Notes under the pieces: generated by a model
Told to the model about the DNA's origin: nothing
Database searches by the model: none
Seen by the model: only the letters and a program-made list of their open reading frames with translations
Shown: positions 1 to 64,000 of the stretch, in pieces
How positions within the stretch are numbered: the first letter of the stretch is position 1
Layout: each line of letters starts with the position of its first letter
Program-made: the position numbers and the translations under genes
Assembly (NCBI GenBank): GCA_964478705.1
Contig: CAYZIR010000002.1
Location: 23,760 to 87,759, forward strand
DNA from: an uncultured Candidatus Saccharibacteria bacterium
GTDB taxonomy: Bacteria > Patescibacteriota > Minisyncoccia > Phycocordibacterales > EsbW-18
Direction of reading: 5' to 3'
DNA length: 64,000 nt

Positions 1-33
1 GCACTTACACACATACCAGGGATTCCAATTCCG

Positions 34-444
34 GTGAAAGCGATTTCGGATCTCGTCGTGATTTCAAGTATTGATAAACATGCGGTTGATATCGTTGATC
101 ATAAATTTGTTGATTCGTATGGCAGTGTTGAAATTGATAACCCATTGTTTATGGTCCAAGCACTTTTCAATTACTACACGGTGCTTTCCGAGTTTAAACG
201 GCCGGTACGTCGGTTTATCGTGTATGAGTGCAGAAAGCGAAAAAATAAAAATGGAAAACCACAGCTCAAGCGCCACGTGATAGACTTCAGAAAACACGAA
301 GAAGAGTTCGTCCTCTTTCATCGTTTGGTGAAGGATGCGACCAAAGACCTTCTGTCACGAAAAATATTCTTACCAAATCCATCGGATATGTTTGAGGGGA
401 AAAACTCACTTCAAGTGTATCGATGGGGACTCGAAAAAGAGTAG
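34..444 (+). CDS. hypothetical protein
   Basis: 136-aa ORF with no recognisable motif; followed by a hairpin terminator. Confidence 0.35.
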   Translation: MKAISDLVVISSIDKHAVDIVDHKFVDSYGSVEIDNPLFMVQALFNYYTVLSEFKRPVRRFIVYECRKRKNKNGKPQLKRHVIDFRKHEEEFVLFHRLVKDATKDLLSRKIFLPNPSDMFEGKNSLQVYRWGLEKE

Positions 445-487
445 GATCGCGAATATTTGCGAATAGAGACGCGGATGCACGCAAATA

Positions 488-516
488 AAAACACCCCATA
501 GTATGGGGTGTTTTTA
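488..516. terminator. bidirectional rho-independent terminator
   Basis: CACCCCAT-agt-ATGGGGTG hairpin with an A-run on its left and TTTTT on its right. Confidence 0.6.
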
Positions 517-534
517 TGATCATCCGAAGTGTAT

Positions 535-1224
535 TTACTGTGCCGAGCCGTCGTCAGCCAAGATGGTGTCGATAACCTGCTTTACCACATCGTATGGTTG
601 TGCACCGTTTAATGGGAAGGTTTCGCCATCAGCGGTGAGAACAATGCTGTACGGCGTTCCGCGACCTCCTGCTGCAAGAGCGGCATCTCCATCAGCCTTC
701 ACGCGTGCTGCGAATGTTTTTGCTGCGATACAGCTCTCGAGTGCTGTCCTGTTAACGCCAAGCGTTGCTCCAATTGTGCCAAGGTCAGCACCAGTTTCTG
801 TTCCAGAAAAGAGTGTACCGAGGTATTTCCAGTATGTGTCGTTCCCTGCGAGAGACGCAACACACTCTGCGCTTTCTGCTTTCAGACGTGCTTCAGGGTG
901 GAGCGAGTCGAGAGGGAAGTTGCGATACACCCACGAAACGGTCCCATCTTTACCATAGGTTTCCATGATGCGCTCCATTGTTGCGTGAAAGTCCTTACAG
1001 AACGGGCAGTCGATATCAGAATATTCAATAATCGTGATTGGTGCGTTTGGACTTCCAAACACATGATCACTTGCTGATACTGGTGCAACTTCGATTTCGT
1101 CTGGTGTCCCATCATTATTTGCGTCTGGAGTTGTGTCCTTTGACTTAAAGAACACCGCACCGGCAACAAGCGCTCCTGCGACCAAGATCGCAATCGGTAT
1201 AAGCAATTTGTTCTCTTTTTCCAT
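535..1224 (-). CDS. DsbA-like thiol:disulfide oxidoreductase, membrane anchored
   Basis: N-terminal TM helix; thioredoxin CPFC active-site motif (DIDCPFCKDF). Confidence 0.7.
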   Translation of the reverse strand: MEKENKLLIPIAILVAGALVAGAVFFKSKDTTPDANNDGTPDEIEVAPVSASDHVFGSPNAPITIIEYSDIDCPFCKDFHATMERIMETYGKDGTVSWVYRNFPLDSLHPEARLKAESAECVASLAGNDTYWKYLGTLFSGTETGADLGTIGATLGVNRTALESCIAAKTFAARVKADGDAALAAGGRGTPYSIVLTADGETFPLNGAQPYDVVKQVIDTILADDGSAQ

Positions 1225-1285
1225 AGCTATGAAGATTTACAAGGTTACGTAATGACTGATAGATGCTATCATTGACGATTATATC

Positions 1286-2086
1286 ATGGAGATTCTAGAC
1301 GCAATCATTCTTGGCATTGTGCAAGGAGTAACCGAGTTTCTACCGGTTTCGTCAACAGGGCACCTGATTATTGCCCACCGGTTGCTCGGAGCGCATTCAT
1401 CGAGCGAACTGTTTTTTGACGCAACGCTCCACTTGGCGACGCTGGCTGCGGTTCTCGTATATTTTCGAAACGATATCGCTTCTCTTATCGGCGCGGTGTG
1501 GTCTTTTTTGCGCGGTAGAGGCATTCCTCACGACCAAAAAGGTCTCATGTATGGATTAGTGCTCGGCACGATTCCAGCCGTGGTCATCGGTCTTTTGTTC
1601 GAAGATATGATTGCAGGAGCATTTCGAGGTACAACGGTTGTTGCGTGGGGACTCATCATTGGCTCAATTCTCATGTATATCGCTGAGCGAAAATTCACTG
1701 GCACTGGGCGCGACATGACAGGTCGCCTCGGTTGGCGTTTAGGATGGTTCCAGGCACTCGCCCTCTTTCCTGGCATTTCTCGCTCGGGCGCAACAATATC
1801 GGGAGGATTGTTTGCTGGGCTCACGCGTCCACAAGCAACGCGATTTGCATTCCTTCTCTCATTCCCGATTTTGCTCGGTGGAGGCATCACATCGATGCTT
1901 AAGATTATCGATATGCCCTTTTCAGGTATCGAAGTGCCAGCACTTATCGCAGCGGCACTCGCGGCATCACTCTCAGGTCTTGCAGCAATCCATTTTTTGA
2001 TTCGGTTCGTCAGCACGCGGACATTCAAGTCATTCATTTGGTATCGACTGATTCTCGCAGTGTTCCTACTCCTCTTTCCGTTTTAG
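1286..2086 (+). CDS. uppP: undecaprenyl-diphosphatase
   Basis: N-terminus LPVSSTGHLII and multi-TM topology typical of BacA/UppP; TGCTATCAT -10-like element 13 nt upstream. Confidence 0.85.
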   Translation: MEILDAIILGIVQGVTEFLPVSSTGHLIIAHRLLGAHSSSELFFDATLHLATLAAVLVYFRNDIASLIGAVWSFLRGRGIPHDQKGLMYGLVLGTIPAVVIGLLFEDMIAGAFRGTTVVAWGLIIGSILMYIAERKFTGTGRDMTGRLGWRLGWFQALALFPGISRSGATISGGLFAGLTRPQATRFAFLLSFPILLGGGITSMLKIIDMPFSGIEVPALIAAALAASLSGLAAIHFLIRFVSTRTFKSFIWYRLILAVFLLLFPF

Positions 2087-2128
2087 AGTTTGAGAGGATT
2101 CTTGTGTCTAAAAATTGAGTTCTGTTTT

Positions 2129-2704
2129 TTAAAACCCCAATGAGTAGGTGAGAGCGCTGTCGTTTTTCTCGTCCCATCCGGTGGTATCAATAATGAGCGA
2201 CTTCGTCTCTTGACCGTCACGATACATAATCTTTTTGTTTTTAAGAATATATTCGTAGAGTTCTTTGGTGACCTTCACATCTTGAATACAGTAGTCTTTA
2301 ATCTCTTGAATCTTTCCCTCTTTCCACCAGCGATACGCCTGCAGACCGTCGGCACTTTTACCGGTCTTCAGCGTTGATTCAGCTACATTTTTTAGTGAAA
2401 GTCTGCGTCCGAGTGCGTTTTTAATCGAGACCATCATATCGATTGATTTGATGGTGTAGAGCGACCCAGGATAGTACTTATCGAGAAGGGGAATATCAAA
2501 ATGATCAGAGTTGAATCCGATGAGTACATCCGCACGTTCAAACAGTGGCCACATATCTTTGAATTCTTCTTGGAGATATGAGCTGTAGGAATCAGTTTCT
2601 GAGTCATAAACCCCGACCACAGAAATATCAAGAAGTGCCGGGTCATTTTTCCCGACATCGTCAAAAATATTTCGCGTTTCAATATCGAACACAATTTTTC
2701 GCAT
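2129..2704 (-). CDS. DEDDy-type 3'-5' exonuclease (RNase H-like fold)
   Basis: Exo motifs FDIET, NSDHFD and YCIQDV. Confidence 0.5.
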   Translation of the reverse strand: MRKIVFDIETRNIFDDVGKNDPALLDISVVGVYDSETDSYSSYLQEEFKDMWPLFERADVLIGFNSDHFDIPLLDKYYPGSLYTIKSIDMMVSIKNALGRRLSLKNVAESTLKTGKSADGLQAYRWWKEGKIQEIKDYCIQDVKVTKELYEYILKNKKIMYRDGQETKSLIIDTTGWDEKNDSALTYSLGF

Positions 2705-2706
2705 AC

Positions 2707-4005
2707 TTATCGTTTGGTGACGTGTCCTGCAATATCCTGTATCGCGAGGGTGGCTTCGGTGCCTGACGTAAGTTCTTTCACAGGAATTGTCCCGCGAGAG
2801 AGTTCTTCTTCACCGACCACTGCAATAAACGGGATACCAATCTTTTCTGCATATTTAATCTGATCACCAAGTTTTTTATCACCAAAATAGACCACAGTAC
2901 GTGCCCCATTTTTTCGAATGGTTTCAGCAATCTCGTGCACAGCGACACGGTCTTCTTCACGAAGGACGCAGAGCATCACATCCGCAGGATTTTTTCGTTG
3001 AGGAAGGAGGTTACGTATTTCAAGAAAATCGCGAATGGTGACATCTCCCATGCCGAACCCGACCGCAGGAAGGCTTTCATCAGAAAAGAGCTCGAGGAGG
3101 CGGTCGTATCGTCCGCCACCAAAGAGTGCGCGGTTGTTTTGTGGATCGGTATCAAAGAGCTCAAATACGATACCCGTGTAGTAATCGAACCCGCGCATCA
3201 GGGTTGGGTCGAATTGCACGTTCGTAACGCCAACCATAGCGAGCCCGGCAATGACCTTTTCCAGATCATCAATCCATTTTGTGTCACTCACGCAGTGTGG
3301 CATGTGTTCGCGGAGCTCACTGACACTTTTTGCTTTGAAAATTGAAAGAAGCATGTCGGCACCGACGCCAAGAATCTTCACGAGCGCTTCTTCAAACTCG
3401 CTCTCACTCATTTTTGCTTTTCGATCAATCAAGCCCGCGACAGCACGGCGCTCCTCTTCGGTGATTGCAAAACAATCGGTAAAGAGCGTGTGATACATCG
3501 CACGGTGATTGATTTTCACCACAAAATCTTTACTCGTTGCTCCAAATGCTTCAAGGACGCGCGATGCGATGGTAATTGTTTCAATTTCTCCCGCAATGCC
3601 AGGAACGCCAAATATATCGACATTAAGTTGCCAGTGCTCTCGCAAGCGTCCACGCTGGGGTCGCTCATAGCGAAATACGTTGGGAATCGAGAACCATCGG
3701 GCAGGGAAGGCAATCTCACGACGGCGTCCAGCAATCATACGCGCAACCGTTGGTGTCATTTCAGGACGGAGCGTTACCTTACGGTCACCACGGTCGGTGA
3801 AGGTATATGTTTGCTCGTTGACGTGCTCTTCGTTTGTTTTTGCTGAATAGAGTTCAGCTGGTTCGAGGAGTGACGCGTTATATTCTTCATAGCCGTAGCG
3901 GGCAAGCACAGAGCGCCACGTATCAAAAATGTAGTTCTGGATCGCCTGATCTTCCGGATAAAAATCACGGACGCCTTTATAGGATTCGGTAGAAAGTTTG
4001 GTCAT
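2707..4005 (-). CDS. hisS: histidyl-tRNA synthetase
   Basis: MTKLSTESYKGVRDFYP start and class II HisRS motifs; start trimmed to ATG 4005, which has GGAGG upstream. Confidence 0.9.
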   Translation of the reverse strand: MTKLSTESYKGVRDFYPEDQAIQNYIFDTWRSVLARYGYEEYNASLLEPAELYSAKTNEEHVNEQTYTFTDRGDRKVTLRPEMTPTVARMIAGRRREIAFPARWFSIPNVFRYERPQRGRLREHWQLNVDIFGVPGIAGEIETITIASRVLEAFGATSKDFVVKINHRAMYHTLFTDCFAITEEERRAVAGLIDRKAKMSESEFEEALVKILGVGADMLLSIFKAKSVSELREHMPHCVSDTKWIDDLEKVIAGLAMVGVTNVQFDPTLMRGFDYYTGIVFELFDTDPQNNRALFGGGRYDRLLELFSDESLPAVGFGMGDVTIRDFLEIRNLLPQRKNPADVMLCVLREEDRVAVHEIAETIRKNGARTVVYFGDKKLGDQIKYAEKIGIPFIAVVGEEELSRGTIPVKELTSGTEATLAIQDIAGHVTKR

Positions 4006-4388
4006 GTGCCTCCAAGTGTACGTAAATTTTTCAAAATAGAAAAGGCCTGCCGACGATGGCAGACCTGGGGCGTCATTGACCGTGTGGTCAAGAGAAAGAA
4101 CTGCAGTACGTGAGCCAAATCGAGATGGGCGTGTAGACCACCTCATCGGCTTCTTTTGGAAAATTCATGGAACAATCGCGCGGCTCTCTTTGAAACCATG
4201 ACACCGCGCTTTGACCACACTCCTTGTCCTGTGGCGGATCCCTATACTTCGACGGGGCAATCCGTTGAGAACCCTGTTCAGATATCCGACCAACCCCTCG
4301 GCGACTACTCCCTCAGGAGCACTAAAGAGGCTCGGATCTGACTCACGTACTGAAAAGAGTATAACGAAAGATTGGGATTGCGTCAACT

Positions 4389-6308
4389 CTACAAAATACT
4401 CTCTGGAAAAACATCAACAACGTACGACGGAGGAAGTGTACGAAGTGTCTCAACAACTCTCCGATCTGGCCATGATGTACTTGGCACACTGATGAGTGCG
4501 TGCGCGATAAACATTCCTTTTACTTTTGATATGAATGCGGGGTAAATCGTGATGGTGTAATCGGGAAGGAGGGTTTTGAGTATAGTGAGGTCAGTACGTA
4601 CAGTATCTTTGTCTCCTTTTCGAGTAATTTTGATGCATACGAAATATGGTGGATATCGAAAATCCTTTAATCGTTCTCCTTCGCCACGAACAAACGATAG
4701 TCCATCACCGCGTAGAGCATACATAAGAACCGGAAGCTCGGGCGAGCGTGTCTGTACCACTACGTGTTCACTGCTTGCTTCACGGAGCGACGTAATCAAT
4801 GAAAATGCACGCTCATGCATCCGTATATCGGGTAGTGATGTAAGCGTGTCGAGCGATGCGATAACTGATGTGCCAATGTGTGCACCGATGATGTAGGGCA
4901 AGGAGCGAGCGGTGCCAACAAGTATTCCGTTACCAGATGATTGCCACGCGGTTGCAACCTTCTCCGCTTCGGCGTGAGTTTTGATACTGTCACTCGATAT
5001 TGAAAAGAAGGGTAACGAAGGGAATTCACGCTTCACTGATGCTTCAACGGTTTCAGCACCTGCTCCGTACATGGCGAGGCGCCATCCTCCACAGACGGTG
5101 CAGAGTGTATCCGCATCTTTGGTACGTCCACATCGATGGCAGGCGAATAATCTTCCTGCACGTTCATCGTTTGTTCGTGTTGGCGATTGTCGGTGAAGTA
5201 CCATTGGTGCGTCGCACCGATCGCAGACAAGAATAGTTCCACAATCTCTACAAATGGTGAACGGGGCAAGACCTCGACGTGTTGCATAAATAAATGACAG
5301 AGAATTGGTATCAGCGCTTGTTTGTATTGCTCCGCGAGCAACTTCAGATATCACTGTAGGAGTAGCGTTTGTATCGTTTTCCGGGCGCATATCAACAATG
5401 GATACCGGCGCTCCTTCTTGGTGCATGCGAAGACGCATTGATTCATCGTAGGTGTGGTCGATTGTGTTAAGTATCGTACCTATACGAAGAAATGAGTCAG
5501 CGAATATGAGGGTTTTCCCGTATGTGCGCGCAAGAGTCTCGAAAGCCACACGAACGTCAAGAAATGGACGTGTAGCAATTTTATATGCAGGCGACGATTC
5601 GTGTTCAATGATGTATGAACGAATATCATCGCGCACCAATGAAAAACATACTGGTGTACCGACGAGTACTATAGATTCTTTTGACACAAGTGCTTTCGAC
5701 CACGTATCGCGGAACCGTTTTTTGGTGAGCGTACTCGTAATCAAAAAGCTCCGCTCTTCAATACCTCGCGATAATTGTTCGAACAGCACCTCAGCTTCTT
5801 TGATCGTAGGGGTAATAACAACGGTCGACTCGTTATTTGCTAAACCTTCCCGAATCATTACGCGGTATGATGCGTAGCGATCAGCGCGGGGCATTTGTAG
5901 TGTTTGTGGCGGATAGCGCGGGTTGTCATCTTTTTTTGTACCCAGTTTCTTTTTCTCTGCAGTGAACATGTCAGGCGATTCAAACATTGCCGAAGGCAAT
6001 AAATGTTCAAGAACTGCACCAAGAGGGGCTGCATGCATGTCAGCAATTGCTACCAGTGCCTGCATCATTCGCTCATCAAGCGAAGCATGCTTCACGACAC
6101 TGTCAATTTTTTTTGTCGCGAATGAAGCTTTGCGTAGCTCCGTTTTCAATGTCGACGCGTCTTTACTTTCGATAACCAACGCTATTGTCTTTCGAGAACG
6201 AATAGTGATTCGTACAAACGAGCCGACGGCAACAGCTTCTTTTGCGTAGTAGGAGAGAGCCTGTGGCGCAATCCCACGAAGGATTGGTACGACAGAAAGA
6301 ATGCGCAT
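4389..6308 (-). CDS. priA: primosomal protein N' (PriA helicase)
   Basis: N-terminal 3'-binding domain, helicase core and Cys-rich Zn-finger block (CRDCG...CDRC...CHRCG...CTVCG). Confidence 0.8.
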   Translation of the reverse strand: MRILSVVPILRGIAPQALSYYAKEAVAVGSFVRITIRSRKTIALVIESKDASTLKTELRKASFATKKIDSVVKHASLDERMMQALVAIADMHAAPLGAVLEHLLPSAMFESPDMFTAEKKKLGTKKDDNPRYPPQTLQMPRADRYASYRVMIREGLANNESTVVITPTIKEAEVLFEQLSRGIEERSFLITSTLTKKRFRDTWSKALVSKESIVLVGTPVCFSLVRDDIRSYIIEHESSPAYKIATRPFLDVRVAFETLARTYGKTLIFADSFLRIGTILNTIDHTYDESMRLRMHQEGAPVSIVDMRPENDTNATPTVISEVARGAIQTSADTNSLSFIYATRRGLAPFTICRDCGTILVCDRCDAPMVLHRQSPTRTNDERAGRLFACHRCGRTKDADTLCTVCGGWRLAMYGAGAETVEASVKREFPSLPFFSISSDSIKTHAEAEKVATAWQSSGNGILVGTARSLPYIIGAHIGTSVIASLDTLTSLPDIRMHERAFSLITSLREASSEHVVVQTRSPELPVLMYALRGDGLSFVRGEGERLKDFRYPPYFVCIKITRKGDKDTVRTDLTILKTLLPDYTITIYPAFISKVKGMFIAHALISVPSTSWPDRRVVETLRTLPPSYVVDVFPESIL

Positions 6309-6403
6309 AGTGAGGGTATGGTATCACGGCGGTATATCATAAAAGATGGGTATTTGAATAAAATCTTTGATAAGAATCAAAAAGAGCGTTACGATGGGAA
6401 CGC

Positions 6404-7417
6404 ATGAAATTCTTTGGAAAGAAACTCGGTATTGACCTTGGCACTGCAAACGTGCTCGTATTCGTGCCTGGCCGAGGCATTGTCCTCAATGAACCTTCGG
6501 TTGTCGCGGTGTCTGAATCAGACAATCGCATTCTCGCTATCGGGCTCGAAGCAAAACGGATGGTAGGGAAGACTCCCGAAGACATTATTGCCTACCGTCC
6601 TATGAAAGATGGCGTTATTGCGGATTACCGCGTCACGGAAGCAATGCTTCGTTATTTCATTGACAAGGCTCTCGGTAAGTGGAGCATCATCAAGCCTGAC
6701 GTTCTCATTTCTGTTCCTGCCGGCGTCACGTCGACAGAGCGACGCGCAGTGGTTGAAGCGGCAATCAAGGCTGGTGCAAAACAAGCATTCGTTATTAAAG
6801 AGCCGATTCTCGCAGCAATCGGTGCCGGTATTCCAATTCACGATCCGGAGGGTCATATGATTGTCGATATTGGTGGTGGAACAACGGATGTCGCTGTAAT
6901 CTCGCTCGGCGGTATTGTCACGTGCACATCAGTGAAGGTTGCAGGTAATAAAATTGATCAAGCAATCGTTGACTACGTGAAGAAGAATTATAATCTTGCG
7001 ATTGGTGAAAAAACTGCCGAGGAAATTAAAATCAAAATAGGTTCAGCGGTTCCTGTTGAAGAAGAGTTGTCATTAATTATCAAAGGGCGTGATGTTGTCA
7101 CGGGGCTTCCGCGTGAGATGGAAATGAAAACCAATGAGGTTGTGAAAGCGGTTCGTCGTGAACTGCGCGAGATGATTCGTGCTATCAAAGATGTCTTTCA
7201 AGAAACTCCGCCAGAACTTGCTGCCGATATCATCAGTAAGGGTATGACGATGACGGGAGGAACGTCACAGCTTCGCAATCTTCCCGAGCTGATGTTTCGC
7301 GCAACCGGCGTGAAGGCACGACTCGCTGACGAAGCGCTCTTTTGTGTAGCAAAGGGAACCGGTATTGCACTTGAGCATCTCGATACCTATAAGAAATCGA
7401 TCATCGCGAAACGTTAA
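6404..7417 (+). CDS. mreB: rod-shape determining protein MreB
   Basis: GIDLGTANVLVF actin-fold phosphate-1 motif; full length. Confidence 0.9.
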   Translation: MKFFGKKLGIDLGTANVLVFVPGRGIVLNEPSVVAVSESDNRILAIGLEAKRMVGKTPEDIIAYRPMKDGVIADYRVTEAMLRYFIDKALGKWSIIKPDVLISVPAGVTSTERRAVVEAAIKAGAKQAFVIKEPILAAIGAGIPIHDPEGHMIVDIGGGTTDVAVISLGGIVTCTSVKVAGNKIDQAIVDYVKKNYNLAIGEKTAEEIKIKIGSAVPVEEELSLIIKGRDVVTGLPREMEMKTNEVVKAVRRELREMIRAIKDVFQETPPELAADIISKGMTMTGGTSQLRNLPELMFRATGVKARLADEALFCVAKGTGIALEHLDTYKKSIIAKR

Positions 7418-7425
7418 TCACAAAG

Positions 7426-7503
7426 CATGTAACACGTATCATGTAGCATGAGACGTAGAGAAGGTAACGTTTTTGCTTTATGTTACATGATACGTGTTAC
7501 ATG
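7426..7503. repeat. 24-bp inverted repeat (22/24 match) with a 30-nt spacer, between mreB and holB
   Basis: catgtaacacgtatcatgtagcat ... atgttacatgatacgtgttacatg; the right arm overlaps the holB ORF start. Confidence 0.6.
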
Positions 7504-8174
7504 ATCTCCACCCTATGATTCTCAATCATCACGCATTCTTACTTCCAGGGCTTGGATCGCATGACGTATCGCGCATTCAAGATATTTTTAAAAAGAGCGT
7601 TGTATCTCTCACCGGGCGCATCGTAACCGTGACATCAACGATGCTTTCTGTTGACGAAGCGCGTCTCATCATTGATGAAAGTCTCATTAAACAGGATGCA
7701 GAGACACATTCTTATTTCATTATCGCAATCGACGGTGCAACTCGTGAAGCGCAGAACGCGCTTCTCAAAATTCTTGAGGAACCGCGAGACGGGGTATTCT
7801 TTTTCCTCGCCACTCCACGACCTGAGCGATTGCTACCGACATTTCGTTCTCGTCTCTACATGGATAGTGCGTTGCTTTCACTACTTGGGAAATTAGCAAC
7901 ACCTAGTGATGAGTTTCTTCAAGCGCCTTACAAAAAACGACTTGCCATTATTGCTCCTCTTATTGAAGAGGGTAATAAAGCGGGTGCATTCGAACTCATC
8001 ACGAATGCTTTGTACTCATTACACATTACACATCATACTTCTCCCACTGTTCTGTCTTCTCTCGATAGACTTCGCGACTATATAACGGACACTTCGTCGT
8101 CTTTGAAACAAATACTTGAATACAGCGCTCTTATGATTCCCCAGGTAGAACCCCACCACACAAGAAATTCATAG
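7494..8174 (+). CDS. holB: DNA polymerase III delta' subunit, minimal form
   Basis: AAA+ clamp-loader sensor motifs (NALLKILEEP, TFRSRL); only 226 aa. Confidence 0.65.
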   Translation: MLHDLHPMILNHHAFLLPGLGSHDVSRIQDIFKKSVVSLTGRIVTVTSTMLSVDEARLIIDESLIKQDAETHSYFIIAIDGATREAQNALLKILEEPRDGVFFFLATPRPERLLPTFRSRLYMDSALLSLLGKLATPSDEFLQAPYKKRLAIIAPLIEEGNKAGAFELITNALYSLHITHHTSPTVLSSLDRLRDYITDTSSSLKQILEYSALMIPQVEPHHTRNS

Positions 8175-8227
8175 AGAAGAAAGTGGTATACTGAGAGATA
8201 CGATTATCAGCGCTTACTATCACTTTC

Positions 8228-8740
8228 ATGGAACCAAACATTCAAACAAGTCAGTCTCGAACATTAATTACTATTATTGCTATCGCTCTTATTGTTGTTG
8301 CCGGTGGAGTTATTTGGTTTATGTTTGCTGATCGCGATGACAACTTTGATTTTGAAGGATCAACAACTACTCGACCAAATACCACAGATAGTCGTCCTGT
8401 TGTTGGGCAAAGCCAAAACATCATTGTGTACGCACCGCGTATGAATGAGCGCATCGGAACACCCGTTGTTGTTGAAGGTGAAGCGCGTGTGTTTGAGAAT
8501 GTCGTGAACTACCGACTTGTTGATGCAAACGGCAAAGAGCTCGCAGAAGGTTTTACAAGTGCGGACGCTCCTGACATCGGTCAATTCGGCGCATTTCGTG
8601 GTGAATTAAATTATGCATCGAATGTCGACCAAAAAGGAACGGTTGAGATCTTCTGGTATTCAGCAAAAGATGGTTCAGAGGTCGACAAAGTCACTATCCC
8701 TGTGACCATCACCAAGACTCCGGAATTCATCAAAGGCTAA
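8228..8740 (+). CDS. secreted/membrane-anchored Gmad2-like Ig-domain protein
   Basis: N-terminal TM helix; C-terminal region resembles GerM/Gmad2 Ig-like domains. Confidence 0.4.
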   Translation: MEPNIQTSQSRTLITIIAIALIVVAGGVIWFMFADRDDNFDFEGSTTTRPNTTDSRPVVGQSQNIIVYAPRMNERIGTPVVVEGEARVFENVVNYRLVDANGKELAEGFTSADAPDIGQFGAFRGELNYASNVDQKGTVEIFWYSAKDGSEVDKVTIPVTITKTPEFIKG

Positions 8741-8793
8741 CAAGACGCGGACTCAGGCCTCTTAGTTGATACGGCCGGCTCGCCGGCGGTAGT

Positions 8794-8830
8794 TCCGGAC
8801 TCTCCATGTGTGGGGAGTCCGGTTTTTCTT
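8794..8830 (+). terminator. rho-independent terminator
   Basis: CCGGACTCTCC-atgtgt-GGGGAGTCCGG followed by TTTTTCTTTT. Confidence 0.65.
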
Positions 8831-8846
8831 TTGCTACACTGTTCTT

Positions 8847-9515
8847 ATGACGCCTGCAAAACTTGTTGAACGGAAGAAACGTTTTCAAAAACTGAATACG
8901 GTCTTGAAGAAACTCTATCCTGAAGCAAAAATTGCACTCAATTTCAAAAATAACTGGGAACTGTTGGTCGCGGTTGAACTGTCTGCACAGTGCACTGATA
9001 AAAAAGTGAATGAAGTCACAGCAACGCTTTTTGAAAAATATAAAACACTCGACGATTATGTGAATGCAACCTTTGAAGAATTTTCGCAAGATATTCGCCA
9101 AACCGGATTTTTTAATAACAAAGCAAAGAACATTCTCGCAGCTGCAAAGATAGTGAAAGAAGAATTTGACGGGAAGATTCCAAAAACGATGCAAGAAATC
9201 CTGACAATCCCCGGTGTCGCTCGAAAAACTGCTAACGTTGTGCTTGGAAATGCGTACGGTGTTGTTGAAGGTATCGCGGTCGATACGCACATCAAACGTT
9301 TTTCCCAGAAGTTTGATCTCTCTGACTATACAGACCCGGTGAAAATTGAGCGTGACTTAATGGAAGTCATTCCAAAAGATGAATGGTTCGGATGGACCTA
9401 CCGTTTGATTGATTACGGTCGCGCGATATGCAAAGCAAACCCACACGATTGCACTGAACATCCACTCACAAAAATCTATCCAAAAGCTGCTCACATCTGG
9501 CCAAAAGCGAGATAA
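8847..9515 (+). CDS. nth: endonuclease III family DNA glycosylase (HhH-GPD)
   Basis: N-terminus LYPEAKIALNFKNNWELLVAVELSAQCTD; TGCTACACT -10 element 6 nt upstream. Confidence 0.8.
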   Translation: MTPAKLVERKKRFQKLNTVLKKLYPEAKIALNFKNNWELLVAVELSAQCTDKKVNEVTATLFEKYKTLDDYVNATFEEFSQDIRQTGFFNNKAKNILAAAKIVKEEFDGKIPKTMQEILTIPGVARKTANVVLGNAYGVVEGIAVDTHIKRFSQKFDLSDYTDPVKIERDLMEVIPKDEWFGWTYRLIDYGRAICKANPHDCTEHPLTKIYPKAAHIWPKAR

Positions 9516-9609
9516 ACCGATCTGAAAATCTTGGTTCCCGAGGCGAAGCAGGACGACTGTAGCCAGGGAGGGGTTTTCAGATTGGTTTAAATAAGTACAC
9601 TAAGGCGAT

Positions 9610-10884
9610 ATGAAATACCCAGCGCCCAAACGAACTATTCTCAAAAACGGTATCCGCCTCATCACCGTGCCGATGTCTGCATCGCCAACGGTTACGGTGA
9701 CGGTGCTTGTGGAAGCTGGCTCCCGCTACGAATCAAAAAATGATAACGGGCTTTCACACTTTCTTGAACACATGTGCTTTAAAGGCACCACAAAACGTCC
9801 TAATTCTGCAATTATCACACGCGAGCTCGAGACGATTGGTGCCAGTTACAACGCATTCACAGGTGAAGAAATGACTGGCTATTGGGCGAAAGCGCGTTTG
9901 GAGCATTTCGATAATATCCTTGATGTGGTGTCTGACCTCTATCTTGACCCATTGCTTCCTGAAAAAGAGCTCGAGAAAGAGCGCGGGGTGATTATCGAAG
10001 AAATCAATATGTATGAAGACCTTCCGCAACAGAAGGTTCATGAAATCCTCGATACGTTGATGTATGGCGATCAACCTGCAGGTCGTCCGATCATTGGACC
10101 AAAAAGCAATATAAAAAAGTTCTCACGCGCTGATTTCGTTCGCTATAGAGACACGCATTACACAGGAGCGAAAACCGCAGTCATCATCGCAGGGGGATTT
10201 ACCAATGCAGAGATGGTGCAAAAGGCAAAAAGATATTTCGGCACTGCGCGTAAGGGTGCTCGAGTGACGCGACGTGATACCAAAGAATCACAATCTGCTC
10301 CCGCGTTCATGCATCATGCAAAAACAACTGATCAGACCCACTTTGTGTTGGGCTTCAGAAGTTATCCATTAGGTGACAAGCGTCAGATGGCAACGCGCCT
10401 TCTTGCAGGAATCCTTGGAAGAGGAATGAGTTCACGCCTTTTCTTGAAACTTCGAGACGAGATGGGGGTTTGTTACTACGTTCGCGCGAATCAAGAGAGC
10501 GCGACCGACACTGGTATTTTTAAAATTTCTGCAGGGCTCGATAACAAGCGAGTCGAGGAGGTTATTGAAGCGATTCTTGATGAAGCACGAAAACTTCGAG
10601 ACGTGTTGGTGTCAGTCGATGAACTCGCAAAAGTAAAAGAAATGATTATCGGGGCAATCGCAATGGGGCTTGAAACATCTGACAGCGTTGCAGATTGGTA
10701 CCATGACGAAATTCTTCGCCAGCCACTCAAAACTCCTGCAGATATCATTAAAGAAGTACAAGCGGTCACTCCAGCTCAGATACAAAAAGTTGCAAAGGAT
10801 ATTTTTGTGAACAAGAAATTAAATCTTGCACTCGTCGGGCCAAAACGCAATCTCGCAAAACTCAGGAAAGTCACTAAGATATAA
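9610..10884 (+). CDS. M16 family zinc peptidase (insulinase-like)
   Basis: HFLEHMCFKGT inverted zincin HxxEH motif. Confidence 0.8.
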   Translation: MKYPAPKRTILKNGIRLITVPMSASPTVTVTVLVEAGSRYESKNDNGLSHFLEHMCFKGTTKRPNSAIITRELETIGASYNAFTGEEMTGYWAKARLEHFDNILDVVSDLYLDPLLPEKELEKERGVIIEEINMYEDLPQQKVHEILDTLMYGDQPAGRPIIGPKSNIKKFSRADFVRYRDTHYTGAKTAVIIAGGFTNAEMVQKAKRYFGTARKGARVTRRDTKESQSAPAFMHHAKTTDQTHFVLGFRSYPLGDKRQMATRLLAGILGRGMSSRLFLKLRDEMGVCYYVRANQESATDTGIFKISAGLDNKRVEEVIEAILDEARKLRDVLVSVDELAKVKEMIIGAIAMGLETSDSVADWYHDEILRQPLKTPADIIKEVQAVTPAQIQKVAKDIFVNKKLNLALVGPKRNLAKLRKVTKI

Positions 10885-10886
10885 CT

Positions 10887-12629
10887 ATGCAGTCTTCAGA
10901 GATTAGAAAACGGTTTCTCACATTCTTCGAAAAGCGCGGGCACGCCGTGCTTCCGTCGGCTTCTCTTGTACCCGAAAACGACCCATCGGTACTTTTTACG
11001 ACTGCTGGTATGCAGCCGTTGGTTCCATATCTCTTGGGACAGAAACATCCTGCGGGAGATAAGCTCGTGAACATCCAAAAATGTGTTCGCACCGGCGATC
11101 TCGATGACATCGGAGACAACCGCCACTTCTCATTCTTTGAAATGATGGGGAACTGGTCGCTTGGTTCGTATTTCAAACAGGAAGCAATCTCGTGGAGCTA
11201 CGAATTCCTCACATCCAAAGAAGAAGGATTGGGATTGGATCCAAATCGTCTCTACGTAACGTGTTTTGAAGGTGATGAGAACGCACCTCGCGATGAAGAA
11301 TCACCAAAAATCTGGCAGTCGCTTGGTATTCCCGAGCACCGCATCTATTTCCTTGGAGCAGATGATAACTGGTGGAGCCCGGGTGACAACGGTCCGTGCG
11401 GTCCCGACACCGAAATGTTCTACGACATGACCGATGCCGGTCTTGGTGATCTCTCAAAAGAAGATTTTCTTGCTGCACAAAAGCGCGAAGACATCATCGA
11501 GATCTGGAACGACGTGTTCATGGAATATGAAAAGAAAGACGGGAAGGTTGTCGGTAAGCTCGCAAAGAAAAACGTCGACACCGGCGCAGGTCTTGAACGA
11601 ATTACTGCTGTAATGCAGGGCAAAAAGACCGCATATGATACGGATCTTTTTGAACCGATTCTTGAATACATCAGAAGTCATTCCGCAAAAAAAGATATTC
11701 GCGCCGAACGCATTGTTGCAGATCATATGCGCGCATCGGTTTTTATGATCACTGATGGTGTTCGTCCTTCTAATACAGCTGGAGGTTACGTGCTTCGCCG
11801 TCTTATTCGACGTGCGGTACGTTTTTCAGATGTGCTTGAAATGCCTGAGAACGCTTTACAGATTATTCTTGGACTTGTTGCTGAACAATATTCGGCGGCG
11901 TATCCCGAACTCAAAGAATCAAACGTACAACAAATCTTCCAAGAAGAAGAATCAAAATTCCGTAAAACACTCCAACAAGGTTTGAAGGAACTTGAAAAGG
12001 GAACAGACCCGTTCATTTTGGCCACAACATACGGTTTCCCGATCGAACTCACACTCGAACTCGCTAAAGAAAAAGGAAGATCGGTTGATATCGACGATTT
12101 CAAGAAAAAAATGACCGAACACCAAGAACTTTCTCGCACTTCTTCAGCAGGAATGTTCAAAGGCGGACTTGGTGACACGAGCGAGATGTCGCTTCGCTAT
12201 CACACGGCAACACATCTTCTGAACGCAGCGCTCAAACGCGTGCTTGGTGCTCACGTAAAACAGCGGGGAAGCAACATCACTCCTGAACGTCTTCGTTTTG
12301 ACTTTTCTCATCCAACCAAAGTCACCGATGAAGAAAAAGAAAAGATTACAACGCTCATGAACGAATGGGTATCAAAAGGCTTGGTGGTAACCCGACAAGA
12401 AATGCCTCGCGAAGAAGCAGAAAAGATGGGTGCAGAAATGGAATTTGGCGCAAAGTATCCTGATATCGTCTCGGTCTACACCATCGAAGACACCGACGGC
12501 TCCCCAATCAGCCAGGAATTCTGTGGCGGCCCGCATGTCGAGAACACAAAAGTTCTTGGAACATTCACCATCCAAAAAGAAGAAGCGTCATCCGCAGGCG
12601 TTCGCCGTATCAAAGCAATACTTTCCTAA
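10887..12629 (+). CDS. alaS: alanyl-tRNA synthetase (catalytic, tRNA-recognition and editing domains only)
   Basis: Class II AlaRS N-terminus (FTTAGMQPLVPY, FSFFEMMGNWS) and editing HxxxH (HTATHLLN) present; 580 aa, no C-Ala domain. Confidence 0.85.
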   Translation: MQSSEIRKRFLTFFEKRGHAVLPSASLVPENDPSVLFTTAGMQPLVPYLLGQKHPAGDKLVNIQKCVRTGDLDDIGDNRHFSFFEMMGNWSLGSYFKQEAISWSYEFLTSKEEGLGLDPNRLYVTCFEGDENAPRDEESPKIWQSLGIPEHRIYFLGADDNWWSPGDNGPCGPDTEMFYDMTDAGLGDLSKEDFLAAQKREDIIEIWNDVFMEYEKKDGKVVGKLAKKNVDTGAGLERITAVMQGKKTAYDTDLFEPILEYIRSHSAKKDIRAERIVADHMRASVFMITDGVRPSNTAGGYVLRRLIRRAVRFSDVLEMPENALQIILGLVAEQYSAAYPELKESNVQQIFQEEESKFRKTLQQGLKELEKGTDPFILATTYGFPIELTLELAKEKGRSVDIDDFKKKMTEHQELSRTSSAGMFKGGLGDTSEMSLRYHTATHLLNAALKRVLGAHVKQRGSNITPERLRFDFSHPTKVTDEEKEKITTLMNEWVSKGLVVTRQEMPREEAEKMGAEMEFGAKYPDIVSVYTIEDTDGSPISQEFCGGPHVENTKVLGTFTIQKEEASSAGVRRIKAILS

Positions 12630-12633
12630 TACT

Positions 12634-13119
12634 ATGCGTATTCTTTCAGGAGAAGAAGCCAAACGAGCAGAAGGTTTTATGATTGCTGCAGCACATGCAG
12701 CAAAGAAGGCGACGTGTCACAAAGCACACTGTGGCACGGTCATTGTGAAGAACAATAAAATTCTTTCGGAAGGCTGGAATTCACCAGCACAGGAAGATGA
12801 GGGTCAACGCACCTGTGATAACTCATTTGGTCATGCTGATAAAGATGCATTCGACAGGACTTGCTGTGTGCACGCCGAATGGAGGGCTATTCTTAACGCT
12901 CTTCGTGATCATGGGAATGATGTTACGGGAGCGGAACTTTACTTTTCGAGAATTGATGAGACCGGCGCTATCAAGAAGGCGGGAGAGCCTTATTGCACGG
13001 TGTGTAGTCGTCTTGCACTTGAAAGTGGTGTAAGTGTCTTTTTGTTATGGCGCGAAGAAGGAATTTGTGCGTTCGATACACGAGAATACAATCGTCTGTC
13101 ATATCACTATTTCGAATAG
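12634..13119 (+). CDS. CMP/dCMP deaminase zinc-binding family protein
   Basis: HAE (CVHAEWRAI) and PCxxC (PYCTVCSR) motifs; start trimmed to the ATG after the alaS stop. Confidence 0.7.
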   Translation: MRILSGEEAKRAEGFMIAAAHAAKKATCHKAHCGTVIVKNNKILSEGWNSPAQEDEGQRTCDNSFGHADKDAFDRTCCVHAEWRAILNALRDHGNDVTGAELYFSRIDETGAIKKAGEPYCTVCSRLALESGVSVFLLWREEGICAFDTREYNRLSYHYFE

Positions 13120-13179
13120 CGCTGTGTGGGTTCAATTGTTTTCTTACGAAACAAAAATGCTACACTGATCGGTAGTAGT

Positions 13180-14364
13180 ATGAGTATTTTTTCTCGCGCA
13201 CAACATGCCAGCACGCTTAACCTCATAGTTGCAATTGAGAGTGGAAGTGTGTCAGTTGCAATCGTCCATACGACCGAAACAAACGGTCGTACATTTCTTT
13301 TTTCAACATCACGCTCATTTATGGGCGAGGCGCAAACGGGGAGTGAGCTTCTTTCTCGAATGGGCGATGCGCTGAGGCGTGCGTGTGATGATATTCAAAA
13401 AGAAGGGTTAACGCATATCATTCACGCAACAAAGTCTTCAAAAGGATTCGCAACTATTACTATTCTCTATGGAGCACCCTGGTATGTGTCTCGTGGACGA
13501 ACGGTCACCTTGAAAGAAGCAACAGGACGGACAATTACCAAACGGTTCCTCGCTGAATTGATAGAAGCACATAGTGCAGAAATGCTACCGTCTGAGTTCG
13601 CACATGCGGTCATCATTGAACGTGACGCACAAGCCTTTACCGTTAATGGATACCCTGTAAAAACACCCATCGGTATGACGGGAGAAACTCTGTCGATGAA
13701 GGTGTACGTAAGTGCTGTGGGGGCTGAAACCAAACGGATGGTTGAAGATACGATTGCACGATATTTTCATGCATCACATATCACACATGGGTCAGCATCA
13801 CGTACGCTCATGACAGCAATTGGCGGGTATGCCGTCACTGACCCTCGATATATTGTTGTTGCGGTATCCGAATATGCCACTGAACTTACGCTCGCAGAGC
13901 ATGGTGTCGCCGTTGATGCCATCTCTTTTCCTATTGGTACAGCGCATATTGAATCTGCACGAGCACATACTACGCTTCGTCATGAAGTCGTTCAGCGAGA
14001 GCGCCAGCCCTCTCATTTTGCAGATACAGGTGATCAAGCAGCGCGTGCCCATGCGCTTGTAGATTGGATGCGTGCGTGTGATGGAGCGCTCCGTGATATT
14101 GAAGGTGCCGGTGTTCCAACCGCAATTCCGATGGTTATTGTTGTTGATCCAATCTGGCAGACACTTATTGCAAACGGGCTTCGTTCGTATCGTGTCTCAC
14201 GGGGCGCACATCCATCTGATGAACATGTGTCACTATTTTCTTCGGCTCTTTACGACCGTTTTTATACAAAAGGATCTCACGTGAGATCGCTACCGCCTCT
14301 GTTTATAGCAACATCGGTAATTCCGGAAGCCCATAGCGCGTCTGGTGCACTGAAGAAAATGTAG
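13180..14364 (+). CDS. hypothetical protein, possibly actin-like ATPase fold (FtsA/PilM-like)
   Basis: N-terminal LNLIVAIESGSVSVAIV resembles an actin-fold phosphate loop; weak. TGCTACACT 13 nt upstream. Confidence 0.35.
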   Translation: MSIFSRAQHASTLNLIVAIESGSVSVAIVHTTETNGRTFLFSTSRSFMGEAQTGSELLSRMGDALRRACDDIQKEGLTHIIHATKSSKGFATITILYGAPWYVSRGRTVTLKEATGRTITKRFLAELIEAHSAEMLPSEFAHAVIIERDAQAFTVNGYPVKTPIGMTGETLSMKVYVSAVGAETKRMVEDTIARYFHASHITHGSASRTLMTAIGGYAVTDPRYIVVAVSEYATELTLAEHGVAVDAISFPIGTAHIESARAHTTLRHEVVQRERQPSHFADTGDQAARAHALVDWMRACDGALRDIEGAGVPTAIPMVIVVDPIWQTLIANGLRSYRVSRGAHPSDEHVSLFSSALYDRFYTKGSHVRSLPPLFIATSVIPEAHSASGALKKM

Positions 14365-14471
14365 GGTGAGGGGAAAACCACGAACTTGACGGGAATATGG
14401 TGTGGTATCATACAAGAAACCTCGCGTAAGCAGGGAAAACGCATTATCTGTTCTAAACATTAGCTTTCACT

Positions 14472-15791
14472 ATGCAGGATATTATCAAGCCACAAAGTGA
14501 GCGTCGATCGGTACGTAATATTGCAATTGATCGGCCACAAACGACATCACAGAGCACTGATACAGCAACTGCTCCAGGATTTTCAAAAGAATCATCACTT
14601 CCGCCTATGCCACCATCATCATTCCCCCGTATTCCACGAACAACATCGCACACAACATGGTACATCGTTGGAGGTGTTGTACTTGCAATCATCCTTGTCT
14701 TTGTCGTCGGTTCATTCTTTGCTGGAGCTCATGTTGCAATAACTCCCCGATACGCGGTTGTGAACTTGGACAGCACATTCACTGCATACCGTGATCCAGC
14801 ACCCGGCGCTGTTGGCTTTGAGATCGTTGAGGTCTCAAAGGAAAGCTCTCGTAGTGTGAAAGCAACAGGCGAGGAGCGCATCGAGCGCCCTGCATCAGGA
14901 AAAATCGTTGTCTACAACAACTACGACGACAAGCCACAAAAACTCATCAAAAACACGCGTTTTGAAACTCCAGACGGGAAAATTTACCGTATTCAAGAAT
15001 CAATCACGGTGCCTGGACAAACAAAAGACGCTTCAGGTCAAACGGTCCCTGGTAGTGTTGAAGCAACTGTTTTCGCTGACAGTGCTGGAGAGTCTTACAA
15101 CATTGACCTCACAGATTTCACCATCCCAGGCTTCAAAGAAGGTAATGACCCTCGCTACAACGCATTCTACGCACGCTCAAAAACAGCAATGACTGGTGGT
15201 TTTGCCGGCACCGTCAAGACCGCGTCAGATGCCGACACAAAGGCAGCCGAAGCAGAAATCGACGCAGAGCTTCGCGAGAGTTTGAAAACAGATGCAACGG
15301 TGGGTCTCGCCGAAGGGTTTGTTGTGCTCCCAGAAAGTGCTCAATACTCGTTTGAATCACTACCAAACAAAGAAGGAGAAAATGGAAACGTAATGATTGC
15401 TCGCAAAGGTACGTTAACGCTTCTTGCGGTCAATAAAGATGCCATTGCATCAGCGGCAGCTGCCGAGCGTATCGCTGGGTATGCAGGGGAGTCGGTCACG
15501 TTCTCTGACACCGATGAACTTTCGTTCCAAATTGTTACTGAACCATTCGACATCGTATCTGCAACAGCAACTGATATTCGCGTCACAGGCCCGTCAACAC
15601 TCGTATGGACATTCGATGCAGAAGACATTAAAGGAAAGTTGGCGACTAAGAGTCGAAGTGATGCGTCAGGCGTATTCTCGACATATCCAGGTATCGAAAA
15701 AGCTGATATAGTGATCCGCCCCTTCTGGAAACGATCATTCCCAAGTGACACAGCGGATATTGAAATTTCAATTGAAGAGGCAGGAAACTAG
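14472..15791 (+). CDS. hypothetical single-pass membrane protein
   Basis: Pro/Ser-rich N-terminus, one TM helix, large extracytoplasmic domain. Confidence 0.5.
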   Translation: MQDIIKPQSERRSVRNIAIDRPQTTSQSTDTATAPGFSKESSLPPMPPSSFPRIPRTTSHTTWYIVGGVVLAIILVFVVGSFFAGAHVAITPRYAVVNLDSTFTAYRDPAPGAVGFEIVEVSKESSRSVKATGEERIERPASGKIVVYNNYDDKPQKLIKNTRFETPDGKIYRIQESITVPGQTKDASGQTVPGSVEATVFADSAGESYNIDLTDFTIPGFKEGNDPRYNAFYARSKTAMTGGFAGTVKTASDADTKAAEAEIDAELRESLKTDATVGLAEGFVVLPESAQYSFESLPNKEGENGNVMIARKGTLTLLAVNKDAIASAAAAERIAGYAGESVTFSDTDELSFQIVTEPFDIVSATATDIRVTGPSTLVWTFDAEDIKGKLATKSRSDASGVFSTYPGIEKADIVIRPFWKRSFPSDTADIEISIEEAGN

Positions 15792-15792
15792 C

Positions 15793-16035
15793 ATGAACGA
15801 CCAAACAAAAGGCGAAGTAATCAAAGGACATGTCATTGAAGCATTAGCGAATGCCCACTTCAGAGTGACATTCGAAGGGAAAGAGCCTGACGAAGTGGGC
15901 GGGATGAACCAGCCGGTCATTGCCTATCTCGCAGGAAAGATGCGTCTTCACCGAATTCGCGTCATTGTCGGCGATACCGTTGAATTGCTTCTTGATCCGT
16001 ACGGTGGGAAGCCTCGTATCGTTCGACGTCTATAG
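15793..16035 (+). CDS. infA: translation initiation factor IF-1
   Basis: Full-length S1-like IF-1 sequence (KGHVIEALANAHFRV...RIRVIVGDTVE). Confidence 0.9.
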   Translation: MNDQTKGEVIKGHVIEALANAHFRVTFEGKEPDEVGGMNQPVIAYLAGKMRLHRIRVIVGDTVELLLDPYGGKPRIVRRL

Positions 16036-16199
16036 GTTTAAGGGGTTTCAAACCCTTGATTCCTGTTTTACCCACGTAGGTATTGTGCTTTCGGTATGCC
16101 CGTGTTACTATAGTCGTCTCATAGGGAGGCGACCGTACAAGCCGGTTGTTTTTATGTCTGAGTCGGTTGGAATGCTTGTGAAATCAAACAACGAATTTT

Positions 16200-16313
16200 A
16201 TGCAAGTCAAATCAGCAGTAGCAAAGCGTTGCAACAAGTGCAAAATGGTTCGCCGTGCGGGCCGTCTTCGAATCGTGTGCGATAATCCCCGCCACAAACA
16301 GCGCCAAGGCTAA
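16200..16313 (+). CDS. rpmJ: 50S ribosomal protein L36
   Basis: 37-aa [37 protein letters not shown]; below the ORF-track size cutoff, translated by hand. Confidence 0.85.
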
Positions 16314-16394
16314 AAATCGCTAGGGTATAGCCACTAGAGAATCAGAAACGAAATTCTTCCTACACCCTAGACCCCATACCCTAAAACCTAAACT

Positions 16395-16775
16395 ATGCGT
16401 ATCGCCGGTATCACACTTCCAGATAACAAACGAATGCCATATGCCTTGACGGCTGTGTACGGCATTGGTCGCTCACGCGCATTGAAAGTGCTTGCTACTG
16501 CAAAAGTTGATCCTGCTAAGAAGCCAACAGATCTTTCAGAAGCTGAAGAAGGTGCAATTCGAAAAGCACTCGAAGGGTACATTCTTGAAGGAGATTTGAA
16601 ACGTGAAGTATCAGGAAACATCAAGCGATTGAAAGACATCACATCAAACCGCGGTATGCGCCACAGCAAGCGCCTTCCGGTTCGTGGCCAGCGCACCAAG
16701 ACCAACTCACGAACAGTTCGTGGTAACGTCCGCAAGACCATGGGTTCTGGTAAGCGTAAGGTTGAACTTAAATAA
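16395..16775 (+). CDS. rpsM: 30S ribosomal protein S13
   Basis: Clear S13 homology. Confidence 0.95.
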   Translation: MRIAGITLPDNKRMPYALTAVYGIGRSRALKVLATAKVDPAKKPTDLSEAEEGAIRKALEGYILEGDLKREVSGNIKRLKDITSNRGMRHSKRLPVRGQRTKTNSRTVRGNVRKTMGSGKRKVELK

Positions 16776-16781
16776 TATTGT

Positions 16782-17213
16782 ATGGGAAAGAAACGAGTTG
16801 CATCAAAAGGAGGTACAGCAGGAGAAGGAGCGTCACAAGGCGGTTCACGTCTTTCGCGCAAGCGACTCGACACAGGTCTTTTGTACGTCGAAGCGACCTA
16901 CAACAACACGAAAGTGCTTCTCACTGACACAACAGGTAACACTGTTTCGTGGTCATCATCAGGTACCCTCGGTTTCAAAGGTGCAAAGAAAGGTACACCA
17001 TTTGCCGCTGCAAAAGTTGGTGAGCACGTCGGTGATATCGGCAAGCAGTTGGGCGTTCGAGAAATCGGCATCGTCGTCAAAGGCGTCGGTTCTGGTCGCG
17101 AATCAGCTATCCGTGCGTTCGTGGCAAAGAGCGGTTCCATTATTTCTTTCATCGAAGATCGAACACCGGTTCCATTCAACGGTCCTAAGCCGAAGAAAGC
17201 ACGTCGCGTGTAG
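16782..17213 (+). CDS. rpsK: 30S ribosomal protein S11
   Basis: Clear S11 homology. Confidence 0.95.
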   Translation: MGKKRVASKGGTAGEGASQGGSRLSRKRLDTGLLYVEATYNNTKVLLTDTTGNTVSWSSSGTLGFKGAKKGTPFAAAKVGEHVGDIGKQLGVREIGIVVKGVGSGRESAIRAFVAKSGSIISFIEDRTPVPFNGPKPKKARRV

Positions 17214-17297
17214 ATATAGCACTGGGATATAGGGTTGAGCCACGAGCAAGACCATATACTCCCTAACCCCCAAACCCAACACCCTAAACCCTAATCT

Positions 17298-17909
17298 ATG
17301 TTTCGCCCAAAACGATTTAAATTAGCTCGTCGCCTCGGTCCTGCGGTCTTTGATCAGACCCAGACTGAGCGTTTTGCAATTTCAGAAGCGCGCAAAAAGA
17401 AAGGTGGACAGAAAGACAAACACCGAAAAAATATTTCTGCATACAACACCGCACTTCGTGGCAAGCAATTGGTTCGTATCTACTACGGTATTCCAGAGCG
17501 CCAGTTCAAGCGTTACGTCAAAGAAGCAACTGAAAAGACTACCGGCAACCCAGTAGCCTTGCTCTACACACACCTCGAATATCGTCTCGACAATGTCGTC
17601 TATCGCATTGGTCTTGCACCAACACACCGTGCAGCTCGTCAGATGGTTTCTCACGGCCACATCACGGTAAACGGCAAGAAGATCCGTGTGCCATCGCACA
17701 TTGTTTCGAAAGACGATGTTGTAGCGGTTCGTGCAGGTAGTGCGACAAAGCCGTTGTTTACTGCAGAAAAGACAAATGAGACGAAAATTCCGTCATGGAT
17801 TACTGAGGCAGAGAAAGAAAAGAGCTGGAAGATTACCGGCATGCCACGTGTTGATGAGATTTCATCAGCATTCAATTTCCCGTCAGTCGTTGAATTTTAT
17901 TCACGATAG
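17298..17909 (+). CDS. rpsD: 30S ribosomal protein S4
   Basis: Clear S4 homology. Confidence 0.95.
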   Translation: MFRPKRFKLARRLGPAVFDQTQTERFAISEARKKKGGQKDKHRKNISAYNTALRGKQLVRIYYGIPERQFKRYVKEATEKTTGNPVALLYTHLEYRLDNVVYRIGLAPTHRAARQMVSHGHITVNGKKIRVPSHIVSKDDVVAVRAGSATKPLFTAEKTNETKIPSWITEAEKEKSWKITGMPRVDEISSAFNFPSVVEFYSR

Positions 17910-17940
17910 TATTTATTAATCGCGTATATAAGATTGAGTT

Positions 17941-18909
17941 ATGGAAAACGCAATTCACACACCATCACAGCCGAAAATTGTTTCTGAAAAGGGCAATGCA
18001 GGTATGTACCAGATCGACAACTTGTACCCAGGATATGGGCACACGCTCGGTAACTCGCTTCGCCGAATCGTTCTTTCATCGATTCCAGGTGCTGCGGTTA
18101 CTGCGGTCAAAATTGACGGAGTCTCTCACGAATTCTCTACGCTTGAAGGCGTCAAAGAGGATGTAGTGACACTTATTTTGAATATCAAGCAAATCCGTTT
18201 CGACCTCACCGGTGAAGAGCCACAAAAAGCAACGCTCTCTATCAAGGGTCCAAAGGAAGTGACGGCAGCGGATCTCGTTGTTCCCGGCCAGGTTCGCGTG
18301 TTGACGCCAGACATTCACATCGCAAGTGTGACTGGCAAAAATCCAATTGAGATTGAATTGACGATTGAAAAAGGCCTTGGATACGTTCCAAAAGAGATTC
18401 ACCACAAGGAAAAGGTTGAAGTTGGCACCATCTCACTCGATGCAGTGTTCACACCAATCAAGCGTGTAACGTACGAAGTTGAAAACATGCGTGTTGGCGA
18501 CCGAACAGACTTCAACCGTTTGAAGATGTTTATCGAAACCGACGGCACCCTCACACCTCGCGAGGCACTCGAGCAGTCGATTCGCATTATGATCACGCAG
18601 CTCAAAGCAATTGTTGGCTTTGAAGAGCCGGTCATCGAAGAGCAGTCGTTTACCGATGAACCAGCAGTGCACATCGTAACCGGCGCAGAAAACGAAGAGG
18701 CAGCAAAAGAGTTTTTGAAGACTCGCATTGAGTCATTGTCGCTTTCAACCCGCACCGAGAATGCTCTTACGAATGCAAACATCCGCACCGTTGGAGGTTT
18801 GGTTCGAAAGAAAGAAGAAGATCTTTTTGACCTCGAAGGATTGGGCGAAAAGGGAGTTCAGGAGATTCGTCGAGCGCTTGCAAACTACGGTATCACCCTC
18901 AAACAGTAA
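17941..18909 (+). CDS. rpoA: DNA-directed RNA polymerase alpha subunit
   Basis: Alpha NTD and CTD. Confidence 0.95.
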   Translation: MENAIHTPSQPKIVSEKGNAGMYQIDNLYPGYGHTLGNSLRRIVLSSIPGAAVTAVKIDGVSHEFSTLEGVKEDVVTLILNIKQIRFDLTGEEPQKATLSIKGPKEVTAADLVVPGQVRVLTPDIHIASVTGKNPIEIELTIEKGLGYVPKEIHHKEKVEVGTISLDAVFTPIKRVTYEVENMRVGDRTDFNRLKMFIETDGTLTPREALEQSIRIMITQLKAIVGFEEPVIEEQSFTDEPAVHIVTGAENEEAAKEFLKTRIESLSLSTRTENALTNANIRTVGGLVRKKEEDLFDLEGLGEKGVQEIRRALANYGITLKQ

Positions 18910-18961
18910 TCATTGCTTTCGATTCCCTAAACCCTACACCCGATACCCTAAACCCTAGACT

Positions 18962-19318
18962 ATGCGCCACCACAACGTCAACAGAAAATTCGGCCGAGAG
19001 AAAAACCAGCGTGAAGCATTCATTCGCTCACTTGCTGCTTCTCTTATCTTGAAAAACAAGATTACAACAACGCTTCCACGCGCAAAGGAAATTCGTCCCT
19101 TTGTTGAGAAGCTTGTTACTCGTGCAAAGAACCCAACGTTGGCAAACATGCGCATCTTGAATGCTCGATTGGGCACAGAGAATGGCAAGGTCTTGAAGAA
19201 ACTGATTGACACTGCAACATCAAAGTACAAAGAACGAGCTGGTGGCTACCTTCGTATCACGAAATCAGGCGTGCGAGAGGGCGATGCAGCGCAAAAAGCA
19301 GTTATCGAATTCGTCTAA
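18962..19318 (+). CDS. rplQ: 50S ribosomal protein L17
   Basis: Clear L17 homology. Confidence 0.9.
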   Translation: MRHHNVNRKFGREKNQREAFIRSLAASLILKNKITTTLPRAKEIRPFVEKLVTRAKNPTLANMRILNARLGTENGKVLKKLIDTATSKYKERAGGYLRITKSGVREGDAAQKAVIEFV

Positions 19319-19361
19319 TGCATTTCCTACACGCTATACGCTACAATCTAAACTCTAGAAC

Positions 19362-19703
19362 ATGATTACCATCGACGCACAAAACAAAAAACTCGGACGC
19401 TTGGCAAGCGAGATCGCAAAGCTCCTTATGGGCAAGGACTCTGCTGAGTACCGACGCAACACCGCTCCTGAGCGTGAAATTAAGGTTACCAACGCTTCAA
19501 AAATGGATATTGATGCACGTAAGCTCGCATCGAAGGAGTACGTTCGCTTCACCGGTCACCCAGGCGGTTTGAAAACAGAAACGCTCGGCGCGCTTTCAAA
19601 GCGAAAAGGGTTCGGAGCAGCACTTGAACTCGCAGTCTACGGCATGCTTCCGGGCAACAAACTTCGCCCACGCATGATGAAGCGTCTTACCATCGAGGAA
19701 TAG
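19362..19703 (+). CDS. rplM: 50S ribosomal protein L13
   Basis: L13 homology (short form). Confidence 0.85.
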   Translation: MITIDAQNKKLGRLASEIAKLLMGKDSAEYRRNTAPEREIKVTNASKMDIDARKLASKEYVRFTGHPGGLKTETLGALSKRKGFGAALELAVYGMLPGNKLRPRMMKRLTIEE

Positions 19704-19742
19704 TTAGTCACTCAGTAAACCCAACACTTAAACCCTAATCTT

Positions 19743-20144
19743 ATGGCGGTAGCAAAAAAATACATTGAAGGAATCGGACGTCGAAAGGAAGCGAATGCAC
19801 GCGTTCGTGTCACATTCGATGCGTCAAAGCCAACGTTTGTTGTAAACGACAAACCGCTTGATGAATTTTTCCCACTCCGCGATCTTCAAATGATTGCTCG
19901 CGAAGCGCTTGTAAAGGCTGATAAAGCAGATGCTGCTGTCACGGTGAAAGTTGTTGGTGGAGGAATTCACGCACAGGCTGAAGCAATTCGCCTTGGTACC
20001 GCACGCGCATTGGTTGCACTCGACAAAACACACCGTGCCGTGTTGAAACCAGCAGGCTTCCTTAAGCGTGACCCTCGTACTGTTGAACGAAAGAAATTCG
20101 GCTTGAAGAAAGCCCGCAAGTCTCCACAGTGGGCGAAGCGTTAA
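19743..20144 (+). CDS. rpsI: 30S ribosomal protein S9
   Basis: S9 homology, C-terminal KKARKSPQWAKR. Confidence 0.9.
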   Translation: MAVAKKYIEGIGRRKEANARVRVTFDASKPTFVVNDKPLDEFFPLRDLQMIAREALVKADKADAAVTVKVVGGGIHAQAEAIRLGTARALVALDKTHRAVLKPAGFLKRDPRTVERKKFGLKKARKSPQWAKR

Positions 20145-20149
20145 TTCCT

Positions 20150-20290
20150 TTTTGCCCACTGTGGCGGAAAGGGGTCGGGGAAACTCTCGTTTTCTCGTGG
20201 AGGAATGCAGGGCGAAGCCCGTTGAGAACCGTGGGTTCTTAAAGAGCGAGATGCTAATCTCGCGACGCAGGGGTGCAAAACGTTAGTTTA
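20150..20290 (+). other. structured intergenic region with three tight hairpins; possible small RNA or 3' UTR element
   Basis: GGGC-gaa-GCCC, GAACC-gtg-GGTTC and GCGAGAT-gcta-ATCTCGC in tandem. Confidence 0.25.
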
Positions 20291-20311
20291 AATGCAAAGA
20301 GCAATATCAAA

Positions 20312-20355
20312 AAACAAAATCCAATTTCTCACGCTAAGAAATTGGATTTTGTTTC
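20312..20355. repeat. 18-bp perfect inverted repeat (8-nt loop) upstream of grpE-dnaK; terminator and/or heat-shock operator candidate
   Basis: aaacaaaatccaatttct-cacgctaa-agaaattggattttgttt. Confidence 0.6.
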
Positions 20356-20443
20356 AGTAACTTTTGTTACACGGTACATGTTTCGTGATTATTTGACCTT
20401 TCTGTCAATTCATTTGTCGAGAGAAACATTGTAAAATACACCT

Positions 20444-21007
20444 ATGACGAAGAAGAAAGAAACCTCTCCTGAAGATATTGAGATCATAGAAGACGAAGAG
20501 ACCGTCGCTCGGAAACCTTTTGGTAAGAGCGACAGTAAACTTCGTGATGAGCTCGATCAGGCAAACAAAGAGAAAAAGGAGTACCTTGCCGGCTGGCAAC
20601 GTGCCCAGGCAGACCTCGCAAATTTCCGTAAAGACGCGTTTGAGGCCGAAAAGAAGGTCTTTCCGAGGGCTTTAACGACCATCCTGACCGACCTCTTGCC
20701 GGTCTTGGATAGCTTTGACCTCGCGTTTGGCAATAAAGAAGCATGGGAATCCGCTCCAAAGAATTGGCGTGATGGTGTCACCTATATCCATCAACAATTC
20801 TTAAGCGTTCTCTCGGGGTATGGCGTTTCGGTGATTGATCCCCTTGGCGAGCAGTTTAACCCCTCTGTCCACGAATCAATCGAAGCGATACCTGTTGCAG
20901 AGGCGGATAAAGACGGTAAAATCCTCTCCGTAATGCAAAAAGGGTATCGCATGGGCGAAACAATCATACGCCCGGCCCGTGTGAGAGTTGCAAAATTTGA
21001 GGAGTGA
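20444..21007 (+). CDS. grpE: nucleotide exchange factor GrpE
   Basis: GrpE coiled-coil and C-terminal domain. Confidence 0.9.
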   Translation: MTKKKETSPEDIEIIEDEETVARKPFGKSDSKLRDELDQANKEKKEYLAGWQRAQADLANFRKDAFEAEKKVFPRALTTILTDLLPVLDSFDLAFGNKEAWESAPKNWRDGVTYIHQQFLSVLSGYGVSVIDPLGEQFNPSVHESIEAIPVAEADKDGKILSVMQKGYRMGETIIRPARVRVAKFEE

Positions 21008-21094
21008 AACGACTACAAATTTCGACAACCCCGTGAGACCTCGTAAATTTTTAAACAATACAAACCAACTTACTAACTAATACACACAATAAAT

Positions 21095-22969
21095 ATGAGC
21101 AAAATCCTTGGAATCGATCTTGGAACAACAAACTCTGCTATGGCGGTGATGCAGGGAGGCGAGCCGACCATCATTGAGAACAGCGAGGGCGCACGAACGA
21201 CCCCGTCAATCGTTGCGGTCAGCAAGACAGGCGACCGTTTGGTTGGTTTGATCGCACGCCGTCAGGCCGTCACGAACCCAAAGAACACCATCTACGGCAT
21301 CAAGCGTTTGATGGGACACAAGTTTGATGAGGATGCGGTTCAGAAGGAGAAAACCGTCGTTCCCTACGAAATCATCCGCGCATCGGACGGTTCTGCTGCG
21401 GTGAAGATGAACGACAAGGAATACCGCCCAGAAGAGGTATCAGCGATGATCTTGGGAAAGCTTAAAGCAGATGCTGAAGCAAAACTTGGTGAGAAAATCA
21501 CCGAGGCGGTCATCACCGTGCCCGCATACTTCAATGACTCACAGCGAAAAGCGACCAAAGATGCTGGAGCGATTGCGGGGTTGGATGTGAAGCGTATCAT
21601 CAACGAACCAACAGCTGCAGCGCTTGCATACGGCTTCAACAAGAAAGCAAACGAGCAAATCGCGGTCTTCGACTTTGGTGGAGGAACATTCGACATTTCA
21701 GTGCTTGAGGTATCTGCAGCAGAAGGCGAGCAGAGTGTTGAAGTGAAGGCAACCGGTGGAGACAGCCACCTCGGAGGGCGTGACATCGACCAGAAGGTGA
21801 TTGAGTGGATCATCACTGAATACAAGAAGGAATCAGGTATCGACGTTTCAAAAGACCCACTCGCACTCCAGCGTTTGGACGAAGCAGCCGAAAAAGCAAA
21901 GATCGAACTCTCAACAGCAACAGAAACCGAAATCAATCTCCCATTCATCACGTCAGACTCGTCAGGTCCTCGTCACTTGGTGATGAAAATCTCTCGCGCA
22001 ACGCTCGAGAATATCGCACGCGAATTCATCGATCGTGCACTTACGATCACGAAGCAAGTTATTGCTGATTCACCATTTGAGATCAAAGATATTGATGAGG
22101 TGGTCTTGGTGGGAGGTCAGACCCGCATGCCAGCGATCCAGCAAGCGGTGAAAGAACTCTTCGGTAAAGAGCCAAACCGCTCAATCAACCCTGACGAAGT
22201 GGTAGCGCTTGGTGCTGCAATCCAGGCCGGCATCCTTCAAGGAGATGTCAAAGACGTGCTTTTGCTCGACGTGACCCCATTGTCGCTCGGTATTGAGACC
22301 TTGGGAGGTGTAGCAACAAAGCTTATCGAGAAGAACACCACCGTTCCTGCAAGCAAATCCCAGACCTTCTCGACTGCATCAGACAACCAGACCTCCGTTG
22401 AAATCCATGTGGTTCAAGGAGAACGCCCAATGGCGGCCGACAACAAAACACTCGGCCAATTTATCCTCGATGGTATTCCACCAGCACCTCGTGGTATGCC
22501 ACAAGTTGAGGTGACTTTTGACTTGGATGCAAACGGCATTCTTACCGTCAAAGCAAAGGATAAATCATCCGGCAAAGAGCAATCTATCCGTATCGAAGGC
22601 AGTGGAACCCTCTCTGAAACCGAAATCAACCGTATGAAAGCGGACGCAGAAGCGCATGCCGCAGAGGATGCAAAGAAGAAAGAGCTTGTGGACACTCGCA
22701 ACATGGCAGACCAGACAATCTTCACGGCAGAAAAAGCACTTAAAGACGCTGAAGGGAAGATCGGGGATGATGTGAAGACGTCAGTTACGGGAGCAATTGA
22801 GGAAGTACGCAAAGTGAAGGATGGAAGCGATATTGATGCGGTGAAGAAGGCGACGGAAGCATTGGTGACTGAGATGCAGAAGATTGGAGCTGCTATGCAG
22901 TCGCAGACCCCTCCGCAGGAAACTCCAAACGATGCAGCGGGAGGGGGTGAAGAAAAGAATGATCAATAA
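21095..22969 (+). CDS. dnaK: molecular chaperone DnaK (Hsp70)
   Basis: [16 protein letters not shown] and other Hsp70 signatures. Confidence 0.95.
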
Positions 22970-23147
22970 TGCGCCTTACCAGATTAACTTGGATAAGTAT
23001 GCCCCATAAGAAAAGCCAGTCTCACATTCAAGTTCGAGGTCCAAAGGGAAAATTTGTAAAAGATACTCCAGCAAATCGAAAAAAGAAGAATAACACCGTG
23101 GAACGAGTCCCTAATCCGGGATATGGAGATACCTAAGAATAACCAAC

Positions 23148-23176
23148 AATTCCGGCTTTATGCCGGAATTTGTGTT
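23148..23176 (+). terminator. rho-independent terminator of dnaK
   Basis: AATTCCGGC-tttat-GCCGGAATT followed by TGTGTT. Confidence 0.65.
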
Positions 23177-23201
23177 ATACAAGTGTCATGAATTCTTAAT
23201 T

Positions 23202-24686
23202 ATGCCTACTAAACGTCACACAATTTCTCTCAGCAAGCATCTGGATTTGACTCGCAAAAAATTGGAAAAGATTGGTGTTTTTGACGCAACCCTCGGTGTT
23301 GATACGAGACTCTTTATAGATCCTAAGCTTCTCATCAGATCTAAAATTCCCGAATTTAAGACGTCACGTTATAAAATACTGAAACATTTTGCCAAGCTGA
23401 TTCGCATTCATAAGCTATCTACTAAATCTTCACAGCTTGGCGAGATTGCGCTTTCAATGCTTGCGGTTCCCGAACCTCAAGGACTTGCGATTGGGTACGG
23501 ACATACGACGGATCGAGGTGTGGCAATTTCTGAATCAATCGCAAGAAAGATACTGTTACAGCTCAGTGAAATGATGTCTGTTGGATTGCAGGATAAAGAG
23601 TTGGTCGAACTAATGGCGCTGTTTGTGAAAGGATTTGCCTCCGACAGCATCAGTGATCTGTCGGCACATATTATTTATGACGATCTGTGTAGATATACAG
23701 AGCGAATAGCTAAAAAATTAAAGGTAGAAACAACACTTTTTGATGTAGGGGATAAAAAATACCAGTTACCTAAGCACCCTTTTAAAAACTCACAGGTAAT
23801 TTTTGTTCCTCACACTCTACTCAGCCCACTTCCTGTAGCTACTTCATGGGAGGAAATAGAAGCTGCTGCTGCACACAATCGAAAACTGAGGAAAACTTTT
23901 AGTGAAATTGTTAAGCCTAGTGTATATGCTGCGATCAAAGATTTGGAACGTCTGAATCCTGAGGAACGTGAGGATTTCAAGAGCGCGATAGAGAAGCTTG
24001 TTGAAGTCTATCAGGGTATTCGGGTATCGACATATAGCCTGCGACAAGATCGAAAGGGGTATTACGGCATCCAACCGTTTGTAGACAAGGAAGAGTCCAA
24101 TTATATTCCGTCTAACCTACCGACAACTGCGGAGGAACTAATCACTTCGGTTCGAGAGATTATCACACAGTACCAAAAATCTATTGAACATAATGCTGGT
24201 AATCGACTGCTCTATCATCGAACAAAATCAGGTTCAATTTTGAAAAATAAACCCCATAACGAAGACGTCGCTCAAAATTTGTTCTTCCAACTCGCTGATC
24301 AATACTGCTCAATGGCCAATATTCTTTTGTCCAGAGAGCCTAATGCGGGTATAGGTGCTGTTGATTTTTCATTAGGAAAAGGTTACGACTCTAAAATCTT
24401 AGTCGAAATCAAAAAATCTACCAACACTGGACTAGAGAGCGGCTACAAAAAACAAATAACGGCTTACGAGAAAAGCGAGTCATCAAAGCACTCTTTTTTT
24501 GTTGTGATTATCGTAAAGGAAGGAAAAAAGAAGAAAAATGAGTACCCCCCACAACTCCAAACGGTTAAAAATCTATACGACTCAAATGTCAGCAAATCTA
24601 TCTCTACTCCAGAATTGTTTATCATTGATGGCCTGATCTATCCCTCTCCCAGTAAGCGTCGTGAGAAAAGCAATACCTTATCTTAA
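23202..24686 (+). CDS. hypothetical protein with a PD-(D/E)xK-like motif near the C-terminus; candidate restriction endonuclease
   Basis: No recognised N-terminal domain; GAVDFSL...ILVEIKK fits D...ExK; AT-rich; first gene of a four-gene operon with an MTase. Confidence 0.4.
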   Translation: MPTKRHTISLSKHLDLTRKKLEKIGVFDATLGVDTRLFIDPKLLIRSKIPEFKTSRYKILKHFAKLIRIHKLSTKSSQLGEIALSMLAVPEPQGLAIGYGHTTDRGVAISESIARKILLQLSEMMSVGLQDKELVELMALFVKGFASDSISDLSAHIIYDDLCRYTERIAKKLKVETTLFDVGDKKYQLPKHPFKNSQVIFVPHTLLSPLPVATSWEEIEAAAAHNRKLRKTFSEIVKPSVYAAIKDLERLNPEEREDFKSAIEKLVEVYQGIRVSTYSLRQDRKGYYGIQPFVDKEESNYIPSNLPTTAEELITSVREIITQYQKSIEHNAGNRLLYHRTKSGSILKNKPHNEDVAQNLFFQLADQYCSMANILLSREPNAGIGAVDFSLGKGYDSKILVEIKKSTNTGLESGYKKQITAYEKSESSKHSFFVVIIVKEGKKKKNEYPPQLQTVKNLYDSNVSKSISTPELFIIDGLIYPSPSKRREKSNTLS

Positions 24687-24719
24687 TTTTATGGCCCTGT
24701 AGTAGGGTTGGGTTCAAAT

Positions 24720-25580
24720 ATGACCCCAGAACTGCTATATTTAAGGCCTCCCATGGCCACAAAAACGCAAACAAAGAAGGTGTTAGAGTCTGTTGGCCAG
24801 AAGCCGTATTTTCATGGTGATGATTTTGCCCTCTACCACGGCGATTCAATCGAACTCCTTTCAAAACTTCCTGAAAATTCAATCGACATGATTTTTGCCG
24901 ATCCTCCGTACAATCTCTCGAACGGAGGTTTTAGTGTTCATGCTGGACGCATGGTGAGTGTCAACAAGGGTGACTGGGACAGAAGTAAGGGTTTTCAAAA
25001 CGACTATGAATTTCATGTCCGCTGGCTCGAAGCCGTTCGTAAAGTACTAAAACCAGGAGGAACATTGTGGGTGAGTGGAACATATCACTCAATTTATCAA
25101 TGTGGCCATGCCATTCAATCGCTCGGATACCACATTTTGAATGATGTTTCGTGGTTTAAGCCAAACGCTTCGCCAAACTTAAGCTGCCGCTTCTTCACTG
25201 CAAGCCACGAAACATTAATTTGGGCACGCAAAGACAAGAAGGCAAAACACACCTTCAATTACGATAAAATGAAGAATGGTGATTGGGGTAGTGATTTCAT
25301 TAAAAAACCAGGGCTACAAATGCGCTCTGTCTGGTCTGTAGGAACACCAAAGCCGGACGAAAAGAAATTTGGTAAGCACCCGACACAAAAACCACTTGAA
25401 CTTTTGCGCCGTATTGTCCTGGCAAGTACCAAAAAAGGGGATATTGTTCTTGATCCATTCACCGGTAGTTCAACCACAGGTATCGCTGCTGCAAAAGAGG
25501 GTAGGAAGTTTATTGGTATTGATATGGAAAAGAACTACCTTGATCTTTCCGTTAAAAGGTTTAATTCTATTAAAATATGA
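24720..25580 (+). CDS. beta-class N6-adenine/N4-cytosine DNA methyltransferase
   Basis: Motif IV DPPY lies before motif I (DPFTGSSTTGIAA), i.e. beta-class permutation; the ORF track starts it at TTG 24708 but the first ATG is 24720. Confidence 0.85.
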   Translation: MTPELLYLRPPMATKTQTKKVLESVGQKPYFHGDDFALYHGDSIELLSKLPENSIDMIFADPPYNLSNGGFSVHAGRMVSVNKGDWDRSKGFQNDYEFHVRWLEAVRKVLKPGGTLWVSGTYHSIYQCGHAIQSLGYHILNDVSWFKPNASPNLSCRFFTASHETLIWARKDKKAKHTFNYDKMKNGDWGSDFIKKPGLQMRSVWSVGTPKPDEKKFGKHPTQKPLELLRRIVLASTKKGDIVLDPFTGSSTTGIAAAKEGRKFIGIDMEKNYLDLSVKRFNSIKI

Positions 25581-26098
25581 AAGAAGGTGGCTTTGGGGGA
25601 GGAAACACCATAACCGGATTAAACTTTGAAAAGGAGACGGATATCCTTTCTCTTTTGGCAACAAAAGCCGGATACGAAGTCAAAGACAACGTTATTTTCT
25701 ATGAAGGAAAGGAGGTTGCAAGAAACTATCGAAAAAATGGACTTTACAAGTTTCTCGAATCAAAAGGTGTCGACTATAAGAAAATTCTTTCCAAGAAACT
25801 CCTACCGGACGATGCACTTTATGTGATTTTAAACAACACTCTTTTTGTCATCGAAGTAAAGTTCCAAAAGGTTGCAGGTTCGGTTGACGAAAAGCTTCAA
25901 ACCTGCGATTACAAACGGAAACAGTACGCAAAATTGATGGCGCCTCTTAATATCGAGGTTGAGTATATTTATATTTTGAGCGACTGGTTTCGTGCAGAGT
26001 CTTATAAAGACACTTTAGATTACATAATCTCTGTTGGTTGTCAGTATTACTTCAAATATCTTCCTCTGCAAAAATTAGGATTGCCAGTACCGAACTAA
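25577..26098 (+). CDS. small PD-ExK-like protein, putative restriction endonuclease or partner subunit
   Basis: ATGA overlap with the MTase stop (translational coupling); DD...LFVIEVKFQK fits a D-x12-ExK core. Confidence 0.35.
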   Translation: MKEGGFGGGNTITGLNFEKETDILSLLATKAGYEVKDNVIFYEGKEVARNYRKNGLYKFLESKGVDYKKILSKKLLPDDALYVILNNTLFVIEVKFQKVAGSVDEKLQTCDYKRKQYAKLMAPLNIEVEYIYILSDWFRAESYKDTLDYIISVGCQYYFKYLPLQKLGLPVPN

Positions 26099-26106
26099 TC
26101 AAAAAA

Positions 26107-27789
26107 ATGCCTACAATAAATAATTCGACCAAGAAGACTCTTTCGAGTGTATTTGATAAGACTATTTTTAATATTCCTAGATACCAACGAGCTTACTCTT
26201 GGGAGGAAAGCAATTGGCGCGAATTGTGGGACGATATTAAAAATAATGTTCTAGAAAAAGACAAGGAGCATTTTCTTGGAGCAATAATTTATTATCATGG
26301 AGATTCCGGTGGCTCTCGATACACACATTATGAGGTCATTGACGGACAACAACGCATTACCACGCTCACAATCTTAATGCGTGTTCTATATGAAAAACTG
26401 AGAGAAAACAACGTTGAAGTCTATCAGAGATTTGCTGATGAACTCTATGAAAAATATATTGGTGATATAGAAAATGAAACTTTCTTCCTTAATTTAAGTA
26501 AAAAAGATCAAGTTTTCTTTAGAGAGTTTATCCAAAAGAGCGTTCCAATTAGAAAACAGGGGAAGTTAATTTCCAACAAAAGCATAAGAAAGTGTTATGA
26601 ATTTTTTGTAAAGAAAATCGATGACATTTCAAAAGAGAGCGGCATAAAAGAAATTGAAGAATTCTGTTGGGAATTAAAAAAGAAGCTCGAAACTAATTTG
26701 GTTTTTGTCGTCATTGATGTGAATACTGATGTAGATGCATATATGATTTTTGAAAGCATCAATTCCAAAAGACAAGGACTAACAACATCCGATCTTCTTA
26801 AAAACTATATATTTTCGGCTGCTGATCAATACGAAAAGATAAAGCCTGAATCAAAAAAATTATCAATTACAGAAGACGCATGGGACAGGATGGAACAAGA
26901 GCTAGACAGAATTGAAATAAACCAATATGTTCGACACTTTTGGATATCAAACTACGGAAAGGTTTTTGAGAAAGAACTTTATCAACAAATAAAACTCAAA
27001 TTCAATAATAATAACGAGGCGATATTAAACTTCTTTGAGAACGTCGTAACCGAGTCAGAGGCTTATTCGAGCATATTTAATGCAAACATTTCCAACTTTC
27101 CACAAGATGGTCTTCATGCGCTAGAACAACTACGTCAACTAAAAAATAGACAATACTACCCTTTAATACTATCTGCTTTGTCTGGGTGGCCTTCTCAGGA
27201 AGTTTCCGATCTCATAAAACAAATAGCTTCAGTGGCAGTTAGAAGAGCGCTTATTGGCAAAAACCCAAATGAACTAGAGAATTTCTTTGCTGAAAGCGCT
27301 TCAAAACTTAGAACCAAGAATGTTACCCCCCAAGATCTCATAACGATCCTTGCTACAGACTTCTGGATTGAAGACAGCGAGATCTTGGAAGAAATTAAAG
27401 ATACAGATTTCGAAGACCAGGAATACCTTGCAAAGTTCTTACTTAAGGAATTTGAAACAAGCAGTAATCCTGCCAATGAGAAAAGTCTTGGCAAGGTATC
27501 ACTTGAACATATTTTACCTAGAAATCCTGAGAGAGTTGAGGATTGGGATATGAAAGAAGATAGACAGACCGAGCTTGTTTGGAATATTGGCAATCTTGCC
27601 TTAATTGGTCAGACTTACAATAATAAGATGTCTAATAAATCTTTTTTAAAAAAGAAACCTTGGTTTAAGAAAACAGAAATTAAAACAACAGTTATTTTGG
27701 CAGAACACGAACAGTGGACAGAGAAGGAGATCTTAGAAAGAAACGCTCAGGTTGGAAAGTTTTTGATAAGATGGTGGGCAAAAAGTTAA
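26107..27789 (+). CDS. GmrSD-family type IV (modification-dependent) restriction enzyme-like protein (DUF262 + DUF1524)
   Basis: N-terminal DUF262 hallmarks (PRYQRAYSW, DGQQRITT); C-terminal His-Me/HNH-like block (SLEHILP...NIGNLALIG..YNN). Confidence 0.8.
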   Translation: MPTINNSTKKTLSSVFDKTIFNIPRYQRAYSWEESNWRELWDDIKNNVLEKDKEHFLGAIIYYHGDSGGSRYTHYEVIDGQQRITTLTILMRVLYEKLRENNVEVYQRFADELYEKYIGDIENETFFLNLSKKDQVFFREFIQKSVPIRKQGKLISNKSIRKCYEFFVKKIDDISKESGIKEIEEFCWELKKKLETNLVFVVIDVNTDVDAYMIFESINSKRQGLTTSDLLKNYIFSAADQYEKIKPESKKLSITEDAWDRMEQELDRIEINQYVRHFWISNYGKVFEKELYQQIKLKFNNNNEAILNFFENVVTESEAYSSIFNANISNFPQDGLHALEQLRQLKNRQYYPLILSALSGWPSQEVSDLIKQIASVAVRRALIGKNPNELENFFAESASKLRTKNVTPQDLITILATDFWIEDSEILEEIKDTDFEDQEYLAKFLLKEFETSSNPANEKSLGKVSLEHILPRNPERVEDWDMKEDRQTELVWNIGNLALIGQTYNNKMSNKSFLKKKPWFKKTEIKTTVILAEHEQWTEKEILERNAQVGKFLIRWWAKS

Positions 27790-27830
27790 AATAGGACAGA
27801 CACCTTTTTGAAAAATGGTAGAATGGGTGA

Positions 27831-28472
27831 ATGTACATCACCAAAATCGGCCATTGTTGCCTCCGTATCAAGGTTAACGGAGTAACATTCCTCACCGACC
27901 CGGGAGCGTATTCAGAAGGACAGGGGAGTGTCACGGGTATTGATATCATCCTTATCACCCACGAACATGGGGATCACCTCCACATCGAGTCGCTGAAAGA
28001 GGTGTTGAAGAACAATCCGACCGCAGACGTGATTACAAATGCAGGCGTCGGAGCTAAGCTTGGTGAAGCGGGGATTCCGTACACGATTTTGCAGGGAAGA
28101 GACTCATCCGAATCTCGAGGAATCATGCTCGAAGCATTCGATGCGAAGCACGAAGAGATCTTTGAGGACTTCGGTCAGGTGCAAAACACCGGCTATTTCA
28201 TTGCAGAGAAATTCTTTTATCCCGGCGACGCATTCAAAGACCCTGAACGCCCCGTCGATATCCTCGCGCTCCCCGTTGCAGGACCATGGTGCAAAATTGC
28301 TGATGCGGTTCACTATGCCCTGAGAGTGAAGCCTCGTGTCGCATTCCCGGTCCATGATGCAGGTGTCATTGAAGAGCGCCTCGGCAGTGCTCATGGCGCT
28401 CCCGCGCATTTCCTCCCAAAGCACGGCATTGAATTTGTCACTCTCAAAGAAGGTGATTCACACGAATTTTAG
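27831..28472 (+). CDS. MBL-fold metallo-hydrolase
   Basis: HEHGDH motif. Confidence 0.8.
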   Translation: MYITKIGHCCLRIKVNGVTFLTDPGAYSEGQGSVTGIDIILITHEHGDHLHIESLKEVLKNNPTADVITNAGVGAKLGEAGIPYTILQGRDSSESRGIMLEAFDAKHEEIFEDFGQVQNTGYFIAEKFFYPGDAFKDPERPVDILALPVAGPWCKIADAVHYALRVKPRVAFPVHDAGVIEERLGSAHGAPAHFLPKHGIEFVTLKEGDSHEF

Positions 28473-28487
28473 ACAGAATTTCTATAC

Positions 28488-29135
28488 ATGATCAAAGCAG
28501 TTATATTTGATATGGACGGGGTGATTTCTGACACGCAGAAACTCCATGCAAAAGTGGAATCTCGCATCCTTGCAGAGTTCGGCATAGTGCTTTCCCCCGA
28601 AGAAATTACGATGAGATATGCGGGCGTGAGAACACGCGAGTTCTTGTCTGACCTTTTGAATAAACAAGGAGCGGCCTACGACATTGAAGCTTTGCTCAAA
28701 GAGAAATGGGCTGCAATGGAGAAAGCAGCACAAGAAGAGGTTGAAGAAATTCCAGGCTCTGTCGCACTCATCACCGACTTACGGGAGAGGGGTATACCAC
28801 TCGCTGTTGCTTCCGCATCAAATCTTGAATATGTTCGCACCGTTCTTCAAAAACTCGGAGTATTTGAAAACTTTCAAGCGGTTGTGACAGGAGACATGGT
28901 ACAGAAAGGGAAGCCCGATCCTGAAAGCTTTCTTCTCGCTGCCGAGAAGTTAGGTGTCGCTCCTGAAGATTGTCTCGTGATAGAGGACGGAATCAGCGGA
29001 ATGGAAGCAGCAAAAAGAGCATCTATGTGTTGTATTGGATTGGTTGAAAACCTCAACAAAGAATACCCAACAAAAAACCTTGTTACCTCCATGAAAGATA
29101 TTTCACTCTCTTATATCCAAAGTCTCTCTACATAA
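28488..29135 (+). CDS. HAD-IA family hydrolase (beta-phosphoglucomutase-like)
   Basis: FDMDGVISDT motif I; C-terminal motifs K...EDGxSG. Confidence 0.8.
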   Translation: MIKAVIFDMDGVISDTQKLHAKVESRILAEFGIVLSPEEITMRYAGVRTREFLSDLLNKQGAAYDIEALLKEKWAAMEKAAQEEVEEIPGSVALITDLRERGIPLAVASASNLEYVRTVLQKLGVFENFQAVVTGDMVQKGKPDPESFLLAAEKLGVAPEDCLVIEDGISGMEAAKRASMCCIGLVENLNKEYPTKNLVTSMKDISLSYIQSLST

Positions 29136-29140
29136 AGCGT

Positions 29141-29169
29141 TATTGACAAAAACACTATTGTGGTGTATA
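29141..29169 (+). promoter_or_regulatory. consensus-like sigma70 promoter
   Basis: TTGACA, 17-nt spacer, TATATT; a GGAGG SD lies 6 nt before ATG 29225. Confidence 0.6.
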
Positions 29170-29224
29170 TTGGCAGTACGAATGCAAGAGTGCATTCATG
29201 CTCTTTCCCAAACGGAGGTTCACA

Positions 29225-29509
29225 ATGACCACGAAGACCGAAGTGCCCGTCGCGATGATCACCCCCGCCACCGAAGGAAAGTGGAAGCTCGAAGGGTACG
29301 ACACCTTCGAAGGTGGTCCGGACGCGTACTATCCCATCGAGGGTGAGTACGATTCGCAGGCGGAGGCAGAAGCTGCCGCCAGCAAGCAACTTCAGAATCT
29401 TGAGAAGTCCCAGCCGAGCAGTTCCTCGGGTGGTCAGACCTTCCAAGGGATCCAAGATCGAATCTATACCGTGTCGCCGGACGGTACCCGTCGCCGTTTC
29501 ATCGGCTGA
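29225..29509 (+). CDS. hypothetical acidic protein
   Basis: Strong GGAGG SD; start trimmed from ORF 29198. Confidence 0.5.
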   Translation: MTTKTEVPVAMITPATEGKWKLEGYDTFEGGPDAYYPIEGEYDSQAEAEAAASKQLQNLEKSQPSSSSGGQTFQGIQDRIYTVSPDGTRRRFIG

Positions 29510-29543
29510 TCTTCCAGATCACAGACAAACCAAGGAGGAAGCC

Positions 29544-29870
29544 ATGTACGACGGATTCTATTGCCTTGTGAAGCATCAGGTCGCGGTGACGCCTCAGCTT
29601 CTCCGAAAGCTTCTCGAAAAAGCGCAAGTGATGGCGAGAACTCGGGAGAGCAGAAGCCACTTTCTCACTGAGGATGCCACCGGCGTCGTGACGACAGTCT
29701 ATCAGCACAACGTGATGGGCTCGATCGCCGGCATCCGCTTCGACGCCGAAGTGGAGAGCGATCTTGGCAAGGGTCACGTCGCTTTCCTCGTCGAGGAGAA
29801 TCATCTCGACGAAACAGACATGAGCACCTTGCGCTTCTTCAGGGTTCCCCAGGGAGCCTGGGTTCGCTAG
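29544..29870 (+). CDS. hypothetical protein
   Basis: AGGAGG SD 6 nt upstream; start trimmed from ORF 29313. Confidence 0.5.
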   Translation: MYDGFYCLVKHQVAVTPQLLRKLLEKAQVMARTRESRSHFLTEDATGVVTTVYQHNVMGSIAGIRFDAEVESDLGKGHVAFLVEENHLDETDMSTLRFFRVPQGAWVR

Positions 29871-29894
29871 ACTTATCCAACGGTTCATCACCGC

Positions 29895-29937
29895 ACCACC
29901 CGCGGAGGCCACGCCTTCTTGGGTGGTCTTTTTGTTT
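29895..29937 (+). terminator. rho-independent terminator
   Basis: ACCACCC...GGGTGGT stem followed by CTTTTTGTTT. Confidence 0.6.
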
Positions 29938-29957
29938 AGTTCAATATGCAGAGGAGC

Positions 29958-30227
29958 TTATTCTAAGTTTCTGCAGAAACCGAGAACCCTTGCACCGGTG
30001 TCGGTGAGGAGATGTTCAAGGGCAAGTCCGTTTCTCCGTTTTGTAATCAAACCAGCCAACGCAAGCTTCCGTAGGTGCTCAGATATCGTTCTGAAATCAC
30101 CTCGGAGTGTGTCGGCGATGTCGAGTCCTGATAGTTTTGGCCGGCGTTCAAGCACGAGCAATATGTTGAGTCGATGAATATTTGCACACCCCTTAAAAAT
30201 TCGTTCCAATTCTTTTTGGTTTTTCAT
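29958..30227 (-). CDS. ArsR/SmtB-family HTH transcriptional regulator
   Basis: 89-aa winged helix (NIHRLNILLVL...LSGLDIADTL...ISEHLRKL); TATACT -10 directly before the ATG, so leaderless. Confidence 0.75.
   Translation of the reverse strand: MKNQKELERIFKGCANIHRLNILLVLERRPKLSGLDIADTLRGDFRTISEHLRKLALAGLITKRRNGLALEHLLTDTGARVLGFCRNLE
29967..29980. promoter_or_regulatory. palindromic operator candidate copy 1, inside the 3' end of the arsR-like CDS
   Basis: Perfect 14-bp palindrome GTTTCTGCAGAAAC. Confidence 0.45.
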
Positions 30228-30246
30228 ACTAGTATAAATCTGCCTT

Positions 30247-30268
30247 CTTAGTTTCTGCAGAAGCTAAG
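30247..30268. promoter_or_regulatory. palindromic operator candidate copy 2, in the divergent promoter region
   Basis: 22-bp near-perfect palindrome CTTAGTTTCTGCAGAAGCTAAG. Confidence 0.55.
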
Positions 30269-30290
30269 AATACTCATTTGGGATAAAGGG

Positions 30291-30842
30291 GTGGTAAAAT
30301 GCGAGTCTATGAAAAAACCGACGCGTCAAAAACGAACAAAGATGGTTGTCGTCAACGACTCTATGCAAAAGGGCTATCGGTATGAGCTCGTAGAACCAAT
30401 CGGTAAAAATTTTGATCCCACATTCAAACCAGATCTGACGCCTAAAGAAATACTCAAGCTCGGCATCTTCGGCGGGCTTCACCTGAACGATTGCACAAAA
30501 GAGTTTCCGAAGAGCTGGTTTGCTGGCGTGCAGTTTTCAAGCACAGGAAAACACGAAGCGAAGCTAAACTATTTTGGTGTAAACGCGTCGCAATCATTGG
30601 CTGAATGGAAACGTAAGGGCTGGGTTTATAAAGATGACCCGCGAGGGTGGTTTCAGTGGTACTGTCGCTACTACATGGGTCGCCGTATCCCGAAAGAAGA
30701 CGCGCGACAAATCAAACGCTGGAAGGCAATCACTCGTCATATTGCCCAAATCAAACACAACTGCAGAGCGGGGGATATCATGTGTCGCCCCGTCCAACGC
30801 CAAGCGCTCCTCCACTGGGCATACGATTCACGAAAATTTTAA
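30291..30842 (+). CDS. hypothetical protein with a conserved W/Y/R-rich C-terminal block
   Basis: GTG start; GWFQWYCRYYMGRR...IKRWKAITRH block of unknown family. Confidence 0.45.
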   Translation: MVKCESMKKPTRQKRTKMVVVNDSMQKGYRYELVEPIGKNFDPTFKPDLTPKEILKLGIFGGLHLNDCTKEFPKSWFAGVQFSSTGKHEAKLNYFGVNASQSLAEWKRKGWVYKDDPRGWFQWYCRYYMGRRIPKEDARQIKRWKAITRHIAQIKHNCRAGDIMCRPVQRQALLHWAYDSRKF

Positions 30843-30855
30843 ACTTCTTAAGCAT

Positions 30856-30895
30856 TTGCACATTCTCAAGTTCTTAAGAACTTGAGAATGTGCAA
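30856..30895. repeat. 40-bp perfect palindrome
   Basis: ttgcacattctcaagttcttaagaacttgagaatgtgcaa; all 20 base pairs verified by hand. Confidence 0.9.
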
Positions 30896-30951
30896 GTGTG
30901 CTGTGAGAGGTTGGGCGGGTTTTCTGAGCTCTATTCAAGCCTATTTCTATT

Positions 30952-30973
30952 CTCTATTTCTGCAGAAACAGAG
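30952..30973. promoter_or_regulatory. palindromic operator candidate copy 3, upstream of gene 31081
   Basis: CTCTATTTCTGCAGAAACAGAG, with a perfect 12-bp core. Confidence 0.5.
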
Positions 30974-31080
30974 AAGCCTCTTTTGTTAATTCGCACCATT
31001 TCACATTCTTGTCTTTTTAAGTCCGAGGCGTATACTCGCGGGAGATTGAACCAACCGATAGACGGGAAAGGAGATGACTC

Positions 31081-31626
31081 ATGAAAGCGATCGTTGGATA
31101 CGATAGGGATTTTGGTGTGCAGTTCTTCCGTCGAACGTTCGCAGAACTAACATCACAAGGTATCGATCTGTGGAAAGCGATTACAGAGGAAGAGCGAGAA
31201 TACATCGCTCAAAGGCTCGGTGACACGCTGGTTTTGCATCCATATTCTAAACTAGGGTCACCCTGGATTTCAGACGATTTTAAGAAGCTTTTCAAAGATG
31301 GGAAGTACTGCGTCGATCGGGTGACACACGACCGTGCTGAACTCATGGCAAATCAAATTCTGATCTACCAAGGCATCGTCTCCCTGGGAGGAATCTGGAA
31401 ATTCAGAGATGGTCGTTCGACCGGTACGACTCGTGCTTTCTACGAAGACGTTGCGGCAAAGCTCTTTCGTATCGCTGCTCGGTGGCCTTATCTGAACTCC
31501 GACGAACGGAGGGTTCTGAATGAGGTGGGAGAACACACGAGCTTGTGGATTGATATCTTGGCTCAGGTGATGGGGAATGACTATCTCGAAGAACTCGGGA
31601 CAGGCAGTCCAATCGTTCTCGCCTGA
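31081..31626 (+). CDS. hypothetical protein
   Basis: AGGAG SD 8 nt upstream; terminator downstream. Confidence 0.55.
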   Translation: MKAIVGYDRDFGVQFFRRTFAELTSQGIDLWKAITEEEREYIAQRLGDTLVLHPYSKLGSPWISDDFKKLFKDGKYCVDRVTHDRAELMANQILIYQGIVSLGGIWKFRDGRSTGTTRAFYEDVAAKLFRIAARWPYLNSDERRVLNEVGEHTSLWIDILAQVMGNDYLEELGTGSPIVLA

Positions 31627-31639
31627 TAGCAGTTCATAC

Positions 31640-31670
31640 TGGCTCCGCGCATATACCCGCGCGGGGTTTT
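31640..31670 (+). terminator. rho-independent terminator
   Basis: CCGCGC-atataccc-GCGCGG followed by GGTTTTCTTATT. Confidence 0.55.
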
Positions 31671-31689
31671 CTTATTATCTACAACCTTT

Positions 31690-31724
31690 AAAAACAAAAC
31701 GGGTCCGCACAAACGTGCGAACCC
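31690..31724 (-). terminator. rho-independent terminator for minus-strand gene 31750..32283
   Basis: GGGTTCGCAC-gttt-GTGCGGACCC followed by GTTTTGTTTTT on the minus strand. Confidence 0.6.
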
Positions 31725-31749
31725 TGTGAAAACGATGGGGAAGAACAGA

Positions 31750-32283
31750 TCAGGCAGTGCGACCACGACAGATGTTGATCGTGTGCCGAACGTCACTCGC
31801 GTCGTACTCGTTGAATCTCTCTCCGGGGTCCTCTCCATCCTTGTAATGGATAGAAGAGATGCGTTTCGCGAATCGCTCGAGCGCCGGAACGTGTCGCTCG
31901 CTACCGATCTTCTCCATGATCTCGAGGATCAGAGCACGGTACGAACGATCCTCTCCTTCGAAGAACTCATCCCACTCGAGGATGCTCGCGATGCGGTCGG
32001 CATCTTCTTTGCCTACCGCTTCCTCGATAGCGACTAGCAGATGCAAGAAACCGTCGTCGGGTGTCTTCAGAATCAACACACCATTTTCACGCTCGTGTTC
32101 GATGAGCGAGAGAATCGCATCGATCGCACCGGGGAACTTGTTCGCCCTCAAGTGCATCGCGAGCCACTCACTCCTAGCAAGCTTGGCGCAGTAGTTGGAA
32201 AAACCGGGGCGACCCTGGATCACGTCGCACAAGACCACCCTAGCGGTCTCCAGGATCTCTTCCTTGCTCATCACTACTGGCAT
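31750..32283 (-). CDS. hypothetical protein
   Basis: AGGAG SD 7 nt upstream on the minus strand. Confidence 0.55.
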   Translation of the reverse strand: MPVVMSKEEILETARVVLCDVIQGRPGFSNYCAKLARSEWLAMHLRANKFPGAIDAILSLIEHERENGVLILKTPDDGFLHLLVAIEEAVGKEDADRIASILEWDEFFEGEDRSYRALILEIMEKIGSERHVPALERFAKRISSIHYKDGEDPGERFNEYDASDVRHTINICRGRTA

Positions 32284-32385
32284 GCTGTTCTCCTCTGGTT
32301 TGATGGTTGCCTAGGATATACTCTGAAGACAGAGTACCTTATTTACTGTGATATGTCAAATCGCACAATGAGAATAACAATTTAT

Positions 32386-32416
32386 ATCAAAAAAGACTCT
32401 GCGCGTGGCAGAGTCT
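32386..32416 (-). terminator. rho-independent terminator for minus-strand gene 32430..32747
   Basis: AGACTCTGC-cacgc-GCAGAGTCT followed by TTTTTTGAT on the minus strand. Confidence 0.6.
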
Positions 32417-32429
32417 CGTGGGTTTGTGT

Positions 32430-32747
32430 CTAGGGCGACGGACAGTTCTTTTCGAAGCAGATCGGCACTCCACTGTTTCGGAGTGCCCGAGCAATCGCGA
32501 CCATCGTCTCTTGGTGGCGATTGCACACCGCCGTGATGGTTTGTACGGAACCGGGCGAGCGAATCTCCATCCGCACGCCGGTCTTGATTTCACCGGTGAC
32601 CGCAAAAGCGAGCTTCACCTTCCGCTCGGGACACCGGCCGTTGACCTGTCTGATTGCGCCGGGCTTGATGCTAGCGACCCCCGGCACCTGTGCAGTGAGT
32701 TCTGCAACGTTCCTCGCGAATTCGGTTGTTTGGGAGTGCGCCCCCAT
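32430..32747 (-). CDS. hypothetical protein
   Basis: GGAGGA SD 4 nt upstream on the minus strand. Confidence 0.5.
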   Translation of the reverse strand: MGAHSQTTEFARNVAELTAQVPGVASIKPGAIRQVNGRCPERKVKLAFAVTGEIKTGVRMEIRSPGSVQTITAVCNRHQETMVAIARALRNSGVPICFEKNCPSP

Positions 32748-32879
32748 TAATCCTCCGGAGTAGTGGTGCGTCCGGAGCGATTATTACAGCCATGTCGATA
32801 TTTGTCAATCGTTCGCGATGAGTTGCTGTTTTATATGAAAATCCCGCCGTTGGCAAAAAAGCCTGGGCGGGAAGATGTC

Positions 32880-33254
32880 TCAGAGAACGATATCTTCGAG
32901 GAACTTGTCCGTCGTTCGAAGAAGGAGCTCGATATGATCCTTGCTCGCGAAAATCTGGTTTTCACCCTGGATTAGCCCAAAAATGTCGCACTTCAACTGA
33001 TCGAGAAGATGCGCGACGATTGCTTGAGCCAGCGGTGTTAGCCTGTACTTCTCGTACGAACCAACCTTGTGGACATCTCTCTCAGAGAAGAGTCGAGAAC
33101 TCCCATCTTGAGATCTTCCGTCGACGAGCACGGCTAGCTTCTCCCGCAACTGCCTCACGAATTCTGGGCAGAAACCATTGATGACTACGGAAGAAGTTCG
33201 CAGAGACGGGAGAGCCGGCGTGGGCACTGTGGCAGGCTTTCTTTTTTGCATCAC
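32880..33254 (-). CDS. hypothetical protein
   Basis: AGGAGA SD upstream on the minus strand; weak resemblance to wHTH proteins. Confidence 0.4.
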   Translation of the reverse strand: MMQKRKPATVPTPALPSLRTSSVVINGFCPEFVRQLREKLAVLVDGRSQDGSSRLFSERDVHKVGSYEKYRLTPLAQAIVAHLLDQLKCDIFGLIQGENQIFASKDHIELLLRTTDKFLEDIVL

Positions 33255-33376
33255 TTTCTCCTATCGGTTATTACTCCACGAAGAAAGTACTGTATATTTT
33301 ATATGAAGTCAATACACTCACGCTGATGCACCATAGGTCATTGAAATTTCATAAAAAACTGTCATAATAGTCGCCT

Positions 33377-34468
33377 ATGGCAAAGGACTACTACTCCATT
33401 CTCGGCGTTTCAAAGAGTGCTTCAAAAGACGACATCAAAAAAGCATTTCGAACACTCGCGCACAAATACCATCCCGATAAAAAAGGTGGGGATGAAGCAA
33501 AATTTAAGGAAATCAACGAGGCGTACGGTGTTCTTTCCGATGATTCAAAACGTAAACAGTACGATTCATTCGGCAGTGCTGGACCTGGCATGGGTGGTGC
33601 AGGGTTTGACCCGCGTGGGTTCGGTGGCTTCGCGAATGGCCAAGGGTTTGATTTTTCTGGGTTCGCCGGAGCCGAAAACGGTTTTTCATTCGATCTCGGT
33701 GATATTTTCGGTGATATTTTCGGCGGTCGTGGAGGTGGTCGGGTTCGCCGTGGGCGGGACATCTCGATAGACATCGAACTCGACTTTAAAGATTCTATCT
33801 TTGGTACTACGCGGAATGTTTTGGTAAAGAAAGCAAATCTCTGTGGCACGTGTAAGGGTTCGGGTGGCGAGCCGGGAAGCCAGATGAAAAAATGTGAGAC
33901 GTGCAATGGTCAAGGTAAAATTTCTGAAACACGTTCTTCGTTGTTCGGTAACTTTTCGACCACCACCACGTGCGCTACGTGTAACGGTCGCGGAGAAACC
34001 CCACTAACACAGTGTTCAACATGTAAAGGTGCCGGCATTGTGAAAGAAGAAAAAGATATTCGTATTGCAATTCCTGCAGGCATCGAAAACGGTGAAATGA
34101 TTCGTTTGACGGGAGCTGGTGAAGCGATTCAGCACGGTTCTGCGGGCGACCTCTATGTAAAAATTCACGTAAAGGCGCACAAGATTTTCGAAAAAGAGGG
34201 ATTTGATTTGGTCACCTACCTCCCCATAAAAATTTCTGAAGCGGTGCTGGGAACAACGAAAAAACTTGAAACACTTGAAGGCGTCGAAGAAATTGTTATT
34301 CCGTCGGGTTCAAAAGATGGTCATGAAATAAGAATCCGCGGAAAAGGTGTACCCGCAAGTGGTGGGAAGCGGGGGAATCTCCGTGTTGTACTCGAGTTGG
34401 AAATCCCTCAAAAGCTCTCGAAGAGCGAACGCGAGTTGTTTGAAAAGCTTAAGGAACAGGGGATGTAG
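33377..34468 (+). CDS. dnaJ: chaperone DnaJ
   Basis: J-domain HPD, G/F-rich region, four CxxCxGxG zinc-finger repeats; TGTCATAAT -10 element 8 nt upstream. Confidence 0.9.
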
Positions 34469-34490
34469 CGACACAACAAAATAATTCTTA

Positions 34491-36278
34491 ATGAAACAAA
34501 CTTTTGCAACAATTGTTCGGGCATGCAAACTTGCGTGGGGCGCCACTCCATGGACGTCATTCATTTTGATCGTACTCCATGCGCTCATAGCACTCCTTCC
34601 GTTGGTGCAAGCAAAAGTAACGGGGTCTGTCATCGACTCGGTTGTTTCCTCACTTTCGCACGGCGTCGGTGTCCCTGTCATGCTTGTTGCTCTCTACGGT
34701 ATCGTGTGGGTGACAACGCGCCTCGCTCAAGCGGTGCGTGGTTTTTTCGACAAGCGCTGGCATTTGAGTGCTCAGGATGAGGTTGATATGACCGTGATGC
34801 GTGCGCGCACCAAAATTGATCTTGCACACCATGAAAACGCTGAGTTCCAAAACTTGATGACGCGTGCCTTTAACCGGAGCAACTTTCCCATCATCACGCT
34901 TGCCGATATTCAGTTCGACAACATCGGATTGATTATCGGTATCATCGGTTCGGCAGCACTCGCACTCTCATATCCGCTCATCTTCGTCATCGTCGTCGGA
35001 AGCCTCATTCCATCATTCATGGTTGAGGTTCGCTACGGCAACAAAAAATGGAACATTTGGTCTGAAAACAGCCCTCGTCAGCGCATGTACGGCACAATCA
35101 GAGGCCACATCAACGGCAAAATCGGCATCATTCAAACGAAGATGCTCCAAGCGGCCGACAACTTGATTGAGCGAGCACGTGGCATTCTTGCATCATTTAG
35201 AGAGGAGCAGTTCAAGGTTGATCGCGCTGACTTCACATGGAGAGTCGTCGCATCGTTGATTGGTGCTGTCGGTGTGGGCACAGCCTTTTACCTCATCGTG
35301 CAAAGTGTCATCCGAGGAGAAGCAGGCGTTGGTGACATCGTATTCTTGACGGGCGTTCTTGCACAATTCGCGGGTTTGAGCACCAATCTTCTTTCAAGCA
35401 TCGCTCGAATGTATGAATCGACCCTCTATGCAAAGGATATTTTTTCAGTACTCGATACGAAGCCAGCAATTGCTGTTTCTGCTCATCCGGTTGCACTCAA
35501 TCTCACCTCAGCGCCCACAATCGAATTCAAAAACGTCTCGTTTAAATACACGGGTTCTGAGGTATGGGCAATCAAAGATGTATCGCTCACCATCAAGCCT
35601 GGAGAAAAGCTCGCACTCGTCGGTGAGAACGGAGCAGGGAAGACGACACTTTTGAAACTTCTCTCACGCATCTATGATCCGACCGAGGGTGAGATTTTGG
35701 TTAACGGCATTTCGCTTCGTGATATTCATCCGGACGAATGGGGCTCGTACCTCGCAATCTTGCTTCAAGACTACCGTATCCATGAATTCAGCGTGGCAGA
35801 ATCAATCGCGATGGGACGCCCTGATGGAGAAGTCTCTCAAGCACGAGCGAAGCAAGCAGCCGAGCTCGCGGGAGCGCACGAATTCATTACCGAGCTAGCT
35901 GATGGGTATGAGGCGCAAATCGGACGAGAGTTCGCGAACGGTATCGAACTTTCAAAAGGTCAGGAGCAACGTGTAGCACTTGCACGCACACTCTACCGCG
36001 AAGGGTTCGTTGTTATTCTCGATGAGCCGACCGCATCGGTTGACTCAATTGCCGAAGAGCGATTCTTCAATCAGATTGAGCAGGCGGTATCAGAGAAAAC
36101 ACTCCTCTTGATTTCGCATCGCTTCAATACCGTACACGGCGCAGACCGTATCGCGGTCTTTGATCACGGCACGCTGGTCGAGCTCGGTTCGCACCATGAC
36201 CTCTTGAACAAGAAGGACGGCCACTACAAGAAAATGTGGGAAAGTCAGGCAAAATCCTACGTTGAGGCCATTTCATAA
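34491..36278 (+). CDS. ABC transporter permease/ATP-binding protein (exporter type)
   Basis: Six-TM N-terminal domain; Walker A GENGAGKTT, signature LSKGQEQR, Walker B ILDEPT. Confidence 0.85.
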   Translation: MKQTFATIVRACKLAWGATPWTSFILIVLHALIALLPLVQAKVTGSVIDSVVSSLSHGVGVPVMLVALYGIVWVTTRLAQAVRGFFDKRWHLSAQDEVDMTVMRARTKIDLAHHENAEFQNLMTRAFNRSNFPIITLADIQFDNIGLIIGIIGSAALALSYPLIFVIVVGSLIPSFMVEVRYGNKKWNIWSENSPRQRMYGTIRGHINGKIGIIQTKMLQAADNLIERARGILASFREEQFKVDRADFTWRVVASLIGAVGVGTAFYLIVQSVIRGEAGVGDIVFLTGVLAQFAGLSTNLLSSIARMYESTLYAKDIFSVLDTKPAIAVSAHPVALNLTSAPTIEFKNVSFKYTGSEVWAIKDVSLTIKPGEKLALVGENGAGKTTLLKLLSRIYDPTEGEILVNGISLRDIHPDEWGSYLAILLQDYRIHEFSVAESIAMGRPDGEVSQARAKQAAELAGAHEFITELADGYEAQIGREFANGIELSKGQEQRVALARTLYREGFVVILDEPTASVDSIAEERFFNQIEQAVSEKTLLLISHRFNTVHGADRIAVFDHGTLVELGSHHDLLNKKDGHYKKMWESQAKSYVEAIS

Positions 36279-36340
36279 GGATTTTTGGGCAAATTGATGG
36301 GGGAGTTGCTTTTCTTGTTAAACGTGCTATTATTCTTCTC

Positions 36341-36640
36341 GGAAGTTAGAGTGTTCTTTTGGGTTGACTAAGGCTCTATCGCGAGGAATCGGCACAGGGG
36401 GTGCTTGAGACCGCGATATACCGTGTGGCGACCATGCATGCAGTGGAGCGACGACTACCTCCGGTCTTCGGTCTCCTGTTCCATGAAGCAATCGCCCTGT
36501 CATTCCTGGTTGTTAAGACCTGGAGTGCGACGCCGAAAAAACCCATCCGGAAGTTCACTGTAACTTCCCCCATCAATGAGCGAAATAGCGAGATGTCCCC
36601 CTCGCTATCGAACTCCTCTTGGTGGGGCTTTTTTTATACA
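36341..36640 (+). ncRNA. candidate structured non-coding RNA or cis-leader of unknown class
   Basis: TGCTATTAT -10 element at 36325; about 300 nt with several hairpins (GGAAGTT-cactgt-AACTTCC, ATAGCGAG/CTCGCTAT); ends GGTGGGGCTTTTTTT; no convincing ORF. Confidence 0.3.
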
Positions 36641-36669
36641 AAACAGGCTCGCTGTGCTATATTTTTTCC

Positions 36670-38055
36670 ATGACTGAGGGCACACAGGTAACCATGGAGT
36701 CAATCATCAGCCTCGCTAAGCGACGCGGGTTTGTGTATCCCGGCTCCGAGATTTATGGCGGAATGGCTGGAATGTATGACTTTGGCCCATACGGTGTTGA
36801 ACTCTTAAACAACATCAAAAAGGCTTGGTGGGAAGAACACGTTCAAAAACGTGACAACTACGTTGGTCTTGATTCGGCGATGTTTAAGGATCCGCGTGTT
36901 TGGGAAGCGTCTGGACACACCAGCGGTTTTTCTGACCCGCTCTCTGAGTGCAAAAAGTGCAACACCCGCATCCGTGTTGATAAAGAGTTGGAAAAGATAG
37001 GCGTTACCGCTGACGAAAAAATGACCGAGGCTCAACTGAACACGCTCTTTGACGAACACAAGACAAAAATAAAGTGTCCTAAGTGTGGAGCAAATGACTT
37101 CACACCCGTCCGTGCGTTTAACCTTTTGGTAAAGACAAACATGGGCGACTTCACCGGCAAGAACGAACAGCCGGTCTACCTCCCAGGAGAAGCGTGCCAG
37201 GGAATCTATTTGAACTTCAAAAACGTCGTGGACACCACACGCGTAAAGATTCCTTTTGGTATCGCACAAATTGGTAAGGCGTTCCGCAATGAAATCTCGC
37301 CACGCAACTTCTTGTTCCGCACGCGTGAGATGGAACAAGCCGATACACAATTTTTTGTTCGCCCGAATGAAAACAAAGAAGCATACGATCGCATCAAGAA
37401 CGAACGCTTTACCTGGTATATAAAAATGGGCATCCGAGAGGAGAATTTGCGTTGGAAACAGCACGAGAACCTCGTTTTTTACGCTTCTGATGCATGGGAT
37501 ATCGAATATAACTTCCCATCCTACGGCTTTGACGAGATGGAGGGTATCCACGACCGCACCGACTACGATCTGACCCAGCATATGAAGCATTCAGGAACCG
37601 ACCTGAACTATACGGACCCGCATACCGGAGAAAAATACATTCCATGGATCTTGGAAACATCGGTCGGGCTTGGACGCATGTTCCTTGCATTCATCTCTGA
37701 CGCGTACGCGGAAGAAGGTGTTGGTGAAGAGTCTCGTACGGTTCTGAAGCTTTCTCCAAAGCTTGCACCAATTAAAGCAGCGGTTTTCCCGCTCTTGAAG
37801 AATAAACCCGAGCTCGTCGAGAAGGCTCGCGCGGTATTCGATATGTTAAAAGAACGCGTTCGATGTGAATTCGACGACAACGGTAACATCGGCAAACGCT
37901 ATCGAAGGCAGGATGAGATAGGCACACCGCTCTGCATCACGATCGACTTCGACACGCTTGAAAACGACACCGTGACCGTTCGCGATCGCGACACCATGGA
38001 GCAGGCGCGTGTCCCTATCTCTGAGCTTCTCGCACGTGTTACCCGCGACCTCTAA
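36670..38055 (+). CDS. glyQS: glycyl-tRNA synthetase (alpha2 class II, archaeal/eukaryotic-like)
   Basis: SLAKRRGFVYPGSEIYGG N-terminus; TGCTATATT -10 element 6 nt upstream of the ATG. Confidence 0.85.
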   Translation: MTEGTQVTMESIISLAKRRGFVYPGSEIYGGMAGMYDFGPYGVELLNNIKKAWWEEHVQKRDNYVGLDSAMFKDPRVWEASGHTSGFSDPLSECKKCNTRIRVDKELEKIGVTADEKMTEAQLNTLFDEHKTKIKCPKCGANDFTPVRAFNLLVKTNMGDFTGKNEQPVYLPGEACQGIYLNFKNVVDTTRVKIPFGIAQIGKAFRNEISPRNFLFRTREMEQADTQFFVRPNENKEAYDRIKNERFTWYIKMGIREENLRWKQHENLVFYASDAWDIEYNFPSYGFDEMEGIHDRTDYDLTQHMKHSGTDLNYTDPHTGEKYIPWILETSVGLGRMFLAFISDAYAEEGVGEESRTVLKLSPKLAPIKAAVFPLLKNKPELVEKARAVFDMLKERVRCEFDDNGNIGKRYRRQDEIGTPLCITIDFDTLENDTVTVRDRDTMEQARVPISELLARVTRDL

Positions 38056-38059
38056 ATAT

Positions 38060-39007
38060 ATGTCTAAAAAAATCTTACTTTCAGGAATACAGCCGAGCGG
38101 TGTTTTGCACATCGGAAACTATTTTGGTGCGATGAAGCAGTTTGTTGATATGCAGGAAGACTACGAATCCTACATTTTTATCGCCAACTATCACGCGCTC
38201 ACAACACTTCAGGATGCCGAAAAGCTCTCACAGTACACACTTGATAGCGTGATTGACCACTTGGCGGTTGGTCTCGACCCGAAGAAGGCAACAATTTTCG
38301 TCCAGTCGGATGTTCCACAGGTCACCGAGCTCACGTGGATCTTCAATACGCTCATCACCGTGCCATACATGGAACGCGCGGTCGCTTTTAAAGACAAAGT
38401 CGCGAAGGGGATTGAACCGACCATGGGACTGTTTGACTATCCGGTCTTGATGGCCGCAGATATTCTCTTACCGTTGGCGGACATCATCCCGGTTGGTCAA
38501 GATCAAAAGCAACACGTCGAATACGCACGCGATATCGCACAGAAGTTCAACAACACGTTTGGTGAGGTATTTAAAATTCCTGAAGCAAAGATTTTACCTG
38601 AAGTCGCAACGGTGCCTGGCACTGACGGACAGAAGATGAGCAAGAGCTACGGCAATACGATTCCGCTCTTCTCCACACGCGAAGAAATCACCAAAGCGGT
38701 TATGTCGATCGTGACCGACTCATCGGGCGGTATCCCGGTGAACGTCTACAACCTCCACAAGTGCTTCCGCCCTGAAAGTGAATTAAAAGAGCTCTACGAA
38801 GCTAACAAGGGAAGCTACAAGACGCTCAAAGAGGCGTTGATTGAAGATATTGATGCGTTTATCGCACCACTTCGCGAACGCCGTGCAGAGATTGCACAGG
38901 ACAAAGATGCGGTTATCGCAATGCTCAAAGAAAACGGTGAGAAAGTTCGTGCTCGCGCAGAGAAGGTGATGGATGACGTGCGAAAGAAGACGGGGTTGAA
39001 GTTCTAA
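38060..39007 (+). CDS. trpS: tryptophanyl-tRNA synthetase
   Basis: HIGN variant and KMSKS motifs. Confidence 0.9.
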   Translation: MSKKILLSGIQPSGVLHIGNYFGAMKQFVDMQEDYESYIFIANYHALTTLQDAEKLSQYTLDSVIDHLAVGLDPKKATIFVQSDVPQVTELTWIFNTLITVPYMERAVAFKDKVAKGIEPTMGLFDYPVLMAADILLPLADIIPVGQDQKQHVEYARDIAQKFNNTFGEVFKIPEAKILPEVATVPGTDGQKMSKSYGNTIPLFSTREEITKAVMSIVTDSSGGIPVNVYNLHKCFRPESELKELYEANKGSYKTLKEALIEDIDAFIAPLRERRAEIAQDKDAVIAMLKENGEKVRARAEKVMDDVRKKTGLKF

Positions 39008-39010
39008 AAG

Positions 39011-39040
39011 AAAAAGACCGCGGGGTTCCGCGGTCTCGGC
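39011..39040. terminator. bidirectional terminator
   Basis: GACCGCGG-ggtt-CCGCGGTC; A-run on its left gives a U-run for the minus gene. Confidence 0.6.
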
Positions 39041-39094
39041 GTCAGGGCGCCATCGATTCTGCTCCTGCTAGGGGCGACTGCCTCGAAACTCACA

Positions 39095-39370
39095 CTAGCG
39101 ACTCCTCAACTTCTCAAGGTTTTCTACAAAAGTTCGGAGACCCTCAATCATCTCTCCGAGAAACTTGATAGAAAAACTTTGAGTGAAAGTTGCATTGGAG
39201 TATCGAATCCAGACGAAGGTCTCACCGTCCTCATAGAACAGTGCGTCCTCGCAGAATGCGTACTCGATGATGTCCTCGGTGGTAGCCGAGTACAAATCAT
39301 CTCGCTCGAGCACCACTACTGAGCTGATATCAGCCCGAGAGGGTAGCCACTGTGGGATTTCAGAGTACAT
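39095..39370 (-). CDS. hypothetical protein
   Basis: GGAGG SD; TTGACA -35 upstream on the minus strand. Confidence 0.45.
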   Translation of the reverse strand: MYSEIPQWLPSRADISSVVVLERDDLYSATTEDIIEYAFCEDALFYEDGETFVWIRYSNATFTQSFSIKFLGEMIEGLRTFVENLEKLRSR

Positions 39371-39489
39371 ATCGTCCTCCTAGCTCGTATCGAGCCAGAG
39401 AACTAATCTGTTCGGCGTAGGCCGATACGATTCCTTTTATATCGTATCATTTAAATTATATTTGTCAATTCATAAAAAACGTGCTTCAT

Positions 39490-39745
39490 GTGATATGTTT
39501 TATGAGTAAAGACACCGACGCCGATGACACGGCCGAGTTGGGGAAAGAACCCTCGAAAGAGGTAGTAGAATCTCCCGGGGATGCCCGTAATAGCTGTAAT
39601 GAAGATCCTCCTACGCCAAGGCTTCGGAGGATGCAGTAAGGTGGTACCGCGCTTGGTCTTCCGAAGCCGTTTGAGGCGAAGGAGACACCACAATCGCCCT
39701 TACAAAAGTCACTGACTATTCGGTGGTTTTTGTAAGGGCTATTTT
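39490..39745 (+). promoter_or_regulatory. T-box riboswitch-like leader
   Basis: AGUAAGGUGGUACCGCG at 39635-39651 matches the T-box consensus; GUAAGG pairs with CCUUAC at 39688-93, which is also part of terminator stem CCCTTACAAAA/TTTTGTAAGGG + TATTTTTGTTT (39683-39750); GAC Asp codons followed by A in a 5' stem-loop. Confidence 0.5.
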
Positions 39746-39750
39746 TGTTT

Positions 39751-40059
39751 ATGAAACCAGACACAGTATCATTCATCTATCGATGGCAAATTCCACCCGA
39801 CCTTCACGAGAGCTTCTTACAACAATGGGAAGAACTCTCAAAAATAAACGTCGAGAAATATGGCCTGATAGATGCAAATCTCTATCGCATCGAACCAGAT
39901 AATTTCGTTTCAGTGACACAATGGCCTGATGAAGAAAGTTGGAAAAAATGGAAGGAAAATGATGCGAATCATGAATACCGAGAACGATGGAGACCGTATC
40001 GCATAGCAGGACCAGAACAAATGAGCAGTATTGTTAAAATAGCTAACATTAAACCATGA
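39751..40059 (+). CDS. small ABM/Dabb-like protein (putative monooxygenase fold)
   Basis: 102-aa ORF right after the T-box terminator, overlapping the aspS start by 4 nt. Confidence 0.4.
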   Translation: MKPDTVSFIYRWQIPPDLHESFLQQWEELSKINVEKYGLIDANLYRIEPDNFVSVTQWPDEESWKKWKENDANHEYRERWRPYRIAGPEQMSSIVKIANIKP

Positions 40060-41462
40060 ACCCACGCACACTCATCAAAGATCTCTCAGACCATGTTGGT
40101 AAAGAAGTATATTTTTCTGGATTCGTTCACGCGCGTCGTGACCATGGAAAAATTGTTTTCTTCGATATGCGCGACGAGACAGGGCACGTACAGACTGTTA
40201 TCTCAAGCAAAAATGAAGCTGTGTTCGCGTCAATCAACGATGTGCGCAGTGAGTGGGTACTTACGATCAAAGGTTTGGTTAAAGCGCGTCCGGAAAAGCT
40301 CGTGAACGTTGATGAGGCGAATGGTGGCATCGAGGTTGAAGCGCTTGAAGTGGAAGTGTTGAACAAAGCGAACACACCACCATTTGACCCGACAGCGGAC
40401 ACCGCAGGTATCAACGAGGAAACCCGTCTCCAGTATCGCTACATTGACCTTCGTTCGGAGCGTATGCAAAAGAATATTCGATTGCGAAGCGAGTGGGTGC
40501 GTCGCTGCCGTGACTACCTCTTCGGCGAGCGATTTGTCGAGATTGAAACACCGCTCCTCACACAATCAACGCCTGAAGGTTCACGCGACTTCATCATCCC
40601 ATCACGCCACAACCCCGGCACCTTCTACGCGCTTCCGCAGTCACCTCAGCAATACAAGCAACTCCTCATGGCATCAGGCTTCGAGCGATACTTCCAAGTC
40701 GCACGCTGTGTACGCGACGAAGACCTCCGTGCTGACCGTGGCTATGAATTCACACAAATCGACCTCGAGATGGCGTTCGTGACCAAAGAGGATGTCATGC
40801 AGACGGTTGAAGCAATGGTGACCTCTGCTGCAGAAGCGATGGGCTTCACTATCAAGGAAAAGCCATTCCCACGCATTTCATACAAAGACGCAATGGCGAA
40901 GTACGGTGCAGACAAATTCGATATGCGCACTGAAGAAGACAAAGCAAACGGCGTCCTCGCATACGCGTGGGTTGTTGATTTCCCATTCTTCGAGAAGACC
41001 GACGAAGGGAAGTGGACGTTCACCCACAATCCATTCTCGATGCCAGCTCCAGAGCACCTCGAGTGGCACATGAAGGGCGAGCATCTTGAAGACATCATCA
41101 CCCAGCAGTACGACCTAGTATGCAACGGCTTTGAGTCAGGCGGGGGAAGCATCCGTGCGCACCAGCCAGAAATCTTACGCGCTACCTACAAGAACATGGG
41201 CTACACAGACCTCGAAATTGAAGAAAGTGTCGGCCATATGCTCGAAGCGTTCGGGTATGGTGTTCCACCGCACGGCGGTATCGCGCTTGGTGTTGAGCGA
41301 AACATCATGAACCTTTCGGGAGAATCATACCTCCGTGAAGTACAGCCATTCCCGATGACCGGACGTGGCAAGACCGCAATCATGAACGCACCAACACCGG
41401 CAACACCGGAACAATTGAAAGAACTCGGCCTCTTGGTCGTGAAGAAAGAAGAGAAGAAATAA
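40056..41462 (+). CDS. aspS: aspartyl-tRNA synthetase (short archaeal-type)
   Basis: OB-fold N-terminus; class II motifs (FQVARCVRDEDLRADR, GGGSIRAH). Confidence 0.9.
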   Translation: MNPRTLIKDLSDHVGKEVYFSGFVHARRDHGKIVFFDMRDETGHVQTVISSKNEAVFASINDVRSEWVLTIKGLVKARPEKLVNVDEANGGIEVEALEVEVLNKANTPPFDPTADTAGINEETRLQYRYIDLRSERMQKNIRLRSEWVRRCRDYLFGERFVEIETPLLTQSTPEGSRDFIIPSRHNPGTFYALPQSPQQYKQLLMASGFERYFQVARCVRDEDLRADRGYEFTQIDLEMAFVTKEDVMQTVEAMVTSAAEAMGFTIKEKPFPRISYKDAMAKYGADKFDMRTEEDKANGVLAYAWVVDFPFFEKTDEGKWTFTHNPFSMPAPEHLEWHMKGEHLEDIITQQYDLVCNGFESGGGSIRAHQPEILRATYKNMGYTDLEIEESVGHMLEAFGYGVPPHGGIALGVERNIMNLSGESYLREVQPFPMTGRGKTAIMNAPTPATPEQLKELGLLVVKKEEKK

Positions 41463-41466
41463 ACCT

Positions 41467-41727
41467 ATGCGTAAAGCCTTTGGTTGTATCTTGGGGAGTT
41501 TGACGATACTCTGTGCGATTGTTCTTGTTCTACTCTCCTTCAGCGTCTATGAAAGAAAGCTTTATTATGACAAAGGAGTTGTCGGACCACGTGTAGAAGT
41601 TGGTGGCACTGATCTTTCGGTACGCCAAGAGTGTCTGACAAGAAACCGAATCCCTTGGGAAATTGACGACGGAATTCTCTATGTCAGTGAACAAGATTTT
41701 GACAGTGTGATCAGCGCATGCGCATAA
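41467..41727 (+). CDS. hypothetical small membrane protein
   Basis: 86 aa with an N-terminal TM helix. Confidence 0.4.
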   Translation: MRKAFGCILGSLTILCAIVLVLLSFSVYERKLYYDKGVVGPRVEVGGTDLSVRQECLTRNRIPWEIDDGILYVSEQDFDSVISACA

Positions 41728-41757
41728 TTCTCTTTATTCCTAGGGTATAATAAGACA

Positions 41758-42510
41758 ATGAGTTTCGCAGTCAAAACTCCTGTCTTTGAAGGTCCGCTTG
41801 ATCTGTTGCTTTCGCTTATCGAAAAACGGAAGCTTTTGATCAACGACGTGTCGCTCGCATCCGTTGCGGACGATTATATGGCACACCTCCAAACGACTGA
41901 GAAGTTCCCGACACACGATGTCGCTCAATTTGTGCTCATTGCTTCAACCTTGGTGTTGATTAAGTCACGCTCGTTGCTACCAGAATTCATCTTAAGTAGC
42001 GAAGAAGAATCGGATGTGAAGGAGCTCGAACGACGATTACAGATGTATAAAATCATTCAAGAAGCGTCCCAGAGTCTTCGTGTTCGATTTGGCAAAGCCG
42101 TGTTGCATGAGAGCGTGCGTTCCGCATCAATGGATACGATGATATTTGCTCCGCATGCGGGCATCACACAAAGCGCACTACGAACCGCGGTCGATTGGAT
42201 TATCGCGCGATTTCCAAAAGTTGAAGCACTCAAGAAGACCGTCGTCGAAAAAATCATGAGTCTTGAAGACATGATGACAACATTGTCTGGCCGTATCCGC
42301 TCAGCGATCAAACTTCGCTTCAGTGACTTTGCAAAATCAGCATCAGCGCATGGAAAAACAGAACGGGAAGTGAAGGTGAACACCATCGTCTCATTTTTGG
42401 CGATGCTCGAATTGGTGAAGCAGGGTATACTGATGGTCGAACAGCGCGGTCTTTTTGCCGATATCGATATGGAACCGCACGCTGTCGCAACGCCGGACTA
42501 TTCTTCCTAA
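41758..42510 (+). CDS. scpA: segregation and condensation protein A
   Basis: FEGPLDLLLSLIEKRKL N-terminus; TATAAT 6 nt before the ATG. Confidence 0.8.
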   Translation: MSFAVKTPVFEGPLDLLLSLIEKRKLLINDVSLASVADDYMAHLQTTEKFPTHDVAQFVLIASTLVLIKSRSLLPEFILSSEEESDVKELERRLQMYKIIQEASQSLRVRFGKAVLHESVRSASMDTMIFAPHAGITQSALRTAVDWIIARFPKVEALKKTVVEKIMSLEDMMTTLSGRIRSAIKLRFSDFAKSASAHGKTEREVKVNTIVSFLAMLELVKQGILMVEQRGLFADIDMEPHAVATPDYSS

Positions 42511-42512
42511 CA

Positions 42513-43100
42513 ATGAATCTCTCAAACACCATCGAATCAATACTTTTTTTCAAGGGTGAGCCACTTTCTATCAAAGAGTTGGCGAAGCTTTCAGGCGCAT
42601 CACCTGAAGAGGTTCGAAATGCACTCACTACATTAGGAGAGAGTCTTACGGGACGGGGGGTTGTTCTCGTACAAACCGATGACGAGGTGGCTCTTCGCAC
42701 AGCGCCTGAGAGTGCAGAACTTATTGAGCAACTGCGCAAAGACGAGCTTGAGAAGGATATCGGAAAGGCTGGCCTTGAGACGCTCGCAGTCGTTCTCTAT
42801 CAAGGCCCGGTGACCCGCGCGCACATCGACCACGTACGCGGTGTGAACTCAGCATTCATTGTTCGAAATCTTATGATTCGTGGACTGATTGAACGCGTTG
42901 ACAACCCACACGATCAGCGAAGTTTCCTTTACAAACCAACGCTCGAATTGTTATCGTTTCTAGGCGTCCCTTCGCGCGAAGCACTTCCTGATTGGGAGCA
43001 TGTCCGTAACGCGCTTGGAGCACTTGATGCCGTACCAATAGAAAACGATACACCTAATGCCACCACTACAGCAGACACCACAACCGGAGGAGCGGAATAA
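42513..43100 (+). CDS. scpB: segregation and condensation protein B
   Basis: Tandem wHTH, ESILFFKGEPLSIKEL. Confidence 0.8.
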   Translation: MNLSNTIESILFFKGEPLSIKELAKLSGASPEEVRNALTTLGESLTGRGVVLVQTDDEVALRTAPESAELIEQLRKDELEKDIGKAGLETLAVVLYQGPVTRAHIDHVRGVNSAFIVRNLMIRGLIERVDNPHDQRSFLYKPTLELLSFLGVPSREALPDWEHVRNALGALDAVPIENDTPNATTTADTTTGGAE

Positions 43101-43992
43101 TACAGCGCTCATTTTAACTGGACTCTTATGTATCCTTCTCATCGGAGCAGGGGTCTATTTTTCAACGTACCGACGAAGCGGTCGTACCGATATCCCCGCA
43201 GAAACAAATTCATCGACAGTGACCGATACCAAATGGGACACACTGACGCTTGAAGCACAGGCGGTGTATGTGCTCGATGCGCGAAATCGAGAGCCATTAT
43301 TTGCAAAAAACAGCGACACACCTCTCCCATTGGCATCACTCACGAAGCTACTCACCGCACTCGTCGCTCTTACCACGCTCCCTGAAGATACCCTTGTCAC
43401 AATCGATGCATCATCGCTTCTCACCGAAGGGGACAGTGGACTTGTGGCAGGAGAAACATTCGCACTCAACGATTTGGTTGCGTTCATGCTTGTGGTTTCA
43501 TCGAATGACGCTGCAACAGCACTGCGCCATGCATATGAATCGAAAACCGGTGGTTCTTTTATAACCGCAATGAATGCTGAAAGTGAGCGCTTGGGACTCT
43601 CGTTAAGCTTCCAAAATGAAACAGGGCTCGATGTCGGAGAGATTCCAGCAAATATGGGAAGTGCCCGCGATGTTGCTTTTTTGATGGCAGAAACACTTCG
43701 TCGAATACCCGATGCGCTCGATGCAAGTCGAAACGATTCATTTGTGCTGATCTCACGGGAGGGGAATCGACACGCTGTTAAAAGTACCAACATGATTGCC
43801 AACGATATTCCATGGTCACTCGGCGCAAAAACTGGCTTCACTGACAGCGCGGGAGGCAATCTTGCAATCTCACTTGATACATCAATCGGGTATCCTGTCG
43901 TTATCGTCGTACTTGGCTCAAGTAAGGAGGGGCGTTTCAGTGATGTAACGCAACTCGTTAACGCGACTCTTCACGGTGCGAGCCAAAAATAA
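43057..43992 (+). CDS. D-alanyl-D-alanine carboxypeptidase (S11, PBP5/6-like)
   Basis: SxxK (ASLTK), SxN (SSND) and KTG motifs; N-terminal TM helix. Confidence 0.75.
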   Translation: MPPLQQTPQPEERNNTALILTGLLCILLIGAGVYFSTYRRSGRTDIPAETNSSTVTDTKWDTLTLEAQAVYVLDARNREPLFAKNSDTPLPLASLTKLLTALVALTTLPEDTLVTIDASSLLTEGDSGLVAGETFALNDLVAFMLVVSSNDAATALRHAYESKTGGSFITAMNAESERLGLSLSFQNETGLDVGEIPANMGSARDVAFLMAETLRRIPDALDASRNDSFVLISREGNRHAVKSTNMIANDIPWSLGAKTGFTDSAGGNLAISLDTSIGYPVVIVVLGSSKEGRFSDVTQLVNATLHGASQK

Positions 43993-44013
43993 AGTGCTAC
44001 ACTACTCATATCT

Positions 44014-45078
44014 ATGGAGCTGGATATCGTTAAAGTCATCGCACCGGCAACAGTCTCGTTTATTGTTGGTATTGGCATAACGCCACTCGTTACACACTAT
44101 CTCTACAAATACCGAGCATGGAAAAAACGTGCGGGAAACACGAAGGGGGTCGGTGATATCGAAGGGGTATCAGGGACGCCAATTTTTAACGAATTGCACA
44201 AAGATAAAGAAGTTGGGACGCCACGTATGGGAGGGCTGGTGGTGGTTATCGCTGTCACCGTCACTATTGCGCTCTTTTGGTTGATATCGTTTATCACATC
44301 GGGCGGTCCATCAGGAAAAATCGACTTCCTTTCCCGCGCTCAAACATGGCTTCCATTCGCCGGCTTTATTCTTGGCGCAATTGTTGGCTTCATTGAAGAT
44401 CTTGTGGTCATTGGTGTCTCACGACGTTTTCCTGACGGTCTACCATTTTCATATCGTGCCGCACCGATACTTCTTTTTGGTGTTTTTGTTGCATGGTGGT
44501 TTTATGCAAAGCTCGGCATGACAGCCGTTTTCGTCCCATTGTATGGTTTTTTTGATCTCGGCATCTGGTTTATTCCGTTCTTTCTTTTTGTTCTTCTCTC
44601 AATTCTTGCATCTGGCGTCATCGACGGTATCGACGGTCTTGCGGGTGGTGTACTTGCGATTGTATTTTCTGCGATTGGTATCATTGCGTTTTTTGGAGCA
44701 CACATCGATGCATCAGCGTTTTCGTTTGTAATCGCTGGAGGACTTCTCGCATTCTTATGGTTCAATATTCCGCCCGCTCGCTTCTATCTGACCGAAACAG
44801 GATTCATTGCGCTTGCTCTTGCACTCACTATTCTTGCGTTTTTAACTGATACAGTCGTTCTCCTTCCAATTATTGCATTCATCCAATTCATCACTGTCGT
44901 CACCAACGTACTCCAGGTTGCATCGAAAAAACTCCGCGGAAAAAAGATATTCCGTATCGCACCAATTCATCACCATTTTGAAGCTATCGGTTGGCCTTCC
45001 TACAAAGTTGTAATGCGCTATTGGGTCATCTCAGTCATCTGCGCATTCATCGGTGTTATTATTGCGCTCGTCGGGTGA
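44014..45078 (+). CDS. mraY: phospho-N-acetylmuramoyl-pentapeptide transferase
   Basis: Ten-TM polyprenyl-phosphate transferase with a DGIDGLAGG motif; TGCTACACT 10 nt upstream. Confidence 0.85.
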   Translation: MELDIVKVIAPATVSFIVGIGITPLVTHYLYKYRAWKKRAGNTKGVGDIEGVSGTPIFNELHKDKEVGTPRMGGLVVVIAVTVTIALFWLISFITSGGPSGKIDFLSRAQTWLPFAGFILGAIVGFIEDLVVIGVSRRFPDGLPFSYRAAPILLFGVFVAWWFYAKLGMTAVFVPLYGFFDLGIWFIPFFLFVLLSILASGVIDGIDGLAGGVLAIVFSAIGIIAFFGAHIDASAFSFVIAGGLLAFLWFNIPPARFYLTETGFIALALALTILAFLTDTVVLLPIIAFIQFITVVTNVLQVASKKLRGKKIFRIAPIHHHFEAIGWPSYKVVMRYWVISVICAFIGVIIALVG

Positions 45079-45092
45079 TTGCCTCCTGTTCT

Positions 45093-46205
45093 ATGCGAAA
45101 AAAAATCGATTCTGTCTTTCTCACCATTACACTCTTGCTCACCGGTGTCGGTTTTTTCATTTTTATCTCAGCACTCCTAGGACTCCTTGCGCGTGAAGGG
45201 GGACGATTCTCAGGACTTGCCATCAACCAAGGGCTTTCACTTCTTATCGGACTCGTGCTTTTGTACGCCATGTACCGCATCAAATACACGGTATGGAATA
45301 GATATGCGTTTTATGTTTTTCTTGGAAGCGTCTTGGCGTGTGCGCTCGTCTTCATCCCTTTTTTCGGCTTTGAGCATGGTGGCGCTCGTCGATGGATTGT
45401 TGTCGGAGGGTTTTCATTTCAACCTGCTGAACTTTTGAAATTTGGTTTCGTGCTTTACCTTGCGGCGTGGTATGCGATGGTCAAAACAAAAATTGCGACA
45501 TGGGTGTACGGCATAGGGCCACTCGCAGGACTTCTCGGAATTTCGCTCGTCATGCTCGCTCTGCAACCTGACTTTGGAACAGCTATCATTCTCTCGATTA
45601 CTGGGCTCGTTATGTACTTTGTCGCTGGAGGTGGATGGAAGCATACCGGAGCAATCATTGGTGCAGGATTACTCTTTGTCACACTTCTTGGACTATTCGT
45701 GCCATACATCAAAGACCGCGTGCTTACCTTCGCTGACCCCTCTCGTGATCCACAAGGCGCAGGCTATCAAATCCAACAGTCACTGATTGCAATCGGTTCG
45801 GGCGAAATCGCTGGTAGGGGATTCGGCCAGAGTATTCAGAAATTCAATTTTCTTCCTGAGCCGATTGGTGACTCGATTTTTGCGGTCTTCGCCGAAGAGT
45901 GGGGATTTATTGGAAGCGCCCTCTTGATTGCACTCTTTCTCTCGTTTCTTTTGCGAGGGTATAGAATTGCCCAAGAAGCGCCCAATCAGTTTTCACGCTT
46001 AGTGGTGATTGGTTTTGTTACCATGATTGTCACGCAATCATTCGTGAACATTGCATCAATGCTTGGCATCTTTCCTTTGACAGGGGATCCATTGGTATTC
46101 GTCAGTCAGGGAGGATCATCGCTCATCATGGCGCTCACCGCCTCTGGCATCATTCTTAATATTTCAGGATATACCAAATCTCCAGATCCATTTACTGCAA
46201 GATAA
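45093..46205 (+). CDS. ftsW: SEDS-family peptidoglycan polymerase (FtsW/RodA)
   Basis: Multi-TM protein with SEDS conserved blocks; start trimmed to the ATG after the mraY stop. Confidence 0.8.
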   Translation: MRKKIDSVFLTITLLLTGVGFFIFISALLGLLAREGGRFSGLAINQGLSLLIGLVLLYAMYRIKYTVWNRYAFYVFLGSVLACALVFIPFFGFEHGGARRWIVVGGFSFQPAELLKFGFVLYLAAWYAMVKTKIATWVYGIGPLAGLLGISLVMLALQPDFGTAIILSITGLVMYFVAGGGWKHTGAIIGAGLLFVTLLGLFVPYIKDRVLTFADPSRDPQGAGYQIQQSLIAIGSGEIAGRGFGQSIQKFNFLPEPIGDSIFAVFAEEWGFIGSALLIALFLSFLLRGYRIAQEAPNQFSRLVVIGFVTMIVTQSFVNIASMLGIFPLTGDPLVFVSQGGSSLIMALTASGIILNISGYTKSPDPFTAR

Positions 46206-46209
46206 GTCT

Positions 46210-46737
46210 ATGAAAAAAGTTCTTCTTTTCCCTGGGGCATTCAATCCACCTCACCTAGGACATGTAGCGATTCTTGAGCTGGCACTTAAAAGTGAATCGT
46301 TCGACGAAATTTGGATCATTCCATCAGGAAACCGGGATGATAAGGTCATTTCAACAACCTACGAGAATCGCCGTAATCTTGGTAATCTTTTTACCAAATT
46401 TCTTCAAACAAAGATTTCTACACCAATCAAATTGGTGACTGATGAGCTTGATGACACAACCGGTAGATACACACAAGAAATATTAGGAGAGATCAAATCA
46501 CGACGCGATATACAAACGATACAACTTATCGGATCTGACGGCATGTCGAAGCTTCAAGAGTCACCTAATGAGGAACTAAACACGAAAGACTTTATTGTGG
46601 TACCACGAGATGCCACAAATATCTCAAGTACTCAAATACGCGCCATGATAGAAAAAGGGGATGTGGGTTATCGAAATCTTGTTCCTGAGGAGATCGCCGA
46701 CTATATTAAGATACACGGACTGTACCAGACGAAATAA
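46210..46737 (+). CDS. nadD: nicotinate-nucleotide adenylyltransferase
   Basis: GAFNPPHLGH (HxGH) motif. Confidence 0.8.
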   Translation: MKKVLLFPGAFNPPHLGHVAILELALKSESFDEIWIIPSGNRDDKVISTTYENRRNLGNLFTKFLQTKISTPIKLVTDELDDTTGRYTQEILGEIKSRRDIQTIQLIGSDGMSKLQESPNEELNTKDFIVVPRDATNISSTQIRAMIEKGDVGYRNLVPEEIADYIKIHGLYQTK

Positions 46738-46761
46738 GCTCTTTTTGCTACACTGTATCGT

Positions 46762-47916
46762 ATGAAAATCGTATTAACCGGAGGAGGTTCAGGAGGACAT
46801 TTCTACCCTCTGATTGCCGTTGCGGAAGAAATCCGCCGTATTGCACGAGAAGAACACCTTCTTGAACCGACCCTTATCTACATGGCTGAGTCTGCATACG
46901 ATAAAGACGCGCTCTTTGAACACGATATTGAATTCAAGAAAGCCACCTCAGGAAAGCGTCGTGAATATGCATCGGTTCAAAACTTCTTTGATCTTTTCAA
47001 GCTCGGATGGGGGACACTACAAGCGTTGGTCAAGCTTTTCTTTATATTTCCTGACGTTGTATTCAGTAAAGGCGGATACGTGAGCGTGCCGATACTTATT
47101 GCCGCACGTTTTTTTGGCATTCCTGTCATCATCCATGAATCAGACAGTGTTATCGGTAAAGCGAGCGCATGGTCAGCACGCTTCGCAAAACGCATTGCGA
47201 TTTCATATCCTGAGACAGCGCTTGAATTTCAAAAACTTCTTTCACCAAAAAACAGAGATGCAAAAATTGCAGTTACAGGAAATCCTGTCCGCACTGAAGT
47301 ACTCACTCCTGCACAGACCGGTGCGCGCGAATTCTTGAATCTCAAGGAAAATCTACCGGTTATTGTTGTCTTCGGAGGCTCACAGGGTGCCAAAGCGATC
47401 AACGAAATCATTGTTGAAGCACTTCCACAGTTAACTGAACGTGCCTATGTCATTCACCAGACAGGAAAGGATCATTTTGAGATTACCAAAGAAACCGCAC
47501 GCTTGGCACTTCCTGACGTACAGATGTTTGAACGATATAAACCATTTCCATTTTTGAATGTCCTCGCGCTTCGTATGACAGCGGGAGTTGCCGACATCAT
47601 CATCTCACGCGCAGGATCGGGAGGAATTTTTGAAATCGCAGCGTGGGGCAAACCATCGCTTATCATCCCAATTCCTGAAGATGTAAGTAGAGATCAGAGA
47701 AGCAACGCCTTTTCTTATGCTCGCACCGGAGCTGCCATTGTGATGGAGCAGGCGAACCTTACCCCACATCTTATCGTCTCTGAAGTAACACGAATTCTCG
47801 ATGACGCACAACTTCGCGAACAAATGAGCAATGCAGCAAAAGCGTTCGCGCGCCCTGATGCATCCACAAAAATTGCACGAGAAATTCTTGACTTGGCACT
47901 TGAACACGAAAAATAA
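46762..47916 (+). CDS. murG: UDP-GlcNAc:lipid I N-acetylglucosaminyltransferase MurG
   Basis: GGSGGHFYPLIAV glycine-rich loop; TGCTACACT 7 nt upstream. Confidence 0.85.
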   Translation: MKIVLTGGGSGGHFYPLIAVAEEIRRIAREEHLLEPTLIYMAESAYDKDALFEHDIEFKKATSGKRREYASVQNFFDLFKLGWGTLQALVKLFFIFPDVVFSKGGYVSVPILIAARFFGIPVIIHESDSVIGKASAWSARFAKRIAISYPETALEFQKLLSPKNRDAKIAVTGNPVRTEVLTPAQTGAREFLNLKENLPVIVVFGGSQGAKAINEIIVEALPQLTERAYVIHQTGKDHFEITKETARLALPDVQMFERYKPFPFLNVLALRMTAGVADIIISRAGSGGIFEIAAWGKPSLIIPIPEDVSRDQRSNAFSYARTGAAIVMEQANLTPHLIVSEVTRILDDAQLREQMSNAAKAFARPDASTKIAREILDLALEHEK

Positions 47917-47964
47917 GAGGCGCGGATTATAGCATCTGCCAGCAGGAACACGGTTCAGAAAGCC

Positions 47965-47992
47965 TATTTTTAGGCCTTTTTATTGAACCCTC
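47965..47992 (+). terminator. terminator of murG
   Basis: AAGCCTA-ttttt-AGGCCT followed by TTTTTATT. Confidence 0.5.
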
Positions 47993-48019
47993 AAAAGGCT
48001 TGACAAATGAAATGGAACT
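47993..48019 (+). promoter_or_regulatory. sigma70-type promoter
   Basis: TTGACA, 16-nt spacer, TATACT. Confidence 0.6.
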
Positions 48020-48029
48020 GCTATACTAC

Positions 48030-48385
48030 CTCTGGAGGGTTGGTTGGCGCTGGAGACGTCCGACGCAATCTTCTTTCTTTGGATACACCAGCCTACGGGG
48101 TCCAAGGAATCTGACGTAAAAGAAAGGCTACTCGCGGGGGTGCTCTAATTGAGATTAGACTTGGCCACCCCTTCGAGGAATTTGTTCTTCCGGCACTTGT
48201 ACCCCTCGCGCAGAAACAAAAGCGGAGCTTACGGACAAGCCAGCCGACCAATGCCAAGTCACCCCCACCTTCATCTGTGTCCGGGAGGAAGGGGGTTCAG
48301 AGGCTCTGTCTAACTTTGTCTCTGCGTTGTGGACACGCTTTGCCCCCACGGCTCCTCCAAGCCGTGGGTTTTTCTTTTATCTGAA
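48030..48385 (+). ncRNA. candidate non-coding RNA of about 355 nt with a tmRNA/tRNA-like 3' end (class unresolved)
   Basis: Promoter-to-terminator unit with no ORF; 3' end GGGGGUUCA...CCCCCACGGCUCCUCCA resembles the tmRNA T-arm and acceptor 3' strand; terminator CCCACGGCT-cctccaa-GCCGTGGG + TTTTTCTTTT. Confidence 0.35.
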
Positions 48386-48414
48386 AGCATAAAAATTATG
48401 CTAAAATGGTTGTT

Positions 48415-49731
48415 ATGACCAAGGTTATTACACGCTTTCCACCGTCTCCGACAGGACTTTTTCATATCGGTAGCGCACGAACCGCACTTTTTAACTATCT
48501 TTTTGCACGCCAGAACAAGGGTGAGTTTTTGATGCGATTTGAAGACACCGACAAAGAGCGAAGCAAACGAGAGTTCGAGGACGATATCCTCAAAAGCCTC
48601 ACATGGCTTGGGATTACTGCAGACAATGCTGATATTCCTCGTCAATCTGAACGTACAGCACTCTATCAAGAGTACTTACAAAAACTGATTGCATCGGGTG
48701 GTGCATACGAGGGAGAAAAATCAGAGAAAGGGGAGGGAAACGTAATCCGTTTCAAAAATCCGAATACAACCATCACCTTCAGTGATGTCATTCGAGGCGA
48801 CGTGACGGTCGACACCACTGACCTCGGTGATTTTGTGATTGCACGAAGCGCAGACGAGCCAATCTACCACTTCACGGTTGTCGTCGATGACATCCTTGCA
48901 GGCGTCACTCACGTAATTCGCGGAGAAGATCATGTATCGAATACTCCACGCCAAATTTTGATCCTTGAAGCTCTTGGCGGAACACGACCGGTCTACGCAC
49001 ATATTCCACTCATCCTTGGTCCTGATAAAGCAAAACTTTCAAAACGCCACGGCGCTGCATCAGTGAACGAATATAAAGCACTTGGGTATCTCCCTGAAGC
49101 GATTATTAACCATCTCGGGCTTCTCGGATGGCATCCAAGCACCGATCAAGAGTTCTTTACCATAGAAGAGCTTACAGCACTTTTCACCATTGATCGTGTT
49201 CAAAAAGCGCCCGCGGTGTTTGATATCCAGAAATTAAACGATCTCAATCGCCAACACCTTGCAAAACTATCTAACGAGGACTTTCTTGCTGTTGCGGACC
49301 CATTCATTCCTCCATCGATTAATCGAGCAAACCTCATAAATTTGCTTCCAAGTATTCGTGAACGTGTGACACTGCTCTCAGAACTTCAAACACTGTTGAC
49401 GGACGGAGGAGAGCTTTCTTTTGCCTTTGGGCTCGGAACATACGACTCGGAAAAATTAATCTGGAAAGATAGTTCAAGGGAAGAAACGCTCGAGCATCTC
49501 GTCTACGTACAAAAAGTCATTGAAGATCTTCCTGACTCATGCGAATCATCTGTAGTAAAAAATGCCTTGTGGCCGTATGCGGAAGAAAAAGGAAAGGGGA
49601 ATGTGCTCTGGCCACTTCGTTTCGCGTTGACCGGTAAAGAAAAATCTCCTGATCCTTTCACCGTAGCAGGAATTCTTGGTAAAAAAGAAACGCTCGCTCG
49701 TATTGCATTCGCCATTCAATCTCTTGCATAA
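48415..49731 (+). CDS. gltX: glutamyl-tRNA synthetase
   Basis: HIGS variant and KLSKR motifs; TGCTAAAAT -10 element overlaps ATG 48406, so start placed at ATG 48415. Confidence 0.9.
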   Translation: MTKVITRFPPSPTGLFHIGSARTALFNYLFARQNKGEFLMRFEDTDKERSKREFEDDILKSLTWLGITADNADIPRQSERTALYQEYLQKLIASGGAYEGEKSEKGEGNVIRFKNPNTTITFSDVIRGDVTVDTTDLGDFVIARSADEPIYHFTVVVDDILAGVTHVIRGEDHVSNTPRQILILEALGGTRPVYAHIPLILGPDKAKLSKRHGAASVNEYKALGYLPEAIINHLGLLGWHPSTDQEFFTIEELTALFTIDRVQKAPAVFDIQKLNDLNRQHLAKLSNEDFLAVADPFIPPSINRANLINLLPSIRERVTLLSELQTLLTDGGELSFAFGLGTYDSEKLIWKDSSREETLEHLVYVQKVIEDLPDSCESSVVKNALWPYAEEKGKGNVLWPLRFALTGKEKSPDPFTVAGILGKKETLARIAFAIQSLA

Positions 49732-49734
49732 GTA

Positions 49735-51030
49735 ATGAATTACTTCCGCACCACATTTTGTATTGCACTTGTAACGCTTCTCTTGGTGAGCGGTGGCAAC
49801 AACGTGAATGCCCAAGATGTCGATGAGCTCCGCGATAAAATCAACGAGGCGGAACAGCAAATCGATAAATTAAATGACGAGATTGCAGTGCTTGAAAAAG
49901 AGCTTCAGAAGGTTGGTGCGGATCGTTCAACACTCGAGGCTGCAATACAAGCGTTAAACCTTACGCGTCAAAAACTTCTCTCGGATATCACACTCACACA
50001 AAAGAAAATCGAACAGACAGGGTATTCCATCAAACAACTGGGGATCGAAATAAGCGACAAGGAAGCAAAAATTGAGCGCAACAATACAATACTCGGAAAT
50101 GCGCTTCGCACCGTACAAGCGGCAGACGATCAATCATTGATTGAAACCATACTCGCATACGACTCGCTCTCTGAATTGTGGGTTGAACTTGACCAACTTG
50201 AGACCATACAAGATATCGTGCGCGACCAATTAATCGAACTCCGAGGACTTAAAAGTGAATTGGAATCTGAAGAAGCAAAAGAGCGTCGTGCCCATGAAGA
50301 TTTGAGCACATACAAAAGCAAGCTCGATGGTCAAAAGAAAGTGATTGAAGAAAATAAGAAAGAAAAAGACTCACTCCTTGCAACAACCAAAAGTACTGAA
50401 GCGGCGTACCAAGCGCTCCTCGAACAAAAACGTCTCGCTCGTCAGCAGTTTGAAAGTGCGATGCAAGAATTTGAATCACAGCTTGAATATGCGCTCGATC
50501 CGTCCCGATTGCCGAAAGAGGGAACCAGTATTCTTTCGTGGCCAGTTGAATCACCTGAGATTACGCAGGGCTTTGGATTGACCTCATTTGCGCGAAACGG
50601 AGCATATGGATATGACAAGGCGGGAAACCCAAATCCGCACCGTGGAATCGATTTTAGAGCCTCTGTGGGCACACCATTGCTCTCAGCGGGCTCAGGAACC
50701 GTTAGGGACGCTGTGGATATGGATAAAACCCCTGGATGCTACTCGTACGGCAAATGGATCCTCGTAGATCACGATAACGGCCTCTCAACGCTTTACGCAC
50801 ACCTCTCTGTTATGAGTGTTTCTGCAGGGGATTATGTGAAGCAAGGACAAATCATCGGCTACGCAGGTGCAACTGGCTATGCAACGGGGCCACACCTGCA
50901 TTTTACGGTCTTTGATCAAGAAGCGGTTAAAGTCGCTCCATTCTCATGGAGTAATGGATGTAAAAACACCAAAATTGCCTACGCGCCATTTGAAGCATAC
51001 TTGAATCCGCTCTCATATCTGCCACAATAA
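49735..51030 (+). CDS. M23 family metallopeptidase with an N-terminal coiled-coil (EnvC-like)
   Basis: Signal/TM, long coiled-coil, HRGIDF...HLHF M23 motifs. Confidence 0.8.
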   Translation: MNYFRTTFCIALVTLLLVSGGNNVNAQDVDELRDKINEAEQQIDKLNDEIAVLEKELQKVGADRSTLEAAIQALNLTRQKLLSDITLTQKKIEQTGYSIKQLGIEISDKEAKIERNNTILGNALRTVQAADDQSLIETILAYDSLSELWVELDQLETIQDIVRDQLIELRGLKSELESEEAKERRAHEDLSTYKSKLDGQKKVIEENKKEKDSLLATTKSTEAAYQALLEQKRLARQQFESAMQEFESQLEYALDPSRLPKEGTSILSWPVESPEITQGFGLTSFARNGAYGYDKAGNPNPHRGIDFRASVGTPLLSAGSGTVRDAVDMDKTPGCYSYGKWILVDHDNGLSTLYAHLSVMSVSAGDYVKQGQIIGYAGATGYATGPHLHFTVFDQEAVKVAPFSWSNGCKNTKIAYAPFEAYLNPLSYLPQ

Positions 51031-51051
51031 GAAGAAAGAAAATCACGAATC

Positions 51052-51396
51052 ATGAAGCACGAATCATGTAACATGGAACATACAACGCGGAATACGGAAC
51101 ACGGAACATATACCATAGAACAGGCTACACGTTTTGCGCTTCATAACCGAAGGGGATTCATTAAAATTATTTTACTCATCGTCATCGGTCTCGTGGTGCT
51201 TGGATACTTTGGTTTGAACATCAAAGACATCCTCGCGTCACCCGTCGTCAAAGAGAATCTTGCCTATGCATGGGAACTTGCAAAGACACTCTGGGCGAAT
51301 TACCTCCAGGCACCCGCACAGTGGGTATGGGAACACCTTATTAAGTTCCTCTGGAACCTCTTTTTGGAAGGCTTAGGAAATCTGAAGTCGAATTAG
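51052..51396 (+). CDS. hypothetical membrane protein
   Basis: One TM helix; the 5' end sits in a short tandem-repeat tract, so the true start is uncertain. Confidence 0.35.
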   Translation: MKHESCNMEHTTRNTEHGTYTIEQATRFALHNRRGFIKIILLIVIGLVVLGYFGLNIKDILASPVVKENLAYAWELAKTLWANYLQAPAQWVWEHLIKFLWNLFLEGLGNLKSN

Positions 51397-51399
51397 TTT

Positions 51400-51897
51400 A
51401 TGAAACTCGAATCATCCGAGAATGTTTCGAGTAATCCGCTCCATCAAGCCTATGAGCTTATAGGTGTCACAACGATGCACGGTTTGTCACGTGCCTATAC
51501 CGCAGAGGATCAAAAATTAATGAAAGAAGGGAAGTGGGATTATGAAAATCCAGAACTTCTGACGAATAAAATTAAAATTCTTTTAGAAAAAATCGATCCG
51601 ACTACCCTATCTGAAGAAGAAAAAGAGTGGAGAGGGGAGATTCTTTGGTTCTGGTACCACCATGCCATTAGTTGTGCCATATCGAGATACAAGGATAAGG
51701 AACGCGCTCAAGAATACGTCGAGAAGGCTCTTGAATATCAAGATAATGATCATCCGAACAAAATAACGCGTCTTTTTTATTTTTTACTTCATGATGATTT
51801 AAAGGCAGCTGAAGATTTTGCCGAGGAGATAGAGAATGACAAAGAGACGGCGCAGTGGCTTATCGACGACTACGTTGCAGGAAAGTGGTTTGCTTAA
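51400..51897 (+). CDS. hypothetical protein
   Basis: AT-rich 165-aa ORF. Confidence 0.4.
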   Translation: MKLESSENVSSNPLHQAYELIGVTTMHGLSRAYTAEDQKLMKEGKWDYENPELLTNKIKILLEKIDPTTLSEEEKEWRGEILWFWYHHAISCAISRYKDKERAQEYVEKALEYQDNDHPNKITRLFYFLLHDDLKAAEDFAEEIENDKETAQWLIDDYVAGKWFA

Positions 51898-52035
51898 GCT
51901 TTGCAGGAACTTTATTACAGCGCATTATTTAGTCCTTATTTTAATATATAATGTGTCGCAAAAGATATATTGTGCGACGTTATCTATTTTGAAAAGCCGC
52001 ACAAAGAGGCCTTTGACATTCCTCCCCTCGCGTGG

Positions 52036-52476
52036 TCACTGACAGTTTTGTGCTTTCGTATATCCTGCTTGCTCTGCATCTTTCTCTGTAGCAAACCATA
52101 TTTTATTTTCCTCTTTGATGGTGCGAGCTCCAGGGCACCAAGGGAAGTGGTACTTGCTCCCATGCTTTGAAGCAACAATAGGCTCCGACGCTGACTTCCC
52201 TACCCCTCCTACCTGTGGTGCCTGTGTATCGTCTTTAGCGAGAGTATTTTCTTTGCATACTGTATTGACGCTGGCATTCGAGAAAACGTGCTCTATAACA
52301 ACTTCTGACGACTGTATCTCACCAACAGAAAGCCTACCTGTAGCAAAAGAGCCCACAGCGAGGCAAAGGCCGACCAGCACCGAGAGGAGCTCATCCCGAA
52401 CTGCCTCATCGTGAAGCCAGTATTTGCCTTTTTGCCAAAGCTCTGCTATATTTATGCGGTCTAATAACGCTTTCAT
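52036..52476 (-). CDS. membrane-anchored protein with an Ada-like metal-binding domain
   Basis: C-terminal YHFPWCPGAR...NKIWF...AGY...C matches the Ada N-terminal Zn-binding pattern (CPxAR..N..F..A..G[FY]..C). Confidence 0.45.
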   Translation of the reverse strand: MKALLDRINIAELWQKGKYWLHDEAVRDELLSVLVGLCLAVGSFATGRLSVGEIQSSEVVIEHVFSNASVNTVCKENTLAKDDTQAPQVGGVGKSASEPIVASKHGSKYHFPWCPGARTIKEENKIWFATEKDAEQAGYTKAQNCQ

Positions 52477-52548
52477 GTGGGTCAGATGTCCCTATCCGCA
52501 GGCTAGCATCACGATAGTAAAGACACTCTAAAATTTTAGGTAAATACT

Positions 52549-52821
52549 ATGGCACATAGAAAAGCTGGTGGAACAGCGCGAAACCTGCGAGATTCAAATC
52601 CGAAATTCCTCGGTGTGAAGATTGCTGACGGACAGACTGCAAAAGCTGGTGCGATTATCGTACGTCAGCGTGGTACACCTATCATGCCGGGCAAGAATGT
52701 CGACATGGGCAAAGACCACACGATTTTTGCTCTTAAAGCAGGAGTGGTGAAGTTCGGAACACGACGAAAAATTCGATACGACGGATCGAAAACGACACGA
52801 AAGATTGTCGACGTCATTTAA
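52549..52821 (+). CDS. rpmA: 50S ribosomal protein L27
   Basis: MAHRKAGG...IIVRQRGT L27 signature. Confidence 0.9.
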
Positions 52822-52826
52822 CAAAA

Positions 52827-52862
52827 ACTCTCCCCGCAAAACGGGGAGAGTTTTTGTTATGA
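52827..52862. terminator. bidirectional terminator between rpmA and rplI
   Basis: CTCTCCCCG-caaaa-CGGGGAGAG flanked by an A-run and TTTTTGTT. Confidence 0.7.
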
Positions 52863-52871
52863 AAAGAACTG

Positions 52872-53315
52872 CTACGCTTCGCGCTCAAGGAGTAGAGTGA
52901 CGGTTGCTCGTGCTCCGTGCGCAGAGAGCGTCACCTCATGTGTACCGATATTTTTTATACCATCAACAGGAACGAGATCATTTGCGATGCACACACCCAA
53001 TTGATCATAGATTGCACTTGCAATGGCATCTTTGTGGAGGCGTGCGAACAGATGGCCCTCATCGTTTGCTTTCATACGAATCGTAATCGATTTGCCATCG
53101 ATTGCTTTAAGCGACTCAACCACCTTACCTTCATTTTCTGCTTGATTTTTTGATTCGATTCCCTTCTTTGATTCGAGCTCACGACGCGCTGATGGCGTTG
53201 CGGCTTTTGCCATACCTTTCGGAATAAGAAAATTGATTGCGTATCCTTCAGATACCGTCACAACCTCGGCACGACGGCCTACTTTTGCGACATCTTTGAG
53301 CAGAATGACTTCCAT
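52872..53315 (-). CDS. rplI: 50S ribosomal protein L9
   Basis: MEVILLKDVAKVG N-domain. Confidence 0.9.
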   Translation of the reverse strand: MEVILLKDVAKVGRRAEVVTVSEGYAINFLIPKGMAKAATPSARRELESKKGIESKNQAENEGKVVESLKAIDGKSITIRMKANDEGHLFARLHKDAIASAIYDQLGVCIANDLVPVDGIKNIGTHEVTLSAHGARATVTLLLEREA

Positions 53316-53372
53316 AGTGTCTCCAGACTACTATGTAATGAAGCCGAAATCAAACGTTTGTATACCCTCGCA

Positions 53373-54593
53373 TTATAAGCCCGTAAGGAGGAATCTGACC
53401 GCTCGGTCAAACGGCGGATCCTGCTCCGCAAGAATATCTTCCTCAGTGCGAACTACTTCTATATCGGGGGTAAGACCTGCTTCTGAAATTGAAAGACCTT
53501 CGGGGGTGAGCCACTGTGCAATCGTCAATTTAAGTGCAGTATCATCGGTAACCGGAACAAGTTCTTGCACTGACCCTTTGCCGAATGTACGCTCGCCGAT
53601 GAGCGTCGCTTTCCCATTTTCACGAAGTGCGCCTGCAAGAATTTCTGACGCTGAGGCTGATCCTCTATCAACCAAAACTGCGAGGGTCACAGGCGTCTTA
53701 AGCAACGAGTACCCCTTGCTTCGGTGGACACTTTCTTCGACTCCCCCATCGAACGATTCGCGCACAACAATATCTCCCGCGGGCAAGAAGTAGCTTGCGA
53801 TATCAACCGCCGCATCGAGATAGCCACCCGGATTTCCGCGAAGATCAACGAGAAGTTTCGTACTTCCTGATTGTACAAACTCTTTCATCGCACCATAAAA
53901 TGCATTCGTTGCATTCGCATCGAAGTTATAGAGTGAGATAACAAAAACACCATCCGATCGCATCTCCGTATCAAGTGTTGGTATCACTATCTCAGCGCGG
54001 GTGATAGAGATGACCTCGGGCGCATCGGCACTTTCTCGCAGTGTGGTGAGTTTCACCACGGTGCCCGGCTCGCCTCGTATCAATCCAACCGCTTCATCCA
54101 CAGAAAGATCTCCCGTTGTTTTGCCATCAATTTCAAGAATCATATCTCCAGCGCGAATGCCAGCCATCTCAGCTGGGGTACCTTTGAGTGGCGCAATCAC
54201 CGTGATGATGTCATTTTCCTTACCAATCTCCATACCAACGCCACCAAAACTTCCGCCAATCATTTCTTCAAATTCTTTTGCTTCTTCCGGTGGGAGAAAT
54301 ACGGTGTACGGATCGCCAAGAGAGTTTGCAAGCCCTTCGATTGCACCCCATACCTTGTCTTGAGAAGGCGTTGACGTGCCGGTATCAGCATACTTTTCAT
54401 TGATAAGATTCCAGACCTCCCAGAAGGGCTCAAAATCGACGTCTGTAGGCGCGCCAAGATCCTTGTTATAGACATCGGTCACCGATTCACTTGGAAGTGA
54501 GCGCCGTTCCCCGACAATCATGCCGACATAGAAGACGGCGAGAAAAAGAAATCCTATGCACAGACGTCGTGTGAGCTTCGAAGGAGTCTTCAT
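53373..54593 (-). CDS. ctpA: carboxyl-terminal processing protease (S41)
   Basis: PDZ domain plus the S41 RGNPGGYL block. Confidence 0.85.
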   Translation of the reverse strand: MKTPSKLTRRLCIGFLFLAVFYVGMIVGERRSLPSESVTDVYNKDLGAPTDVDFEPFWEVWNLINEKYADTGTSTPSQDKVWGAIEGLANSLGDPYTVFLPPEEAKEFEEMIGGSFGGVGMEIGKENDIITVIAPLKGTPAEMAGIRAGDMILEIDGKTTGDLSVDEAVGLIRGEPGTVVKLTTLRESADAPEVISITRAEIVIPTLDTEMRSDGVFVISLYNFDANATNAFYGAMKEFVQSGSTKLLVDLRGNPGGYLDAAVDIASYFLPAGDIVVRESFDGGVEESVHRSKGYSLLKTPVTLAVLVDRGSASASEILAGALRENGKATLIGERTFGKGSVQELVPVTDDTALKLTIAQWLTPEGLSISEAGLTPDIEVVRTEEDILAEQDPPFDRAVRFLLTGL

Positions 54594-54637
54594 AGCACTT
54601 CAGTATCGCATGAAGTACAATTGAAGCAAAGAAAAAT

Positions 54638-55558
54638 ATGTCACTCGTACGACGAACATATAAAAAACTCACCTGGATTGATTGTGAGCGACCAACCCGC
54701 GATGAAATTACCTCTCTCATGGAGGAGTATAATATCGACCCCTTGGTTGCAGAGGAGCTGCTCTCTCCAACACGAAAGCCTCGAATCGAACGCTACGCAC
54801 AGCACCTTTTCCTGATTCTTCACTTCCCTGCCCTGCGTCACACTCATCGTTACGAACAGACATTGCAAGAAATCGATTTTGTTATCGGAAACACATTCCT
54901 CATTACCGTTCGATACGATGCGGTTGATGCCATTGAAAAATTCGCTCAAGTGTTTGAGACCAACGTTATCCTTGAACAATCACCTATCGGAGATACTGCC
55001 GGATACCTTTTCTACTTTCTTATCAAAAAACTCTACCACAGCCTCGAGCATGAGCTTGAATATATCGACAGCGGTCTTGAGGGAGTTGAGGGGCGTATCT
55101 TTGCCGGGAAAGAGCGCGCAATGGTTGCTGAACTATCTCTCGTCGGTCGCGACTTAGCCGATATCAGCAAAGCGGTCGGATACCATGAAGAGGTGTTGGC
55201 GTCCCTTGAACGATTTGGAGTGGTATTTTTTGGTGAACCATACCGTGACTACATGAAGCACATTATGAGCGAGTATCATCGTATCAAGCATCAATTATCT
55301 GCATCAAAAAACTTCTTTGACGAGCTCCGAGAAACCAACAATTCACTTCTTTCAACAAAACAAAATGAAGTGATGCAAACATTTACGGTTATGGCGTTCA
55401 TCACACTCCCCCTCTCACTGGTTGCGAGTGTCTTTGGTATGAATGTTGACCACACACCGATTGCTGGGCATCAATTCGACTTTTGGATCGTCGTCCTTCT
55501 CATGGCAATCCTTTCACTTGTGATGTTCTCTCTGTTCAAGTATCGTAAATGGCTCTAA
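54638..55558 (+). CDS. corA: CorA-family Mg2+/Co2+ transporter
   Basis: C-terminal two TM helices with a GMN motif. Confidence 0.85.
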   Translation: MSLVRRTYKKLTWIDCERPTRDEITSLMEEYNIDPLVAEELLSPTRKPRIERYAQHLFLILHFPALRHTHRYEQTLQEIDFVIGNTFLITVRYDAVDAIEKFAQVFETNVILEQSPIGDTAGYLFYFLIKKLYHSLEHELEYIDSGLEGVEGRIFAGKERAMVAELSLVGRDLADISKAVGYHEEVLASLERFGVVFFGEPYRDYMKHIMSEYHRIKHQLSASKNFFDELRETNNSLLSTKQNEVMQTFTVMAFITLPLSLVASVFGMNVDHTPIAGHQFDFWIVVLLMAILSLVMFSLFKYRKWL

Positions 55559-56931
55559 ACCCTATGCTGAAGCTCCATAATACCCTCACCCGCAGAAAGG
55601 AAGTCTTTGAATCGATTGCTCCCCAACACGTCGGAATGTACAACTGTGGCCCCACGGTCTATGACTATGTTCATATCGGTAACCTTCGCACCTATATTTT
55701 TTCAGATATTCTTCGTCGCACACTCATAAAAAACGGCTACGATGTGAAGCAGGTAATGAATATCACCGACGTCGGCCATCTCACCTCGGATGCCGATTCT
55801 GGCGAAGACAAAATGATGAAGGGTTTGAAGCGAGAAGGGCTACCCATCACGCTCGACGGAATGCAGAAACTTGCAAACATCTACACTGAAGCTTTTGTCG
55901 AAGACTCAGTATCTCTTAATCTTTTACCTCCCTCAGTGATGCCGAGAGCGAGCGAGCATATCGCGGAGCAGATTGCGCTTATCACCCAACTCGAAGCAAA
56001 AGGTCTTATCTACAGCACATCAGACGGTGTATATTTCTCCACAAAAGATTACGCAGAATACGGAAAGCTTGGTGGAATCAGTGAAAACGACGAAACATAC
56101 GGGCGCATCGAAGAAAATACAGAGAAGAGAGACAAGCACGATTTTGCCCTTTGGAAATTTAATACCGAGCTCGGTTGGGAGAGTCCATGGGGCAAAGGAT
56201 TCCCCGGTTGGCATGTAGAATGTTCTGCGATGAGCATGAAGTATCTTGGCGAAACATTTGATATTCACACCGGTGGTATCGATCACATTGCCGTCCACCA
56301 CAATAACGAGATCGCTCAATCAGAAGGAGCGTCAGGAAAACCTTTTGCTTATTTTTGGCTTCATGGCGCGTTTCTCAATGTGGACGATACAAAAATCGGA
56401 AAGTCAGCCGGCAACGGCATCACGCGGAAGGAACTTGAAACGAAAGGAATTACTCCCCTCGCCTACCGATATTTTATTCTCACCGCACACTATCGAAGTA
56501 CGGTGAACTTTACCTGGGAAGCGGTTGAAGCAGCACAAACTGCATTCAAGCGTCTCATTGAACGCATTACTGAACTCCCCGATGGTGGCGCGGTGCATCA
56601 AAACTACGACGCACGCTTTCTCGATGCAATCAATGACGACTTAAATACCCCGCAGGCGCTCGCGCTCGTCTGGGATTTATTGAAAGACTCTTCGGTCTCA
56701 GATGCCGATAAAAAAGCGACAATTCTCTCTTGGGATCAGGTCTTTGGACTTCGTCTTGGAGAGACACAAAACATTGTTATCCCTGAGGCAATAACCACTC
56801 TTCTTGGAAAACGCCGTCTTGCACGAGATGCTGGAGATTTCGCCACATCTGACACTCTTCGTGAAGAGATCGAAAAAGCAGGGTTCATCGTCAAAGATAC
56901 AGAAGAAGGCCAAAAAATAACGGTTCGATAG
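55549..56931 (+). CDS. cysS: cysteinyl-tRNA synthetase
   Basis: HIGN variant and KIGKS (KMSKS-type) motifs; overlaps the corA end by 10 nt. Confidence 0.9.
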   Translation: MALNPMLKLHNTLTRRKEVFESIAPQHVGMYNCGPTVYDYVHIGNLRTYIFSDILRRTLIKNGYDVKQVMNITDVGHLTSDADSGEDKMMKGLKREGLPITLDGMQKLANIYTEAFVEDSVSLNLLPPSVMPRASEHIAEQIALITQLEAKGLIYSTSDGVYFSTKDYAEYGKLGGISENDETYGRIEENTEKRDKHDFALWKFNTELGWESPWGKGFPGWHVECSAMSMKYLGETFDIHTGGIDHIAVHHNNEIAQSEGASGKPFAYFWLHGAFLNVDDTKIGKSAGNGITRKELETKGITPLAYRYFILTAHYRSTVNFTWEAVEAAQTAFKRLIERITELPDGGAVHQNYDARFLDAINDDLNTPQALALVWDLLKDSSVSDADKKATILSWDQVFGLRLGETQNIVIPEAITTLLGKRRLARDAGDFATSDTLREEIEKAGFIVKDTEEGQKITVR

Positions 56932-57038
56932 CCTTACCGGTAGAGATACAACGACGTTTCTTTTCCCCAGATAACGAACAGAATACTCCCCTATCCGTTT
57001 CCCATTCGTGAGACTGTTTTGTGCTACCATGGCGACAC

Positions 57039-58430
57039 ATGAGTAATCCAATTACCGGCGTTCGCACCCCACCACAAGACCTCGGCGCAGAACGTGCGCT
57101 CCTTGGCTCTATCTTGCTTCGTCCAGAAGCAATGCATGAAGTATCGGATGACATCAACGCCGAATCATTCTATGCACAGAAGCATCGCATGATTTTTGGG
57201 GCGATGTTTGACCTCTTTAAAAAAAACGAGCCGATTGATCTCGTGTCGGTCTCTTCCCGTCTTAAAGAAACGAAACAGCTTGATTCTGCTGGTGGCATGT
57301 CATATCTCGCCTCGTTGGTCGACACCGTCCCATCGTCGATGAATGCAAAACACTATTCCGAAATTGTTATGCGTAAATCGGCAATGCGAAACTTGATTGA
57401 AGCGTCCCATCACATTGCAGAGCTTGGTTTTAGTGAAGAAGAAGAACTCGACGAGCTTCTTGATAAAGCTGAGAAAAAAATCTTTGAAGTTACCAATGCT
57501 CCCTCACATCACAAATTTATATCAGTAACGCACGTACTCGCTGACGCGTTTGAACGACTTGAGAAACTTTCAAAAACTGACGGCGAACTTCGTGGTGTGC
57601 CGACCGGATTCACCGAGCTCGATAATAAACTCTCTGGATTGCAAAAATCAGACCTCATCATCCTCGCGGCGCGCCCATCTGTTGGTAAAACGTCCCTTGC
57701 ACTTGATATTGCACGAAACACCGCCGTGCGTTTCGGTAAAAGTGTCGGAATTTTCTCGCTCGAAATGAGTTCACAGCAATTGGTCGACCGTATGCTCGCT
57801 GCAGAAGCGCAAGTTGATGCTTGGAAGCTTCGTACCGGAAAGTTAAAGAGTGATGAAGAGTTTGACCGTATCAGCGACGCATTGAATCGTCTTTCTCAAG
57901 CAAAGATTTATATTGACGATCAGCCGGCGAACAACATCATCAAAATGCGCGCTGTTGCTCGACGATTAAAGAGCGAGCACGGTCTCGACCTCATTATCGT
58001 TGACTACCTCCAACTCATGGCGCCCTCAACACGCCTCAAGGCGGATTCGATGGTTCAACAAGTGACGGAAATTTCGCGTTCGTTGAAACAGCTCGCGCGC
58101 GAGCTTGAAGTGCCGGTCGTTGCTCTTTCTCAGCTCTCCCGTGCAATCGAAACCCGCCGAGGTCGTCCTCAACTCTCCGACCTCCGCGATTCAGGTTCTA
58201 TCGAACAAGACGCGGACATCGTTGCCTTCATCCACAGTGAAGACCGCTACAAAGAGCAGTCTGAACGAAGCAATATCATCGAGCTCATTATTGCAAAACA
58301 TCGCAATGGGCCCGTTGGTACGATTGAACTCTTCTTTGACGATAAGAAGACTTCATTCCGCTCAATTGAACGCCATGGTGTACAAGAATTTGAGCAGATG
58401 GCAAAGGGTGCTGACGAACAGGTATTTTAG
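57039..58430 (+). CDS. dnaB: replicative DNA helicase DnaB
   Basis: Walker A GKTSLAL and RecA-like motifs; start at the ATG 8 nt after a TGCTACCAT -10 element (the ORF track extends to GTG 57021). Confidence 0.9.
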   Translation: MSNPITGVRTPPQDLGAERALLGSILLRPEAMHEVSDDINAESFYAQKHRMIFGAMFDLFKKNEPIDLVSVSSRLKETKQLDSAGGMSYLASLVDTVPSSMNAKHYSEIVMRKSAMRNLIEASHHIAELGFSEEEELDELLDKAEKKIFEVTNAPSHHKFISVTHVLADAFERLEKLSKTDGELRGVPTGFTELDNKLSGLQKSDLIILAARPSVGKTSLALDIARNTAVRFGKSVGIFSLEMSSQQLVDRMLAAEAQVDAWKLRTGKLKSDEEFDRISDALNRLSQAKIYIDDQPANNIIKMRAVARRLKSEHGLDLIIVDYLQLMAPSTRLKADSMVQQVTEISRSLKQLARELEVPVVALSQLSRAIETRRGRPQLSDLRDSGSIEQDADIVAFIHSEDRYKEQSERSNIIELIIAKHRNGPVGTIELFFDDKKTSFRSIERHGVQEFEQMAKGADEQVF

Positions 58431-58453
58431 TGATTCTGCTATTGTGTAGACTT

Positions 58454-59062
58454 ATGAAAGGTATTGAGAAACTCGCGAGCTATTTCCAATCATTCCCTGG
58501 CGTTGGTCCTCGCCAGGCAAAGCGTTTTGTCTACTTCCTCTTGCGACAGGACAAGAAAACGCTTGAAGATATTTCGCGCGTGATTGAAAACCTAAAAGCG
58601 AATGTTGCCGAGTGCACATCGTGTCACCGGATGTATGAAGCTGACGGATATGCTGAGGTATGTGACATTTGTGGAAGTCCGAATCGCGACACCGGCCTTT
58701 TGATGATTGTTGAAAAAGATGCCGACCTTGAAGCACTTGAAAAAAGTGGGGTCTACAACGGCAAATATTTTGTACTCGGCGGAACGCTCCCACTCCTTGA
58801 GACTGCTCTCTCTCCTCTTCGCACCGATGGATTAAAAAACCGTGTGAAAAACGCACTCTCAGTACTGACTGAAATTATTTTAGCGACCGGTGCACATCCC
58901 GAAGGAGAATATACAAGCGACCATGTCCGACTGATACTTGAACCATTACTCAAAGATACAAAGATTGCTGTGACACTGCTTGGCCGAGGACTTTCAACCG
59001 GCACGGAGCTCGAATACTCTGACCGCGAAACGCTCAGGAACGCACTGTTGAATAGAAAATAG
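58454..59062 (+). CDS. recR: recombination protein RecR
   Basis: HhH, C4 zinc finger (CTSCHR...CDIC), Toprim. Confidence 0.9.
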   Translation: MKGIEKLASYFQSFPGVGPRQAKRFVYFLLRQDKKTLEDISRVIENLKANVAECTSCHRMYEADGYAEVCDICGSPNRDTGLLMIVEKDADLEALEKSGVYNGKYFVLGGTLPLLETALSPLRTDGLKNRVKNALSVLTEIILATGAHPEGEYTSDHVRLILEPLLKDTKIAVTLLGRGLSTGTELEYSDRETLRNALLNRK

Positions 59063-59075
59063 AAAACCGCCCGAC

Positions 59076-59106
59076 GCTTCATTGCGTGGGCGGGGTTGGA
59101 GCGGAG
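59076..59106. terminator. bidirectional terminator
   Basis: CCGCCCGACGC-ttcatt-GCGTGGGCGG with an A-run on the plus strand upstream. Confidence 0.55.
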
Positions 59107-59117
59107 GCTCCGAGGGG

Positions 59118-59588
59118 TTAGTCAGCGACTGGTAGGACTCTCTCTTCGAACTCCCAATGATTCTGAGAGCCCGCATAGGGATTGTTGGTGGCGGTGGTCT
59201 GGCGAATCAGAATGCGTTCACCGACCGACAACACGAGCCCTTTGTCTCCACGAACCAAGTGAGGAACGTTTCGTGGTTGTTCTCGCGCCACGAAGTAGCA
59301 GGAGTGTCCTGTTGGCTCGTTGCACAGGACAGCTACCGTTGCTTGGCAGACACGACTCTCTTCGATGAAAAGACGAACATGCCCCTTCTCCTCGAAGACA
59401 ACTTGGTAGCCTTCGGGATGTCGCTCTTCACGTTTCACTCCCTTGTTGGTCGAACCTTCCCCATAAAAAACATCGTAGGTGAGACCGGCCACACATAGGA
59501 GCAGAATACTGATTACAGGGTAAGCAATTCGAAGGATGGTTTTGTCGGTCACGAGAGTCTCCTTGGCCAATGGCCATTCAAAGATCAT
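59118..59588 (-). CDS. hypothetical membrane-anchored protein
   Basis: N-terminal TM helix; no recognisable domain. Confidence 0.4.
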   Translation of the reverse strand: MIFEWPLAKETLVTDKTILRIAYPVISILLLCVAGLTYDVFYGEGSTNKGVKREERHPEGYQVVFEEKGHVRLFIEESRVCQATVAVLCNEPTGHSCYFVAREQPRNVPHLVRGDKGLVLSVGERILIRQTTATNNPYAGSQNHWEFEERVLPVAD

Positions 59589-59709
59589 TATTTAAAAGGA
59601 TATTAACAATATAAAAAGTATTTGTCAAACATGACACACTACAACAAAACCCTCTTTCGAGGGCTCTGATTCGCGTGCATTCGCGCTTCGTATTCGCGTA
59701 AATTCGCGG

Positions 59710-60030
59710 TTAGTTAGATAGAATAGAGTCAACTGCAATCGTCGCAAATGGCTGGCGGTGTCCGCGTTTCTTGTGGTATCGGCTCTTTGCCTTGTATTTG
59801 ACCACTACAACTTTCTTTGCGCGACCCTCAGATTCGTAGGTTCCAGTGACCTTTGCACCTGCGATGTATGGTGTGCCGATGGTTGTCGTCTTGCCATCAT
59901 CAACGAGGAGCACTTTGTCGAAAGCGATTTTCTCTCCCGCCTTTGCGTCCTTAATGATTTCAGTGGTGAAGCGGCTCTTCTCGGTAACGAGATACTGCTT
60001 TCCGCCGGTCTGTATAACTGCGAATTTCAT
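59710..60030 (-). CDS. rplU: 50S ribosomal protein L21
   Basis: MKFAVIQTGGKQY L21 N-terminus. Confidence 0.9.
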   Translation of the reverse strand: MKFAVIQTGGKQYLVTEKSRFTTEIIKDAKAGEKIAFDKVLLVDDGKTTTIGTPYIAGAKVTGTYESEGRAKKVVVVKYKAKSRYHKKRGHRQPFATIAVDSILSN

Positions 60031-60098
60031 AACAAATGTGATAGTGGAATCATACTAACAGATAATCCGGCCTACGGCAAGGTCTTTTGGAACACATC

Positions 60099-60138
60099 AC
60101 CCTTATTCTCAAGTTCTTAAGAACTTGAGAATAAGGGT
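60099..60138. repeat. 40-bp perfect palindrome sharing its inner 26 bp with the palindrome at 30856
   Basis: acccttattctcaagttcttaagaacttgagaataagggt; all 20 base pairs verified by hand. Confidence 0.9.
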
Positions 60139-60240
60139 CACTTCAAATTCTATAGAACGACAATATATCGTCAAATATGCTCGTTCTTCGAGAAAAACCA
60201 ACGACACCAGCATGCTACAATTGAAGGCAATCACACTCCT

Positions 60241-61629
60241 ATGAAGAACCGTTCCCCGTGGCTCCACCAACTCCGCTCTGATCGCGAGTCAGCACGACTC
60301 TCTCACGATATCTCAACCGATATCGCGATCGTCGGAGCGGGTATCGCAGGTGTCGCGACCGCATTCTTCACGCTCAAGTACACAGACAAAACAGTTACCC
60401 TTCTCGAAGCCTTTAAGCTTGCCCACGGTGCAACAGGACACAATGCAGGACAGGTTACCAGCTATTTTGAGCGAGGTTTTGCCAGTATCTCAGATGAGTT
60501 TGGATTAAAGCTTGCTGCCGAAGGACAAAAAAGTGTTGAAGGTGCGTGGGAACTCCTTGATGAGATGTATACCGACGCAGGGCTCACTATCCCCTTCTCC
60601 CGATTCGAAGGGCATGCTGGCCTCTCAACATTCGACCAAGTCATTTTTCATTTGCGTAACAATCATGCGCGAAAGAATGCGGGTCTTCCTGTCGAGACAT
60701 TTCGCATCTCAGAGAATGCACCCTTTCTTTCAAGTATCTCAGACGAGTACGAGGGGCTTTTCTCGATTGTTCCTCATGCAGACATTCTTGCACTCCTTGA
60801 AACACACGATGAACGTTTTTTTGCCACAATTTCCTATCAAAAAGGATGCTTGAACAGTGCGCTCTTTTGTGAAGAAGTAATTTTGTTCCTCCTCAAACAC
60901 TACCCTGACCGATTTGCCCTTTTCGAACACACGCCTATCGCAAAAATTATACTGCATGATGACAAAGCAATACTTGATGCAGAAACGCACACCATCAGCA
61001 CTTCTCGTGTTGTTCTTTGCACCAACGGTTTCGACAATATTCATGTGATTACTGCCGATGGACTTGATATCGACACGAAGCTCCACCACAACATCCACGG
61101 TGTTGTTGGGTATATGTCGGGGTATCTTGAGAAGATGAACAAACTCCCGGGCGCATGGAGCTATCTTCTTCCGCCCGATGAAGCCGATGAGTTTTATCGA
61201 AGTGACCCCGATACCGGTGATCCATACTTTTTGATTACACGACGCCCCTATGTGTACGAAGAAAAAACTGATCACAATTTGATTTCTGTAGCAGGACCCG
61301 AAGTGTCTCTCCCCGATAGACGACACTATTCGCGAGACACCGACTACCCTGATGCAATCACCGATGAAATTGATCGGTTTGTGAAGCAAACGTATAACAT
61401 CGAACCTAACAAAAAGATTGACTATATTTTTACCTGGCACGGATTGATGGGCTACACAAAAAATCTGGTGCGCTTGGTCGGGCCCGAACCGACACATCCA
61501 GTACTTCTGTATAACCTTGGATGCAATGGTGTCGGCATCCTTCCGTCGGTGTTTGGCGGGCGCAGGATTGCTGACGTCATCGCAGAACGTCCCGTTGCTC
61601 CATCGATTTTTGATATTCCAGGAAAATAA
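60241..61629 (+). CDS. FAD-dependent oxidoreductase (DadA/DAO-like)
   Basis: DIAIVGAGIAGVATAF Rossmann dinucleotide-binding motif. Confidence 0.75.
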   Translation: MKNRSPWLHQLRSDRESARLSHDISTDIAIVGAGIAGVATAFFTLKYTDKTVTLLEAFKLAHGATGHNAGQVTSYFERGFASISDEFGLKLAAEGQKSVEGAWELLDEMYTDAGLTIPFSRFEGHAGLSTFDQVIFHLRNNHARKNAGLPVETFRISENAPFLSSISDEYEGLFSIVPHADILALLETHDERFFATISYQKGCLNSALFCEEVILFLLKHYPDRFALFEHTPIAKIILHDDKAILDAETHTISTSRVVLCTNGFDNIHVITADGLDIDTKLHHNIHGVVGYMSGYLEKMNKLPGAWSYLLPPDEADEFYRSDPDTGDPYFLITRRPYVYEEKTDHNLISVAGPEVSLPDRRHYSRDTDYPDAITDEIDRFVKQTYNIEPNKKIDYIFTWHGLMGYTKNLVRLVGPEPTHPVLLYNLGCNGVGILPSVFGGRRIADVIAERPVAPSIFDIPGK

Positions 61630-61698
61630 GACATTTCCCTACAACTTCTTTATTTGATATAGTCCTCTCGGACCGCAGGTACAAGGAGGATTTTAGCC

Positions 61699-62190
61699 GT
61701 GAGATTTTTGCTCGGAGGCATGTTGATGATTACTCTTGCCCTACCGTCTGTCTCAAGCGCTGGTTCAGCAAAAATCGATGCACAAGAAGTGCATCTAGAG
61801 CTTTTTTCACTCCAAGAAAACTCACAGGCCAAGGAGTTCCCTCGAGTCGTGTGGCAAACGTTCGGGAACGGAGATACATTCCTTTCCGTTATCACCGACA
61901 GGAATCGCTACCGGTCAGTCTCGGTGACTCCTTGGATTCGAGAGGAGCGGAAGGGTTTCTTGGGAGAATGGCAGAAGTTGCCATCCTTCGGGATCTCTCA
62001 ACAGAGATCTAATCCCCCACGAGTCATTTCAGGGCTGAAACAGGAACGCCGATTACGAGCGATGAACCTGGATGTCCGGCTCGGCGAGTTTAGAGGTGGC
62101 GCCCGATACTGGCTCCGCGTCGAGGTCTTCACCGACGGATACTACGGAAGCCATGAGTTCTCTCAACCCGTCGATCTCCGTAATAACTGA
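61699..62190 (+). CDS. hypothetical secreted protein
   Basis: GTG start with AGGAGG SD 8 nt upstream; signal peptide. Confidence 0.5.
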   Translation: MRFLLGGMLMITLALPSVSSAGSAKIDAQEVHLELFSLQENSQAKEFPRVVWQTFGNGDTFLSVITDRNRYRSVSVTPWIREERKGFLGEWQKLPSFGISQQRSNPPRVISGLKQERRLRAMNLDVRLGEFRGGARYWLRVEVFTDGYYGSHEFSQPVDLRNN

Positions 62191-62195
62191 TTTGC

Positions 62196-62226
62196 TCTGC
62201 CTCCCTCCATGGGAGGTTTTTCTATC
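62196..62226. terminator. terminator hairpin
   Basis: CTCCC-tccat-GGGAG followed by GTTTTTC. Confidence 0.55.
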
Positions 62227-62623
62227 CAATCAAACGGGAAACATACGTGGTGATTCCAGCTACCGCACCTGATACGAATGTTCCCCATGCCATATCAATC
62301 AATGAAATTGAAAGTGTCCAACCCTTGAGCGTCGCAAGATTTGTCATATCGTAAACACCATAAACGACCAGCCCAAGCAATGCGCCCGAGAGTGCAATAG
62401 AAAATGTCGAATGCCCCAGAGAGATACCGGGAACGATGACAAAATATAGAAGTCCAATAACCAAGAGAAGATAAACACCTCCTACAGCAATATAATGAAC
62501 CTTCTCGAGCATCAACGAACCTAATGCTTTCCCATAGATATTTTTTGCGATTCCCAAAAGCCATATCGCATCCAAGACAAGAAATACTCCCAACGCAATA
62601 CAAAAAAGTTTAAATGTGGTCAT
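62222..62623 (-). CDS. hypothetical four-TM membrane protein
   Basis: Hydrophobic throughout. Confidence 0.5.
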   Translation of the reverse strand: MTTFKLFCIALGVFLVLDAIWLLGIAKNIYGKALGSLMLEKVHYIAVGGVYLLLVIGLLYFVIVPGISLGHSTFSIALSGALLGLVVYGVYDMTNLATLKGWTLSISLIDMAWGTFVSGAVAGITTYVSRLIG

Positions 62624-62653
62624 ATGTAAAAAGTATACCGCTAAAATGGAATA

Positions 62654-62680
62654 CCGCGTACAGCACGTACGCGGTATATC
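62654..62680. repeat. 11-bp perfect stem hairpin
   Basis: ATACCGCGTAC-agcac-GTACGCGGTAT, between two minus-strand genes. Confidence 0.5.
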
Positions 62681-62923
62681 TATCGAAACTAGCTACAGTG
62701 TGCGTCGCAAATATCAACCATCCTGATGAAATGTGACACCCCCTCAACGAGAAGGATGATGGATGATGCGTCAGTGCGATGAACACGCCCCGTCACAAAA
62801 CCTCCGCCACGAACCTTGATATACGCTGTGCCACCTCTCCAGAACTCAAACAAGAACATCGCCACCTCCGTAGTGTGGTGTTTCCAGAAATAGGTATAGC
62901 GCAGTTTTTCTTTCTGTGCAAAA

Positions 62924-63325
62924 TTATTCTGTCTTTTTGATGTCCTGCCACACACCGATGATATTGCCTTCAGTGTCTTGTATATACGCGTAGTATCCCA
63001 TACCTGCGATTTCTTGTTTGGGCATTGCAACAGAACCACCCGCAGTAACCACTTTCTCAAGTGATGCATCAAGATCTTGTACGATTGTCGCGATTGTCGG
63101 CGTTGTCGCAGGAAATTTGCCACCGCGTTTAAACATACCGCCGTTGATGAATCCCGATTCTTTCGGCATATTCTTTTCATCAATAGGACCGGTGTGAAGA
63201 CCAACATAGTCTGAACCATCGGGCATTGGGAAGCTCGATGTCTTCCATCCGAATGATGCTTCATAAAATGCTCGTGCGCGTGCCAGATTGTCAGCTGGTA
63301 TTTCGAAGTGTTGTACTTTGTCCAT
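62924..63325 (-). CDS. VOC family protein (glyoxalase/bleomycin-resistance fold)
   Basis: Paired beta-alpha-beta-beta-beta modules, HFEIP...GYYAYIQDTEGNIIGVWQ. Confidence 0.75.
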   Translation of the reverse strand: MDKVQHFEIPADNLARARAFYEASFGWKTSSFPMPDGSDYVGLHTGPIDEKNMPKESGFINGGMFKRGGKFPATTPTIATIVQDLDASLEKVVTAGGSVAMPKQEIAGMGYYAYIQDTEGNIIGVWQDIKKTE

Positions 63326-63382
63326 AGTTTGAATAGTTAGATGAGTAAGCTCTCGTAGTATAGCAATTATATTTTTCTGTAA

Positions 63383-63425
63383 AACAAGAACCCGCCTCGA
63401 GAGGATTAGATTCCTTTGTGTGAGG
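63383..63425 (-). terminator. rho-independent terminator for minus-strand gene 63437..63913
   Basis: CCCGCCTC...GAGGCGGG followed by a T-rich tail on the minus strand. Confidence 0.5.
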
Positions 63426-63436
63426 CGGGCGGGTGT

Positions 63437-63913
63437 TCACTTGCGGAGTTTAGGAACGCGGCTTTCGAGGTGAACGAGCTCTTCCTCAAGGCGAGCTCGA
63501 ATGAAATCCCACGACAGAGTTTTACTAGTCCACTCTTCAAGTGAGACGTATTCGTTGTCACCGAACCGGAAGTAGTTCGGTGCAAACGCCCGGTCATCGA
63601 AACAGAAAAAGCGAACGTCGTTCAGCTTCTTGAGTGGCGGTAAACCTGGAAGAGATGAGTCGATTTGAATCATGAAGGCCATCGTGCTTACCGTTGGCCA
63701 ACCAACGATTTTCTGATCATCGTCCATCAATGTTTTTTTCCGAAACTCCTTTTCCAACTCGGAAAGAAGATACGGGACTCCGGCATCGGTTCTGCGGAAC
63801 AACTTGATTCGCGGGGAGAGTCGCTCGAAGTAGCTGATCCACTCCTCGAGTCTCTGGAGGTCTTCCTGGGGAATCGAGACTTGTTCTGAGGGCGCTTCGG
63901 GCACTCTATTCAT
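63437..63913 (-). CDS. hypothetical protein
   Basis: Start placed at internal ATG 63913 (MNRVPEA); the ORF track extends it to the window edge. Confidence 0.4.
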   Translation of the reverse strand: MNRVPEAPSEQVSIPQEDLQRLEEWISYFERLSPRIKLFRRTDAGVPYLLSELEKEFRKKTLMDDDQKIVGWPTVSTMAFMIQIDSSLPGLPPLKKLNDVRFFCFDDRAFAPNYFRFGDNEYVSLEEWTSKTLSWDFIRARLEEELVHLESRVPKLRK

Positions 63914-64000
63914 GGTACGTTCCTTTCGGGAGTGGTGGGGAGGTACGAAATCTAGCCGTACCATACACCTTTGGTATTGCCGAAGCAATCTCATATACAA

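Follow-up and report, generated by a model that had tools for sequence, protein, structure and literature searches.

Small Shine-Dalgarno-led genes between dnaK and dnaJ of a Parcubacteria chromosome, a probable mosaic of exchangeable cassettes

The window, i.e. the whole 64,000-nucleotide stretch of DNA that was analysed, derives by synteny from the chromosome of a Parcubacteria (Paceibacterota; Patescibacteria) MAG. In it the ancestral grpE-dnaK-dnaJ operon is interrupted by a 10.4-kb accessory region, the right-hand 4.2 kb of which constitute the island studied here. The left part of this gap specifies a PDC-M36A-like protein, a methyltransferase with a PD-(D/E)XK nuclease, GmrSD/HEC-06, an MBL-fold protein and a HAD hydrolase. 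Among 65 related loci the end of dnaK lies no more than 600 nt from dnaJ in 35, and the other 30 have a gap of 0.6-8.7 kb. Eight ORFs of 89-181 aa, on both strands, occupy the interval from the HAD hydrolase gene (28488-29135) to dnaJ (33377), much as the initial annotation had described, and these calls agree with the genes in public assemblies. The features are as follows.

22970-33376, no strand: dnaK-dnaJ gap, 10.4 kb of accessory DNA
29136-29956, + strand: variable slot 1, the self-contained O1-O2 cassette
29143-29171, + strand: O1-O2 sigma-70-type promoter TTGACA-17-TATATT (11/12 match; 5' UTR ~46 nt)
29225-29509, + strand: O1, 94 aa; GGAGG at 29214-29218, 6 nt from ATG; GC3 0.70
29544-29870, + strand: O2, 108 aa; GGAGG at 29534-29538, 5 nt from ATG; GC3 0.72
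29895-29938, + strand: O1-O2 intrinsic terminator, a hairpin plus UCUUUUUGUUU
29958-30227, - strand: O3, ArsR/SmtB-type winged-helix repressor, 89 aa; no Shine-Dalgarno sequence, -10 box next to ATG
29959-29990, no strand: palindrome site A, TTCTAAGTTTCT-GC-AGAAACCGAGAA, inside O3 (3' end), bordering slot 1
30243-30274, no strand: palindrome site B, in the divergent O3/O4 promoter region
30309-30842, + strand: O4, 177 aa; leaderless host-style start with TGgTAAAAT 8 nt before ATG (predicted)
30852-30899, no strand: perfect 22-bp hairpin 3' of O4 (-34.3 kcal/mol, z -8.1)
30893-33340, no strand: variable slot 2, with four single-gene cassettes, O5 (+) and O6, O7 and O8 (-)
30948-30979, no strand: palindrome site C, in slot 2, 84% identical to site A
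31081-31626, + strand: O5, 181 aa; GGAG at 31070-31073, 7 nt from ATG; promoter-like site 31009-31036, terminator 31641-31678
31750-32283, - strand: O6, 177 aa; GAGGAG 6 nt from ATG 32283; terminator 31724-31701
32430-32747, - strand: O7, 105 aa; GGAGG 4 nt from ATG 32747; own promoter 32808-32780 (-; 11/12 match), terminator 32417-32393
32880-33251, - strand: O8, 123 aa; GGAG 6 nt from ATG 33251; terminator-like site 32858-32842
33341-33368, + strand: dnaJ promoter TTGAAA-16-(TG)CATAAT, ending 8 nt 5' of ATG
38995-39516: third variable slot, between the TrpRS and AspRS genes
39095-39370, - strand: Shine-Dalgarno-led 91-aa orphan in the third slot

The AGGAG/GGAGG Shine-Dalgarno (SD) sequences reported earlier for six of these genes are confirmed at spacings of 4-7 nt, the start of O8 being moved from GTG 33254 to the better ATG 33251. 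When all genes of the window were scored, an SD duplex of ≤ -6 kcal/mol preceded 7/8 island genes as against 4/52 host genes (Fisher p 6e-6; Mann-Whitney p 4e-5). The score of O4 stems from GGGGTGG, which is really part of the extended -10 box TGgTAAAAT situated 8 nt before its ATG; the true number of SD-led genes is therefore six. In 19/52 (37%) of the host genes, versus 3.5% of internal ATGs (p 6e-15), a hexamer resembling a -10 box ends 4-11 nt (mode 6-8) upstream of the start codon. Judged from their sequence, host genes with such a box are predicted to be leaderless, as would be the dnaJ mRNA, arising from the promoter that ends 8 nt before the ATG. The box is present in O4 and in 0/6 SD-led genes. 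Each SD-led unit comprises a -35/-10 promoter and a leader of 25-45 nt, in which a canonical SD stands 4-7 nt from the start codon, and closes with an intrinsic terminator (3' of O2, O5, O6, O7 and O8); the TTGACA-17-TATATT promoter and the terminators of the initial annotation were both recovered.

The island had also been described as higher in GC than its flanks. In bulk it is raised only slightly (0.45-0.53 vs ~0.47), the strong rise being in the GC3 of O1, O2, O6 and O7 (0.69-0.72) and of O8 (0.58), compared with 0.46 +/- 0.06 for the host. The GC3 of SD-led genes consistently exceeds that of the genomes harbouring them, which would fit repeated import from a richer-GC pool as well. The tetranucleotide signature is host-like rather than deviant (r 0.66-0.78 vs a window mean of 0.735); the neighbouring restriction/defence block does deviate (r 0.29-0.54).

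Slot boundaries were set by comparison with the closest relative, L085 (82% nucleotide identity), whose homology is restricted to 28488-29135, 29957-30892 and from 33341 onward. At slot 1 homology is lost after the HAD stop codon (29135) and regained at 29957, with 1.6 kb of other genes in L085 instead; the span 30892-33341, slot 2, has as its counterpart 4.8 kb of other genes, three of them SD-led. All six SD-led genes are missing from the same positions in L085, whereas O3 and O4 are conserved there at ~90% amino acid identity (O3, 90%) and have host-like GC3 (O3, 0.44). Because O3 and O4 are both conserved and host-style, the region reads as two independent, replaceable slots flanking a lineage-conserved pair and not as one island. 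The third slot is occupied in L085 by a different SD-led gene of 123 aa and in L092 by an O5 homologue. A restriction-modification system is also present in the dnaK-dnaJ gap of L085. No integrase, transposase, tRNA or flanking direct repeats were found for the island, and no structural, integrase or replication genes across the 10.4-kb gap.

O3 scores 22.8 bits against Pfam HTH_5 (cutoff 22), 26.6 against HTH_20 (cutoff 27) and E 3.5e-11 against NCBIfam HTH_metalloreg, and has no recognisable metal-sensing cysteine or histidine motifs. O4 belongs to a very large, highly conserved and uncharacterised family (at least 8000 homologues, ~70% identity), members of which lie beside TspO on rhizobial plasmids and are also found in jumbo phages. 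The three palindromes are 26-32 nt long and of the 12-2-12 type. Site A is conserved in L085-L088; site B is likely to be the autoregulatory operator; and site C, which precedes the promoter-like site of O5 by ~30 nt, is absent from L085. An ArsR-like regulator and palindromes thus exist as the initial annotation had stated, but O3 and two of the three palindromes belong to the conserved resident backbone, outside the variable DNA. The 22-bp hairpin marks the right-hand end of this conserved block, and a copy of its core is located at 60100-60137.

O1 is a small domain which also forms the C-terminal domain of two larger proteins, P0016 (65% identity) and P0017 (52-54%), over ~86-90 aa; the P0017 gene is likewise SD-led. 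O2 (family of ~50 proteins) has an alpha+beta fold without known relative, no viral match being obtained in the fold comparison, and its homologue in L096 comes after an unrelated membrane protein. O5 is an all-alpha protein (family ~30) with no relative in IMG/VR, and O6 is helical and HEAT/alphaRep-like (family ~22), its homologues in L091, L098 and L105 all being SD-led and the homologue P0040 carrying the name Parcubacteria. O7 is a divergent DUF2103-like protein, 4/6 members of its family matching DUF2103 (best E 1.2e-10); its SD-led homologue in L097 adjoins an ArsR-like gene. O8 is an orphan with no homologue among 1.84 billion representatives, and the gene is called in the NCBI and Logan assemblies. 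Neither O1-O2 nor O8-O7 is kept as a pair. Remote homology yielded the DUF2103 likeness of the O7 family; searches of PADLOC, PHROG (E < 0.1), Pfam and the PDB with the SD-led proteins were all empty, and phage and plasmid databases matched the conserved O4 alone.

O1, O2, O5, O6 and O7 belong to small families, and their homologues with readable context lie on contigs of Patescibacteria-type synteny with SD-free core genes. Only two homologues are source-named, being labelled Patescibacteria and Parcubacteria. Homologues elsewhere occupy like slots and, with protein identity down to 33-50%, still have a canonical SD: GGAGG stands at 4-9 nt in homologues from different genomes, while the remaining upstream sequence diverges. 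The SD-led ORFs are intact and their families are defined by conserved residues.

Host core genes almost never have an SD, and core genes lack it in all the genomes compared. In a survey of 83 loci of the lineage, scored at the first ATG, an SD was found for 0.9% of conserved genes, 8.0% of singletons and 13.5% of GC3-rich singletons against a null of 3.5%, with a crude gene caller which missed O1, O2 and O7 in the window and left spurious ORFs among the singletons. The SD spacing had its mode at 6 nt; SD-led genes were shorter and found in 1 locus vs 10 (p 2e-11), and the dnaK-dnaJ gap was enriched in them (8/85 vs 32/1199, p 0.0035). Within core coding sequences GGAGG has an O/E of 0.90, but control motifs deviate equally, so this depletion is non-specific.

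The segment probably (roughly 0.6) represents a mosaic of cassettes of the flexible genome, located in a recombination hot spot of a Parcubacteria chromosome. An SD-free core with an SD-led flexible genome, throughout the lineage, fits better than recent import from an SD-using donor, and the SD marks a swappable accessory gene pool rather than one foreign island. Following DNA uptake, cassette exchange would proceed through homologous recombination within the conserved flanking sequence, since the slots are bounded exactly by conserved gene ends and no recombinase is present. The SD would be kept by selection, in which case the ribosome of this lineage would still use SD pairing, and two modes of initiation may coexist in one genome, with leaderless or G-poor leaders for the core and SD-led ones for the flexible pool. 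The resident repressor O3 may also govern the incoming O5 cassette through site C.

A recently acquired, single mobile island from an SD-using donor phylum, with its own ArsR-like regulator and operators, had been proposed initially; we regard it as very unlikely. What stands of that proposal is the SD contrast, the absence of the six genes from L085 and their raised GC3, to which consensus sigma-70 promoters and terminators can be added. The single element and the donor phylum are not supported: the conserved, host-style O3 and O4 separate two slots, tetranucleotides are host-like, mobility genes, tRNA and direct repeats were not found, plasmid and phage matches are confined to O4, and the named or context-resolved homologues are Patescibacteria or on Patescibacteria-like contigs, themselves SD-led, with no SD-using donor visible. 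It is unlikely, too, that the cassettes are moron-like remnants which prophages or mobile elements infecting Parcubacteria have left behind, the SD being the element's own style of expression. The lack of PHROG matches for SD-led genes, of IMG/VR relatives for O5, of a viral fold for O2 and of structural, integrase and replication genes in the gap all argue against this, and a phage adapted to an SD-free host is not expected to need an SD; the promoter and terminator of each unit, its different composition, its insertion between genes adjacent in relatives, the adjoining defence genes and the jumbo-phage homologues of O4 argue for it.

The SDs might also be non-functional relics in recent, perhaps unexpressed imports that have yet to decay in a lineage which has lost the anti-SD. 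This draws on a report that no more than 48% of Parcubacteria have the anti-SD motif (PMC9297842), on the avoidance of SD-like sequence by core genes (0.9% vs the 3.5% null) and on unameliorated GC3. If the lineage were without an anti-SD, the SDs could not act by pairing; the 16S rRNA 3' end lies outside the 64-kb window. The retention of GGAGG in diverged homologues with differing upstream sequence, the intact ORFs with family-defining residues and the spacing peak at 6 nt make such relics highly improbable. As to function, our guess is that the SD-led genes specify small proteins of the cytoplasm that take part in inter-genomic conflict, be it as defence, anti-defence or toxin-like factors, because restriction/GmrSD genes adjoin and O7 is DUF2103-like, the latter being a weak hint of a conflict system. 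According to PMC12065111, domains resembling DUF2103 are effector domains of Menshen and are also associated with type III CRISPR. More specifically, unrecognised toxin-antitoxin or anti-phage modules, with O1-O2 and O8-O7 as two-gene systems, are possible though doubtful, and compatible with a mosaic of cassettes. The paired small genes share the gap with restriction-modification, GmrSD/HEC-06 and PDC-M36A-like genes, the O7 family has its DUF2103 matches, and the L085 gap too has restriction-modification; but PADLOC is silent on the SD-led genes, the pairs are not kept (as in L096), O8 has no homologue, and O8 and O7 do not share a promoter or a terminator.

O3 resembles the ArsR/SmtB repressors with 12-2-12 inverted-repeat operators in its small size and winged-helix type, with a Pfam HTH_5 score above the cutoff, in the three palindromes of this type, of which one lies in the divergent promoter of O3 itself, and in its homologue in L097, which has a similar site upstream of its gene. 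It differs in lacking recognisable metal-sensing motifs, in its position in conserved backbone, and in that one site falls within its own coding end and another within a variable cassette.

Phage morons (Hendrix and colleagues 2000) are reportedly genes that carry an independent promoter and terminator and have been inserted between conserved genes. The SD-led genes, singly or in the case of O1-O2 as a pair, are likewise equipped with a promoter, leader and terminator of their own; their GC3 is unlike that of the flanks, and in relatives the genes on either side are contiguous or enclose other content. Unlike morons, the cassettes lie in a chromosomal hot spot and not a prophage, and have neither phage genes in the vicinity nor phage homologues.

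The Bacteroidota are reported (Baez 2019; Jha 2021; McNutt 2023) to translate independently of the SD, with a few of their genes retaining one. Here also the core is essentially SD-free with G-poor leaders and a minority of genes have canonical SDs, but with a -10 box 6-8 nt from ATG many core mRNAs appear to be leaderless, and the SD is retained by accessory, orphan-like cassettes instead of ribosomal protein genes. The anti-SD, moreover, is reported to be often missing in Parcubacteria (PMC9297842).

With flexible genomic islets and defence islands the region shares wholesale replacement of content between close relatives, boundaries at conserved gene ends, restriction-modification, type IV restriction (GmrSD) and candidate defence neighbours, and the lack of a recombinase. 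Unlike these, the hot spot splits a heat-shock operon, grpE-dnaK-dnaJ, recurs across a candidate phylum-level lineage with insertions in 30/65 loci, and holds small genes which differ from the core genome in their translation-initiation signal.

Eight small open reading frames (O1 to O8) occupy both strands between the HAD hydrolase gene and dnaJ, as the initial annotation stated. All are present as called genes in public assemblies and, O4 excepted, each stands alone in its cluster at 90% identity.

Small open reading frames and their two neighbours
28488-29135, HAD hydrolase gene, left neighbour
29225-29509, + strand, O1, 94 aa
29544-29870, + strand, O2, 108 aa
29958-30227, - strand, O3, 89 aa
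30309-30842, + strand, O4, 177 aa
31081-31626, + strand, O5, 181 aa
31750-32283, - strand, O6, 177 aa
32430-32747, - strand, O7, 105 aa
32880-33251, - strand, O8, 123 aa
33377-34468, dnaJ, right neighbour

Six of these genes (O1, O2, O5, O6, O7 and O8) carry GGAG or GGAGG 4-7 nt 5' of the start codon, with Shine-Dalgarno (SD) duplexes of -7.0 to -10.7 kcal/mol. When the -20 to -3 regions of 66 curated window genes were scored against the anti-SD, a duplex of ≤ -6 kcal/mol was found in 7/8 of the island genes (O1 to O8) vs 4/52 of the host genes, i.e. those outside the dnaK-dnaJ gap (Fisher p = 6e-6), which upholds the proposed contrast with host genes lacking an SD. The O4 score is spurious: its GGGGTGG is part of an extended -10 box (TGgTAAAAT) ending 8 nt before the ATG, and O4 is predicted to be leaderless. 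The TTGACA-17-TATATT promoter recognized earlier is located at 29143-29171, a second one (11/12 match) for O7 lies at 32808-32780, and the expected terminators are found 3' of O2, O5, O6, O7 and O8. Outside the gap there are two further SD-led ORFs without Pfam match, one of 163 aa (61699-62190; GGAGG before a GTG start) and one of 64 aa (48155-48349). A reading of the SD-led genes as RNA thermometers, based on their position beside heat-shock genes, was dropped because the 5' UTRs fold no better than shuffles and the products are not heat-shock proteins.

The higher GC content that had been claimed is borne out in part. The bulk value is only slightly raised; the GC3 is 0.69-0.72 in O1, O2, O6 and O7 and 0.58 in O8, as against 0.46 +/- 0.06 in the host, but lies at 0.44-0.52 in O3, O4 and O5. 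The tetranucleotide signature of the 29-33 kb segment (r 0.66-0.78; window mean 0.735) is host-like, contrary to the expectation of a deviant profile.

Among the 52 host genes, 19 possess a hexamer resembling a -10 box whose end lies 4-11 nt (mode 6-8) 5' of the start, as had been noticed, vs 3.5% at internal ATGs (p = 6e-15), and the host genes are predicted to be largely leaderless. This includes dnaJ, with TTGAAA-16-TGcCATAAT ending 8 nt before its ATG. Our literature search found no published report of leaderless genes in Parcubacteria. G-free leaders rich in C and A, with telomere-like CCCTAAACCCTAA repeats, lie 5' of the ribosomal-protein genes and dnaK, and leaders of the same style stand before the DnaK and RNR genes of two related loci (L096 and L105, respectively). 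They may be the lineage's alternative to the SD for highly expressed genes.

G-free leaders with CCCTAAACCCTAA repeats
17258-17297
18922-18961
19703-19742
21055-21094

The anti-SD motif was reported in only 48% of Parcubacteria (Tsurumaki et al., PMC9297842). The window contains no rRNA gene, and a sequence grep revealed no 16S rRNA 3' end in any of the loci. Depletion of internal SD motifs was intended as a proxy for a working anti-SD; internal GGAGG in core coding sequences has an O/E of 0.90 and the controls deviate equally (CCTCC 0.81, GGACG 0.88, GGGAG 1.14).

The relatives of DnaJ are all from Patescibacteria/Paceibacterota metagenome-assembled genomes (Nomura-, Taylor-, Zambryski-, Kaiser-, Adlerbacteria and similar), with a best identity of 61%. 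In 35 of 65 related loci dnaK is directly 5' of dnaJ and in the other 30 the two are 0.6-8.7 kb apart; in the window the gap measures 10.4 kb (22970-33376). This comparison shows the junction to be a lineage-wide insertion hot spot. The left part of the gap is a restriction block, 3' of which lie the gene for an MBL-fold protein and then that for the HAD hydrolase.

Left part of the dnaK-dnaJ gap
23160-27789, PDC-M36A-like 508-aa protein; N6/N4 methyltransferase and PD-(D/E)XK nuclease; GmrSD/HEC-06 type IV restriction enzyme

Its GC content of 0.33-0.41 and its deviant tetranucleotide signature (r 0.29-0.54 vs a window mean of 0.735) make this block the compositionally foreign part of the gap. 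At its position the related locus L085 has a different restriction-modification system, of the Eco47II type.

L085 (Logan SRR12762276, also in GCA_964634615.1) was found via O4 relatives at ≥ 90% identity. Its backbone runs restriction-modification, HAD, variable genes, the ArsR-like O3, O4, variable genes, dnaJ, GlyRS and TrpRS. Nucleotide homology to the window (about 82%) is confined to the HAD gene (28488-29135), to O3, O4 and the following hairpin (29957-30892), and to dnaJ from 33341 on. In place of slot 1 (29136-29956; O1-O2) L085 has 1.6 kb containing two other genes, and in place of slot 2 (30893-33340; O5-O8) it has 4.8 kb containing six others, of which the three dnaJ-proximal ones are SD-led (-7.1 to -11.2 kcal/mol). 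The slot edges coincide with the exact ends of conserved genes. In a third slot, between the TrpRS and AspRS genes (38995-39516), the window has an SD-led orphan of 91 aa and L085 another SD-led gene, of 123 aa. By this alignment the region does not form one island but falls into two slots. The prospect that its genes might prove to be conserved core genes in relatives is realized for O3 and O4 and not for the six SD-led genes.

Several other differences from related genomes were observed in this region. The DnaJ proteins of the window and L085 share only 60% identity, while the flanking HAD, O3, O4, GlyRS and TrpRS proteins are 88-95% identical (window 33377-36278, L085 10930-12296), and an ABC-transporter gene (34491-36278) is missing from L085; the patch affected by recombination would therefore exceed the coordinates first assigned to it. 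In three related genomes the O3-like ArsR regulator has a conserved 102-aa membrane protein (MKTPTPLRNA...) as its companion; the window lacks this protein and has O1-O2 in slot 1 instead.

The 102-aa membrane protein in related loci
4774-5082, L085
448-756, L097
957-1412, L091

Assembly chimerism was considered and rejected. Two independent Logan contigs (SRR16481186/182) reproduce 30866-42283, the right half, at 100% identity, others contain the HAD gene with O1-O2 (L090) or 29924-30885 (L089), and the whole region is spanned by a 96-kb NCBI contig. Since the Logan contigs agree and break only inside the perfect palindrome 3' of O4 (30866-30885), the arrangement is not that of a chimeric assembly.

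Against Pfam, PHROGs, PADLOC and NCBIfam the only match among O1 to O8 was the helix-turn-helix of O3. An exhaustive HMMER search of 1.84 billion representatives revealed small families for O2 (about 53 matches, best identity 45%), O5 (about 29, 44%), O6 (about 22, 51%) and O7 (5, 46%), and no homologue of O8. Two larger proteins have a C-terminal domain homologous to O1. A word-indexed search with concatenated queries returned two partial relatives of O1 but none of O2 or O5-O8; since it also missed the query proteins themselves and the families found by HMMER, these negatives reflect a limit of sensitivity and are untrustworthy for short, divergent proteins. A metagenome scan with alignment A5 gave six short loci only. 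O7 itself does not match PF09876 (DUF2103) at E ≤ 0.1, and 4/6 aligned members of its family do (best E 1.2e-10), O7 being 36-46% identical to them. Relatives of DUF2103 have been described as effector domains in Menshen and in association with type III CRISPR (PMC12065111). The predicted models of O5 (all-alpha, pLDDT 82) and O2 (alpha+beta, pLDDT 83) have no specific fold match in the PDB, nor has that of O2 among the viral models of BFVD; PDB profile searches with O2, O5 and O6 gave weak helical-bundle or repeat noise only. Remote homology and modelling, as suggested initially, thus yielded families and the DUF2103 link but no specific fold for O2 or O5.

The homologues occur in comparable positions. 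In L096, whose DnaK is 87% identical to that of the window, a 12-kb gap between dnaK and dnaJ contains an O2 homologue; in L092 an O5 homologue lies between the TrpRS and AspRS genes, the window's third slot; and homologues of O6 and O7 adjoin O3-like regulators. Those with a source name are from "Patescibacteria group" and "Parcubacteria group" genomes, and the O2, O5, O6 and O7/DUF2103-like families and the O1 domain have to date been met only on Patescibacteria-type contigs. A GGAGG-type SD precedes the homologue by 4-9 nt in nearly every readable locus, the exception being two O5 homologues (L103 and L104) with a common weak AGGAA, while the neighbouring core genes (DnaK, DnaJ, TrpRS, AspRS, RNR, MsrA/B and PcrA) have no SD. 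Since the SD is kept across homologues at 33-50% identity, we would argue that it is under selection, and hence usable by these ribosomes.

The same division was seen in a survey of 83 loci and 1585 ORFs (crude ORF caller; SD defined as ≤ -8 kcal/mol at the first ATG). The SD rate was 0.9% for genes conserved in ≥ 5 loci, 8.0% for singletons and 13.5% for GC3-rich singletons, vs an internal-ATG null of 3.5%; the spacing mode was 6 nt. SD-led genes are shorter (145 vs 201 aa), occur in 1 vs 10 loci (p = 2e-11) and are enriched in the dnaK-dnaJ gap (8/85 vs 32/1199, p = 0.0035).

Between the slots lies the conserved pair O3-O4. O3 is a winged-helix protein (Pfam HTH_5, 22.8 bits vs a cutoff of 22; HTH_20 just below, 26.6 against 27; NCBIfam HTH_metalloreg, E 3.5e-11, though with 42.7 bits below its cutoff of 55). 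Inspection of its 89 aa revealed neither a CXC motif nor a C-terminal alpha5 extension, and it is probably a non-metal-sensing member of the ArsR/SmtB family. A 12-2-12-type palindrome (TTCTnnGTTTCT-GC-AGAAACnnAGAA) is present in three copies within 1 kb; about 2 one-mismatch matches would be expected in 64 kb.

Palindromes and hairpin around O3-O4
29959-29990, site A, palindrome
30243-30274, site B, palindrome between O3 and O4
30948-30979, site C, palindrome in slot 2, some 30 nt 5' of the promoter-like site of O5
30852-30899, perfect 22-bp hairpin 3' of O4, -34.3 kcal/mol, no U-tract

Sites A and B are kept in L085, site C is absent there, and a similar palindrome lies 5' of the O3 homologue in L097. 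The initial annotation had credited the island with its own regulator and operators; the ArsR-like O3 and three palindromes are indeed present, but O3, O4 and sites A and B belong to the conserved backbone. Because site C lies in slot 2 upstream of O5, the resident repressor O3 may control the incoming O5 cassette.

O4 belongs to a family of ≥ 8000 homologues, hundreds of them about 70% identical, from Parcubacteria, rhizobial megaplasmids and jumbo phages. An alignment of 18 sequences (A6) contains 52 invariant columns and two conserved cysteines; Pfam and PDB gave no match, PDB profile searches returning only weak helical-bundle or repeat noise. On rhizobial plasmids the O4-type gene overlaps a TspO gene at the latter's stop codon; in jumbo phage YerA41 the homologue is annotated as a structural protein. 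The palindromic core of the hairpin 3' of O4 (26 nt, TTCTCAAGTTCTTAAGAACTTGAGAA) recurs at a site 29 kb away (60100-60137); the element looks like a REP-type repeated palindrome.

A recent acquisition from an SD-using donor, as first proposed, is favoured by the absence of the SD-led genes from L085 and their raised GC3. In having a promoter and terminator of their own around genes of deviant composition, the cassettes resemble phage morons. Against a single imported element stand the host-like tetranucleotide signature, the two slots in place of one block, and homologues on Patescibacteria-type contigs. Mobility genes are lacking as well: Pfam, NCBIfam, PHROG and PADLOC searches of the genes from 23160 to 33254 found no integrase, recombinase or transposase, the window has no tRNA, and the slot edges have no flanking direct repeats, the sole repeat family being the operator-like palindrome. 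The suggestion that the cassette would be found in phage or plasmid records was not confirmed, as tblastn of the concatenated proteins matched O4 only; PHROGs and, for the O5 family, IMG/VR gave nothing. PADLOC revealed no known anti-phage defence system for O1, O2 and O4-O8, and a toxin-antitoxin reading found no Pfam toxin or antitoxin match and no conserved gene pairs.

On these comparisons the SD contrast is a predicted mark of a lineage-wide split between core and flexible genome, rather than the trace of one import from a foreign donor that uses SDs. The SD-led genes would be flexible-genome cassettes at a hot spot, marked by an initiation signal that the core genome has abandoned. Their consistently higher GC3 leaves room for a source pool richer in GC. 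Judging from the boundaries alone, exchange would most likely proceed by homologous recombination in the conserved flanks. Hints of function are limited to the defence-gene neighbourhood and the DUF2103-like O7. We give roughly one chance in three to the fuller reading that this Parcubacteria lineage runs two initiation regimes, a leaderless or G-free core that avoids the SD and circulating "conflict" cassettes that are strictly SD-led and keep their SD through deep divergence. The anti-SD would then be kept mainly, or only, for the flexible genome, and flexible-genome genes of these organisms could be recognized simply by an upstream SD.

The ribosomes of candidate-phyla-radiation bacteria are reduced and unusual, and very little work has been done on how they initiate translation. 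A clean split would make the use of SD pairing by these ribosomes directly testable. It would also allow genes exchanged recently to be recognized from sequence alone in metagenome-assembled genomes, in which islands are poorly detected by composition, and would flag the O2, O5, O6 and O7/DUF2103-like families, the O1 domain and the abundant O4 family for work on symbiont-host or phage conflict.

By analogy with the sequestration of the anti-SD in Bacteroidota, the SD-led genes may alternatively be translated conditionally. Members of the ArsR/SmtB family have an imperfect 12-2-12 operator near their own promoter, and O3 has site B as a candidate operator. An integron cassette array was rejected, there being no integrase and the cassettes having mixed orientation and promoters of their own; their hairpins, with GC-rich stems and T-tracts, are read as terminators. 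In an integron the cassettes are promoterless and co-oriented, whereas those described here carry their own promoters.

Follow-up and report, generated by a model that had tools for sequence, protein, structure and literature searches.

Which DNA does a small winged-helix protein read when its gene is enclosed by copies of a palindrome, one of them within the coding sequence itself, and which genes would it control? The question is raised by an 89-amino-acid protein encoded in a 64,000-nucleotide stretch of Candidatus Saccharibacteria DNA, the whole of which is called the window here. A first-pass annotation had proposed an ArsR-family regulator accompanied by three palindromes and had read the arrangement as that expected for a dimeric winged-helix repressor of neighbouring genes. 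To our knowledge, transcription control in CPR bacteria is almost unexplored, because few members have been cultured and their regulators are rarely annotated. In the literature the motif appears only as PstI-site primers, and no ArsR regulon from the CPR is described.

The three palindromes lie where they had been placed: GTTTCTGCAGAAAC (29967-29980) within the 3′ end of the regulator coding sequence, CTTAGTTTCTGCAGAAGCTAAG (30247-30268) in the divergent gap and CTCTATTTCTGCAGAAACAGAG (30952-30973) upstream of the gene at 31081. Each contains an exact copy of the core TTCTGCAGAA, and these are the only three matches to it in 64 kb, all falling inside 1 kb. The expected number is 0.16 and none of 100 shuffled sequences reached three. 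While the motif is thus real and clustered, the 12-mer noted at first is too short. The full unit is a 26-bp palindrome of 12-2-12 form with a variable centre, TTCT-N4-TTCT-NN-AGAA-N4-AGAA, and the three TTCTGCAGAA copies are the cores of GC-centred 26-mers (TTCT-N4-TTCT-GC-AGAA-N4-AGAA). Two more sites match the exact 26-bp frame with a TA centre, at 30863-30888 (site 4) and 60106-60131 (site 5); the original tally of three GC-centred sites (sites 1 to 3) was correct as far as it went but incomplete, since the window holds five sites of two centre classes. Written as an imperfect 12-2-12 inverted repeat, TTCTNNNNTTCT-NN-AGAANNNNAGAA occurs at these five places in the window. When up to three mismatches were allowed, the frame matched six times in 64 kb against 0.57 expected, a count that no shuffle reached. 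A 12-2-12 inverted repeat is the hallmark of ArsR/SmtB operators (PMC8790569).

Site 1 (29961..29986; TTCTAAGTTTCTGCAGAAACCGAGAA) covers the last nine codons of the regulator (V-L-G-F-C-R-N-L-E), which encode helix α5, and is conserved in orthologs of 90% and 60% identity. Site 2 (30245..30270; TTCTTAGTTTCTGCAGAAGCTAAGAA) occupies the divergent control region, a gap of 72 bp, separated by 17 nt from the regulator ATG and by 29 nt from the opposing ATG (30300). Site 3 (30950..30975; TTCTCTATTTCTGCAGAAACAGAGAA) precedes the ORF181 ATG by 106 bp and the -35 element predicted for that gene by 34 bp. The two TA-centred sites are embedded in longer symmetry: site 4 (TTCTCAAGTTCTTAAGAACTTGAGAA) sits inside a 36-bp perfect palindrome (30858..30893) that extends near-perfectly to 46 bp (30853-30898), site 5 sits inside a 38-bp perfect palindrome (60100..60137), and the two share an identical 30-mer. 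In the related locus L001, a TA-centred counterpart of site 4 follows the ORF183 homolog; its TTCT/AGAA blocks are unaltered while its spacers differ.

The presumed target of site 2 is the divergent ORF183 (30300..30842, plus strand; the public gene call starts at 30309 and gives 177 aa). It is highly conserved, with more than 8000 homologs at ~70% identity, and neither it nor its homologs matched Pfam, NCBIfam, PHROG or PADLOC; its AF2 model (pLDDT 65) was too poor to use and gave no fold match in the PDB. As a target conserved across the family ORF183 was rejected, a single homolog being present among the 118 loci of the DNA-only scan described below, 4 kb from the site. For sites 3 and 4 the presumed target is ORF181 (31081..31626, plus strand, 181 aa). 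Profile searches returned no family for it; it has five homologs. In a different lineage an ORF181 homolog follows an ORF183 homolog at ~550 bp, in a setting that has neither the regulator nor the sites. The sigma-70-like promoter predicted for ORF181 (TTGTCT-16-TATACT; 31009..31036, plus strand) comes from a consensus scan only, in which the count of hits was not above shuffle expectation. Site 5 separates the divergent genes rplU (ribosomal protein L21; 59710..60030, minus strand; Pfam Ribosomal_L21p, E = 2.5e-31) and a DAO-type FAD-dependent oxidoreductase (60241..61629, plus strand; Pfam DAO, E = 3.4e-22), whose starts are 75 and 109 nt away, respectively; in locus L100 another family site is found upstream of an L21 gene. 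The neighbours of the regulator are a HAD hydrolase, an MBL-fold protein, orphan ORFs and DnaJ, with no partition families and no metal-resistance genes, and in the window, in L001 and in a further related locus, L006, the unit has the HAD hydrolase gene on one side and the DnaJ gene on the other.

The regulator gene (29958..30227, minus strand) was assigned from profile scores, an AF2 model and Foldseek. It scored 22.8 bits against Pfam HTH_5 (cut-off 22), 26.6 bits against HTH_20 (cut-off 27) and 42.7 against NCBIfam NF033788 (cut-off 55). The AF2 monomer model (pLDDT 91.9) has the topology α1-α2-α3-α4-β1-β2-α5 (helices 2-14, 17-28, 34-40 and 45-57, strands 61-66 and 69-74, helix 76-87), in which α4 is the recognition helix and carries Lys54. 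Foldseek placed CadC, CzrA and SmtB on top (TM 0.82-0.90; CzrA and CadC 0.86-0.90, with CzrA at 0.90 and rmsd 1.2-1.3 Å); the best 38 PDB matches are of ArsR/SmtB type, with AspA at rank 37, and the first outsider, a MarR protein, appears at rank 39. The assignment to the ArsR family thus holds at the level of a winged-helix ArsR/SmtB fold. The known sensor residues (α3/α3N Cys, α5 Asp/His/Glu, a reactive Cys pair) are absent from the regulator, which has KLSGLDI opposite ELCVCDI in an alignment to the CadC-like Lmo1102, and the family alignment contains no conserved Cys and no conserved His, Asp or Glu in α5. A role as metal or metalloid sensor was therefore rejected, as the sensor residues are lacking and no resistance genes are nearby. 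A role in a defence system was also set aside, PADLOC having returned only generic winged-helix similarity to Csa3; a GmrSD gene is located 2 kb away, in a separate low-GC island. No second family member is encoded in the 64-kb window. The sequence TATACT stands only 3 nt before the regulator ATG, where there is no Shine-Dalgarno sequence; we make no claim of a leaderless start, as the geometry fits poorly.

Gene and site were linked from both directions. A DNA-only motif scan of 596 Gb of genomes recovered at least 118 loci, mostly from Patescibacteria, where a simple 4^-18 calculation predicts roughly 9. Two flanking bases that the search did not require, A(-1) and T(+27), were present in 125 of 134 matches, and a family gene touched the site in 33 of the loci. 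Conversely, a protein-only metagenome scan gave 80 loci, and a site adjoined the gene in 79 of them (upstream in 73, at 18-63 nt from the start; at the 3′ end in 72; at both ends in 66). Start codons of regulators are 17-63 nt away from family sites and those of downstream genes often 0-25 nt away, distances so short that the sites must overlap core promoters. Sites are kept in orthologs of 90%, 60% and 56% identity though the neighbouring genes differ, and divergent subfamilies carry matching operator variants, such as ATTCG-YG-CGAAT beside the SFKSTS subfamily. The family comprises about 275 clusters at 50% identity, and 124 of its 321 unique sites are perfect 26-mers, many of which extend further. 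The proposed tie between this regulator and this motif is supported by both scans, together with the covariation of residue 54 reported below. A core regulon was sought with Pfam among 91 site-adjacent genes and rejected, no family having more than two members. Read by eye, some downstream products recurred, though only a few times (MurC, NUDIX, a 500-590-aa zinc-ribbon protein, RNase H, acylphosphatase, TspO), and others were suggestive of a DNA-repair theme (RecJ, DinB, Nth, XseA, MGMT-like, NUDIX), without statistical support.

The palindrome reported inside the 3′ end of the regulator gene is, as judged from its relatives, a conserved feature typical of the family. Comparison with 24 related genes showed that codon choice under the in-gene site departs from that in gene bodies: Phe is TTC in 25/25 tails (31% in gene bodies), Arg is AGA in 25/25 (21% in gene bodies), and Ile/Val are xTT and Leu is CTN in all 25. 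Because of this departure, the codon pattern indicates that the putative operator is under selection at the DNA level. In most relatives the next gene runs in the same direction and starts 0-60 nt beyond this second operator. In the window it has no such gene, because the next gene, a 108-aa orphan (29544..29870, plus strand) found as an exact product in public gene calls, is convergent with the regulator; the equivalents of site 1 in L001 and L006 likewise lack a co-directional target. An antisense 137-aa ORF (29499-29912) was considered as the missing target and rejected, being absent from public gene calls, which hold plus-strand products of 108 and 94 aa; codon scores did not clearly separate the 108-aa gene from the antisense ORF (0.146 against 0.091). 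A DNA loop joining sites 1 and 2 was set aside as a specific claim, since the phase is not conserved: the two are 284-285 bp apart in the window and in L001, but 276 bp apart in L006 and 314-429 bp apart elsewhere among the relatives.

The two centre classes are associated with a single residue of the recognition helix. Where two sites flank one gene, both have a YR centre (TA, TG or CA) in 49 cases and a GC centre in 34, and only two pairs are mixed. Arg54 is present in 50 of 51 proteins of the YR class but in only 1 of 51 of the GC class, which goes with Lys, Ser or Ala at this position. The mutual information between residue 54 and centre class is 0.87 bit, and the rule holds between proteins that are 75-78% identical. 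With Lys54, the window protein should read the GC-centred sites 1 to 3. It probably reads these three only, and a paralog with Arg54, encoded outside the window, is the probable reader of the two TA-centred sites.

The reading that we favour, and consider well supported if short of certain, is that the 89-aa protein is a sensor-less homodimer of ArsR/SmtB fold acting on 26-bp operators, that it represses its own gene and ORF183 together, and that residue 54 reads the operator centre. The protein would most likely bind as a homodimer to TTCT-N4-TTCT-GC-AGAA-N4-AGAA. Bound at site 2, it would cover the control region that its own gene shares with the divergent ORF183 and block RNA polymerase, resulting in negative autoregulation and co-repression of ORF183. 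Site 3 would bring the upstream region of ORF181 under control; its position fits an activator, or a roadblock to an upstream transcript, better than simple occlusion. Site 1 would represent the family's second operator, which might serve here as a roadblock, as a cooperative partner of site 2 or as the promoter of an antisense transcript. The central dinucleotide could be read by residue 54 either directly or indirectly, Lys, Ser or Ala going with GC and Arg with TA, TG or CA. Each site offers four TTCT blocks, which can be paired as an inner ATTC-N4-GAAT, crosswise with N12 or as an outer pair with N20; since none of these spacings matches the solved 1:1 SqrR operator ATTC-N8-GAAT, they do not reveal how many dimers would occupy a site. 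At low-information positions, covariation between the halves of a site exceeds what independent half-site recognition would give (z 8-13), and the two-fold symmetry of the sites implies that the presumed binder is a symmetric oligomer. Of the dimeric repressor architecture claimed at the outset, the winged-helix fold, the 12-2-12 geometry and the gene-site linkage stand, while physical binding, repression and an inducing signal are what we infer.

Several other readings were weighed. A single Lys54 regulator might bind all five sites, with the TA-centred sites as weaker or stronger variants and no paralog. This is possible, if clearly the lesser of the two prospects: it fits the presence of just one family gene in the window, the L006 regulator flanked by one GC-centred and one TT/AA-centred site, the two mixed GC/YR flanks and the two exceptions to the residue 54 rule, but flanking pairs are of the same class in 83/85 cases, Arg54 tracks the YR centre almost without fail, and ~20 loci hold both classes with the other class away from the regulator. 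It is unlikely, though worth keeping in mind, that the protein, once bound to its sites, activates transcription or acts both ways instead of simply repressing. HlyU is an activator within the ArsR fold, and HlyU-type activators are among the structural neighbours of the regulator. Moreover, the centre of site 3 falls ~80 bp before the start that the sole promoter predicted for ORF181 would imply, and the outer and inner units (nAGAAT) resemble -10 hexamers, such that a site may be part of a promoter. However, start codons are found 0-60 nt from most family sites, and the sites before the regulator are so close to its ATG that a dimer would occlude polymerase; furthermore, characterised 12-2-12 operators are repressor sites (PMC8790569).

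The long symmetry of some sites could instead reflect nucleic-acid structure (hairpins, terminators or cruciforms), with the link to the regulator being secondary. Sites 4 and 5 fold strongly as RNA (-40 kcal/mol, z -9.4, and -28 kcal/mol, z -9.3), and both the covariation between halves and the many perfect 26-mers would be expected of hairpins. Yet folding is weak at sites 1 and 3 (z -2.1 and -1.6, with about 3-7% of shuffles as good), in-gene spacers are non-complementary (CAAA against CATT), and no terminator-like element was called at sites in 29800-31200. Site 5 and many family sites are also upstream of genes or between divergent genes, where a terminator is not needed, and RNA structure cannot explain covariation with a protein residue, which makes this reading very improbable. 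Site 4 itself forms a strong hairpin but lacks the adjacent T run of an intrinsic terminator, and searches for known RNA families gave only spurious matches of miRNA models to the long hairpin; its palindrome may nevertheless also act as a transcript-end hairpin for ORF183. We give equally little credence to the site-gene-site unit being a small mobile or recombination cassette with inverted repeats as its ends and solitary sites as footprints. While a copy of one palindrome stands at each end of the gene, and unit and solitary sites adjoin very different genes across lineages, the unit holds no transposase or recombinase and its protein has a plain ArsR fold. The cassette reading is further opposed by the fixed short distances from sites to start codons, by the kept position between the HAD hydrolase and DnaJ genes, and by the lack of target-site duplications and of multiple identical copies per locus. 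Least probable of all is that a different protein binds the palindromes and that the ArsR-like gene is merely one of its targets. No family gene was present in the stretch around the site in 85 of the 118 DNA-selected loci, but nearly every protein-selected locus carries a site, a recognition-helix residue covaries with the operator centre, and divergent subfamilies have their own matching variants.

The favoured system, a sensor-less repressor of ArsR/SmtB fold, resembles several known ones without coinciding with any. The metalloregulators CzrA, SmtB, CadC and ArsR share its core fold (TM 0.82-0.90, rmsd 1.2-2.2 Å over 84-88 residues), the 12-2-12 operator at the promoter and the placement of the regulator gene next to its targets. 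However, their sequence identity to the regulator is only 22-28%, with profile scores at or below curated cut-offs, and they have an α3/α3N Cys motif (ELCVCDI in CadC-like proteins) and an α5 Asp/His site, neither of which is present here. Their operator blocks are TGAA/TTCA rather than TTCT/AGAA, and in the present case a second operator overlaps the regulator's own 3′ end. The persulfide sensors SqrR/BigR (TM 0.78-0.83) have a recognition helix that reads ATTC...GAAT half-sites, one helix position setting specificity (bioRxiv 10.64898/2026.05.15.721447). Aligned by eye, residue 54 lies about one helical turn after a Ser-x-His motif, as compared with the i+5 position of SqrR. In SqrR one dimer binds ATTC-N8-GAAT, whereas spacings here are N4, N12 and N20 with four units per site, and the reactive Cys pair of SqrR/BigR is not conserved in the family. 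PagR (TM 0.82-0.85) and SdpR are likewise small winged-helix autorepressors without metal sites, but the regulator belongs to neither group (29.1 against a cut-off of 100 for SdpR model NF033789; 13.3 against 170, E = 0.067, for PagR model NF052532), and their targets and operators are unrelated to those described here. The archaeal pNOB8 centromere-binding protein AspA is also ~90 aa, has a minimal ArsR fold and binds palindromes (TM 0.78-0.83). AspA works with ParA/ParB partition genes on a plasmid, while the present gene is chromosomal, has no partition genes nearby and is accompanied by sites at fixed short distances from start codons.

In a wider sense, the evidence is evenly poised for the proposal that Patescibacteria possess a lineage-wide family of ~89-aa, sensor-less ArsR-fold proteins with a stereotyped operator-gene-operator layout, in which residue 54 switches the operator centre and paralogs could run regulons that are distinct yet interleaved within one tiny genome. 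We would lean neither way on the wider form of this proposal, in which the regulator's C-terminal helix is often encoded by the second operator. If true, the family, apparently not described before, would rank among the few general systems by which these reduced bacteria control transcription. The regulator-operator pair is backed by hundreds of independent loci and comes with a falsifiable specificity rule; both the rule for residue 54 and the layout lend themselves to experiments on the purified 89-aa protein with short oligonucleotides, for which no culture of the organism is needed. In CPR metagenomes, the 26-bp motif offers a means of mapping regulons and flagging promoters. The family would also provide a natural case of a candidate protein-binding site that is embedded in, and constrains the codons of, the gene of its own binder, as well as a compact example of how paralogous repressors may avoid cross-talk.

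Three palindromes with a common core had been placed around a small ArsR-like gene (29958-30227, minus strand, 89 aa) by the first-pass annotation, and their positions were confirmed in the window sequence. The core, TTCTGCAGAA, starts at 29969, 30253 and 30958 and occurs exactly three times in the 64-kb window against 0.16 expected, a count that no dinucleotide-preserving shuffle out of 100 attained. A repeat finder revealed that the conserved unit exceeds this core and forms a 26-mer, TTCT-N4-TTCT-GC-AGAA-N4-AGAA. Site 1 (29961-29986) constitutes the final nine codons of the regulator gene. Site 2 (30245-30270) occupies the 72-bp gap between the regulator ATG (30227) and the divergent ORF183 (30300-30842, plus strand), 17 nt from the ATG and 29 nt from the ORF183 start. 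Site 3 (30950-30975) lies in the 238-bp gap between ORF183 and the next gene, ORF181 (31081-31626, plus strand). The proposed placements at the 3' end of the regulator CDS, in the divergent promoter region and upstream of the gene at 31081 were thus all correct.

These three sites are GC-centred. A free-centre search located two further exact frames with a TA centre, site 4 (30863-30888) in the same 238-bp gap and site 5 (60106-60131) between divergent genes for rplU and a DAO-type FAD oxidoreductase. Sites 4 and 5 share an identical 30-mer and are surrounded by longer perfect palindromes (30858-30893 and 60100-60137), for which a structural role is possible. Allowing up to three mismatches, the 26-mer frame has six matches in the window against 0.57 expected; the sixth (38661, three mismatches) probably arose by chance. 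The only promoter predicted in the ORF183-ORF181 gap (31009-31036) begins 34 bp past site 3. Folding of sites 1 and 3 was weak, and searches of the sites against known RNA families returned no match. A bare inner core, ATTCTATAGAAC (TTCTATAGAA), is found at 60148-60157, 17 bp past site 5, without the outer TTCT/AGAA blocks and may be a degenerate or half-strength site.

Sequence-profile scores for the 89-aa protein are marginal (Pfam HTH_5, 22.8 bits with a cut-off of 22; Pfam HTH_20, 26.6 with a cut-off of 27; NCBIfam ArsR/SmtB, 42.7 with a cut-off of 55). The ArsR fold is clear from structure prediction, which bears out the original family assignment: the AlphaFold2 model (mean pLDDT 91.9) has the topology a1-a2-a3-a4-b1-b2-a5, and its best 38 Foldseek matches in the PDB are all of ArsR/SmtB type, with TM scores up to 0.90 and an rmsd of ~1.3 A. 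These include CadC, CzrA, SmtB, ArsR, HlyU, SqrR, NolR and AntR, with the ArsR-like AspA at rank 37 and PagR slightly lower. Where CadC-like proteins carry ELCVCDI, the regulator has KLSGLDI, and the family alignment contains neither a conserved cysteine nor a His/Asp cluster in a5. Because these known sensor sites are absent, the protein appears to be a DNA binder of ArsR fold with nothing pointing to a metal sensor.

A word-indexed protein search found only three relatives of the regulator, and the motif was present at all three. The 90% identical ortholog (L001-L005) retains sites 1 and 2 along with a TA-centred site past its ORF183 homolog, in which the spacers are altered and the TTCT/AGAA blocks preserved. 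In the 60% ortholog (L006-L009), the 3' end of the gene contains a perfect 26-bp palindrome, and a promoter site with a TT/AA centre stands ahead of an unrelated divergent gene. The start of the 56% relative (L010) is preceded by a site at a distance of ~40 nt. In the sister genome of the 90% ortholog, a solitary GC-centred site, TTCTGGGTTTCTGCAGAAACCCAGAA, with the lineage-typical T at position 8 (L043 2914-2939, same assembly as L003), is flanked by divergent genes read as a HIT-family hydrolase and RecJ, and is likely an extra regulon member. An exhaustive profile-free search extended the family to 275 clusters at 50% identity (E <=0.001); nearly all of the 150 clusters listed are 80-130 aa long and align over most of the query.

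The linkage between motif and gene was examined from both directions. From the DNA side, the pattern TTCTNNNNTTCTGCAGAANNNNAGAA was scanned over 596 Gb, one genome per species, and at least 118 loci carry it, where our own calculation for 18 fixed bases predicts ~9 by chance. Among the matches listed, Patescibacteria lineages appear in about three quarters of the record titles and other phyla in a few, which may be mislabelled bins or chance matches. An A at -1 and a T at +27, not demanded by the pattern, accompany 125 of the 134 matches listed, which give the family operator consensus aaAACATTCTnAcATTCTGCAGAATgTnAGAATGTTtt. At 33 of the 118 loci, among the matches listed, a regulator homolog of 88-100 aa touches the site (start 9-100 nt downstream of it, or stop at it), and no other gene family recurs comparably beside the sites of the loci listed. 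From the protein side, a peptide pattern drawn from the alignment of the family, and involving neither the DNA motif nor residue 54, was used to scan metagenome contigs. This yielded 80 loci, 79 of which have a site adjoining the family gene (<=2 mismatches over 16 fixed positions): 73 upstream, 72 at the 3' end and 66 at both.

Across the family the central dinucleotide of the operator is GC, TA, TG or CA, the last three forming the YR class. Site pairs flanking one regulator gene agree in class almost without exception (49 YR/YR, 34 GC/GC, 2 mixed); both classes are present at ~20 loci, where the other class lies away from the regulator. Centre class tracks a single position of the recognition helix (S49-E50-H51-L52-R53-K54 in window numbering). 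Among 102 distinct proteins, 50 of the 51 in the YR class have Arg54, while the GC class has Lys (24), Ser (15), Ala (5), Val (3), other residues (3) or Arg (1). The mutual information between residue 54 and centre class is 0.87 bit, the next best column reaching 0.34, and the rule holds between proteins 75-78% identical. In the protein-selected metagenome set alone, by our count, Arg54 is found in 0 of 17 GC-class and 49 of 50 YR-class proteins. In our view, no other evidence that the regulator reads these sites is as strong as this protein-DNA covariation. The window protein matches the rule, having Lys54 and GC sites on both flanks, and so the TA-centred sites 4 and 5 are more likely read by an inferred Arg54 paralog, none of which is encoded within the 64-kb window. 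A divergent subfamily with the recognition helix SFKSTSxHL (L098 4098-4783, L084 1817-2101, L160 910) adjoins a third operator variant, with inner blocks ATTCG-YG-CGAAT as opposed to ATTCT-NN-AGAAT elsewhere; at L098 its gene is divergent from a Lys54 family gene.

Site 1 is read as GTT CTC GGT TTC TGC AGA AAC TTA GAA, followed by TAA, and these codons encode helix a5 of the AlphaFold2 model. The last sense codon is also the exact end of the 3' site in the subfamily nearest to the window protein, and the C-terminal tail there is [IV]-L-K-F-[LC]-R-x-L-E. Codon choice was compared in 24 distinct genes of this subfamily (25 rows, one of them an upstream site that leaves the picture unaffected). 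The tail codon for Phe is always TTC (25/25, against 31% in the bodies of these genes) and that for Arg always AGA (25/25, against 21%); Ile/Val is xTT and Leu is CTN in 25/25 each, and Glu is GAA in 23/25 (against 65%). Since the codons for the TTCT/AGAA blocks are fixed, codon usage indicates that the in-gene operator is under selection at the DNA level, over and above that on the peptide. In 48 of the 65 relatives that could be evaluated, the 3' site is followed within 200 nt, and often within 0-25 nt, by the start of a co-directional gene, which argues that in the family generally this site controls the gene that follows.

The window and the loci of its 90% and 60% orthologs (L001, L006) have a minority layout in which the next gene is convergent. 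An antisense ORF considered as the gene past site 1 was rejected, as it is not in the public gene calls, which record a plus-strand 108-aa product. This product (29544-29870) and a 94-aa one (29225-29509, plus strand) are small orphans between a HAD hydrolase gene and the regulator, each a singleton cluster in a collection of 15 billion proteins. In L001 and L006, unrelated membrane proteins are encoded at the corresponding position, and this slot is therefore variable.

Candidate targets in the window are the regulator itself, ORF183, ORF181 and, via site 5, rplU or the FAD oxidoreductase gene. Across the family, no Pfam family occurred in more than two of 91 site-adjacent genes; products read by eye as MurC, NUDIX hydrolases, RNase H, acylphosphatase, TspO, YfiH, histidine phosphatase, DnaJ, PolA and MreB each recur in no more than a few cases. 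Directly downstream of a site, the gene found most often, at six loci (L023, L064, L125, L140, L190, L207), encodes a protein of 500-590 aa that has a zinc ribbon at its N-terminus, CxNCKxxFxIExxDFxFYEKIxVPxPTxCPxCR; MurC is second with four (L089, L167, L182, L189). ORF183 is a member of a very large, highly conserved family: more than 8000 homologs in CPR (candidate phyla radiation, Patescibacteria) metagenomes share ~70% identity, and 57 columns are invariant, among them WFQWYCRYYxGRR and several Cys and His. It matched nothing in Pfam, NCBIfam, PHROG or PADLOC, and its AlphaFold2 model, which is weak (pLDDT 65), had no PDB fold match. In L133-L135 (2194-4561), TspO, an ORF183 homolog, an 80-aa membrane protein and an ORF181 homolog stand in a row on one strand, with neither regulator nor sites. 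As the two homologs occur together in this lineage, ORF183 and ORF181 are probably functionally linked, the regulator having been added to the pair in the window lineage.

Just upstream of the regulator locus, a low-GC island (23000-28000, 0.36-0.41 versus ~0.47-0.50 elsewhere) with a GmrSD-type restriction endonuclease gene (26038-27789) looks like horizontally acquired defence DNA. An MBL-fold (Lactamase_B_3) gene (27831-28472) lies 1.5 kb from the regulator, and in L211 (1779-2174) the gene immediately after a family regulator encodes a protein with a similar N-terminus; this recurrence may be coincidence or the remnant of an older arrangement.

ArsR/SmtB repressors bind promoter-overlapping 12-2-12 inverted repeats (PMC8790569). 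The solved SqrR complex shows a single dimer on ATTC-N8-GAAT, making its contacts in successive major grooves, with specificity set by one helix position (bioRxiv 10.64898/2026.05.15.721447), whereas here each half contains two TTCT blocks 8 bp apart. One dimer might sit on the inner block pair of the 26-mer or, alternatively, two interdigitated dimers could each occupy TTCT-N10-AGAA. Because the sites lie a few tens of bases from start codons, binding would be expected to occlude promoters or block elongation, which makes negative autoregulation with repression of the neighbours the most likely mode. The nAGAAT units resemble -10 hexamers, from which we infer that the site may itself contain promoter elements.

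Perfect 26-mers account for 124 of 321 unique sites, and many extend to 32-44 bp. The half-sites covary at low-information positions (z 8-13), even between sites of one locus. Paralog-specific recognition of the spacers could contribute, and so could template switching, through which quasi-palindromes tend to become perfected.

Taken together, the results uphold the interpretation of regulator and palindromes as a regulatory architecture, predicted to be that of an ArsR-type autoregulated repressor with 12-2-12 operators. New here, with no description found in the searchable literature, are the CPR-wide sensor-less family, its operator-gene-operator layout in which one operator doubles as the coding sequence for the regulator's C-terminal helix, and the switching of the operator centre by a single residue.

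Follow-up and report, generated by a model that had tools for sequence, protein, structure and literature searches.

The window, by which we mean the whole 64-kb stretch of DNA analyzed here, carries a gene for an 89-aa ArsR-like protein and, divergent from it, a 177-aa gene. Palindromic sites bracket this pair, at the 3' end of each gene and at the promoter region that they share. At the 3' end of the 177-aa gene, 14 nt past its stop codon and some 170 bp before the next predicted start, begins the first of two 40-bp perfect palindromes (copy 1); the second (copy 2) lies in the intergenic region between the divergent genes for ribosomal protein L21 and an FAD oxidoreductase. From left to right, the features are:

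29958-30227, minus strand: gene of the 89-aa protein (the regulator), predicted to have an ArsR/SmtB-type winged-helix fold from Pfam, NCBIfam, profile and structure matches
29961-29986: sister site TTCTAAGTTTCTGCAGAAACCGAGAA, overlapping the last nine codons of the regulator gene, with the stop codon directly after; same arrangement in loci L001-L010
30245-30270: sister site TTCTTAGTTTCTGCAGAAGCTAAGAA in the promoter region between the two divergent genes, upstream of both, at 18 bp from the regulator ATG and 38 bp from the ATG of the 177-aa gene
30309-30842, plus strand: 177-aa gene, function unassigned, divergent from the regulator gene, flanked by site 30245 (5') and copy 1 (3')
30856-30895: copy 1, 40-bp perfect palindrome ttgcacattctcaagttcttaagaacttgagaatgtgcaa, with its 26-bp core at 30863-30888
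30950-30975: sister site TTCTCTATTTCTGCAGAAACAGAGAA, 105 bp upstream of ORF 31081-31626
59710-60030, minus strand: rplU (ribosomal protein L21), left neighbour of copy 2; Pfam Ribosomal_L21p, 2.5e-31
60052-60080, minus strand: inferred rplU promoter TTGCCG-17-TAGTAT, a consensus match only; TTGCCG-17-TAGAAT in L136 and L137
60099-60138: copy 2, 40-bp perfect palindrome acccttattctcaagttcttaagaacttgagaataagggt, with its core at 60106-60131
60213-60221, plus strand: inferred extended -10 element TGCTACAAT of the oxidoreductase gene, from comparison with TGGTACACT in L132, L136 and L137
60241-61629, plus strand: FAD-dependent oxidoreductase (DAO family), right neighbour of copy 2; Pfam DAO

The ATG at 30309 was picked for the 177-aa gene by comparison with the gene call in L001, in which this gene is 90% identical and the sites have the same arrangement. 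The site orthologous to copy 1 holds the same position in L001, though the downstream gene there is unrelated. Neither of the neighbour genes of 177 and 181 aa has a match in Pfam, NCBIfam or PHROG. At the other palindrome, copy 2 begins 18 bp upstream of the inferred -35 hexamer of rplU. Relative to the inferred promoters of rplU and the oxidoreductase gene, its centre lies at about -73 and -110, respectively; the corresponding values are about -61 and -53 in L136, which shares the RecR-rplU/oxidoreductase gene order of the window. The spacer between rplU and the oxidoreductase gene contains the site in L136 and lacks it in L137. This comparison left out L131 and L132, whose upstream DNA was too short, and L133, whose upstream context is different, and a metagenome scan anchored on the rplU -35 region returned regulator genes of another subfamily (..PYGK.. 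codons) instead of further copy-2 orthologues. A consensus match specific to the window (TTGACG-16-TAGAAT) on the minus strand would place a start at the palindrome edge. Neither twin copy overlaps a consensus-type core promoter; site 30245 and its orthologues instead lie at the presumed promoter of the regulator gene, 3-60 bp upstream of its ATG. Homologues of the oxidoreductase number more than 2800, mostly named Paceibacterota or Parcubacteria.

Both palindromes of the original prediction were found where it had placed them, each self-complementary over 20+20 bp, and both contain the common 26-bp core TTCTCAAGTTCTTAAGAACTTGAGAA that it had described (starting at 30863 and 60106). The outer 7 bp of each arm are indeed different yet symmetrical, with TTGCACA/TGTGCAA in copy 1 and ACCCTTA/TAAGGGT in copy 2. 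The core occurs exactly twice in the window, also with three mismatches allowed, and was matched in none of 100 dinucleotide-preserving shuffles; identical 26-bp cores are also present in independent assemblies (L020, L066). Given that a perfectly complementary 7-bp flank is expected at p of about 5e-4 per site (from between-site control rates at flank positions 14-20), two perfect flanks are far beyond chance. As RNA, the twin copies are predicted to fold into hairpins of -37.1 and -28.1 kcal/mol (z-scores -6.5 and -8.1, respectively). No T-tract follows copy 1 or copy 2, and the terminator scan was silent at both sites; their flanks read GTGTGCTG and CACTTCAA and do not show the combination of a G+C-rich stem and a U-tract that marks an intrinsic terminator. 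The statement that the palindromes are not classical terminators thus holds for both copies. Classical terminators do occur in this genome (inverted repeats I7 and I10; 29912). The consensus of CIRCE, the HrcA operator, is TTAGCACTC-N9-GAGTGCTAA, and that of HAIR, the HspR operator, is CTTGAGT-N7-ACTCAAG, both of which adjoin chaperone genes. The palindromes differ from either in both sequence and arm order, as had been predicted, and no site in the window adjoins dnaJ, though dnaJ is only 2.5 kb away. Searching Rfam gave no match that reached the gathering score anywhere in the window.

Sequence analysis revealed that the core of both palindromes fits the motif TTCT-N4-TTCT-N2-AGAA-N4-AGAA, a 26-bp inverted repeat of 12-2-12 geometry. 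The window contains five exact matches (29961, 30245, 30863, 30950 and 60106), compared with 0.57 expected even with three mismatches allowed, and four of the five lie within 1 kb around the 89-aa ArsR-like gene. The three additional sites near copy 1, which are imperfect and had been missed by the original prediction, were first seen in an inverted-repeat scan; in these sister sites the centre is TTTCTGCAGAAA and the spacers are imperfect. A position weight matrix derived from sites of other genomes gave 45 bits for the twin copies, 12-19 bits for the three sister sites and at most 3.5 bits for shuffles, and no other position in the window rose above this 3.5-bit noise level. As RNA, the sister sites reach no more than -7.9 to -12 kcal/mol (z-scores -0.6 to -3.1). 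Because they fold so weakly, the common feature of the family is sequence at fixed positions and not a stem. Downstream of site 30950, a promoter-like TTGTCT-16-TATACT is present at 31009-31036.

The 89-aa protein matches Pfam HTH_20 and HTH_5. The NCBIfam model HTH_metalloreg is matched by 28 of 28 family members, with the window protein at 42.7 bits, under the 55-bit cut-off of the model. Profile matches of the family to the PDB are led by HlyU (3e-12) and include CadC, CzrA, SmtB, NolR and PagR, as well as the archaeal ArsR-like protein AspA at about 1e-5. In the AlphaFold (AF2) model, which has a pLDDT of 94.9, the elements are ordered a1-a2-a3-a4-b1-b2-a5, and the best Foldseek matches to it are ArsR (6j05), CadC, PagR, CzrA, SmtB and HlyU, at query-normalised TM values of 0.74-0.88. 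Profile, NCBIfam and structural comparisons agree, and the predicted fold is that of the ArsR/SmtB winged-helix proteins. Alignments A1 and A3 of the family contain no conserved alpha3N (CXC) or alpha5 Cys/His metal-ligand set; a metal signal is thus unlikely, and the regulator resembles small non-metal members such as HlyU. No sensor site is evident in the regulator. The family comprises at least 3140 clusters at 90% identity, which bear only generic names ("winged helix-turn-helix", "ArsR family"), and we found no description of the family or the motif in the literature on the motif, on regulators of Patescibacteria and Saccharibacteria, or on palindromic elements of CPR bacteria.

The association of protein and site is conserved well beyond the window. 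The site just upstream of the regulator gene is kept in orthologues of 90% (L001-L006), 60% (L007-L010) and 56% identity (L011), and the second site, over the last codons, is kept in the 90% and 60% groups. Moreover, the upstream site is found in at least 18 further lineages. L007-L010 belong to Candidatus Paceibacterota. Scanning one genome per species with the DNA pattern TTCTNNNNTTCTTAAGAANNNNAGAA yielded at least 119 stretches, and at least 42 of the 80 listed loci bear names of Patescibacteria, including Saccharibacteria and Paceibacter-, Kaiser-, Harrison-, Levy-, Wildermuth-, Colwell-, Lipton- and Moranii-bacteria. Others are from Planctomycetota and Verrucomicrobiota, and a few from Clostridium, the last of which are probably chance hits. 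A regulator homologue adjoins the site at at least 25 of these at least 119 loci, which had been chosen by DNA pattern alone, and among the matches listed the regulator is the only recurrent neighbour. BLAST clustering combined with Pfam revealed no conserved regulon, as 59 neighbouring proteins fall into 73 Pfam families. An enrichment of DNA-repair neighbours (UDG, RadC, UvrD, RuvX, PolA exonuclease, DNA_alkylation and NUDIX) was an impression only and was dropped; an apparent clustering of start codons at 7-21 bp from the sites was likewise set aside, since stop codons within the palindrome bias the ORF calls.

At the 3' end of the regulator gene, the site is written into the coding sequence. 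Across the family, the final nine codons and the stop spell out the motif as ATT CTN NNN TTC TNN AGA ANN NNA GAA TAx and encode the C-terminal consensus (I/V)L.F(L/C)R.LE followed by the stop; in the model, this segment corresponds to the C-terminal half of helix a5. We compared the codon usage of the last ten codons with that of the rest of the gene in 28 regulators. Arg is encoded by AGA at 21 of 24 positions in the last ten codons and at 57 of 250 elsewhere, Phe by TTC at 27 of 36 and 19 of 64, and Glu by GAA at 20 of 21 and 104 of 171, respectively. This bias at the 3' end indicates a constraint on the terminal site at the DNA level. In a second regulator subfamily, the site starts at the last codon and the stop (TTC TAA).

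We propose, with fair confidence, that the palindromes are candidate operators of an uncharacterized ArsR-fold regulator that is widespread in CPR bacteria. In this model, the twin palindromes would be the two best-matching window copies of a dispersed unit, (C/T)A-TTCT-N4-TTCT-N2-AGAA-N4-AGAA-T(A/G), which the 89-aa protein most likely recognizes, judging from their association and from the geometry of the motif. If the protein behaves like SmtB and CzrA, two dimers would contact the four TTCT/AGAA tetramers. With one site in its promoter and another in its last codons, the regulator gene may be autoregulated, possibly via looping or a roadblock. Of the three functions that the original prediction had offered for the palindromes, binding by a dimeric protein has the strongest support, given the 12-2-12 geometry and a conserved ArsR-fold gene 0.6 kb from copy 1.

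The classical targets of ArsR/SmtB repressors are 12-2-12 inverted repeats situated close to, upstream of or inside the regulated genes (PMC8790569). Our system resembles SmtB, CzrA and ArsR in the fold, the 26-bp 12-2-12 geometry, the site in the promoter of the regulator and the possibility of sites within genes. However, the sequence here is TTCT-N4-TTCT, whereas theirs follows a TGAA/TTCA-type consensus; alpha3N (CXC) or alpha5 metal ligands are not conserved here; and a site in the last nine codons, a symmetry that extends well past the motif and in-frame copies in housekeeping genes are particular to the present system. Like HlyU, PagR and NolR, proteins of about 90-100 aa with the same fold and without metal sites that bind palindromic or near-palindromic DNA as dimers, the regulator is small and apparently metal-independent, but those proteins come from Vibrio, Bacillus and rhizobia and have other target sequences, and no dispersed, highly symmetrical site family is reported for them. 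HlyU acts from upstream of promoters, a mode of action that would suit the position of copy 2 near -73.

The symmetry of the arms was analyzed over 158 non-redundant sites, with arms paired between different sites as the control. Arm complementarity exceeded this control at spacer positions 6, 7 and 9 from the centre, which are poorly conserved, and at flank positions 14-17 it amounted to 0.87, 0.65, 0.69 and 0.54, compared with 0.65, 0.37, 0.30 and 0.27 in the control. The excess was weak at positions 18-21 and absent farther out. Provided that all inner positions were perfect, the next position was complementary with a probability of 0.6-0.83, to about position 25; after any earlier mismatch, complementarity fell to background (0.25-0.32 for positions 18 and beyond). 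Runs of 20 or more perfect pairs were counted in 15 of the 158 sites, the longest being 34. The "compensating outer arms" are thus a family-wide property, in that arms are kept complementary beyond the conserved motif. Such complementarity, all-or-none and unbroken outward, does not fit an independent read-out of half-sites by a protein.

A few comparisons between loci suggest how the symmetry may have arisen. The orthologue of copy 2 in L136 reads GCTTA-TTCTCATGTTCTTAAGAACATGAGAA-TAAGC, in which flank position 18 and spacer position 7 have changed on both arms in a complementary way, and L137, without the site, has kept the left flank CACCCTTA. In the L001 orthologue of copy 1, the right flank TGTG is common with the window, the left flank is non-complementary and the core is imperfect. 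The second of two in-frame copies in L047 shows the symmetrical changes TTCT to TGCT and AGAA to AGCA together with a centre changed from TA to GC, and is still a perfect 30-bp palindrome. For copy 2 (via L137) and copy 1 (via L001), these alignments suggest that one arm is ancestral and the other its reverse complement. Template switching during replication makes quasipalindromes perfect or more perfect (PMC7202029). From its pattern, we infer that the arm symmetry fits either template switching in a hairpin, which is the most economical account, or selection on a DNA or RNA hairpin. The outer arms are probably not read by the protein and would instead come from intrastrand template switching that perfects a quasipalindrome; copying from arm to arm would also keep the cores symmetrical. 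The unbroken outward complementarity and the symmetrical double changes are alike to the quasipalindrome perfection studied in E. coli by the Lovett laboratory, though the latter is a mutational hotspot in reporter genes and here the process would be a long-term force on a site family. The earlier reading of the two copies, namely that compensatory change implies selection on the hairpin, is therefore only partly retained. The pair alone shows no compensatory substitution, because the two copies are not orthologous; arms are nevertheless kept complementary across the family and in the few orthologous comparisons, but the all-or-none, unbroken spread, which extends into coding sequence, fits template switching equally well or better.

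About 18 sites are located inside long reading frames. They favour one frame by 18:4, in which CAT TCT NAC NTT CTT AAG AAN NTN AGA ATG encodes HS(N/H)(V/I)LKN(V/I)RM. Nine of the ten enclosing frames that were checked match a Pfam family, the exception being L018, and the matches are to two TsaD proteins with the site in the same loop, two Mur ligases, MnmA, YchF, Wzy, a PLP enzyme and, with a weak match, an amidohydrolase. Perfect palindromes of 30-42 bp are found within the reading frames of MurD, MnmA and TsaD, and the site in the TsaD loop is common to two classes of CPR. A comparison with solved homologues places an 11-aa insertion of the L012 MurD exactly at the palindrome and shows about 50 extra residues with two in-frame copies in the L047 MnmA, while YchF in L090 and TsaD in L014 are unchanged in length at the site. 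Sites also occur between convergent genes, and this placement, like that in coding regions, is unusual for a plain operator.

Rickettsia palindromic elements (RPEs) are 100-150 bp long, and REP sequences depend on RAYT transposases. The unit described here shares with both a short, dispersed, palindromic nature, and with RPEs the in-frame copies, but it is about 30 bp in length, low in copy number and tied to a winged-helix protein, and no nuclease was found with it. Rickettsia palindromic elements occur in-frame in protein-coding genes (reviewed in PMC10969869). From this resemblance of the in-frame copies, the unit possibly propagates. The palindrome of about 30 bp could be a present or past propagating unit of the REP/RPE kind, with the ArsR-like protein as its dedicated binder and the twin copies as two insertions. 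The one-frame bias of the sites within recognizable housekeeping enzymes, the insertions in MurD and MnmA, the presence or absence of the site in the rplU-oxidoreductase spacer (L136 and L137) and the heterogeneity of the neighbour genes all argue for it. Yet neither a transposase nor an HUH nuclease is encoded next to the sites, and an 89-aa winged-helix protein cannot catalyze transposition. In contrast to REP/RAYT units and MITEs, the flanks are duplicated here in inverted and not in direct orientation. Furthermore, the copy number looks low, with five copies in 64 kb, four of which cluster around the regulator gene; diverged lineages have kept orthologous sites, as seen for copy 1 in L001, for copy 2 in L136 and for the TsaD loop in two CPR classes; and YchF and TsaD did not change in length. 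The motif is also nearly absent from viruses, with a single match in 2.9 million viral contigs, on which ground a phage origin was rejected. We consider propagation an unlikely explanation of the family, although it is compatible with the operator reading and does not exclude it.

An RNA-level role is somewhat less probable still. According to this explanation, the sites are mainly RNA hairpins, that is, terminators, stabilizers of 3' ends or RNase III sites, and selection on the stem accounts for the outer arms. The very stable predicted folds of the twin copies and the position of copy 1 just past a stop codon would agree with it, as would some members that separate convergent genes or are flanked by an A-tract to the left and a T-tract to the right, as in bidirectional terminators (L088, L104, L029 among them). 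However, both copies are devoid of a U-tract in a genome that uses classical terminators, and copy 2 is upstream of both conserved divergent promoters. The tetramers are fixed in position, whereas a stem needs complementarity only, and the sister sites are conserved in sequence yet fold weakly. Many of the long perfect palindromes are promoter sites of the regulator itself (L019, L020, L034, L038), and others lie in the frames of MurD, MnmA and TsaD, where a strong mRNA hairpin should be harmful. Finally, selection for stem stability does not predict that one mismatch drops complementarity to background. An RNA stem-loop as the primary function, one of the functions originally offered, is thus disfavoured, since sequence rather than structure is conserved and copy 2 precedes both promoters; a subset of family members may nonetheless function as RNA hairpins.

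The parS sites of Bacillus subtilis lie within the coding region of their own binding protein as well as in unrelated genes. The sites described here are similarly placed, inside the regulator's own gene and in unrelated ones. Together with the lack of a conserved regulon and the profile match to AspA, this placement would be consistent with a chromosome-organizing or centromere-like pair in the style of ParB-parS or archaeal AspA. But no partner ATPase or ParB-like gene stands beside the regulator at any locus inspected, the sites are strongly biased to intergenic DNA close to gene starts, the cumulative GC skew of the window peaks near 40 kb, which is more terminus-like than origin-like, and the nearer structural relatives are ordinary repressors; we regard such a role as very improbable. 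Chance coincidence or an assembly artefact is refuted for the twin palindromes by the empty shuffles, the recurrence of the unit in independent assemblies and the orthologous sites in independent datasets.

To our knowledge, transcription factors are very scarce in CPR bacteria, whose gene regulation is almost entirely unexplored. The candidate operator-regulator pair would join one of the most widespread small regulators of the CPR to a precise DNA motif, and offers a directly testable entry point. The site family is also an apparent natural case of palindrome arms that co-evolve, even within coding sequence, and bears on how template switching shapes bacterial genomes and on the origin and spread of binding sites. 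The perfect arm symmetry, the site in the stop region of the regulator and the in-frame copies in genes set the family apart from ordinary ArsR systems and are only partly explained. A broader and more tentative idea, which we consider possible though rather doubtful, is that these features belong to a widespread, undescribed module, composed of the palindrome of about 30 bp and its own ArsR-fold putative binder, which spreads or is rebuilt throughout the genome, including in-frame in essential genes (HSNVLKNVRM), and is kept symmetrical by copying between the arms of a hairpin. If this were true, the module might act as a global roadblock, insulator or chromosome organizer, or be a domesticated selfish element, and not an operon-specific operator. 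Its range would cover Patescibacteria and also some Planctomycetota and Verrucomicrobiota.

The 40-bp perfect palindrome at 30856-30895 (copy 1) is flanked by a partial repeat of its own centre, cTTCTTAAGc, at 30847-30854, which precedes the first TTCTTAAG in copy 1 by 17 nt. Slippage or template switching may have left this short repeat behind, or it may be a half-site that has decayed. The neighboring gene encodes a 177-aa protein that is 90% conserved between the window and L001, the locus carrying the 90% orthologue of the ArsR/SmtB-fold regulator.

30309-30842 (window), gene for the 177-aa protein
9385-9918 (L001), its counterpart

The 177-aa protein has no match in Pfam, NCBIfam or PHROG. 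At both loci its gene is always divergent from that of the regulator, with sites (TTCT-N4-TTCT-N2-AGAA-N4-AGAA) at both sides. In other lineages, L083 (Bacterium HR35; 5827-6501) and L117 (1119-1600) harbor arrays of three to five sites that span no more than 0.7 kb around the gene of the regulator, pointing to control that is cooperative or uses multiple sites in some of them.

The spacer between rplU and the FAD-oxidoreductase gene, where copy 2 is located, was compared among the window, L132, L136 (with a site) and L137 (without one). The element TGGTACACT / TGCTACAAT is conserved in all four (60213-60221 in the window), where it precedes the ATG of the oxidoreductase gene by 11-25 bp, and rplU is preceded by TTGCCG-17-TAG(A/T)AT. 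Judged from the sequences, the two elements resemble promoters that these Paceibacterota have conserved.

Palindromes are also found inside housekeeping genes of other genomes.

6410-7783 (L047), minus strand, MnmA gene with two in-frame perfect 30-bp palindromes at ORF nucleotides 1035-1130
3098-3123 (L014), palindrome in the TsaD gene
7734-7759 (L079), palindrome in the TsaD gene

The two MnmA palindromes, at a spacing of 66 bp, translate as HSNILKNVRM and HANILQNVSM, the second departing symmetrically from the motif. In the Harrisonbacterium / Kaiserbacterium pair of L014 and L079, the TsaD palindrome occupies the same loop, with the HxExH motif on one side and the SGGHT motif on the other.

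Rfam yielded no family at gathering score anywhere in the 64-kb window. Other inverted repeats are present.

7426-7503, inverted repeat in the spacer preceding the ORF at 7494-8174
485-517, 20312-20354, 29912-29935 and 52819-52859, classical hairpins between A/T-tracts

The arms of the first, CATGTAACACGTATCATGTAGCAT / ATGTTACATGATACGTGTTACATG, are 24 nt each, 96% complementary and separated by 30 nt, and are unrelated to the TTCT motif. The four classical hairpins look like bidirectional intrinsic terminators and show that ordinary terminators are in use in this genome.

The GC content falls to 0.36-0.41 at 24000-28000, compared with about 0.47 elsewhere, and this stretch contains the following gene.

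26038-27789, gene for a GmrSD-type restriction endonuclease

The low-GC stretch probably represents a defence island that arrived by horizontal transfer. Further downstream, the cumulative GC skew climbs until it peaks near 38-42 kb, after which it drops (about 38000-46000), a turn that looks like a terminus-type switch. The AT skew is unusually negative (-0.233) in the 44-46 kb bin.

Follow-up and report, generated by a model that had tools for sequence, protein, structure and literature searches.

A predicted T-box leader with an ultrashort Stem I and an intrinsic terminator upstream of aspS in a CPR/Patescibacteria-type genome

The stretch of DNA analysed here (64,000 nucleotides, hereafter the window) raises the question of whether the region preceding its aspartyl-tRNA synthetase gene (aspS) encodes a T-box riboswitch, as had been proposed in a sequence-only reading. 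The Rfam gathering search returned no family at threshold anywhere in the window, and none of 13 related loci passed either. The above-threshold match to RF00230 that might have settled the matter was not obtained, the leader scoring 20.3 bits in a permissive search against a gathering threshold of 93. No cis-regulatory Rfam family other than RF00230 matched the leader on its + strand. The RF00230 alignment put the T-box core, the K-turn, Stem III, the IIA hairpin and the GAA/AGUA of Stem II in the right places, while reducing 72 Stem I model positions to 2 nt and leaving a large insert in the antiterminator loop. The low score is explained by an ultrashort Stem I that carries the specifier in its terminal loop.

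The evidence presented below leads us to regard the region 39512-39750 as very probably a T-box responding to uncharged tRNA-Asp, by which read-through of transcription into the following operon is controlled. The leader and its predicted targets are located as follows.

39512-39750, + strand: predicted T-box leader, ahead of the ABM-ORF/aspS operon
39751-40059 and 40056-41462, + strand: putatively regulated operon, ABM-domain ORF and AspRS, the two genes overlapping as ATGA

The small ORF and aspS, already named as targets, were both confirmed. The ORF starts with the ATG at 39751, encodes 102-104 aa and matches the ABM domain (Pfam PF03992, E=1e-7). Its stop overlaps the start of a bacterial-type AspRS of 468 aa (40056-41462), which scores 578.8 bits against NCBIfam NF001750 (aspartate--tRNA ligase) in a match split over two stretches; this appears to reflect an AspRS without the bacterial insertion domain. 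The genes for ProRS and TrpRS lie on the same strand before the leader and AspRS, three aminoacyl-tRNA synthetase genes thus spanning 36619-41462, and scans of the 64-kb window with Rfam, the T-box motif and the covariance model R1 described below found no such leader at the ProRS and TrpRS genes, leaving the T-box to aspS only. Three ORFs lying over the leader (39486-39776 and 39451-39693 on the - strand, 39481-39639 on the + strand) were rejected as genes, with no Pfam support.

Genome and metagenome scans seeded with AspRS returned relatives exclusively from CPR/Patescibacteria, mostly Parcubacteria, Paceibacteria or Kaiserbacteria-like; identities in these scans did not exceed 71%, and closer relatives came only from a large protein database. 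The best match, 91% identical, is assigned by NCBI to a Candidatus Parcubacteria bacterium and, judged by its AspRS, the window comes from an ultra-small bacterium of the CPR/Parcubacteria type. The same leader occurs in the closest relatives, which have an AspRS identity of 85-91% and are syntenic, with the gene order ProRS-TrpRS-x-leader-AspRS-ScpA-ScpB. The slot between leader and aspS, occupied by the ABM-domain protein in the window (39751-40059), holds an asparaginase-like protein in one relative (L069:5453-5965) and a DUF3850/ASCH protein in another (L165:2727-2999), and is empty in L161, a pattern suggestive of a hot spot for gene insertion under T-box control. Elsewhere in the window, the composition profile shows a dip in G+C to 0.36-0.41 at 24001-28000, against ~0.47 in the remainder, a segment that could be foreign or otherwise unusual, and a pronounced negative AT skew of -0.233 restricted to a single 2-kb bin (44001-46000).

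The 3' half of the leader presents every feature of a T-box discriminator: the core, the UGGN-ACC bulge, helices A1 and A2, shared 3' strands, and a terminator with its U-tract.

39636-39703, + strand: antiterminator; helix A1 pairs GUAAGG (39636-41) with CCUUAC (39698-703), 6 bp
39642-48, + strand: T-box bulge UGGUACC, 7 nt, of the UGGN-ACC type, between A1 and A2
39649-51 with 39695-97, + strand: helix A2, GCG with CGC, 3 bp
39696-39750, + strand: intrinsic terminator; 20-bp hairpin at 39696-39739 (-28.3 kcal/mol), whose 5' arm holds the 3' strands of A2 and A1
39742-50, + strand: U-tract UUUUUGUUU, separated from the terminator hairpin by UA

The sequence AAGGUGGUACCGCG at 39638-39651 (+) matches the conserved T-box sequence AGGGUGGNACCGCG at 13 of 14 positions. 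The 12/12 core match reported initially, GGTGGTACCGCG at 39640-39651 (+), is present and is the sole exact copy in the window; allowing one mismatch yields three matches, against 0.61 expected. GUAAGG and CCUUAC likewise exist and pair, but with a gap of 56 nt and not the ~40 nt first given. The proposed terminator stem CCCTTACAAAA/TTTTGTAAGGG with its U-tract turned out to be part of the 20-bp hairpin at 39696-39739, which contains it and is followed by TATTTTTGTTT / UAUUUUUGUUU. The mutually exclusive design of antiterminator and terminator was also upheld, since the two share a strand (39696-39703 of the antiterminator 3' strand, 39695-39703, lies in the terminator arm) and A1 and A2 covary.

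This organisation is not peculiar to the window. All 20 parsed leaders have A1, a UGGNACC bulge and A2, and in all of them the antiterminator 3' strand lies within the terminator 5' arm; the U-tract is weak in L082 and L087. When 24 leaders were aligned with MAFFT, blind to structure (alignment A1), the two antiterminator helices paired in 90.1% of cells, compared with 39-50% when slid, and compensatory changes were observed in 10 of 11 pairs, with none of 500 shuffles reaching the score.

The comparison was extended to the whole leader with a covariance model of 150 positions, R1, constructed from six CPR relatives and leaving the window out. Six clean rows were used as its seed; in the MAFFT alignment A4, L092 and L082 had been wrongly aligned in their 5' halves. 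R1 matched 39510-39706 end to end (positions 1-150 of 150) with 91.8 bits and E=3e-24, all modelled pairs being canonical, and had no other match in the 64 kb. The six helices, examined over 24 aspS leaders in a model-guided alignment, paired in 92.8% of cells against 38-49% when slid, and 19 of their 21 pairs showed compensatory changes (0/500 shuffles); this alignment leans towards the model, and the MAFFT-based counts agree with it. The comparative evidence hence bears out the T-box reading. It also refutes, in our estimation, the notion that an ordinary terminator or structured spacer merely happens to contain a T-box-like 12-mer. That notion would fit the negative Rfam gathering search and the weak evidential value of a lone 12-mer, but is incompatible with the full-length R1 match at E=3e-24, with covariation in six helices and with a codon that fits the downstream gene in 19/19 of the leaders anchored on it.

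Scans by motif, structure descriptor and covariance model located T-box-like leaders directly upstream of aspS in ~30 of 165 CPR loci (designated by L numbers), and the putative leader of the window is thus one of ~30 similar aspS leaders and not an isolated case. The structure-descriptor scan gave 44 matches in real and 7 in shuffled DNA; in view of this ratio, and of several matches being intragenic, only matches upstream of aspS were used. R1 matches with E<0.01 were all upstream of, and co-oriented with, aspS, except for one weak intragenic match in L102. Motif matches in L016 and L032 were discarded as leaders, since they look like coding sequence.

The 5' half of the leader presents the elements expected at the decoding end of a T-box, in an unusually compact form.

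39512-39538, + strand: ultrashort Stem I with K-turn, AC/ACC/GA/C/GCCG-AUGACA-CGGC/C/GA/GU
39512-13 with 39537-38, + strand: K-turn C-stem, AC with GU; bulge ACC at 39514-16
39517-18 and 39535-36, + strand: tandem G.A of the K-turn, GA and GA
39520-23 with 39530-33, + strand: 4-bp helix of Stem I, GCCG/CGGC, closed by the loop AUGACA (39524-29)
39526-39529, + strand: predicted specifier GAC (Asp) and purine A, in the terminal loop of Stem I
39540-39575, + strand: Stem II, with basal helix GGGGA/UCUCC and distal hairpin CCCUC-GAAA-GAGG (39550-39562)
within Stem II, + strand: S-turn (loop E), 5' strand GAA and 3' strand AGUA-GAA
39576-87, + strand: Stem IIA hairpin CGGGGAUGCCCG, CGG-loop-CCCG, 96.1% paired, with compensatory changes
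to 39604, + strand: linker UAAUAGCUGUAAUGAAG, F-box-like CCCGUAAUAGC and purine stretch AAUGAAG
39605-39632, + strand: Stem III, AUCCUCC - UACGCCAAGGCUUC - GGAGGAU, 7 bp with a 14-nt loop, extendable as an irregular helix

Relatives anchored on the codon share a K-turn with a 2-bp C-stem, a 3-nt bulge and a tandem G.A, followed by a 4-bp helix. The C-stem paired in 97.7% and Stem I in 94.7% of cells in the model-guided alignment A6, with compensatory changes at every pair, and the C-stem covaries as CG, GC, UA and AU; the presence of the K-turn/GA motif at the base of Stem I is judged from the sequence. The elbow platform of canonical T-boxes (distal bulge and loop, interdigitated T-loops) is missing: Stem I closes with the 6-nt AUGACA, and the same holds for the relatives.

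GACA had been put forward as the possible specifier. Two copies occur, at 39511 and 39526, and only the second lies in the conserved loop of Stem I, where it reads GAC-A. The loop measures 6-7 nt in the relatives and takes the form YU-GAC-A or YU-AAC-A; among 19 codon-anchored leaders, the codon is GAC in 15 and AAC in 4, the following base is a purine in all (A in 18, G in one) and U precedes in 18. The specifier ends in C, as in known T-boxes (PMC7778990). The AAC (Asn) specifiers ahead of aspS (L001:5797-5802, L060:205-210, L153:~3780 and L156:~3657) suggest that in those loci AspRS expression tracks tRNA-Asn charging, as expected of a non-discriminating AspRS. Such a specifier would make sense if AspRS also charges tRNA-Asn, which it does in bacteria without AsnRS (PMC2494555).

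Conservation of the Stem II pattern GGGRAAGAA...AGUAGAA is evident in alignments A3 and A5, the Rfam T-box alignment puts its GAA/AGUA at the same place, and the basal helix of Stem II is 78.7% paired. The IIA/B pseudoknot is possible in the window with 2 bp only (GC/GC), whereas relatives show 4-5 covarying bp (UACGC/GCGUA, UGAGC/GCUCA, UUUGC/GCAAA; A3, judged by eye). Stem III folds alone with -12.2 kcal/mol; it recurs at the same position with other sequence in L163 and L165 and is absent from L161 and many other relatives.

The loop of Stem III, U[UA]CGCCAAGGCU[AU]C, was considered as a repeated or mobile module and rejected as such, matches with up to 2 mismatches being found only in the leaders of the window, L045 and L037; of the look-alikes, that in L091 is a gene-end hairpin without a T-box, and the others fall in coding sequence. 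The L045 leader (L045:1-204) contains near-identical hairpins as distal Stem II and Stem III, CCCUGC-UUCGCNNNAGGCUAC-GCAGG, with a Stem III loop that almost equals the UACGCCAAGGCUUC of the window. We keep the likeness between the window and L045 as probable shared ancestry, and not as a general element; hairpin duplication seems to recur within leaders of the CPR aspS class.

Several relatives are reduced further. The leaders at L051:778-906 and L040:5839-5977, and also those of L064, L087, L102 and L037, lack Stem II, IIA/B and the elbow platform, and pass from the K-turn and specifier hairpin through a 13-30-nt linker, or just Stem III, to the antiterminator and terminator. The sensing domain of L051 has neither Stem II nor Stem III and measures ~89 nt from the K-turn to A1; we know of no natural T-box that is smaller. 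Dojkabacteria-type leaders (L030:5810-5958, L031:5834-5977), also under the Rfam threshold, have a longer Stem I with AGUAG-UGACAU, which resembles the canonical internal specifier loop, and may link the canonical and ultrashort forms.

Folding supported the predicted switch: the leader folds far better than its shuffles (z=-5.2). Over the full leader, the terminator state has -98.8 kcal/mol and the state with the antiterminator enforced -76.9, the terminator being favoured by ~22 kcal/mol. Uncharged tRNA-Asp sensed by the leader would thus permit read-through into the ABM ORF and aspS; with charged tRNA no such switch would take place, the terminator would form and transcription would stop ahead of the ABM ORF. 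The bulge reads UGGU in the window and UGGC in 21 of 24 relatives, UGGU recurring in L060 and L048; it would call for A73 in the tRNA or, with G73 as the discriminator base, for a G.U wobble. Searches for tRNAs came back empty for the window, and among 160 loci they yielded none for Asp or Asn. No sigma-70-like promoter on the + strand upstream of the window's leader passed the promoter scan. L069 has a consensus promoter (TTGACA, 17 nt, TATAAT) ~10 nt before the K-turn, which places the element at the very start of the transcript.

The hairpin at 39696-39739 might instead, or in addition, mask the ribosome-binding site of the ABM ORF, providing translational or dual control as in actinobacterial short-Stem-I T-boxes. 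Its 3' arm includes an AAGGG (39733-37) that precedes the ATG at 39751 by 13 nt, the same arm in L069 carries GAGGG (~5426-5440) 7 nt before the ATG, and to date ultrashort Stem I elements have been linked with translational T-boxes (PMC7583486, PMC11297988). On the other hand, the window and 18 of 20 parsed leaders have 5 or more U within 9 nt after the hairpin, the start codon in relatives lies mostly 30-100 nt past the U-tract with a Shine-Dalgarno of its own (AAGGAGG in L105, for instance), and a spacing of 13 nt is long for a ribosome-binding site. We consider this explanation quite unlikely; a secondary translational effect via the AAGGG in the terminator 3' arm is possible.

The antiterminator of the window is further distinguished by a long insert in the loop of A2, and by an alternative pairing in which this insert takes part.

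39652-39694, + strand: A2-loop insert of 43 nt, stem-Sa-like, hairpin UGGU-C-UUCC-GAA-GCC-GUUUGA-GGC-GAA-GGAG-AC-ACCA
39608-39684, + strand: alternative clamp around the T-box core, pairing 39620-32 with 39656-68 (13 bp) and 39608-17 with 39675-84, ~22 bp

The A2 loops of other parsed leaders have 3-30 nt, compared with 43 nt in the window. The insert repeats the Stem III hairpin of the window in inverted form, agreeing at 22 of 24 aligned bases. It folds locally with -14.0 kcal/mol and covaries in L163 (CGCU-GAA-GUCC-AAAA-GGAC-GGA-AGCG) and L165 (CGCC-GAA-ACCC-AACA-GGGU-GGA-GGCG). An extra 9-bp helix bracketing the T-box motif had been noticed before, GGCTTCGGA/TCCGAAGCC (GGCUUCGGA, UCCGAAGCC; 39620-39628 and 39660-39668). 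The helix is real, but comprises 13 bp, or ~22 bp when extended, and does not amount to an extra T-box element; it arises when Stem III pairs with the A2 insert instead of folding locally, a pairing that the closest relatives do not conserve. Neither Stem III nor the insert hairpin nor the antiterminator can form alongside the clamp, which would favour the OFF state.

Whether this clamp is a functional part of the switch was weighed on thermodynamic and comparative grounds. If it acted as an anti-antiterminator, the leader would be a three-state T-box in which Stem III pairs with the insert during transcription, concealing the T-box core and imposing a high threshold, and read-through would depend on early docking of uncharged tRNA. 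The folding results are consistent with such a role, the clamp being the minimum-energy fold once 39668 is transcribed and, up to 39706, reaching -69.3 kcal/mol against -59.8 for the antiterminator, an advantage of ~9.5 kcal/mol before the terminator is made. Furthermore, a 13-bp run is rare in shuffles of the leader (14/2000 and 2/300). Stem III and the insert also co-occur (window, L163/L164, L165) or are both missing (L161/L162) among the closest relatives, despite the T-box core between them, as seen across the spans compared (L161:2802-2990, L163:2878-3160, L165:2395-2640 and 39605-39694 of the window), which suggests either that the two were gained or lost together or that they interact functionally. 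In particular, L161, with 91% AspRS identity, has the same leader without Stem III and without the insert, and L163 (90%) and L165 (85%) have both.

Conservation argues the other way. The longest helix between Stem III and the insert has 7 bp in L163 and 6 bp in L165, both of which keep the local hairpins in their pre-terminator minimum-energy fold, L161 has neither element, and covariation supports each local hairpin. Among leaders with a long A2 loop, complementarity of this kind is confined to the window, and the clamp can be taken as specific to this genome because the relatives conserve the two hairpins and not the clamp. We hence regard the three-state arrangement as unlikely, and the clamp as most likely a lineage-specific by-product or fine-tuning feature, and not a conserved part of the switch.

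The UGGU bulge, the 2-bp pseudoknot and the absent elbow platform could count against the T-box reading, and the clamp could blunt induction. The first two of these, together with a clamp that outcompetes the antiterminator, might also be taken as signs of decay, the leader being T-box-derived with its tRNA response lost and the hairpin serving as a constitutive partial terminator. Such a relic, however, would hardly retain all modelled helices intact with canonical pairs (91.8 bits) and unmutated specifier, K-turn and S-turn motifs; UGGU, not the class-typical UGGC, is found also in L060 and L048, and a 20-bp terminator without an escape route would be costly ahead of an essential gene such as aspS. 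A decayed element is in our view very improbable, and a T-box responding to uncharged tRNA-Asp remains the preferred interpretation.

Novelty was assessed against the literature, in which no paper joining T-boxes with CPR or Patescibacteria was found, the coverage being incomplete and the result an absence of evidence only. What is new is an ultrashort Stem I joined to an intrinsic terminator, the former having been known from translational actinobacterial ileS T-boxes; there is no experimental precedent for a terminator-coupled ultrashort Stem I. The broader proposal, that CPR/Patescibacteria harbour a widespread, undescribed T-box subclass combining the two, to which the window adds an anti-antiterminator third state, is put forward tentatively, as plausible but short of probable. 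If true, some members (L051, with ~89 nt) would contain the smallest natural tRNA-sensing domains, and the class would embody a combination of ultrashort Stem I and terminator that is held to be kinetically disfavoured. T-boxes are a model system for RNA-RNA recognition, and leaders with a short Stem I and a strong terminator, detected at about one fifth of the CPR aspS loci examined, would provide natural tests of the elbow-platform rule as well as much smaller scaffolds for engineering tRNA sensors. They would also mean that genome-reduced, host-dependent CPR bacteria keep a predicted tRNA-charging feedback on at least one essential synthetase. The Rfam and TBDB pipelines miss this CPR aspS class, which the RF00230 threshold excludes, and the TBDB short-stem model has been applied only to Actinobacteria and to sequences found with RF00230 (PMC7778990). 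Models of the R1 type are usable for annotating CPR aspS leaders.

Compared with canonical transcriptional T-boxes (RF00230, such as Bacillus tyrS and Firmicute aspS), the leader of the window shares the T-box core, the UGGNACC bulge and the mutually exclusive terminator with U-tract, and also the basal K-turn, a specifier and purine that fit the synthetase, the Stem II S-turn, IIA, Stem III and the aspS target. It differs in a Stem I that ends at the specifier, with a 6-7-nt terminal loop and no elbow platform, in a CPR/Patescibacteria and not Firmicutes host, and in a score of 20 bits against a threshold of 93. Transcriptional T-boxes are held generally to need the Stem I elbow platform for sufficiently fast binding, a short Stem I being tolerated only in translational ones (PMC7583486). 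The glyQS-type minimal T-boxes resemble L051, L040, L064, L087 and L102 in doing without Stem II and IIA/B, but glyQS keeps a long Stem I with an elbow platform, both of which the minimal CPR relatives lack, whereas the window keeps Stem II.

The A2 insert finds its closest counterpart in stem Sa of staphylococcal glyS T-boxes, a lineage-specific 25-50-nt hairpin inserted in A2 (PMC9177973). The 43-nt insert of the window occupies the same position, and its hairpin is conserved in L163 and L165. The likeness is one of position: unlike stem Sa, the insert repeats Stem III of the same leader in inverted form, and the two can pair.

Actinobacterial ileS T-boxes with an intermediate or 'ultrashort' Stem I were reportedly described by Sherwood et al. 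in 2015, and structures of Mycobacterium and Nocardia ileS T-boxes exist. Compared by description, these elements are like the leader of the window in joining a short Stem I without elbow platform to a Stem II S-turn and IIA/B elements, with the IIA/B pseudoknot only a possible one in the window. In such T-boxes Stems II and IIA/B make up at the anticodon for the shortness of Stem I; the T-box core and the role of UGGN are likewise documented (PMC11297988, PMC7583486). The actinobacterial elements are Ile-specific and translational, with a Shine-Dalgarno sequestrator and no terminator; the window, in contrast, has a 20-bp hairpin and U-tract in place of the class II sequestrator, combined with a predicted Asp specifier in a CPR host.
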